20,000 nt of DNA from an uncultured virus (IMG/VR IMGVR_UViG_3300027971_000053) (IMGVR_UViG_3300027971_000053), one strand, 5' to 3'. Counted from the first letter of the stretch, positions 1 through 20,000 are shown. A program made the numbers and translations. Notes: generated from the letters alone by a model not told the origin.

Positions 1-607
1 ATGGATTCTTGTATGCGTTTGCTTCGTCCACAATAACTAGATCGAACTTGCCGTTGGCAATGACTTCTTCAGCAATTAAATTCAAGCCATCATAGTTCAC
101 CACAACGAATTCGTAATTGCCTTGTACCATTTCAACACGTCTTGATGCTTGTACATGGTGCGCCGCAACAACTGAACGATGAATAACACTCTTACCAATA
201 CTGCTTACCCAAGCATCGTGCATGATGGATAGCGGACACAGAATTAAACAACGGCGTACATGCCCTAAAGCCATCAAGTAATCAGCCGCCCATAATGCGG
301 AGAAAGTTTTGCCAGTTCCGGGGTCGTTAAATACAAACGCTCTGCGGTTCATTGTCAAGAAAGATGCCGTATCTATCTGATGTGCAAAGGGTTTATGACG
401 ACCGGGCCAACTGTATTTAGCTTCAATGGGTGATGGCGTATTCTTAACACCTAGGTTGCGGAGCACACGCACTTCATCTAATCCCCAGTACACCGCTACT
501 TCAAACGTGCCGTTGTCTTCGCTAACAACTTTGCTTCTTGGTATGATGCTGTACTTAGATGGGTTGCGTGTCTTAAACAGCAACGCTTTGTTTTCTATGA
601 TCTGCAT
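1..607 (-). CDS. SNF2-like superfamily 2 helicase, N-terminal part (runs off window start)
   Basis: Not in the ORF track. Manual translation from ATG at 607: MQIIENKALLFKTRNP...KPFAHQ (Q motif)...FNDPGTGKT (Walker A)...LILCPLSI (motif Ia)...VVNYDGL...DLVIVDEANAYKNP (Walker B). TAATG overlap with the upstream ORF stop. Confidence 0.9.
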   Translation of the reverse strand, partial: MQIIENKALLFKTRNPSKYSIIPRSKVVSEDNGTFEVAVYWGLDEVRVLRNLGVKNTPSPIEAKYSWPGRHKPFAHQIDTASFLTMNRRAFVFNDPGTGKTFSALWAADYLMALGHVRRCLILCPLSIMHDAWVSSIGKSVIHRSVVAAHHVQASRRVEMVQGNYEFVVVNYDGLNLIAEEVIANGKFDLVIVDEANAYKNP

Positions 608-972
608 TATTCAATAATCCTATACACAGCGTCGTATTGATTAGCTAGGTTGTGCTTCTCCAGCCTACTAGCACCCGTTAAGCGAATCAAAGCTAACCGC
701 CAAAAGTCCTCTTCTCTGAATTTGGCTTCGCTAACCCACTCTCCTCCCCAACGCATTGTCCACATGTCAATCAACGCAGATAGCGGAGCCCTCATAGCTT
801 CGTGTTGTAGGTCTTCTTCGTTTAGAGTTTTAATTCCTCTAGCACCTGCCCGTTGTGCTTTTAGCAGTACTTCTTCTAGTGTTTCTTGTTTTGTTTGTGA
901 CCCTATCAGCGCTATCTGATGCACTCTTTGGTGCTCTAGTGCGTTAGCGTAGTCCTCGTCTGATATTCCCAT
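607..972 (-). CDS. hypothetical phage protein (121 aa)
   Basis: ORF coupled to both neighbours by TAATG overlaps; no recognisable motif. Confidence 0.7.
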   Translation of the reverse strand: MGISDEDYANALEHQRVHQIALIGSQTKQETLEEVLLKAQRAGARGIKTLNEEDLQHEAMRAPLSALIDMWTMRWGGEWVSEAKFREEDFWRLALIRLTGASRLEKHNLANQYDAVYRIIE

Positions 973-1229
973 TACTTGATTGCCCCCTTGGATGTACGTT
1001 TGTACGAGCGGTTCTTGCTAGCTGGTATGGCTTTTAGATTAGAACGTGTTGTTGTACCGCCCTTGCTTAGTGGCTTCTTGTGGTCAACGTCCATGCCGTC
1101 ACCCTTGTGTACCACACCTTCACGCTCTAACATACGGCGTGCTTTGTTGCGCTGAGCACGTTTCTTCTTTACTTTCTCTGTGCCATCGTATGTTGCGTAT
1201 TCTTGTGCGTAGTTGCGTTTCGTTGCCAT
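972..1229 (-). CDS. small HNH endonuclease-like protein
   Basis: DVDHKKPLSKGG...SNL...KNRS, an HNH/HNN-type motif; basic N-terminus. Confidence 0.8.
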   Translation of the reverse strand: MATKRNYAQEYATYDGTEKVKKKRAQRNKARRMLEREGVVHKGDGMDVDHKKPLSKGGTTTRSNLKAIPASKNRSYKRTSKGAIK

Positions 1230-1237
1230 GATTGTCC

Positions 1238-1903
1238 TTAGTGCTTGGGGTTAAATTCACAACCCTTCACTTGGCACCATCCGCATAGCGGTGTGCTGGT
1301 CGGGTTCCAAATGTCATTATCGTAGGATGCTGCCAGTTTTGCTACCCTCTCCCTGTATAGCTGCCAATGGAAATCCTTCTCTTCTACGGTCATCGTTTGC
1401 GTGACCATCGTGTTCTTGACAACAAACAGCAGAGCAGAATTAACTTGGCGTATGTGGGGGAAGTGGGCAAACACCATCAAAGACATTAGGGTTAGCTGAT
1501 CTCGGTCGGGGTACTTGTTGTTGCCTGTCTTGTAGTCCACCACCCTAGCCTTAAACCCATCGTCATCAATGATCAGTAAGTCAGCAATACCACGAACCCA
1601 TACGTCAGGTGAATCAAAGGCACAGGGTTGTAAGTCTTCAGTCAGCCCCATCTCGTGCTCAGTTAGTTTGCGCCCTGTCTTTTTGAGTAGTGCGTCCAGC
1701 GTGGGCTTCATAAATTCGTGCTCGGGGGGTAGGGGTGTGCCGTCCTTGATATAGTGTTCAGCAGACTCGTGCACTTGCTTGCCATATATGGTGTGAACTG
1801 TGTCAGTAAACGGGTAGTTCTTCAGCACCTTTACTTCGTGGAAACGTCTTGCACAGCCCTCGTAGTCCTTAAGTCCTGAGTGCGACCATTTAAATTTAGG
1901 CAT
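1238..1903 (-). CDS. PD-(D/E)XK Cas4/RecB-like exonuclease
   Basis: Likely start MPKFKWSHS at 1903 (the track's 2047 start overlaps another ORF). Motifs WSHS..YEGC, YGKQVH, GIADLLII, VVDYKTG, QL, and C-terminal LCGWCQVKGC (possible Fe-S staple cysteines). Confidence 0.88.
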   Translation of the reverse strand: MPKFKWSHSGLKDYEGCARRFHEVKVLKNYPFTDTVHTIYGKQVHESAEHYIKDGTPLPPEHEFMKPTLDALLKKTGRKLTEHEMGLTEDLQPCAFDSPDVWVRGIADLLIIDDDGFKARVVDYKTGNNKYPDRDQLTLMSLMVFAHFPHIRQVNSALLFVVKNTMVTQTMTVEEKDFHWQLYRERVAKLAASYDNDIWNPTSTPLCGWCQVKGCEFNPKH

Positions 1904-2111
1904 TGTGTTTAGTCCAGTAGTTAAATGCTTTGCGGATTGCTTCGTACTCGGTGTCTGCGGTAAAAAGATGGGATTGTGGATTATCGGGGGCATAAAGGTG
2001 AATGCTTGTGTATTCCTTATTGATGTCTTCACCAACCACATACCCATTCAGCTTCATCATATCAATCATGGTCTGCTCTTCAGCACTCCAGCGTGGCTCG
2101 TAGTAACCCAT
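1896..2111 (-). CDS. hypothetical protein (71 aa)
   Basis: ORF fills the gap between neighbours with short overlaps at both ends. Confidence 0.6.
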   Translation of the reverse strand: MGYYEPRWSAEEQTMIDMMKLNGYVVGEDINKEYTSIHLYAPDNPQSHLFTADTEYEAIRKAFNYWTKHNA

Positions 2112-2416
2112 TAGAATTTCGCAGTCTTAATAGCTTGGTCTAGGCGATCGGAGAACTCAGTAACAAACTTCTCATTGTGGGTCAGCGTACAGCCCATGTC
2201 GTACAAGATTGCGTGAGTAAGCTCGTGCCAAAACGTGTTAGCGCGTTCGTGTGTATCGTACACATAACCCCGAAGTGGGTTGCCCTTGGCTATGGTAATG
2301 GTGTGAGTTTCCTCGTCAAAAGACCCATGACATACGGTGTTTCCTACAACTACACTTTTTTTCGTGCATATCTGGTGGGGGGTATTACCTATGACAACTT
2401 CTTTTGGTATCTTCAT
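2111..2416 (-). CDS. small HExxH zinc metallopeptidase-like protein
   Basis: TFWHELTHAIL (HExxH) followed by HNEKFV; ATGA overlap with the polymerase stop. Confidence 0.7.
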   Translation of the reverse strand: MKIPKEVVIGNTPHQICTKKSVVVGNTVCHGSFDEETHTITIAKGNPLRGYVYDTHERANTFWHELTHAILYDMGCTLTHNEKFVTEFSDRLDQAIKTAKF

Positions 2417-4398
2417 TTAGCTTCTCCATATCGTTTGTTGCATCCTGTTTCGGCATCTAGTGGTATGCCGGGCATGTACGAGGGGTCTTTAACCATCTGC
2501 TCCAAAACCCATTGCTCAGCTTCTTTGGCTTCGTCTTCGGGTACTAGGCACACAACCTCATCGTGCACAGTCAATACGCAGGAATACCTCTTCTGTATCC
2601 TGAGCATGCCATCCGTCATCACACATCTTGCTATTGCTTGTACTACGTTCTCTACAATCTTACCGCCATACAGCTTGCGCCTAGACTTCTCATCGACGCC
2701 ATAAACCCACTGAATACGCCCTTTGTTATCGGCTTCTCCAGTCAAAGCAGGGTACTTTAAAGCAAGTCCACTAGGTAATAGTATACGCTCTTTGTCAAAA
2801 GTTAGGCATTTATGTACATAGGGTTTACCCTGATACATACTATTTCTCACCAACGAGTTGCACAGCTCCCATAGATCGACCACAGGGCTAGCGGCTTCTC
2901 GGTATTTATCAATGATTTTCTTGGCGGCAAGACAATGTATCAGCAATTCTTTCTCCGAACAGGTATGCGGTATGGCACGCATCATTTCCATGTTCTTCTC
3001 CCAACCAATGAAATCATTTACATCTTGCGTAGTTACACCCAACTGCTTGGCAAACGCTTTGTCGTACATGGTAGGTGGCGCACCTAGAAAGCCTGTAAGT
3101 AGTTGTGCAGAGAAGCTAGCCCAACCCATGCCGTAACCACAACCTAGTAGTGCCGACTTAGCGCTTTGCCTGAGATCGGGGTGGGAATTTTTTGTGAGTG
3201 TAGGGATGTCGAACATCTGAGCGCCGAACGACGCATAGGCGTCTTTACCCGATGAGAAGATCTCAAGAAGCGCTTGATAGTCGGCGAGATAAGCCAAGAC
3301 CCGAGGCTCGATTTGTGAGAGGTCACAGACCACCAAGGTATAACCTTTCGGGGCTTGGATAGCTTTACGTAGGAAAGACCCTCGTTTGAGGTTTTGCAGA
3401 TTAAGCCCCGAACCCTTTGACGCTGACCAACGACCTGTGTGTGCGCCGTAGTAGTTGAGCGGGACAGGAAGCGTACCTCGTTGTGATATATCAACGAATC
3501 TCTGCGCTCTTGTGCGTTCAAGCGTTGATTTAACTTTGAGCCTTGCTTCGCACAGTAGGGCAACATCCTCGTTATCGCTGTTAAGTAACGCTTGGAAGAG
3601 TGCGTCGTTTTTAGCAAACGCAAAAGCTTCTTTATTGGTCGTTTTACTGATTTTCTTTGGAGGCACGACCCCAAGTTCAGTAAGTACTCTAGCAAACTGG
3701 TCATTACTAGCAAGCGCCGTTTCGTCAACGTTAATTTTTGCAAGTAATGCTTCACGTTTTTGCTTCTCATCTTTAATCGCTTCACTTAACATCTCCTCGT
3801 CTAGTTCTAATACAGGGTTAGTAAACATCTTGAGCGTCATGTCAATCAACTTAAGCTCTTTCAACGGAAAGCCACCATCAACTTCCATCATTAGGTTCTC
3901 AAAGATACTTTCGCATAGCACAACGTCGTGTGCACAGTAGGCGGCTAACTCTTGCTCGACTTCATACGGCAACTCACTCATACCATTGGTGCTGTGTACT
4001 GCGTTGCCCTTTGGTGGTAGCCCATACACCTCAGCTAGTTTCATTAGGCTGTTGCCTACTTCCACACCCCTAAGAGCACGAGCCATAGATAGAGAGTCAA
4101 AAATAAAGCAAGGACTCGCCCCATAAACCCAGCTAAGGATTGAAATATCGAACTGCGCATTATGCGCAAGCACCGCCGTCCGGCTCCAATCAACCGAGTT
4201 AACCCAGTTTTGTAAGTCATCATGTGATACCCATTGTGGTGGTACATCTACGTCTAGTTGTTTAAAGCACAAGCCAAAGGCTTTGAAGCGAGGATCTCTG
4301 ACGTACTCTTCTGTCGTCATCTTAGATAGCGTGTACTCCTTGCTATCCCACCTCGTCTCGAAGTCAATGACAAGTATCTTGTCGAATGGTGCGCTCAT
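2413..4398 (-). CDS. polA: DNA polymerase family A with 3'-5' exonuclease domain
   Basis: ExoI IDFET, ExoII AHNAQFD, ExoIII YCAHD; HTGRWS, NLQNL, motif A DLSQIEPR, motif B RQSAKSALLGCGYG, motif C TVHDE. Confidence 0.96.
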   Translation of the reverse strand: MSAPFDKILVIDFETRWDSKEYTLSKMTTEEYVRDPRFKAFGLCFKQLDVDVPPQWVSHDDLQNWVNSVDWSRTAVLAHNAQFDISILSWVYGASPCFIFDSLSMARALRGVEVGNSLMKLAEVYGLPPKGNAVHSTNGMSELPYEVEQELAAYCAHDVVLCESIFENLMMEVDGGFPLKELKLIDMTLKMFTNPVLELDEEMLSEAIKDEKQKREALLAKINVDETALASNDQFARVLTELGVVPPKKISKTTNKEAFAFAKNDALFQALLNSDNEDVALLCEARLKVKSTLERTRAQRFVDISQRGTLPVPLNYYGAHTGRWSASKGSGLNLQNLKRGSFLRKAIQAPKGYTLVVCDLSQIEPRVLAYLADYQALLEIFSSGKDAYASFGAQMFDIPTLTKNSHPDLRQSAKSALLGCGYGMGWASFSAQLLTGFLGAPPTMYDKAFAKQLGVTTQDVNDFIGWEKNMEMMRAIPHTCSEKELLIHCLAAKKIIDKYREAASPVVDLWELCNSLVRNSMYQGKPYVHKCLTFDKERILLPSGLALKYPALTGEADNKGRIQWVYGVDEKSRRKLYGGKIVENVVQAIARCVMTDGMLRIQKRYSCVLTVHDEVVCLVPEDEAKEAEQWVLEQMVKDPSYMPGIPLDAETGCNKRYGEAK

Positions 4399-5135
4399 GT
4401 TCTTACCAACTGTCCTGTAAAGCTATACGTGCCGTTGTGTTCTAGTTGTACCCAAGGTGCCGCCCAAACTCTAAAGCCTGCCTTGCGTGCGATCTTACAG
4501 AAGTGATAGTCCTCAGATAACAAGCGACCACCTGACTCTTCGTCAATACTTGTTGCAAAGAACTCTTTAATAAACTTTGGCTTGTACTCATCCGTTGCAC
4601 GCCACATGTCGTTCTTATACTCAGGCACTAGTGGGGCTAACTTCTCAAACACCTCACGTTTAATTAGCATAAAGCCTGTGCCACCGTTTTCAATCTCCAT
4701 TGGTTCATACAACATACCTTCTTGATGTAGCGCACCGCCTACTAAGTTAACTACAAACGCTCCTGTATGTAAGTGGAGTTCTTGCATAGGCACGCCAGCT
4801 TTGACTGCTTCTTCTACCTTGGGCCAATTAATTTCTTTCTTAGGATAGATACCACAGATGATGTCTTTGTCAGCTTCAACCATAGTTGGAACATCCTCGG
4901 GGTTAAAGCCAATGTCTGCATCAATAAACATCAAGTGTGTGCAATCAGTATCCAAGAAGTCGTACGCTAAACTGTTGCGCCCTCGTGTGATAAGTGATTC
5001 GTTGGTCATGTATGCGTACCTAAATGACATTTGTTTACTGCTCATAGCCGATGCCATTTGAATCATGCCGACTGTGTACGTCCCATTACACACACCACCA
5101 TACATAGGTGTTGCTACAAGTAAGTTAGCTTTCAT
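4395..5135 (-). CDS. GT-A fold glycosyltransferase-like protein
   Basis: LLVATPMYGG, NESLITRGRN, THLMFIDADIGF (DxD), GTGFMLIKR and LSEDYHFC motifs typical of phage GT2-like proteins. Confidence 0.8.
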   Translation of the reverse strand: MKANLLVATPMYGGVCNGTYTVGMIQMASAMSSKQMSFRYAYMTNESLITRGRNSLAYDFLDTDCTHLMFIDADIGFNPEDVPTMVEADKDIICGIYPKKEINWPKVEEAVKAGVPMQELHLHTGAFVVNLVGGALHQEGMLYEPMEIENGGTGFMLIKREVFEKLAPLVPEYKNDMWRATDEYKPKFIKEFFATSIDEESGGRLLSEDYHFCKIARKAGFRVWAAPWVQLEHNGTYSFTGQLVRT

Positions 5136-5332
5136 TTCTTTTCTTTCTTTGCTGTTAGTTTTTTACGTAGCTTGATACCAGCTTGAGCGTTTTTGTTTTG
5201 CTCGATGACCTGCGTAATCACCGCCAGTATTCCCTCTTGTACTAAAAACTCCAAACCTTCTTTATCAAAGTTAACAATAGCGTCTGCTGACCCATTTTTA
5301 TTTTCTTTAACTACCTTTAATGTAATTTCCAT
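5132..5332 (-). CDS. hypothetical protein (66 aa)
   Basis: Probable start MEITLKVV at 5332 via TAATG overlap; the track lists the same frame from 5365. Confidence 0.6.
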   Translation of the reverse strand: MEITLKVVKENKNGSADAIVNFDKEGLEFLVQEGILAVITQVIEQNKNAQAGIKLRKKLTAKKEKK

Positions 5333-5514
5333 TATTTGCCACTCCCGATAATGCCCGGTGTCCACACGCTTGGTATTTCTCTAAACGCTTCAAGGCGCTT
5401 GATGAATGGGTGTGGTGTTGGTACGTATGGTTTGAAGTTGTTGCCTGTGCGTGATTGTGCGATGGCAAACTCGTTTGGTTTTGCTTTGTATGTTTCAAAT
5501 TTAGCTGGTTTCAT
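5332..5514 (-). CDS. hypothetical protein (60 aa)
   Basis: ATGA and TAATG overlaps with its neighbours. Confidence 0.55.
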   Translation of the reverse strand: MKPAKFETYKAKPNEFAIAQSRTGNNFKPYVPTPHPFIKRLEAFREIPSVWTPGIIGSGK

Positions 5515-5750
5515 TGTAAAGTCCTGTTCTTGATTAGATTTTTAATGCGATCACTTACTTCTGCGGCGGTTTCTAGTAGTAGCATTGGTAACTCCATCTC
5601 ATCCATATTCAACCCATATACCTTGACGGTTTCTGTTTCGTTGTTGACTATGATTACTGCGGCTGAGTGAATTGCGTTATCTACTGTGCATAGGTTTAAC
5701 TGCTGTTGCACTTCGTCATATGCTTGCTCCTTGGTTCGGTCTTTAATCAT
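5511..5750 (-). CDS. hypothetical protein (79 aa)
   Basis: ATGA overlaps at both ends. Confidence 0.65.
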   Translation of the reverse strand: MIKDRTKEQAYDEVQQQLNLCTVDNAIHSAAVIIVNNETETVKVYGLNMDEMELPMLLLETAAEVSDRIKNLIKNRTLQ

Positions 5751-6049
5751 GGCATTAGCCCTTTATCAATGATGTCGAATACTTCTTGTACGTCGGCAAT
5801 GTTATCTTCGTTTACTACCCTAACAAACCCCTGTGTCTGCCTGATCTTGTCCATCTCTGCCTCTTGTAATGCGGTTGGCTTGTTACTGCCAGCTTTACAC
5901 TCAATAGCAACGAACATACCCCGATAACAACACACAATATCAGGAACCCCACTACGCCCATAGCCACCAGTAGCAGGGAAAAAATAGTAAGCACCGTTCT
6001 TTTTAATAACATCGACAACTTTTTTTTTAACTTTGGCTTCGGGTGTCAT
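5747..6049 (-). CDS. VRR-NUC domain nuclease (Holliday junction resolvase-like)
   Basis: MTPEAKVK...GRSGVPDIVCC...FVAIECKAG...PTALQ, the PD-(D/E)XK VRR-NUC pattern. Confidence 0.88.
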   Translation of the reverse strand: MTPEAKVKKKVVDVIKKNGAYYFFPATGGYGRSGVPDIVCCYRGMFVAIECKAGSNKPTALQEAEMDKIRQTQGFVRVVNEDNIADVQEVFDIIDKGLMP

Positions 6050-6230
6050 AGCGTTTCCTTACCTCGTCAAGACGTTGCAGACAGATTACGATTTTATTTA
6101 GTTGTTGGTTAAGAATCTGTTGATCGCCAACTTGATACGACTTGAGCGCAACAATAACCTCAGCTTCAAGGTTACATAGTGCGGCGTTCTCACGCATCAT
6201 CAATAGAACTTCACCTTCCGACATGGGCAT
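6027..6230 (-). CDS. hypothetical protein (67 aa)
   Basis: ORF with AAGGAG upstream, in operon context. Confidence 0.55.
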   Translation of the reverse strand: MPMSEGEVLLMMRENAALCNLEAEVIVALKSYQVGDQQILNQQLNKIVICLQRLDEVRKRYDTRSQS

Positions 6231-6513
6231 CTTTAATCTCCTTTAAAAACGATTGACCTTTAGCGCCGACAAAAAGATCTACACCCCGTCTGTCGTCTCT
6301 GTCTTGTTTCTCAAGCACAAACTTCTTGGCAATGAGTTTGTGTAAGTACTTGTGCGTGGTGGCTGGTGACATAACTGCTTGTGCTTCAGCTATCTTCAGT
6401 ACTGACATTGTACCTAGCGGTGCTTCTGCATTAACCATGCCTAGTACATACTCTTCTTGCCACGATATTTTGTGGCGGTTTCGTACTACTTGTGTATCGT
6501 ATGCGTTACTCAT
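6211..6513 (-). CDS. MarR-like winged helix-turn-helix protein
   Basis: MSPATTHKYLHKLIAKKFV...DRDDRR (MarR wing DxR motif). Start MSNAYD at 6513 chosen by overlap with the upstream stop. Confidence 0.75.
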   Translation of the reverse strand: MSNAYDTQVVRNRHKISWQEEYVLGMVNAEAPLGTMSVLKIAEAQAVMSPATTHKYLHKLIAKKFVLEKQDRDDRRGVDLFVGAKGQSFLKEIKDAHVGR

Positions 6514-6799
6514 CTTCTTGCTCCTTTGGTTCTTCATCACACCTTTCAATTAGTGCGGCATAGCCACACATATCTACTAAGTTATCTCTATGGTCGGGGT
6601 CGTTGGCAAACCTAGCCACCTTAACTAACACCATCATTGCGGCAACATCTTTTGGTGTGATGGTTGAGTCTAAGTGCTTACGTGCATTTAAATACGCATC
6701 CCACATCACAGCTATGGTTTGCAAGTTCTTAGCTGGATGACCATACGTCTTCTCTCTGTCGCCATAGATAAGAGCATTAGCTTCTTTTAATACGCTCAT
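6506..6799 (-). CDS. DUF6378-like phage protein
   Basis: VLKEANALIYGDREKTYGHP..NLQTIA..W...DVAAMMVLVKVAR...HRDNLVDMCGYAA matches the pattern I recall for this family. Confidence 0.8.
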   Translation of the reverse strand: MSVLKEANALIYGDREKTYGHPAKNLQTIAVMWDAYLNARKHLDSTITPKDVAAMMVLVKVARFANDPDHRDNLVDMCGYAALIERCDEEPKEQEDE

Positions 6800-6800
6800 A

Positions 6801-6992
6801 CTACTTCTCCAAAAAAGGTATGCTTGGTGTTTGCTTTGTCAGTGCGTAGTAATCTAATTGCACCTTAGCGGAGTTAATCATCTTGCCTGCGATGTTGGCT
6901 AACTCAGCCGCATCTGTGTGCTTGACGGTACCACCACGTAGATCACTAAACACTTGTGACAACTGCTCTCTTAACTCAGTTACATTTTTCAT
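6801..6992 (-). CDS. small helical phage protein (63 aa)
   Basis: ELREQL...AAELANIAGKMINSAKVQLDY; ATGA-coupled to the upstream K/R-rich ORF. Confidence 0.7.
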   Translation of the reverse strand: MKNVTELREQLSQVFSDLRGGTVKHTDAAELANIAGKMINSAKVQLDYYALTKQTPSIPFLEK

Positions 6993-7636
6993 TTCTCTAA
7001 CTCCCTTTTAATCATTAGTTGTAAACGTTTTGCTTCAATCAGTTCTTTTGGTATGGCACTTGCGTGCAACCTAAACCCTGTACTCTTTGATAACAGATAT
7101 GCAACATAGTTATCTCTTACTTCTGTTACTAACTTGCCGTTTGACTTGCGTATGTACTCTCTACGCTTTTGCAAATATCCTTCGGGGTCTTTTACCAGTA
7201 GCCTTTGTTTTGCTTCTTGGCGTTGCGCCCTTACCTTCTCAGGATTCTCGGCAAACCTACGCTGTGCCGCTTTTTTTGCTGTTTGCCTTACGTGTTCTTT
7301 GTTGTTATCTCTATACTTTTTCTGTAACTCCTTCCATCTCTCAGGGTTTGCCTTTCGCCACGCTTTAGAGCGCGCACGCATGCGCTCTTTGTTGTAGTTC
7401 TCTTGGTGCCACTCCTTACTATAAGCGTTGCTCTTTTCTTTATTGGCTTGGTAATATGCACGCCGATACTCTCGTTTATATTCTTCCGTCCATTTTGTTT
7501 TCTTAGGTTGAGGTGGGTGCGCTTGGGCATATCGCTCTCTAGCTTTGGCTCGCATTTCCTCCAAGTTCTTTTCACGATACACTTTGTTTTTCTTTCTGTT
7601 GCACTCACGTCGTTTCTCAGGATCTTTGTAAGGCAT
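6989..7636 (-). CDS. K/R/E-rich repetitive helical protein (215 aa), probable nucleic-acid binder
   Basis: Repeated (Y/W)xxxNxE units (YREKNLE, YYQANKE, WRKANPE, YRDNNKE, FAENPE); no catalytic HNH motif seen. Confidence 0.7.
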   Translation of the reverse strand: MPYKDPEKRRECNRKKNKVYREKNLEEMRAKARERYAQAHPPQPKKTKWTEEYKREYRRAYYQANKEKSNAYSKEWHQENYNKERMRARSKAWRKANPERWKELQKKYRDNNKEHVRQTAKKAAQRRFAENPEKVRAQRQEAKQRLLVKDPEGYLQKRREYIRKSNGKLVTEVRDNYVAYLLSKSTGFRLHASAIPKELIEAKRLQLMIKRELEK

Positions 7637-7645
7637 GTTACCCCC

Positions 7646-8518
7646 TTAGAAATTAAACTTAGATAAGATGTCATCGACCTGAGTCTTAACATCGGTACGT
7701 GCACCCACATCCTTGCGTAAGTCTTTCACATCAATACCACCGATGGCTTTCTTTAGCGCCTTGCGTGCGTCATCTAGCTGTGGATCGTTGATTATATTCA
7801 AACTGCTAGCCAAGTCGCACAAATCATGAGCACCATCTAGCAACGAGTCGTGGAACTTGCGGGGCTTAGCCTCACCACTAACATAGTCAATAGACAGGCG
7901 ATCAGACATACGCTTGAGGTGCTCAAGTAATCTACCCTTGATGTCCTTCATCGCATACTCAACTCGCTCGTCAGCAAGGCTTGACAACTTCTTGCGGAGT
8001 TCTTCTTGCGCATCATTGCCGATGTCCACCCTAAAGTCACCCGATGCAGGCACAGGCATGTAGTTCACATTGAAGTTGAACCGATGCTCGATGTCGTTAG
8101 GGTTAGGGTAGTCGTTGCGGTTGAACATATCACCGAGAGCCATAGCTTGTGCAGTAATCAGCGATGGGTACACAGTAACGAACTCAGTAACCAGCCCATG
8201 AAATCTATCCTCTGCTTGTTGTAGCTTAGTATTAAATTCCATAAACTTAGCGCTTGGCAATAGTCGTATACCCGAGTCACTCCAAGGCAACGTATTGTCA
8301 TACACATAGCTACGTGTTTCTGTAACGTGCTGACCTACTACTTCCAACTCGCTACGCCCTGCGAATAGGTTCTTGTTAACTCGAGCCGCACCCTTAGCCT
8401 GTGCATGCTTGTTACTAACCAACTCGTCAGTAGTCGAGCGATCTAGCTTGCGTGCAGTCCATTGTGATACGTTGAGTTCTACTAGTAATGCGCATGTGTC
8501 AATGTTATAGCGTGTCAT
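7646..8518 (-). CDS. DUF3150-like protein (290 aa)
   Basis: LVELNVSQWTARKLD, TLPWSDSGIRLLP, FVTVYP, DYP...F, LNIINDPQL; resembles the phage/ICE family that accompanies AAA-vWA modules (recall, not searched). Confidence 0.6.
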   Translation of the reverse strand: MTRYNIDTCALLVELNVSQWTARKLDRSTTDELVSNKHAQAKGAARVNKNLFAGRSELEVVGQHVTETRSYVYDNTLPWSDSGIRLLPSAKFMEFNTKLQQAEDRFHGLVTEFVTVYPSLITAQAMALGDMFNRNDYPNPNDIEHRFNFNVNYMPVPASGDFRVDIGNDAQEELRKKLSSLADERVEYAMKDIKGRLLEHLKRMSDRLSIDYVSGEAKPRKFHDSLLDGAHDLCDLASSLNIINDPQLDDARKALKKAIGGIDVKDLRKDVGARTDVKTQVDDILSKFNF

Positions 8519-8527
8519 ACATCCCCC

Positions 8528-8926
8528 TTAGTTAATGCCTAGTTGTTTGAATAAATCATCAAGGTCATCCATCTTCTCGGTGCGTGTGATGAGTACAAAG
8601 CGCTTGTCATCTGATGCACCTACCTTATGACATTGCTTACCCCACAACACAGTAGCCGTTGATGACGCTGAACCATACACAGTTTCTAAATCGTATGGTG
8701 ATACCGGTATGCGTGCCGTCTGATTAACCGCTATGTGATCAAGGTAAGGCTTGATGTGCTTACGAATGACGCCGTACGGATACTTCGCTGGTCTGCGTTT
8801 GGATTTGGAAACGACTTCCAACTCGCCGTACTTCTTAAGATCAACGTCGATGATGGCATACTTAGCGCCGATTGCGTTTAACAATTTAACTGCGTTGGTC
8901 AATGCTTTTGTATGAACAGTATTCAT
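8528..8926 (-). CDS. hypothetical protein (132 aa)
   Basis: ORF with AAGGAG upstream, within the AAA/vWA operon. Confidence 0.7.
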   Translation of the reverse strand: MNTVHTKALTNAVKLLNAIGAKYAIIDVDLKKYGELEVVSKSKRRPAKYPYGVIRKHIKPYLDHIAVNQTARIPVSPYDLETVYGSASSTATVLWGKQCHKVGASDDKRFVLITRTEKMDDLDDLFKQLGIN

Positions 8927-8940
8927 AGTTGTAGTGCTCC

Positions 8941-10131
8941 TTAGTTTGAGTAGATACGAACTGCTTTGCCTTGCGGTGGTTTGAAGTGGTCGTTGTCAAC
9001 TACGCCCCATAATGCAGGCACATCGACGCACGCATTGCTACCATCTAAATACCCATCGGTTAACCACACAACACCTTTGGGTTTGTACTTCTTGTCACGA
9101 ATGTATTGCACAACGCACTCAGGGGAAGTGCCACCGCCACCCTGTGGGGAAAGAAGATGACCGATGTTCACAAACTGCTCGGGCTTGAACAACTGCTCAC
9201 CGCACACAGCACTATCCCACCACACGACACGCACAGAGTCAGGTCGTACATTCTCTGCAATGCGGGCGATCTCACCAAACACAGTAGGCAAGATACCGCC
9301 CATAGAGCCTGATGTATCACACGCAACGATGAGCTCACCAGTAGCCTCAGAGAAGTGAGACGGCATGACAATGCCAAGAGGTAGCAAGCGCTTGTTGGGT
9401 GGCGCAAAGCGAGAGTACTCATCACCCTCACATAGTGCAGTAACCCACTCACGCAAGTGCTCACGCCAGTTGGTGTCACGCTTCTGTGTAGCACGATCGA
9501 GTGGGCTATTGCGAGAACCCTGACCAGCTAACTTGTCAGCTAACAACTTACCCTGACGACCGGCATCATCTAGCTGACGACCTAGCTCGTTGGCTTCCTT
9601 ACTGCCTAGCTCAACTGCCTTGTCGAACATATGCGTATCCATAGCACCGCCGTTTTGTTGCTGTTGCTGTTGTGGTGGGGGGTTACGCAACAAGTCTTGC
9701 AACACCTCGATGAAAGACCAACCTTGATACTTGACGTCGATCAATGGCGCAGGATCTACTATGCGCTCGACAAACGTGAAGTTGGGGTCGATCTCCTCGA
9801 TGGTTGCATTGACTACATAGTCCATAGCCATGTTGCATAACTGTGGATACTTCTTGGATAGCTCCTTGTAGTTAGTGCAGTGCATCAACGCCTTGTGCAA
9901 CGACTCGTGCGCAACAAGATAACGCAACTGCTTGCGGTTAAGACCACCGACAAACGCAGGGTCATACCATACATCACGACCATCTGTACCTGCTGTGCCG
10001 ATGTCCTCAAACTTGACGTCGCCGATATACACATAGCCTGATAGACCAGCGAAGTCCTTGTTGTTGCTGAAGTCAACGTGTACTGCAATCACCCGATTGG
10101 GTGGGGTTAGTTTGTCCCATGTCTTAGACAT
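8941..10131 (-). CDS. DUF2201-like metallopeptidase plus vWA domain protein
   Basis: TAGTDG, LVAHESLH (HExxH), NMAMDYVVN; C-terminal MIDAS CDTSGSM, GGGGT, WLTDGY; PPPQQQQQQ linker. Confidence 0.88.
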   Translation of the reverse strand: MSKTWDKLTPPNRVIAVHVDFSNNKDFAGLSGYVYIGDVKFEDIGTAGTDGRDVWYDPAFVGGLNRKQLRYLVAHESLHKALMHCTNYKELSKKYPQLCNMAMDYVVNATIEEIDPNFTFVERIVDPAPLIDVKYQGWSFIEVLQDLLRNPPPQQQQQQNGGAMDTHMFDKAVELGSKEANELGRQLDDAGRQGKLLADKLAGQGSRNSPLDRATQKRDTNWREHLREWVTALCEGDEYSRFAPPNKRLLPLGIVMPSHFSEATGELIVACDTSGSMGGILPTVFGEIARIAENVRPDSVRVVWWDSAVCGEQLFKPEQFVNIGHLLSPQGGGGTSPECVVQYIRDKKYKPKGVVWLTDGYLDGSNACVDVPALWGVVDNDHFKPPQGKAVRIYSN

Positions 10132-10142
10132 TTGCTTTCTCC

Positions 10143-11258
10143 TTATTTGGTTGAGAAGTAAATCTTGTTGTCATTCATCAATGCTTGGAACGGCTTGACT
10201 GTGACGAACAATGCGGCACGAGTAGAGTTAGCAATGTTGTTAGCGAACATAGACTGCAACTCCTTGCGGTTACGCATGACGTACTCGGTGCATGCCTCGG
10301 CTTCCTCTCGTGTGCTTGTATCCGTAACACACTTGAGCACAGTAATGATCTGCGCCACAGGATTGCTAGGGATAGGGCAAGTAGATGGTGAGCTAACTAT
10401 TCTGCTAAACGCAGGCGTCTCGTCACCGAAGCGAATGAACGCACCCAATTCCTCAGCACCAGCACGACCGATCGTACCCTCGAGTAGACCCTGCAACGTA
10501 TCGGTATCCATGAACTCACGCTCTTTGACAATGTCTGACGCAGAGTGTAGTGAGCGAGGTGTGATGTAAGCCTGCTGAGATAACAACGGATTGAAGATAA
10601 CGTCATTCTCCTTAGACTGATCACGACCTGCATACTTACCGCCATCTTGATAGTCAAGGAAGCTATCGAACCATTTCGTGTGTCGCTCGGTGCATGCCAA
10701 GATGATAGAGTCGATGCCGTTGTCGATACCCCAGTTGTACCACTCAGGTTGCGTAGGCTTACGCATAGTCAAGAACACAAGACGATTACGCAAGTGCGCC
10801 TGTATCGAATCACCCAAGCCCTCGACCGCAAGGTTAGTACCAGCGAACACGACTGAACCCTCAGCCATCTGATAGTTACCAACGGCACGCTCGTACACAA
10901 TCGGAGCAAGTACGTCTTTGATGTACTGCTTAGCCTTAGCCAACTCATCGAGGAACACAAGCGATGGGCGAGCACCATTGATACCCCTTTGATTAGCCTT
11001 GCTGACACCGAAGCGCTCGTTGGGTAGCTCACGAGATACGCCTGCATCACGATCAATGTCAGGCATCCACACAGAACCATCAGACATCTGAGTACAGTCG
11101 AGCTTGACCGCAACGTGATTGGCGAAGTGTGGGTCACGCTCAAGGGTGTGATAAATACCAGTCTTACCGATACCATTCTCACCTTGAACAATGATGGTGC
11201 GCTTGTGACCAATCATCTTGATTGCGTTTGCTACTTGTAATGAATTAAGTAATTTCAT
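10143..11258 (-). CDS. MoxR/dynein-related AAA+ ATPase
   Basis: Walker A GENGIGKT, Walker B LVFLDEL, sensor 1 FAGTN, arginine finger LRNRL, sensor 2 TPRS. Confidence 0.9.
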   Translation of the reverse strand: MKLLNSLQVANAIKMIGHKRTIIVQGENGIGKTGIYHTLERDPHFANHVAVKLDCTQMSDGSVWMPDIDRDAGVSRELPNERFGVSKANQRGINGARPSLVFLDELAKAKQYIKDVLAPIVYERAVGNYQMAEGSVVFAGTNLAVEGLGDSIQAHLRNRLVFLTMRKPTQPEWYNWGIDNGIDSIILACTERHTKWFDSFLDYQDGGKYAGRDQSKENDVIFNPLLSQQAYITPRSLHSASDIVKEREFMDTDTLQGLLEGTIGRAGAEELGAFIRFGDETPAFSRIVSSPSTCPIPSNPVAQIITVLKCVTDTSTREEAEACTEYVMRNRKELQSMFANNIANSTRAALFVTVKPFQALMNDNKIYFSTK

Positions 11259-11301
11259 GGTGTTTATATCCTCGTTTGATTAGTACTACTGTTTTTTAGA
11301 A

Positions 11302-11329
11302 ATTGTAACATACTACTTTATAGAAACAA
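11302..11329 (-). promoter_or_regulatory. sigma70-type promoter upstream of the AAA/vWA operon
   Basis: Minus strand reads TTGTTT-16 nt-TACAAT with an extended -10 TG (TGtTACAAT), in an AT-rich intergenic gap. Confidence 0.55.
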
Positions 11330-11336
11330 CAACTAC

Positions 11337-12320
11337 TTAACCTCCTTTCTTGTTGGCACGGGTGTAATAAGTTCTCGGCAACGTCTTGTCAAACTGTGGC
11401 AGGGCTATTGAATCTGTACCCTTGGATAGCCCAGCAAACGACATCAGCCTAGCTACCAATGACTTCTTGAACTCGTCAGCGGTAATGGCTTGTACTATGT
11501 CATCAGCCTTTTCCTGCGCATCGTCAGCCTCGGCAGGGTTGCGTGACCTAGCCCAACCACTCATCTTGTGGAACAGATTGCCGCTATGCTCGTTGTACAC
11601 CTTCTTACTAGCTAGCATGTCGAAGCAATCCTGCGCTACCTCGTCAAAGGTCTGCATAAAAGCCGTTGACTCAAGGGGTAGGGGTAGGTTAAACAGCGCA
11701 TCCATCATGGTTGACTGAAGGGCATACCCTAGGCGTGACTCACCAAACGGCTTGCCCATGTTAGACGATAGGTTGACACACTCCTTAAGCGTGGGTAGCT
11801 TGAACATCTGAAGCGTGACGTAGGCATCGAGTTCTTTCTTGATGTCCTTGCGCTTTTGCTTGTCACCCTCGTTTGAGGCAAGGCGGTATATATCTGCATG
11901 CCATGACTTCTCCGCAATGAGTTGGTGAGAGCTGTTGTAGGTAAGCAAAGCCGAGAAGTCTTTGCCCTGCTCCTTGTAGTGTGGGTTGAGTGGCAAGCGA
12001 ACTGCATCGCCTGTGGTAGTGCGTAAGCCAATGCCGTTGTAGTAGCCTGTGAACTTGTACTGTAGTTGTATGTCATAAGTACCATACAAGCCAATGACTG
12101 CTACCTCGTACTCACCCTGATCATTTGGTTCATACACCCTGACGACATCTACGCCGTTGACCTTGTACACATAGCTGTGTGCGTCCTTCTGAAGCATGAG
12201 GTTGTACTCGGATACCCTGCGTAGGGGTCGTTGGAACTCGTTGTACCGCTTACTGCGTGGTGGCTTCTTGGTCTTGTTGAATTGATCTTGTGCTGATTGG
12301 TAGGTTACTGTTGTGTACAT
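11337..12320 (-). CDS. hypothetical phage protein (327 aa)
   Basis: Long ORF with a strong AAGGAG RBS; no motif recognised. Confidence 0.8.
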   Translation of the reverse strand: MYTTVTYQSAQDQFNKTKKPPRSKRYNEFQRPLRRVSEYNLMLQKDAHSYVYKVNGVDVVRVYEPNDQGEYEVAVIGLYGTYDIQLQYKFTGYYNGIGLRTTTGDAVRLPLNPHYKEQGKDFSALLTYNSSHQLIAEKSWHADIYRLASNEGDKQKRKDIKKELDAYVTLQMFKLPTLKECVNLSSNMGKPFGESRLGYALQSTMMDALFNLPLPLESTAFMQTFDEVAQDCFDMLASKKVYNEHSGNLFHKMSGWARSRNPAEADDAQEKADDIVQAITADEFKKSLVARLMSFAGLSKGTDSIALPQFDKTLPRTYYTRANKKGG

Positions 12321-12337
12321 ATTGATTCTCCTTTGGT

Positions 12338-13192
12338 TTACTTGCTGATTGAAATAGTTGCATTGCTTAGGTACGAGTCAACCGCACCATCGATCTTGTC
12401 GCTGACCACATCATCAATGCGATCGCCAACTGCATCACTCACCGCATCATCGAAGTCGAAGTGGTAGCTTGGGTCAAAGTTATTCTCGAAGTAAGACTCA
12501 ACCTCACTCTCCACAACTTCTTGCACAGCGTCTTTGGCTAGGTCTTCGATGCCTGCCCCGATCAACTCATGTCGCACCAAGTCTTTGAACCAGTCTGCTT
12601 GTTGTAGTGTGAGTGATACGCATTCTTGGAGAGAATTCTCTCCAGCCTCGGGTTGGGCTTTAGATTGGCTGATGACCGAAGTAAGAAGCTGAAGCTGGGT
12701 ACAGATGTTGTTGATGATGTCGGCTAGGGTTGGGGTAGCCTGTGGTTCGGGTGCGCCGAGTGTACCCCCGTGTGTGTACTGAATTGCATCAGGGTTTGGT
12801 AGGCGTATGTTGTCTACTATGTCCTGCATTGTTGGTTCGGGTATAGCCCTGTTCTCCACAAGTGAGTGCAATACTTCCTTGGTTTCTCTCGGCACTTCGG
12901 GTGCGTTAAGGTGGTCGAGTAATAGTTCTTTCAATCCGATATTTTCCATCTGCTTAAACTCCTCGTCTTGTTCGTGGGTTGTAGGTACTGCGTTGTTAAG
13001 GTCTTGCATTGTGAATGTGGTCATGCTGTTTCTCCTTGTGGTAATGGTTCGATTGATTTCATCTACTTCGGCGATAACCCACTCATCTGTGGGCTCAAAG
13101 ATTTCCATAGCTATTTCGCAGGCATCTTCGGGACTCTCTGCCTCAACTAACTCAACGGAATAGCTAGCTACTACAACTCGGTACTCTTTCAT
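12338..13192 (-). CDS. acidic hypothetical protein; second in-frame start at 13024 with strong RBS
   Basis: 284-aa ORF with a D/E-rich C-terminus; AAGGAGAAACAGCATG precedes MTTFTM at 13024. Confidence 0.75.
   Translation of the reverse strand: MKEYRVVVASYSVELVEAESPEDACEIAMEIFEPTDEWVIAEVDEINRTITTRRNSMTTFTMQDLNNAVPTTHEQDEEFKQMENIGLKELLLDHLNAPEVPRETKEVLHSLVENRAIPEPTMQDIVDNIRLPNPDAIQYTHGGTLGAPEPQATPTLADIINNICTQLQLLTSVISQSKAQPEAGENSLQECVSLTLQQADWFKDLVRHELIGAGIEDLAKDAVQEVVESEVESYFENNFDPSYHFDFDDAVSDAVGDRIDDVVSDKIDGAVDSYLSNATISISK
12628..12643. repeat. 16-bp palindrome copy 1 (intragenic)
   Basis: GGAGAGAATTCTCTCC exact; extends to 18 bp with flanking T and A; read as GENSL. Confidence 0.97.
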
Positions 13193-13644
13193 ACGCTTTC
13201 TCCTATCGCTTGGTTGAACTGCTCGGATACACCTACTTCTACTTCTTCGCTACTATGCTTACTTCTAATCGTTACATACGCACCACCATCTGTGATGGCT
13301 ATTTCCTGATGTCCTATACCACCCCACCCATTTTCTATATCACAGTCAATACCTAAATGAAACACGATTGATTGCGCCCCTTGAAGGGACTTGACTAGCC
13401 CTCGTGCCATCTTGTACTCCAATATGTAGTCGTCTTTGATCGTGACATCAATCCATACAGGCAGGTCGGTGTACTCGCTGTTGGTGTACATATCCTCGGT
13501 AAACTCGATGGGGTGTGAGCAGTCTTTCTTTAGCTCAGCCCATGCTTGCGCCCAATCTTCTTGCGTATCAGGGTCTGTTGGTGGTTCGCTAAGCCACTCG
13601 TTGTCCCCACTATGTAAGTACATGTATCGTCTGCTGTTACTCAT
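13189..13644 (-). CDS. acidic hypothetical protein (151 aa)
   Basis: Likely start MSNSRR at 13644 after a purine-rich RBS region; the track's longer version overlaps the membrane-peptide ORF. Confidence 0.7.
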   Translation of the reverse strand: MSNSRRYMYLHSGDNEWLSEPPTDPDTQEDWAQAWAELKKDCSHPIEFTEDMYTNSEYTDLPVWIDVTIKDDYILEYKMARGLVKSLQGAQSIVFHLGIDCDIENGWGGIGHQEIAITDGGAYVTIRSKHSSEEVEVGVSEQFNQAIGESV

Positions 13645-13646
13645 CT

Positions 13647-13781
13647 CTATTTCCTTTCTCCTAGTTCGCATAGTTTGGCTATGCACCATAACAACCCAGC
13701 AAATAACCCAAAGGTAAGACCAACGGATATAAGCCAAGCACCTATCTCCAACAACCAATACGCCCAATCAATTGCTTCCAT
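13647..13781 (-). CDS. small membrane peptide (44 aa)
   Basis: Manual translation: MEAIDWAYWLLEIGAWLISVGLTFGLFAGLLWCIAKLCELGERK; one hydrophobic segment and a charged tail. Confidence 0.6.
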   Translation of the reverse strand: MEAIDWAYWLLEIGAWLISVGLTFGLFAGLLWCIAKLCELGERK

Positions 13782-14025
13782 GACTAAACTCCGAGTAGCC
13801 ACAGTTCTCAACTAAATGGCGTGCCATATCACTAATGAGGGTTTCAATCTCATCTAGCACTTCGCCACCATACTTAAACTCCCACTCAGTCAACGCACTA
13901 CTTACTTCGTTAATGCGTTCCCACTCAGCTACGCTATCGTCTCGTGCTGGTGGTGCGGTAAGGCAATGAATGATGTTAGGTAAGTCTTCTTCTAATGCGG
14001 TTTCATACTCTGTGTAGTAACTCAT
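13768..14025 (-). CDS. acidic hypothetical protein (85 aa)
   Basis: GAGGAG RBS and ATGA overlap. Confidence 0.7.
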   Translation of the reverse strand: MSYYTEYETALEEDLPNIIHCLTAPPARDDSVAEWERINEVSSALTEWEFKYGGEVLDEIETLISDMARHLVENCGYSEFSHGSN

Positions 14026-14387
14026 ACCAACTCCTCCTCTCGTGCTAATACGCCTTCAATAAACCCATTAACAAAGCTAGGCAAGCCATCATCAACGGGG
14101 TCGTGATCTTTTAGGTATAGCTTTGTAGCGTGTGCCTCTAACTCTTGTATGTACTCATCGTCATACACCCAGTCGTATGTCTCAACAGGGCGAATGATGT
14201 ACAGGTAGTTTGTGGTATCAACGCCATCTTTTGCGAACTTGAACTTCATGCGGTCGATCTCCGCTTTCGCTTCTTCTACATACAGATAGCCATACTTGGC
14301 ATACACACATTTGCCAGCCAACCCACCATCGAATACATCTACTGTGTACGACTCGCCTTTCGGCACTTGCTTTAGTCTGCCTCTCAT
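14022..14387 (-). CDS. hypothetical protein (121 aa)
   Basis: AAGGAG RBS. Confidence 0.7.
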   Translation of the reverse strand: MRGRLKQVPKGESYTVDVFDGGLAGKCVYAKYGYLYVEEAKAEIDRMKFKFAKDGVDTTNYLYIIRPVETYDWVYDDEYIQELEAHATKLYLKDHDPVDDGLPSFVNGFIEGVLAREEELV

Positions 14388-14424
14388 AATGATTCTCCTT
14401 GTCTAATAGATTGTGCTAGTTGTT

Positions 14425-14440
14425 GGAGAGAATTCTCTCC
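14425..14440. repeat. 16-bp palindrome copy 2 (intergenic)
   Basis: GGAGAGAATTCTCTCC exact. Confidence 0.97.
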
Positions 14441-14447
14441 GTCTCTT

Positions 14448-14555
14448 TTAAAACCACACCCACAACATAAAGGCACGAAACATCTGTGCGATAAAGAAAA
14501 GTGCAACTAAAGCTAGCACCGCCCATATAAACCGATCTTCGTCCATCCATTTCAT
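14448..14555 (-). CDS. small membrane peptide (35 aa)
   Basis: Manual translation: MKWMDEDRFIWAVLALVALFFIAQMFRAFMLWVWF; ATGA overlap with the upstream stop. Confidence 0.6.
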   Translation of the reverse strand: MKWMDEDRFIWAVLALVALFFIAQMFRAFMLWVWF

Positions 14556-15193
14556 AATGCACCTACCTTTCTTCGTTTGATTAACTCGTTGATTTTGATG
14601 CTTGGAGAGATTTCTCTCCCGTCCTTTGCTTGCTCAAGCAAGTCTTGTCTTATTCGTTTAGCCTCTGCGTAGTTGTAGCTATGTTGATCTAGCAAAGCGT
14701 GTTGTAGGGGTGTTGCGTCTTCGGGCATTTGATTCTTGTATGAGTAGTAGCGGCTAGCATACGCCGTGACCTGTTTTTGTAGGTTTGTTTTAAGTTCATC
14801 TTGCCACAGGGTTCGCTTCTTCTGCCAATACTCTTTCATTACCTTTGCCCTTTTCTTGGGCAGGGCTTCACGCTTCTCGGCTATCAGGGCTTCGCCTATC
14901 GTGGGGTTCATGTCCCCGCTACTTATTTTATTTCTTATCTCTTTGATGCTTAGCGGTGTTCTGCGTTTGCGTTGGTTTCTACAGTCTTTGCACAATGAGC
15001 TGTACAGCGTGTGCCGTGTGGTTAGGTTCGGTTTGCGTAGCAACGCTTTGCTCTGTGCAAGGGTGAGCACCCGATGGAAATCTTTTTTGGGTTTGGTTTC
15101 ACCGCAAGTTTTGCACAGAAGAGTGATGACCGAAGTTGGGAGAGAATTCTCTCCGAGTTGTGTGTTGACGGATTTTCCCTTGTGCTGGTGCAT
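14552..15193 (-). CDS. basic zinc-finger protein (213 aa)
   Basis: Start MHQHKG at 15193 after AAGGAG; CKTC...CKDC cysteine pairs; K/R-rich. Confidence 0.72.
   Translation of the reverse strand: MHQHKGKSVNTQLGENSLPTSVITLLCKTCGETKPKKDFHRVLTLAQSKALLRKPNLTTRHTLYSSLCKDCRNQRKRRTPLSIKEIRNKISSGDMNPTIGEALIAEKREALPKKRAKVMKEYWQKKRTLWQDELKTNLQKQVTAYASRYYSYKNQMPEDATPLQHALLDQHSYNYAEAKRIRQDLLEQAKDGREISPSIKINELIKRRKVGAL
14604..14619. repeat. 16-bp palindrome copy 3 (one mismatch, intragenic)
   Basis: GGAGAGATTTCTCTCC; read as GREISP. Confidence 0.92.
15139..15154. repeat. 16-bp palindrome copy 4 (intragenic)
   Basis: GGAGAGAATTCTCTCC exact; read as GENSL. Confidence 0.97.
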
Positions 15194-15210
15194 GATGTTC
15201 TCCTTAAAAA

Positions 15211-15511
15211 TCTGCCAATAGTCTACCAATTCACTGCAGGTGGACGCAGTACTAGACGCCACGAGAAGTATACATTATAAGGCTTGAGAGATATAGTGAC
15301 CAAGATATATACGAGTCACAGAGTTTTATTAAAGTAACTAAGTTTTTCAACAAGATTACTCTGTCCACTTTTTTCTCTCTTATTATTATGTATTCTATTC
15401 TCTTTTATATATATATAGGTAGGTTGCCAAGTTGACGCAATCATATTCTATATACCTTTGGGGGTGTCCACTATGTGTCCACTAGTGCTCAAATGGTAGA
15501 CTATTGGCAGA
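15211..15511. repeat. 18-bp inverted repeat flanking an AT-rich non-coding core (origin-like)
   Basis: TCTGCCAATAGTCTACCA at 15211-15228 and its exact reverse complement at 15494-15511; GTCCAC motifs and a TATATATATA tract inside. Confidence 0.85.
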
Positions 15512-15562
15512 AAAGGGGGTAAAAGGTGTTCTCCACAATAGCTTGCAGAGAACCTATGTGAT

Positions 15563-15578
15563 GGAGAGAATTCTCTCC
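15563..15578. repeat. 16-bp palindrome copy 5 (intergenic)
   Basis: GGAGAGAATTCTCTCC exact, 3 nt after the stop of ORF 15582-15797. Confidence 0.97.
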
Positions 15579-15581
15579 GAG

Positions 15582-15797
15582 TCATGCCCACTTAGAGCGA
15601 GCCAATGCGACTGTTGTCACAATGAACCAACCATCTTGAAAGCCATCATTAGCACCTAACTTCTTGAGTGCATTGAGTGCTGTCTTGTAGTGGTCGTGGC
15701 ATTTCATTGTGCCGTCAGTATCTCGTTGGAATGAACAGATAAGCCCGTCCTCTTTGTAGATAACATGATAGCCCGTTGGGTTGAGTTTCTTTTTCAT
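15582..15797 (-). CDS. hypothetical protein (71 aa)
   Basis: AAGGAG RBS. Confidence 0.7.
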   Translation of the reverse strand: MKKKLNPTGYHVIYKEDGLICSFQRDTDGTMKCHDHYKTALNALKKLGANDGFQDGWFIVTTVALARSKWA

Positions 15798-15801
15798 GGT
15801 G

Positions 15802-15960
15802 TTACTCCTTATGTTGTTTGTAAATGGTGATGCTGAACTGATTGAACGCTGACTGCATGGATACTTCTACCTCTACTTCTTTGGGTTTTGTGCAGGGTTT
15901 CTGCACAACTTGTTGCTTAGCCTGAGCCTTAAGTAAGGCGCATTGTTGCTTGGTTAACAT
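15802..15960 (-). CDS. hypothetical protein (52 aa)
   Basis: Manual translation: MLTKQQCALLKAQAKQQVVQKPCTKPKEVEVEVSMQSAFNQFSITIYKQHKE; AAGGAG RBS. Confidence 0.6.
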   Translation of the reverse strand: MLTKQQCALLKAQAKQQVVQKPCTKPKEVEVEVSMQSAFNQFSITIYKQHKE

Positions 15961-16097
15961 GGTGATTCTCCTTTGTAGTGCTTCTGTAATATGGTTTCGA
16001 TCTTTAGTACTGTGGTGCGTAGGTGCTTGGCAATGTATTCGGGAGATCGACCCTTGTGATACATCAAGCAGACGATAAAGCTAGAGAACATAGTCAT
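15954..16097 (-). CDS. small helix-turn-helix-like protein (47 aa)
   Basis: Manual translation: MTMFSSFIVCLMYHKGRSPEYIAKHLRTTVLKIETILQKHYKGESPC; GxSxxxIAxxLxxT pattern; GAGGAG RBS and ATGA overlap. Confidence 0.55.
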   Translation of the reverse strand: MTMFSSFIVCLMYHKGRSPEYIAKHLRTTVLKIETILQKHYKGESPC

Positions 16098-16318
16098 ACT
16101 TGCTCCTCGTATGTTCTGAACCAAAAGGCTAGGCTTTCGTGTGTGCCAGACCTATTATCAGACGGCTCGTTACTAAACCGCAGTACATACTGATGGTCGC
16201 ACTTGTACATATCCGCAGGCTCATACTTTTGAATAGGCACAAACACAGTACCCAAGAACTGACAGGCAGGACAATCGTGTTCGTACAAAGGTGTTGCTAA
16301 GTGTTTCATTGATGACAT
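16094..16318 (-). CDS. hypothetical protein with HDCxxC motif (74 aa)
   Basis: PLYEHDCPACQFLG...DMYKC; AAGGAG RBS. Confidence 0.7.
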   Translation of the reverse strand: MSSMKHLATPLYEHDCPACQFLGTVFVPIQKYEPADMYKCDHQYVLRFSNEPSDNRSGTHESLAFWFRTYEEQV

Positions 16319-16340
16319 GGTGTTTCTCCTTCGTTGGTTG

Positions 16341-16356
16341 GGAGAGAATTCTCTCC
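16341..16356. repeat. 16-bp palindrome copy 6 (intergenic)
   Basis: GGAGAGAATTCTCTCC exact, 4 nt after the stop of ORF 16361-16588. Confidence 0.97.
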
Positions 16357-16360
16357 GAGG

Positions 16361-16588
16361 TTAACCCCACACAGAGATGTGTGAAGTGAGTTCATACGAC
16401 AAGCGATCGTGGAGATCGTCCCAATCATATGTGGTGAGCCTGTGCTTTTGATCTCTAGCCAACTCAATGAGTTTGGCAAGGTCTTGCGGAGACATGGACA
16501 ATACAACGCTGTTCCGCTTGAACTCTTTGTAGTCAATGGCTATTGGCTTAGCCTTCTTTGGGATTGGTTTTGCTGGTGCTTTTTGCAT
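16361..16588 (-). CDS. hypothetical protein (75 aa)
   Basis: AGGAG RBS; basic N-terminus. Confidence 0.7.
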   Translation of the reverse strand: MQKAPAKPIPKKAKPIAIDYKEFKRNSVVLSMSPQDLAKLIELARDQKHRLTTYDWDDLHDRLSYELTSHISVWG

Positions 16589-16621
16589 GATTAACTCCTG
16601 TGTTGTGGTACTTGTTGGTGG

Positions 16622-16673
16622 GAAAGGGCAAGACTTGACACGAAACTAAACAGCCTTGAAGCCTCGCCCTCTC
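16622..16673 (-). other. intergenic 15-bp RNA stem-loop (RNase III-like site candidate)
   Basis: Minus strand GAGAGGGCGAGGCTT pairs with AAGTCTTGCCCTTTC, including 3 G-U pairs, around 22 nt. Confidence 0.65.
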
Positions 16674-16675
16674 GG

Positions 16676-17098
16676 TTACTTGCGTGAAACACGCTTGAAA
16701 AACTTCTCCTGCTGAGCTTTAGTCATTGACTCAACCAAAGCCAAAGCCTGCTCCACAACATCTACCTGAGCTGATACTGTTGCTGAGTCCTTCTTAGTCT
16801 CAGGGCGAATGATGTGATACCTAAAGTCAGAATAGGCTCTTGAATAGGCGTTGTTGTGCTCCTTGTTGCGTTGTGTACGGCTCTTGGAGAGAATTCTCTC
16901 CGCAACTTGTTGCGTAACATCTAACTGACCCATCAAGTGTTGCGTGACCCACTCCTTGAGCCTGTCGGCTCGTGTTGTGCTGTCGGCTTTCTTGTACTCC
17001 AAATGCCACACAAGAGATGACTCACGCAACAAGCGGGCTTGAGTGCCTAGACCAAAGGCGAATTGTGAATAAGATACAACGATTGAGTTTTGTTTCAT
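16676..17098 (-). CDS. first early gene, hypothetical (140 aa)
   Basis: AAGGAG RBS; first ORF downstream of the minus-strand promoters. Confidence 0.8.
   Translation of the reverse strand: MKQNSIVVSYSQFAFGLGTQARLLRESSLVWHLEYKKADSTTRADRLKEWVTQHLMGQLDVTQQVAERILSKSRTQRNKEHNNAYSRAYSDFRYHIIRPETKKDSATVSAQVDVVEQALALVESMTKAQQEKFFKRVSRK
16886..16901. repeat. 16-bp palindrome copy 7 (intragenic)
   Basis: GGAGAGAATTCTCTCC exact; read as AERILS. Confidence 0.97.
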
Positions 17099-17120
17099 GG
17101 TATTACTCCTTGATTAAGAT

Positions 17121-17152
17121 AAAAAAAATCGGCTGAAAACTTCTCAACCGAT
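17121..17152 (-). terminator. terminator-like leader hairpin before the first early gene
   Basis: Minus strand ATCGGTTGA-gaagttt-TCAGCCGAT running into a T8 tract. Confidence 0.65.
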
Positions 17153-17320
17153 ACCTCTATTATAAAGATTGGGGTATTTTTTAAACGATTTGAACCCCAC
17201 CCGATACCCACCAACCTGTTTGGTCGTCAAGCCTGCTTGTCCCCCAGATCACTGTTCCTCAGCCATTCCGTTGAATTTTGTCAAATCTTGTATAAAAGCG
17301 ATTTACCGGGGGGTATAAAT

Positions 17321-17349
17321 TTTATAAAAAATGCTAGGGGTTATGTCAA
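17321..17349 (-). promoter_or_regulatory. sigma70 promoter for the early arm
   Basis: Minus strand TTGACA-17 nt-TATAAA; another minus-strand TATAAT lies at 17159-17164. Confidence 0.65.
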
Positions 17350-17402
17350 ACTTTATACAGAAAAGTGCATGAAATTTCAATAAAAAAACATGCAAAACTA
17401 AA

Positions 17403-17433
17403 TGATGCAGCGCAACAAAATGTGTAATATAAT
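17403..17433 (+). promoter_or_regulatory. promoter of the 38-aa ORF with an overlapping PhaR-like inverted repeat
   Basis: TGATGC-AGC-GCAACA at 17403-17417 covers the -35 position; TATAAT at 17428-17433. Confidence 0.5.
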
Positions 17434-17463
17434 ACACAAACTAATAACCTAAAGGAGAAAACC

Positions 17464-17580
17464 ATGTTTGATTTCACTAAACAAACCAAGCAGTTCGAGC
17501 AGTTGGCAGAGCGCATCAAGGAAGTAAACGATTTTTGGATCGACGCTTTTATTTCAAGCATCAAGCAGTTCACTAAGTAA
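17464..17580 (+). CDS. small amphipathic helical protein (38 aa)
   Basis: Manual translation: MFDFTKQTKQFEQLAERIKEVNDFWIDAFISSIKQFTK; AAGGAG RBS and upstream TATAAT. Confidence 0.75.
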   Translation: MFDFTKQTKQFEQLAERIKEVNDFWIDAFISSIKQFTK

Positions 17581-17667
17581 TAAAAAACCCCCACGTCTTA
17601 GGTGGGGGTTCAAAAAATGCCCTACTAATCAACACCAACGCCCAAACGAAGGAGGAAAAGCGCTGGT
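17581..17667 (-). ncRNA. candidate small RNA with anti-Shine-Dalgarno loop
   Basis: Minus-strand TATAAT at 17674-17679; 5' hairpin ACCAGCGCUU/GGGCGUUGGU with loop UUCCUCCUUCGUUU; 3' intrinsic terminator. Confidence 0.6.
17582..17610 (-). terminator. intrinsic terminator (minus-oriented, possibly bidirectional)
   Basis: AACCCCCAC-ctaagac-GTGGGGGTT running into a T tract on the minus strand. Confidence 0.8.
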
Positions 17668-17750
17668 AAACAAATTATACACAAAAACTAAAAAACAATA
17701 TATACTCCAGCCATACGTGAGCACCACACGCAACCAAAGGGGAATAGCAT

Positions 17751-18329
17751 TTGTTTTTAGAACACCTAGTCACAGCATCTGCAGCAGACTTTGTACCGGA
17801 CATCCTGCCCGACAAGACCCCTTTCACTGAATTAAATACCACCACACCAGCGCAAACGCTAAACGCCCAGAAGAAAACATCTGACTGGTTAGCCCAGTTT
17901 GACGACGATGACGAAGCAACGCTTACTAAAACCCAAGAAGAAAAAGTAACCGACACTTTCAACGCTTTAACCCGTGCAGACCCCAACGCAAAAAACAAAT
18001 TACTACAGCTCGACCTGCCAGAAGAGATAAAAGCAGCTATTGGAATGGTGACGGCCTACCAGTGGAAGTTTGTTGAGCAGGCAGAAAACTTAAGAAGCCT
18101 TGCGGTATCGAAAATAGTAAAAGAAATTGAGCACCCCGACGCCCGTATCAGGCTTAAAGCATTGGAAATGCTAGGAAAAGTTACAGAAGTGGCGTTGTTC
18201 ACCGACAGAGTCCAAGTAAAAACAGAAGAAATCAGTGACGAAGAGTTAGATAAACAGATCAAAGACAAACTTGAGCGGTACATGGGCGCTGTTGATGTAG
18301 TAGATGCCGATGTTAAGGATGTAGAGTAG
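17751..18329 (+). CDS. terS: probable terminase small subunit
   Basis: Directly upstream of terL; helical RLKALEMLGK motif and acidic tail; TTG start uncertain. Confidence 0.65.
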   Translation: MFLEHLVTASAADFVPDILPDKTPFTELNTTTPAQTLNAQKKTSDWLAQFDDDDEATLTKTQEEKVTDTFNALTRADPNAKNKLLQLDLPEEIKAAIGMVTAYQWKFVEQAENLRSLAVSKIVKEIEHPDARIRLKALEMLGKVTEVALFTDRVQVKTEEISDEELDKQIKDKLERYMGAVDVVDADVKDVE

Positions 18330-18331
18330 TC

Positions 18332-19864
18332 GTGGATTTAGATTTTTTAACTCCCGAAGAAGCCTTGGCAGCACAAAAGGCACTCAAAGACATGAATAAA
18401 GCGCAAAAGATTGCATATCTGAATCTTTTGGAGAAGAAAGAAGAGCGCGGTAATTTAAAACTAGCGCAGACAAGCCCGATAGAGTTCGCAAAACGCGTAT
18501 ATCCTGGGTTTAAAGTAGGCCCGCACCATAGAAGGTTAGCTAAAATCTTCCAAGACGTAGTCGATGGTAAGAAAAAGCGGGTTATTATTAATATTGCACC
18601 ACGTATGGGTAAGTCGGAGTTCAGCTCTTACTTATTCCCCGCCTATTTTTTAGGCAACTTCCCCCATAAGAAGATCATCATGGGAACCCATACGGCGTCT
18701 CTCTCCGAAGACTTTGGTCGACGGGTAAGGAACTTAATTGACTCAGAAGAATACAGAGAAATCTTCCCAGATACCGTTGTTGCGGCGGACCAGAAAGCGG
18801 CTGGGAAATGGAGTACAGGTGCTGGTGGTCAGTATTATGCTGCTGGTGTCGGAGGCGCTCTTGCCGGACGGGGTGCTGACTTATTTGTTATTGATGATCC
18901 ACATTCCGAACAAGATATGAAGGCTAACAGCCGCCTAGCGTTTGACAATGCGTGGTCTTGGTTTCAAACAGGTCCGTTGCAACGTTTAATGCCAGGTGGT
19001 GCGATCATTGTGATCATGACTCGGTGGAGTTTGTTAGATTTGACTGGGCGTTTGCTTGACTACCAGACCAAAAACCCAGAAACCATACCTTGGGAGATAG
19101 TTGAGCTACCAGCTATCATGGATGCCGGTACGGAAAATGAGAAATCTTTGTGGCCTGCGCAGTGGAGCCTAGAAGCGTTAAAAAATACCCAGCAGTCCAT
19201 TGACCCACGGTACTGGAACGCCCAGTACATGCAAAATCCCACTAGTGACATGAGCGCATTAGTTGGAAGAAAAGATTGGAAGATATGGGAAGACGATGAT
19301 CCACCCAAGTGTGAGTACGTAATCCAGTCTTGGGATACGGCGTTCGAGACAAAGAACAACTCAGACTATTCTGCTTGCACAACCTGGGGTGTTTTCTACG
19401 ATAACGAGGATAAACGCAACCCCAACATCATCTTGCTAGACGCTTTTAAAGACCGCATGACCTTTCCAGAGCTAAAGCAAATTGCACTCAAACACTACAA
19501 AGAGTGGACGCCAGATGCTTTCATTGTGGAGAAAAAGGCGGCGGGTGCGCCGTTGATACAAGAGCTGCGGTTGATTGGAATACCTGTACAAGAATTTTCT
19601 CCATCCAGAGGCAACGACAAGATGGTCAGATTGAACGCTGTAGCTGATCTGTTTACAAGTGGTAAAGTATGGGCACCAGATACCCGCTGGGCAAGAGAAG
19701 TGATTGAAGAAATTGCATCGTTTCCAGTTGGCGAACACGATGACTTCGTGGATACTTGCACACAGGCGCTACTGCGTTATCGGCAGGGGGGCTTTATTAG
19801 CCTTGAAACAGATGAACAAGAAGATTTAACTTACAAATACCGCAGACGTGCGGCATATTACTAG
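18332..19864 (+). CDS. terL: terminase large subunit
   Basis: Walker A IAPRMGKS, Walker B FVIDDP, IMTRW, YMQNP; nuclease domain QSWDTA...DYSA...IVEKKAAG...HDDFVD. Confidence 0.96.
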   Translation: MDLDFLTPEEALAAQKALKDMNKAQKIAYLNLLEKKEERGNLKLAQTSPIEFAKRVYPGFKVGPHHRRLAKIFQDVVDGKKKRVIINIAPRMGKSEFSSYLFPAYFLGNFPHKKIIMGTHTASLSEDFGRRVRNLIDSEEYREIFPDTVVAADQKAAGKWSTGAGGQYYAAGVGGALAGRGADLFVIDDPHSEQDMKANSRLAFDNAWSWFQTGPLQRLMPGGAIIVIMTRWSLLDLTGRLLDYQTKNPETIPWEIVELPAIMDAGTENEKSLWPAQWSLEALKNTQQSIDPRYWNAQYMQNPTSDMSALVGRKDWKIWEDDDPPKCEYVIQSWDTAFETKNNSDYSACTTWGVFYDNEDKRNPNIILLDAFKDRMTFPELKQIALKHYKEWTPDAFIVEKKAAGAPLIQELRLIGIPVQEFSPSRGNDKMVRLNAVADLFTSGKVWAPDTRWAREVIEEIASFPVGEHDDFVDTCTQALLRYRQGGFISLETDEQEDLTYKYRRRAAYY

Positions 19865-19872
19865 GACCAAAA

Positions 19873-20000
19873 ATGAGCATAGAAAAAAGTTTATACGCCG
19901 CCCCACAGGGTTTAGCAAGCATAGAACAAGAGCCAGACATTGAAATTGAGATCGAAGATCCAGAATCAGTAAAACTTAGCCTTGACGGTGAAGAAATCCT
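19873..20000 (+). CDS. probable portal protein, N-terminus (runs off window end)
   Basis: MSIEKSLYAAPQGLASIEQEPDIEIEIEDPESV..., an acidic N-terminus immediately after terL; the call rests mainly on synteny. Confidence 0.6.
   Translation, partial: MSIEKSLYAAPQGLASIEQEPDIEIEIEDPESVKLSLDGEEI

Follow-up and report, generated by a model that had tools for sequence, protein, structure and literature searches.

The leftward operon and its palindrome array

The window, by which we mean the whole 20,000-nucleotide stretch of DNA analysed (G000:C1:28638-48320 of a 48,320-bp record), belongs to an uncultured freshwater phage, and its minus strand carries every gene from position 2 to 17098. The first part of this leftward operon is presumably the early region, judging from its position adjoining the control region. 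It contains seven copies of the 16-base palindrome GGAGAGAATTCTCTCC: six are exact (12628, 14425, 15139, 15563, 16341 and 16886), and the copy at 14604 is a centre variant with a single mismatch. The features are listed in order of transcription, the palindromes without strand.

17128 to 17164, minus strand: leader of the early operon, with a -10-like TATAAT (17164-17159), then a terminator-like hairpin and T-run (17152-17128), directly ahead of the first gene's ribosome-binding site
16676 to 17098, minus strand: first gene of the leftward operon and candidate palindrome reader (140 aa), with a variable helical N-domain and a C-terminal helical hairpin common to all classes
16886 to 16901: palindrome copy 1, in the first early gene, encoding ERILS (residues 67-71)
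16341 to 16356: palindrome copy 2, intergenic, 4 nt past the stop of ORF 16361-16588 and 22 nt ahead of the ATG at 16318
15890 to 15906: stray foreign-class palindrome GTGCAG-N5-CTGCAC, single copy in ORF 15802-15960; hairpin listed at 15888-15908
15563 to 15578: palindrome copy 3, 3 nt past the stop of ORF 15582-15797 and at the upstream end of intergenic region 15263-15580
14552 to 15193, minus strand: early gene encoding CxxC pairs, weakly matching HNH/endonuclease VII (phrog_2340, E 2e-4) and hosting two palindrome copies
15139 to 15154: palindrome copy 4, within the 5' portion of gene 14552-15193 and read GENSLP
14604 to 14619: palindrome copy 5, the centre variant (ATTT on the plus strand, AAAT in sense), within the 3' portion of gene 14552-15193 and read GREISP
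14425 to 14440: palindrome copy 6, intergenic, 7 nt past the stop of the small ORF 14446-14556 and 37 nt ahead of the ATG at 14387
12628 to 12643: palindrome copy 7, the most distal, within ORF 12338-13192, read GENSLQ

A search of the window allowing up to 2 mismatches returned 7 matches in total, exactly those described in an earlier sequence-only reading, and none of 200 dinucleotide shuffles contained any match, the chance expectation being none. No further copy was found in the whole 48,320-bp record, even with 4 mismatches allowed. By our own arithmetic, seven random sites would all fall inside 4.3 of 48.3 kb with p ∼4e-6. Spacings from copy to copy range from 179 to 1797 bp. Translation of the ORFs agreed with the earlier description of the in-gene copies: four of the seven are read as AERILS (16676-17098), GENSLP and GREISP (both in 14552-15193) and GENSLQ (12338-13192), using three frames. 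The other three begin 4, 3 and 7 nt past stop codons, again as described. The flank polarity reported earlier is partly confirmed: the window copies read C-site-A/C-A on the sense (minus) strand, and the 178 distinct sites of the relatives tend to symmetric TT...AA flanks. Contigs from runs X3 and X4 of other studies span the copies at 14425, 14604 and 15139 with no listed change within them, and exact copies (2-6 each) occur in eight further IMG/VR records; the array is therefore not an assembly artefact.

The leader of the window phage bears no palindrome copy, unlike those of many relatives, so that simple promoter occlusion does not apply there. Five promoter-like hits were found in 12000-18000, none of them adjoining a site (the nearest at ∼260 nt). 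The same operon encodes a primase-helicase and DNA polymerase A. A Pfam scan of 49 ORFs found no integrase or ParAB (the record is 74% complete) and no ParB/KorB-family protein (26% of the genome lies outside the record), which speaks against the parS/matS-like loading suggested earlier. No transposase or RAYT-like gene was present among the 49 ORFs scanned. Decoying of a host protein, also suggested, fared no better, as the copies in bacterial genomes are single and scattered, about as many as chance would give.

Palindrome classes switch in step among related phages

Relatives were collected as 80 terminase-anchored loci, to which the window was added. Among phages whose terminases are 73-97% identical we found 14 different palindromes of the form 6-N(3-5)-6, with 3-10 copies each. 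Such a palindrome is present in at least three copies at 42 of these loci, which fall into 13 classes; the 14th class, GGGGAG, comes from type-A loci. Within a genome the arms are invariant and the centres variable (201 exact vs 15 near copies). In the relatives, too, copies occur only in the corresponding promoter-proximal part of the leftward operon, and three genomes rated 100% complete (G006, G007 and G012) have all their copies inside 2.8-3.3 kb.

The palindrome switches in step at orthologous positions, even within shared genes. Loci L103 (GGACAG) and L104 (GGATAG) have common flanks and centres at their switched sites. Orthologues of gene 14552-15193 contain at least one site of their own class in 25 of 28 cases, with peptides that differ at the same places; at the place of copy 4, orthologues of other classes bear their own palindrome, and the copy 5 orthologues in G001 and G005 have the identical centre variant. 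The orthologues show that sites become re-tuned to the class of the phage carrying them. Type-A relatives keep a site at the codon position of copy 1, where the change from GGACAG to GGATAG is synonymous (DRILS in both).

The 178 distinct sites are found in varied contexts: 79 lie in coding sequence (by our own gene caller), 44 start -1 to +8 nt past a stop codon, most intergenic ones end 12-40 nt ahead of the next start, and others lie +2 to +17 past a -10 box or past the leader terminator. A terminator-like hairpin is present in every leader. In GGACAG and GGATAG phages a site lies upstream of this terminator, at the place where other phages have a covarying leader hairpin, and in types B and C the leader site comes after the terminator. 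The centres of N4 classes are AT-rich and occur equally in both orientations (GTTT 15 vs AAAC 15; ATTT 11 vs AAAT 12). Those of N5 classes are A-rich with a bias to the sense strand (AAAAC 11 vs GTTTT 0), many of these sites being orthologous. Single arm mismatches were A.C in 8 cases, G.T in 5 and T.C in 1, and wobble pairs are thus not favoured. In L076 and in the Planktothrix phage Pag-Yong1 the symmetry reaches a single central base (7+1+7).

Single foreign-class copies occur in L063, L066 and L083, also in L111, and likewise at 15890-15906 of the window. The latter is orthologous to copies in GTGCAG-class phages, with the same flanks in L063 and L072, and marks a module common to these phages; stray foreign-class copies travel with exchanged modules. 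One break in homology with G005 is 15 nt away from the copy at 16341. Recurrent homology breakpoints are located at gene starts, not at sites.

The first early gene as candidate reader

ORF 16676-17098, one of four candidate binders named by the sequence-only reading, is the one that co-varies with the palindrome. The gene was found at 41 of the 42 classified loci, in all 13 classes. Its product shows the largest between-class contrast, with 68% identity within and 25% between classes (89 vs 82 for terminase), and its three sequence types correspond to three groups of motif and spacing. The 140-aa protein is all-helical by prediction. It has no match in Pfam, PHROGs, the PDB or fold searches (best Foldseek E-value 1.2, best VIA Z 5.1; no recognisable DNA-binding domain), and we regard it as a new protein family.

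Co-variation extends to single residues. At the 41 classified type-A loci, GGATAG goes with M at residue 86 (8 of 8 loci), GGACAG with K (21 of 22), GGAGAG with S or Y (8 of 8) and GGACGG with K (2 of 2), and residue 89 is Y in all eight GGAGAG loci and nowhere else. Metagenome loci added one more sequence background pairing M with GGATAG. In type C, R goes with GGGAAC (4/4) and K with GGGGAC (4/4). The specificity-linked residues 82, 86, 89 and 93 lie on one face of the predicted helix 79-97. The link is broken by L186, which has S with GGACAG, and by L351, which has G with GGACGG. Because the candidate reader gene lies inside the array, its association with the palindrome is inflated by shared descent. 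The tree requires 3 changes for GGATAG, and well-supported branches force only 2 of them; independent pairs agree in direction in 3 of 3 cases, only 1 of them on starred branches, so few that significance is unreachable. Few independent events underlie the residue-to-base link.

The protein is predicted to form a homodimer, with a score of 0.81 against 0.00 for the best of 3 controls. This score is a model confidence; in a benchmark the mark was reached by 20 of 30 proteins solved as same-chain pairs and by 1 of 23 solved as single chains. The runs agreed in at least 85% of contacts, with partner pLDDT of at least 81, and the modelled self-interface contains the C-terminal hairpin. The earlier proposal of a dispersed array for a dimeric protein, conserved at nucleic-acid level, thereby gains comparative support from the co-varying gene and the predicted homodimer, and binding itself is what we infer from them.

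The cultured, distantly related Planktothrix phage Pag-Yong1 (OL906435.1) is organised likewise, with small genes in a leftward operon adjoining the terminase. The 25-kb stretch examined contains 13 copies of GGTTCA-N3-TGAACC, mostly 3-8 nt past stop codons, and its first leftward gene matches the profile of the first-early-gene family (E 6e-7 in a search of the ORFs of three loci only). It differs in having another palindrome, another N-domain and 3 copies in the structural operon. A full-text literature search for the name Pag-Yong1 found no paper.

Possible functions and relation to known systems

We consider it somewhat probable that the palindromes are DNA operators for a dimeric first early protein, acting in stoperator-like regulation or shut-off of early genes. 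The seven palindromes would then be cis sites read by the phage's own protein (16676-17098). This protein most likely forms a symmetric dimer on double-stranded DNA, with each subunit contacting one 6-bp arm and neither touching the AT-rich centre. Made first from the leftward operon, the protein would occupy sites every 0.2-1.8 kb through the operon's first 4.5 kb, one of them in its own gene, and early transcription would be tuned or shut off by blockage of RNA polymerase, as in stoperator arrays.

The same protein might instead read the motif as RNA, with 6-bp hairpins in the early polycistronic mRNA serving translational repression of the next cistron, processing or stability, or a change in termination; we think this unlikely, though it is the main rival. 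At -8.2 kcal/mol the hairpin is stable, and it forms in context at all seven sites; the clustering of sites just past stop codons and ahead of the next start places intergenic ones within reach of a ribosome-binding site, the leaders combine terminator-like hairpins with the GGACAG/GGATAG site that replaces a covarying hairpin, and N5 centres are A-rich in sense; co-variation with the protein fits RNA as well as DNA. The loop cannot be the recognised element, however, as it varies within a genome and N4 loops are equally frequent in both orientations. Moreover, 79 of the sites are inside genes, the leader site of types B and C follows the terminator and cannot antiterminate it, and G.U pairs are not favoured among arm mismatches. 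We counted for DNA over RNA the orientation-neutral N4 centres together with the absence of a wobble preference, the innermost bases of the 7+1+7 palindromes, which could not pair in a hairpin, and the occurrence of sites anywhere in the operon (coding, near a -10 box, past a terminator). The earlier suggestion of a hairpin is weakened accordingly. Its proposed test, in which covariation with a variable centre would favour RNA and invariant bases DNA, was non-decisive because both patterns are present: within one genome the arms do not change, and between genomes they covary.

That no dedicated reader exists is improbable in our judgement. The copies would then be structural hairpins or small mobile palindromes that copying or gene conversion keeps homogeneous, or else another factor, for instance a nuclease promoting module exchange, would target them; their link to the first gene would be genetic linkage alone. 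Such a view would accommodate the foreign-class strays, the G005 breakpoint and the two copies in the HNH-like gene. Against it, sites replace codons in place with no insertion, flanks beyond ∼2 nt are not common to the copies, the transposase search of 49 ORFs was negative, breakpoints recur at gene starts rather than at sites, and in several sequence backgrounds a change of one residue on a single helix face goes with a change of one base pair. Similarly improbable, to our mind, is that the sites are scattered iterons of a λ O-like replication initiator, with an N-terminal origin-specificity domain, a site in its own gene and a conserved C-terminal part recruiting the replication machinery. 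The in-gene site at a conserved codon position, the variable N-domain with its conserved C-terminal tail, and the primase-helicase and polymerase genes in the operon would suit an initiator, but the sites are spread over 4.3 kb rather than gathered beside an AT-rich unwinding element, some classes are without an in-gene copy (L083), and the place of the C-terminal hairpin in the modelled self-interface already explains its conservation. In λ ori, at least four iterons lie within ∼100-200 bp beside an AT-rich region, a far tighter arrangement than the spacings here.

Among known systems, the operator reading is closest to the stoperators of Cluster A mycobacteriophages (L5, Bxb1), which published accounts describe as many regulator sites dispersed in transcription units, most of them away from promoters; they are asymmetric 13-bp sites, oriented with transcription, at 20-30 per genome and genome-wide (PMC6550527, PMC9283540). 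Their reader is described as a monomeric repressor of temperate phages, with an HTH and a second DNA-binding domain (PMC9283540). The likeness lies in the dispersal of one short site in transcription units (here seven copies, none beside a promoter-like hit) and in the joint divergence of site motif and regulator between related phages into specificity classes. The window site differs in being a 16-bp palindrome (15-17 bp in relatives) with N4 centres in both orientations, and copies number 3-10 per genome and are confined to a few kb (7 in 4.3 of 48.3 kb). The candidate reader matches no HTH and is predicted to be a dimer, and the 49 ORFs scanned from the 74% complete record include no integrase or partition gene. 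In the temperate stoperator phages the repressor confers superinfection immunity.

The CIRs of the Streptomyces phage phiC31 are a conserved palindromic 17-bp operator in many intergenic early-region copies, bound by the phage's own c repressor; this temperate phage's repressor is part of another, known system. By description the CIRs resemble the present array in being a conserved palindrome in many early-region copies. λ N, with versions in P22 and phi21, is a small protein encoded by the first early-operon gene and matched to a type-specific nut/boxB hairpin, which is recognised by its conserved loop and occurs once in each operon, a short way downstream of the early promoter. Here, too, a first early gene is paired with a type-specific hairpin-forming sequence and terminators stand in the early leader, but loops vary within a genome while arms are conserved, and seven copies are spread over 4.3 kb, four in genes and none in the window phage's leader. 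PeSL (promoter-early stem-loop) cassettes of T4-type phages are repeated stem-loops between small early genes in a mosaic region and include an early sigma-70 promoter. Repeated stem-loop-forming elements among small early genes are common to both; in the window, 0 of 7 sites adjoin a sigma-70-like promoter hit and 4 of 7 are inside genes. The array also differs from ParB-parS and KorB-OB, given the negative ParB/KorB scan of 49 ORFs from the 74% complete record, and from REP/RAYT elements, which are extragenic, in having four of seven copies in coding sequence and no Y1 (RAYT) transposase among the ORFs scanned.

The many specificity classes among near-identical phages suggest selection to escape cross-regulation by co-infecting relatives. 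We put forward only tentatively that the 140-aa protein founds a new fold, a sequence-specific dimeric reader of double-strand DNA, and that the system is a lytic-phage counterpart of immunity. A handful of residues along one face of a helix would determine specificity, position 86 being K for C:G, M for T:A and S or Y for G:C. If this is true, the first phage to enter would silence the early genes of later arrivals of the same class, and such silencing would drive this freshwater phage group, an abundant one, to diversify into 14 or more site classes.

The palindrome array and its surroundings

The palindrome GGAGAGAATTCTCTCC has six exact copies, at window positions 12628, 14425, 15139, 15563, 16341 and 16886; a seventh, at 14604, differs by one base in the centre. 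This is what the sequence-only reading had claimed, and 200 shuffles gave no match. The source record (IMG/VR, 48,320 bp, rated 74% complete), whose right end is the window, holds these seven copies and no more even at four mismatches, so the copies are all-or-none and stay confined to the window when the whole record is counted. All genes from 2 to 17098 lie on the minus strand and are followed by terminase genes on the plus strand; the copies therefore occupy the opening 4.5 kb of an operon read leftward, in a stretch of small unannotated genes. According to gene calls made with our own heuristics, a stop codon precedes three of the copies by 4, 3 and 7 nt, and the other four lie inside genes, in the three different frames proposed earlier. 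Contigs of runs from other studies span several copies, unchanged, and each of eight other IMG/VR records has 2–6 exact copies, which excludes the assembly artefact that had been considered. Within five records sharing the motif, variants are confined to the central four bases (AATT, AAAT/ATTT, AAGT, AAAC).

Among motif-holding stretches, 11 of 46 have the motif within ∼210 nt of a contig end (IMG/VR loci L006, L010, L019, L022, L025, L031, L034, L039, L041, L045 and L047), and in run X1 unitigs break at the 16341 copy. Assemblies of these phages seem to fragment in the mosaic early region.

Besides tail and virion proteins, the record codes for a primase-helicase, an SNF2-type helicase, DNA polymerase A and nucleases, and for a MoxR-like ATPase whose partner has a VWA domain. 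A Pfam scan of 49 ORFs found no integrase, ParB, HTH regulator, sigma factor or RNA polymerase. By terminase, the nearest cultured relatives (47–53% identity) are pelagiphages HTVC027P and HTVC023P, phage DSL-LC04 and a Planktothrix/Synechococcus phage group, and DNA of this phage is present in freshwater metagenomes. Megablast of 12000–18000 against phage records gave no match, the only PHROGs or Pfam hit among the small early ORFs was a weak HNH/endonuclease VII match for 14552–15193, and neither Rfam at gathering thresholds nor a tRNA/tmRNA search gave any match. Further elements were observed around the array.

Other elements of the early region and its borders
15211–15248 and 15474–15511: 38-nt inverted repeat, 79% complementary, with a perfect 17-nt core CTGCCAATAGTCTACCA, on both sides of an AT-rich intergenic region
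15263–15580: that AT-rich region, with promoter-like TGGTCA-17-TATAAT (minus strand, 15302–15274) and tandem GTGTCCACTA repeats
17099–17460, minus strand: control region upstream of the first early gene, conserved across all classes (alignment A2, 37 relatives), with, in order:
(1) within 17099–17460, minus strand: tandem TTGACA-type promoter boxes
(2) within 17099–17460, minus strand: invariant block GGCTGAGGAACAGTG ... GGTTGGTGGGTATCGGGTGGGGT, G-rich; in some phages a C-run/G-run hairpin instead
(3) within 17099–17460, minus strand: proximal TGGTATAAT-like box
(4) within 17099–17460, minus strand: covarying leader hairpin
(5) within 17099–17460, minus strand: terminator-like hairpin and T-run directly before the ribosome-binding site
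17464–17580, plus strand: 38-codon ORF with a strong ribosome-binding site and no family match, between the control region and the small terminase gene
17585–17611: 10-bp GC-rich hairpin after the 38-codon ORF, reading as a minus-strand terminator
19684–20000: last 317 bases, beyond the end of the source record (window place 19683), continuing the terminase-downstream sequence

The control region could act as an attenuator or leader RNA, or else serve in packaging, as a signal beside the small terminase gene. Either a second control element or, for gene 14552–15193, an internal promoter may lie at 15211–15511.

Several readings of the motif were discarded. Only one GCGATCGC occurs in the 48.3-kb record, which speaks against a cyanobacterial HIP1-type repeat. 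GAATTC is found nine times in 48.3 kb, six of them inside the motif; this density is close to that expected, so nothing follows on avoidance or decoying of EcoRI sites. A host-genome motif was not upheld: at least 120 bacterial or archaeal stretches contain it, and among the matches listed these are single copies scattered over unrelated taxa, at about the chance frequency for a 16-mer in 596 Gb. As for mosaic breakpoints, the recurrent one, at 44446–44449 of the source record, is a gene start, and only one breakpoint falls within 15 nt of a palindrome site.

Palindrome classes and in-place switching of sites

Out of at least 598 stretches, 80 terminase-anchored loci (73–97% terminase identity) were sampled, and classes, defined by the arm sequence, were assigned to sources with at least three palindrome copies. 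Such a 6-N(3–5)-6 palindrome lies upstream of the terminase in 42 of 81 sources (the 80 loci and the window), forming 13 classes; IMG/VR and JGI loci overlap, and locus counts are not counts of independent events. No palindrome reached three copies in the remaining 39 sources, which include many short contigs.

Palindrome classes by number of centre bases
N4: GGAGAG, GGACAG, GGATAG, GGACGG, GGGGAC, GGGAAC, TGGGAC, TGTGTG
N5: GTGCAG, GTGGAG, GTGGAC
N3: AGGACA, GGGAGA

The arms are fixed within a genome (201 exact copies versus 15 near copies), and phages with a terminase 92–97% identical to that of the window carry different classes. All copies of the three genomes rated complete lie inside 2.8–3.3 kb; restriction to the early arm holds in these relatives too. 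Planktothrix phage Pag-Yong1 (OL906435.1) has, in a 25-kb stretch, 13 copies of GGTTCA-N3-TGAACC at 768–22573. Ten are in or beside a leftward operon of small genes, most of them following an annotated stop codon by 3–8 nt, and the structural operon has the other three. No paper turned up in a full-text literature search for this phage by name.

Sites appear in switched form at the same places. Loci L103 (GGACAG) and L104 (GGATAG) have flanks and centres in common at several sites; what separates them is one compensated change, C:G to T:A, made in each copy on both arms. Orthologues of early gene 14552–15193 occur in 28 loci of 12 classes, and 25 of the 28 carry, at two shared places, one or more sites of their own class, the encoded peptide differing accordingly (GENSLP, GTFVP, VQKTCT and others at the N-terminal-side site; GREISP or GTNVP at the C-terminal-side site). 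This argues for selection on the nucleic-acid word, set genome by genome, and bears out the earlier proposal that conservation acts at the level of nucleic acid and not of protein. A few strays of foreign class exist: one GTGCAG-class copy in the window (15890–15906), one GGAGAG copy each in L063, L066 and L083, and one GGACAG copy retained in L111, a GGATAG genome. They fit recent module exchange.

The first early protein as candidate reader

All ORFs of the sampled loci were clustered into families. The family of the first early gene (16676–17098, minus strand) is present in 57 loci, including 41 of the 42 classified loci and all 13 classes, and its protein is 68% identical within a class versus 25% between classes (terminase, 89 versus 82). 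One of the candidate binders named from sequence is thereby found to co-vary with the palindrome class. The protein exists as three sequence types, which match three motif groups and have a common C-terminal tail.

Sequence types of the first early protein and their motif groups
Type A: GGA..G-N4
Type B: N5 geometry
Type C: GGG[G/A]AC or TGGGAC, N4

A fourteenth class, GGGGAG, was found among type-A loci. For the 41 type-A loci assigned to a class, residue 86 reads M in 8/8 GGATAG loci, K in 21/22 GGACAG and 2/2 GGACGG loci, and S (7) or Y (1) in the eight GGAGAG loci, a class also marked by Y89 and N82. Metagenome contigs added a further sequence background combining M at residue 86 with GGATAG, and one GGACGG locus with G at this residue. 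At the corresponding position of type C, R accompanies GGGAAC (4/4) and K accompanies GGGGAC (4/4). On a tree built without the specificity columns, GGATAG needs three changes, two of them forced by supported branches. Independent pairs agree in direction (3/3), too few for significance in a sign test, and because only one lies on supported branches, the link that independent class switches draw between residue 86 and a palindrome base stays suggestive.

At least 283 homologues were found, and all that have a source name are called hypothetical, except one labelled MoxR-like ATPase. Tblastn of the first early protein against phage records gave no match, and searches of Pfam, PHROGs, PDB and folds produced no convincing family, solved sequence or fold. 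The PDB profile search gave only short matches, to designed PPR repeats in which no stretch passed, and these were judged spurious; Foldseek gave no match at E ≤ 0.001; the best ESM Atlas score (0.83) was below the lead threshold. A VIA wide search reached Z 5.1 at best, with the C-terminal hairpin resembling many two-helix hairpins (e.g. the CapH C-terminal domain, Z 5.0), and was considered too weak.

The AlphaFold model is all-helical (pLDDT 82, 14-row alignment) and places residues 82, 86, 89 and 93 on one face of a predicted helix, 79–97. The predicted homodimer scores 0.81 (best of three controls, 0.00). Among proteins of solved structure, 20 of 30 same-chain pairs and 1 of 23 single chains reach that mark; at least 85% of contacts recur between runs, with pLDDT of at least 81. 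The interface named comprises residues 87–88, 90–92, 94–95 and the C-terminal hairpin; residues 82, 86, 89 and 93 are not named, and absence from that list is not the same as exposure. The homodimer prediction lends support, short of proof, to pairing of the protein with itself, in line with the dimeric binder postulated earlier.

Nature of the target and relation to known systems

The palindromes are perhaps slightly better than evenly likely to be DNA operators for a dimer of the first early protein, and, judged from sequence, DNA would roughly be twice as probable a target as RNA. In favour of DNA, sites turn up in any setting: within coding sequence, directly behind a −10 box and after the leader terminator. 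The same protein might instead read RNA hairpins, a possibility about half as probable. The motif folds into a stable hairpin, which also forms in its context at 7/7 sites; a quarter of distinct sites (44/178) start within 8 nt after a stop codon; from the end of most intergenic sites the next start is 12–40 nt away; the sense strand of N5 centres is rich in A; and GGACAG and GGATAG phages have a site where other phages have the covarying leader hairpin. However, N4 centres are AT-rich and equally frequent in both orientations, arm mismatches show no preference for wobble pairs, and some classes as well as Pag-Yong1, at its GGTTCAG-N-CTGAACC sites, have 7+1+7 palindromes whose inner bases are unable to pair in a hairpin, all of which favours DNA over RNA.

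Hairpin promoters for a virion RNA polymerase, as in N4, were also dropped. The 2850-aa virion-region protein (14200–22752 of the source record, outside the window) matches only LPD38 (large polyvalent protein domain) in Pfam, near its C-terminus, and has no PDB sequence match, that is, no solved relative by sequence; intragenic copies and both centre orientations do not fit either.

As described in PMC6550527 and PMC9283540, Cluster A stoperators are likewise many dispersed sites that diverge together with their repressor, but symmetry, orientation, distribution and reader all differ here, so the array is not a member of that system. It also misses a defining feature of each of N/nut, PeSL, ParB-parS, REP/RAYT and lambda O iterons. 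Literature searches on phage palindromes and stoperators turned up no account of this palindrome and reader, and PMC9599517, on the distantly related HTVC023P-type phages, makes no mention of palindromes, inverted repeats, hairpins, operators or promoters.

If real, the system could explain the break-up of early regions in metagenome assemblies. If the operator reading is true, it would provide a defined early-gene control circuit for an abundant, uncultured freshwater podovirus group, built from a protein family without annotation anywhere. Natural variation in many classes links individual residues to individual base pairs and thus forms a ready-made specificity series, which would serve the study of how a regulator and all its sites change jointly, an open problem for dispersed operator networks.
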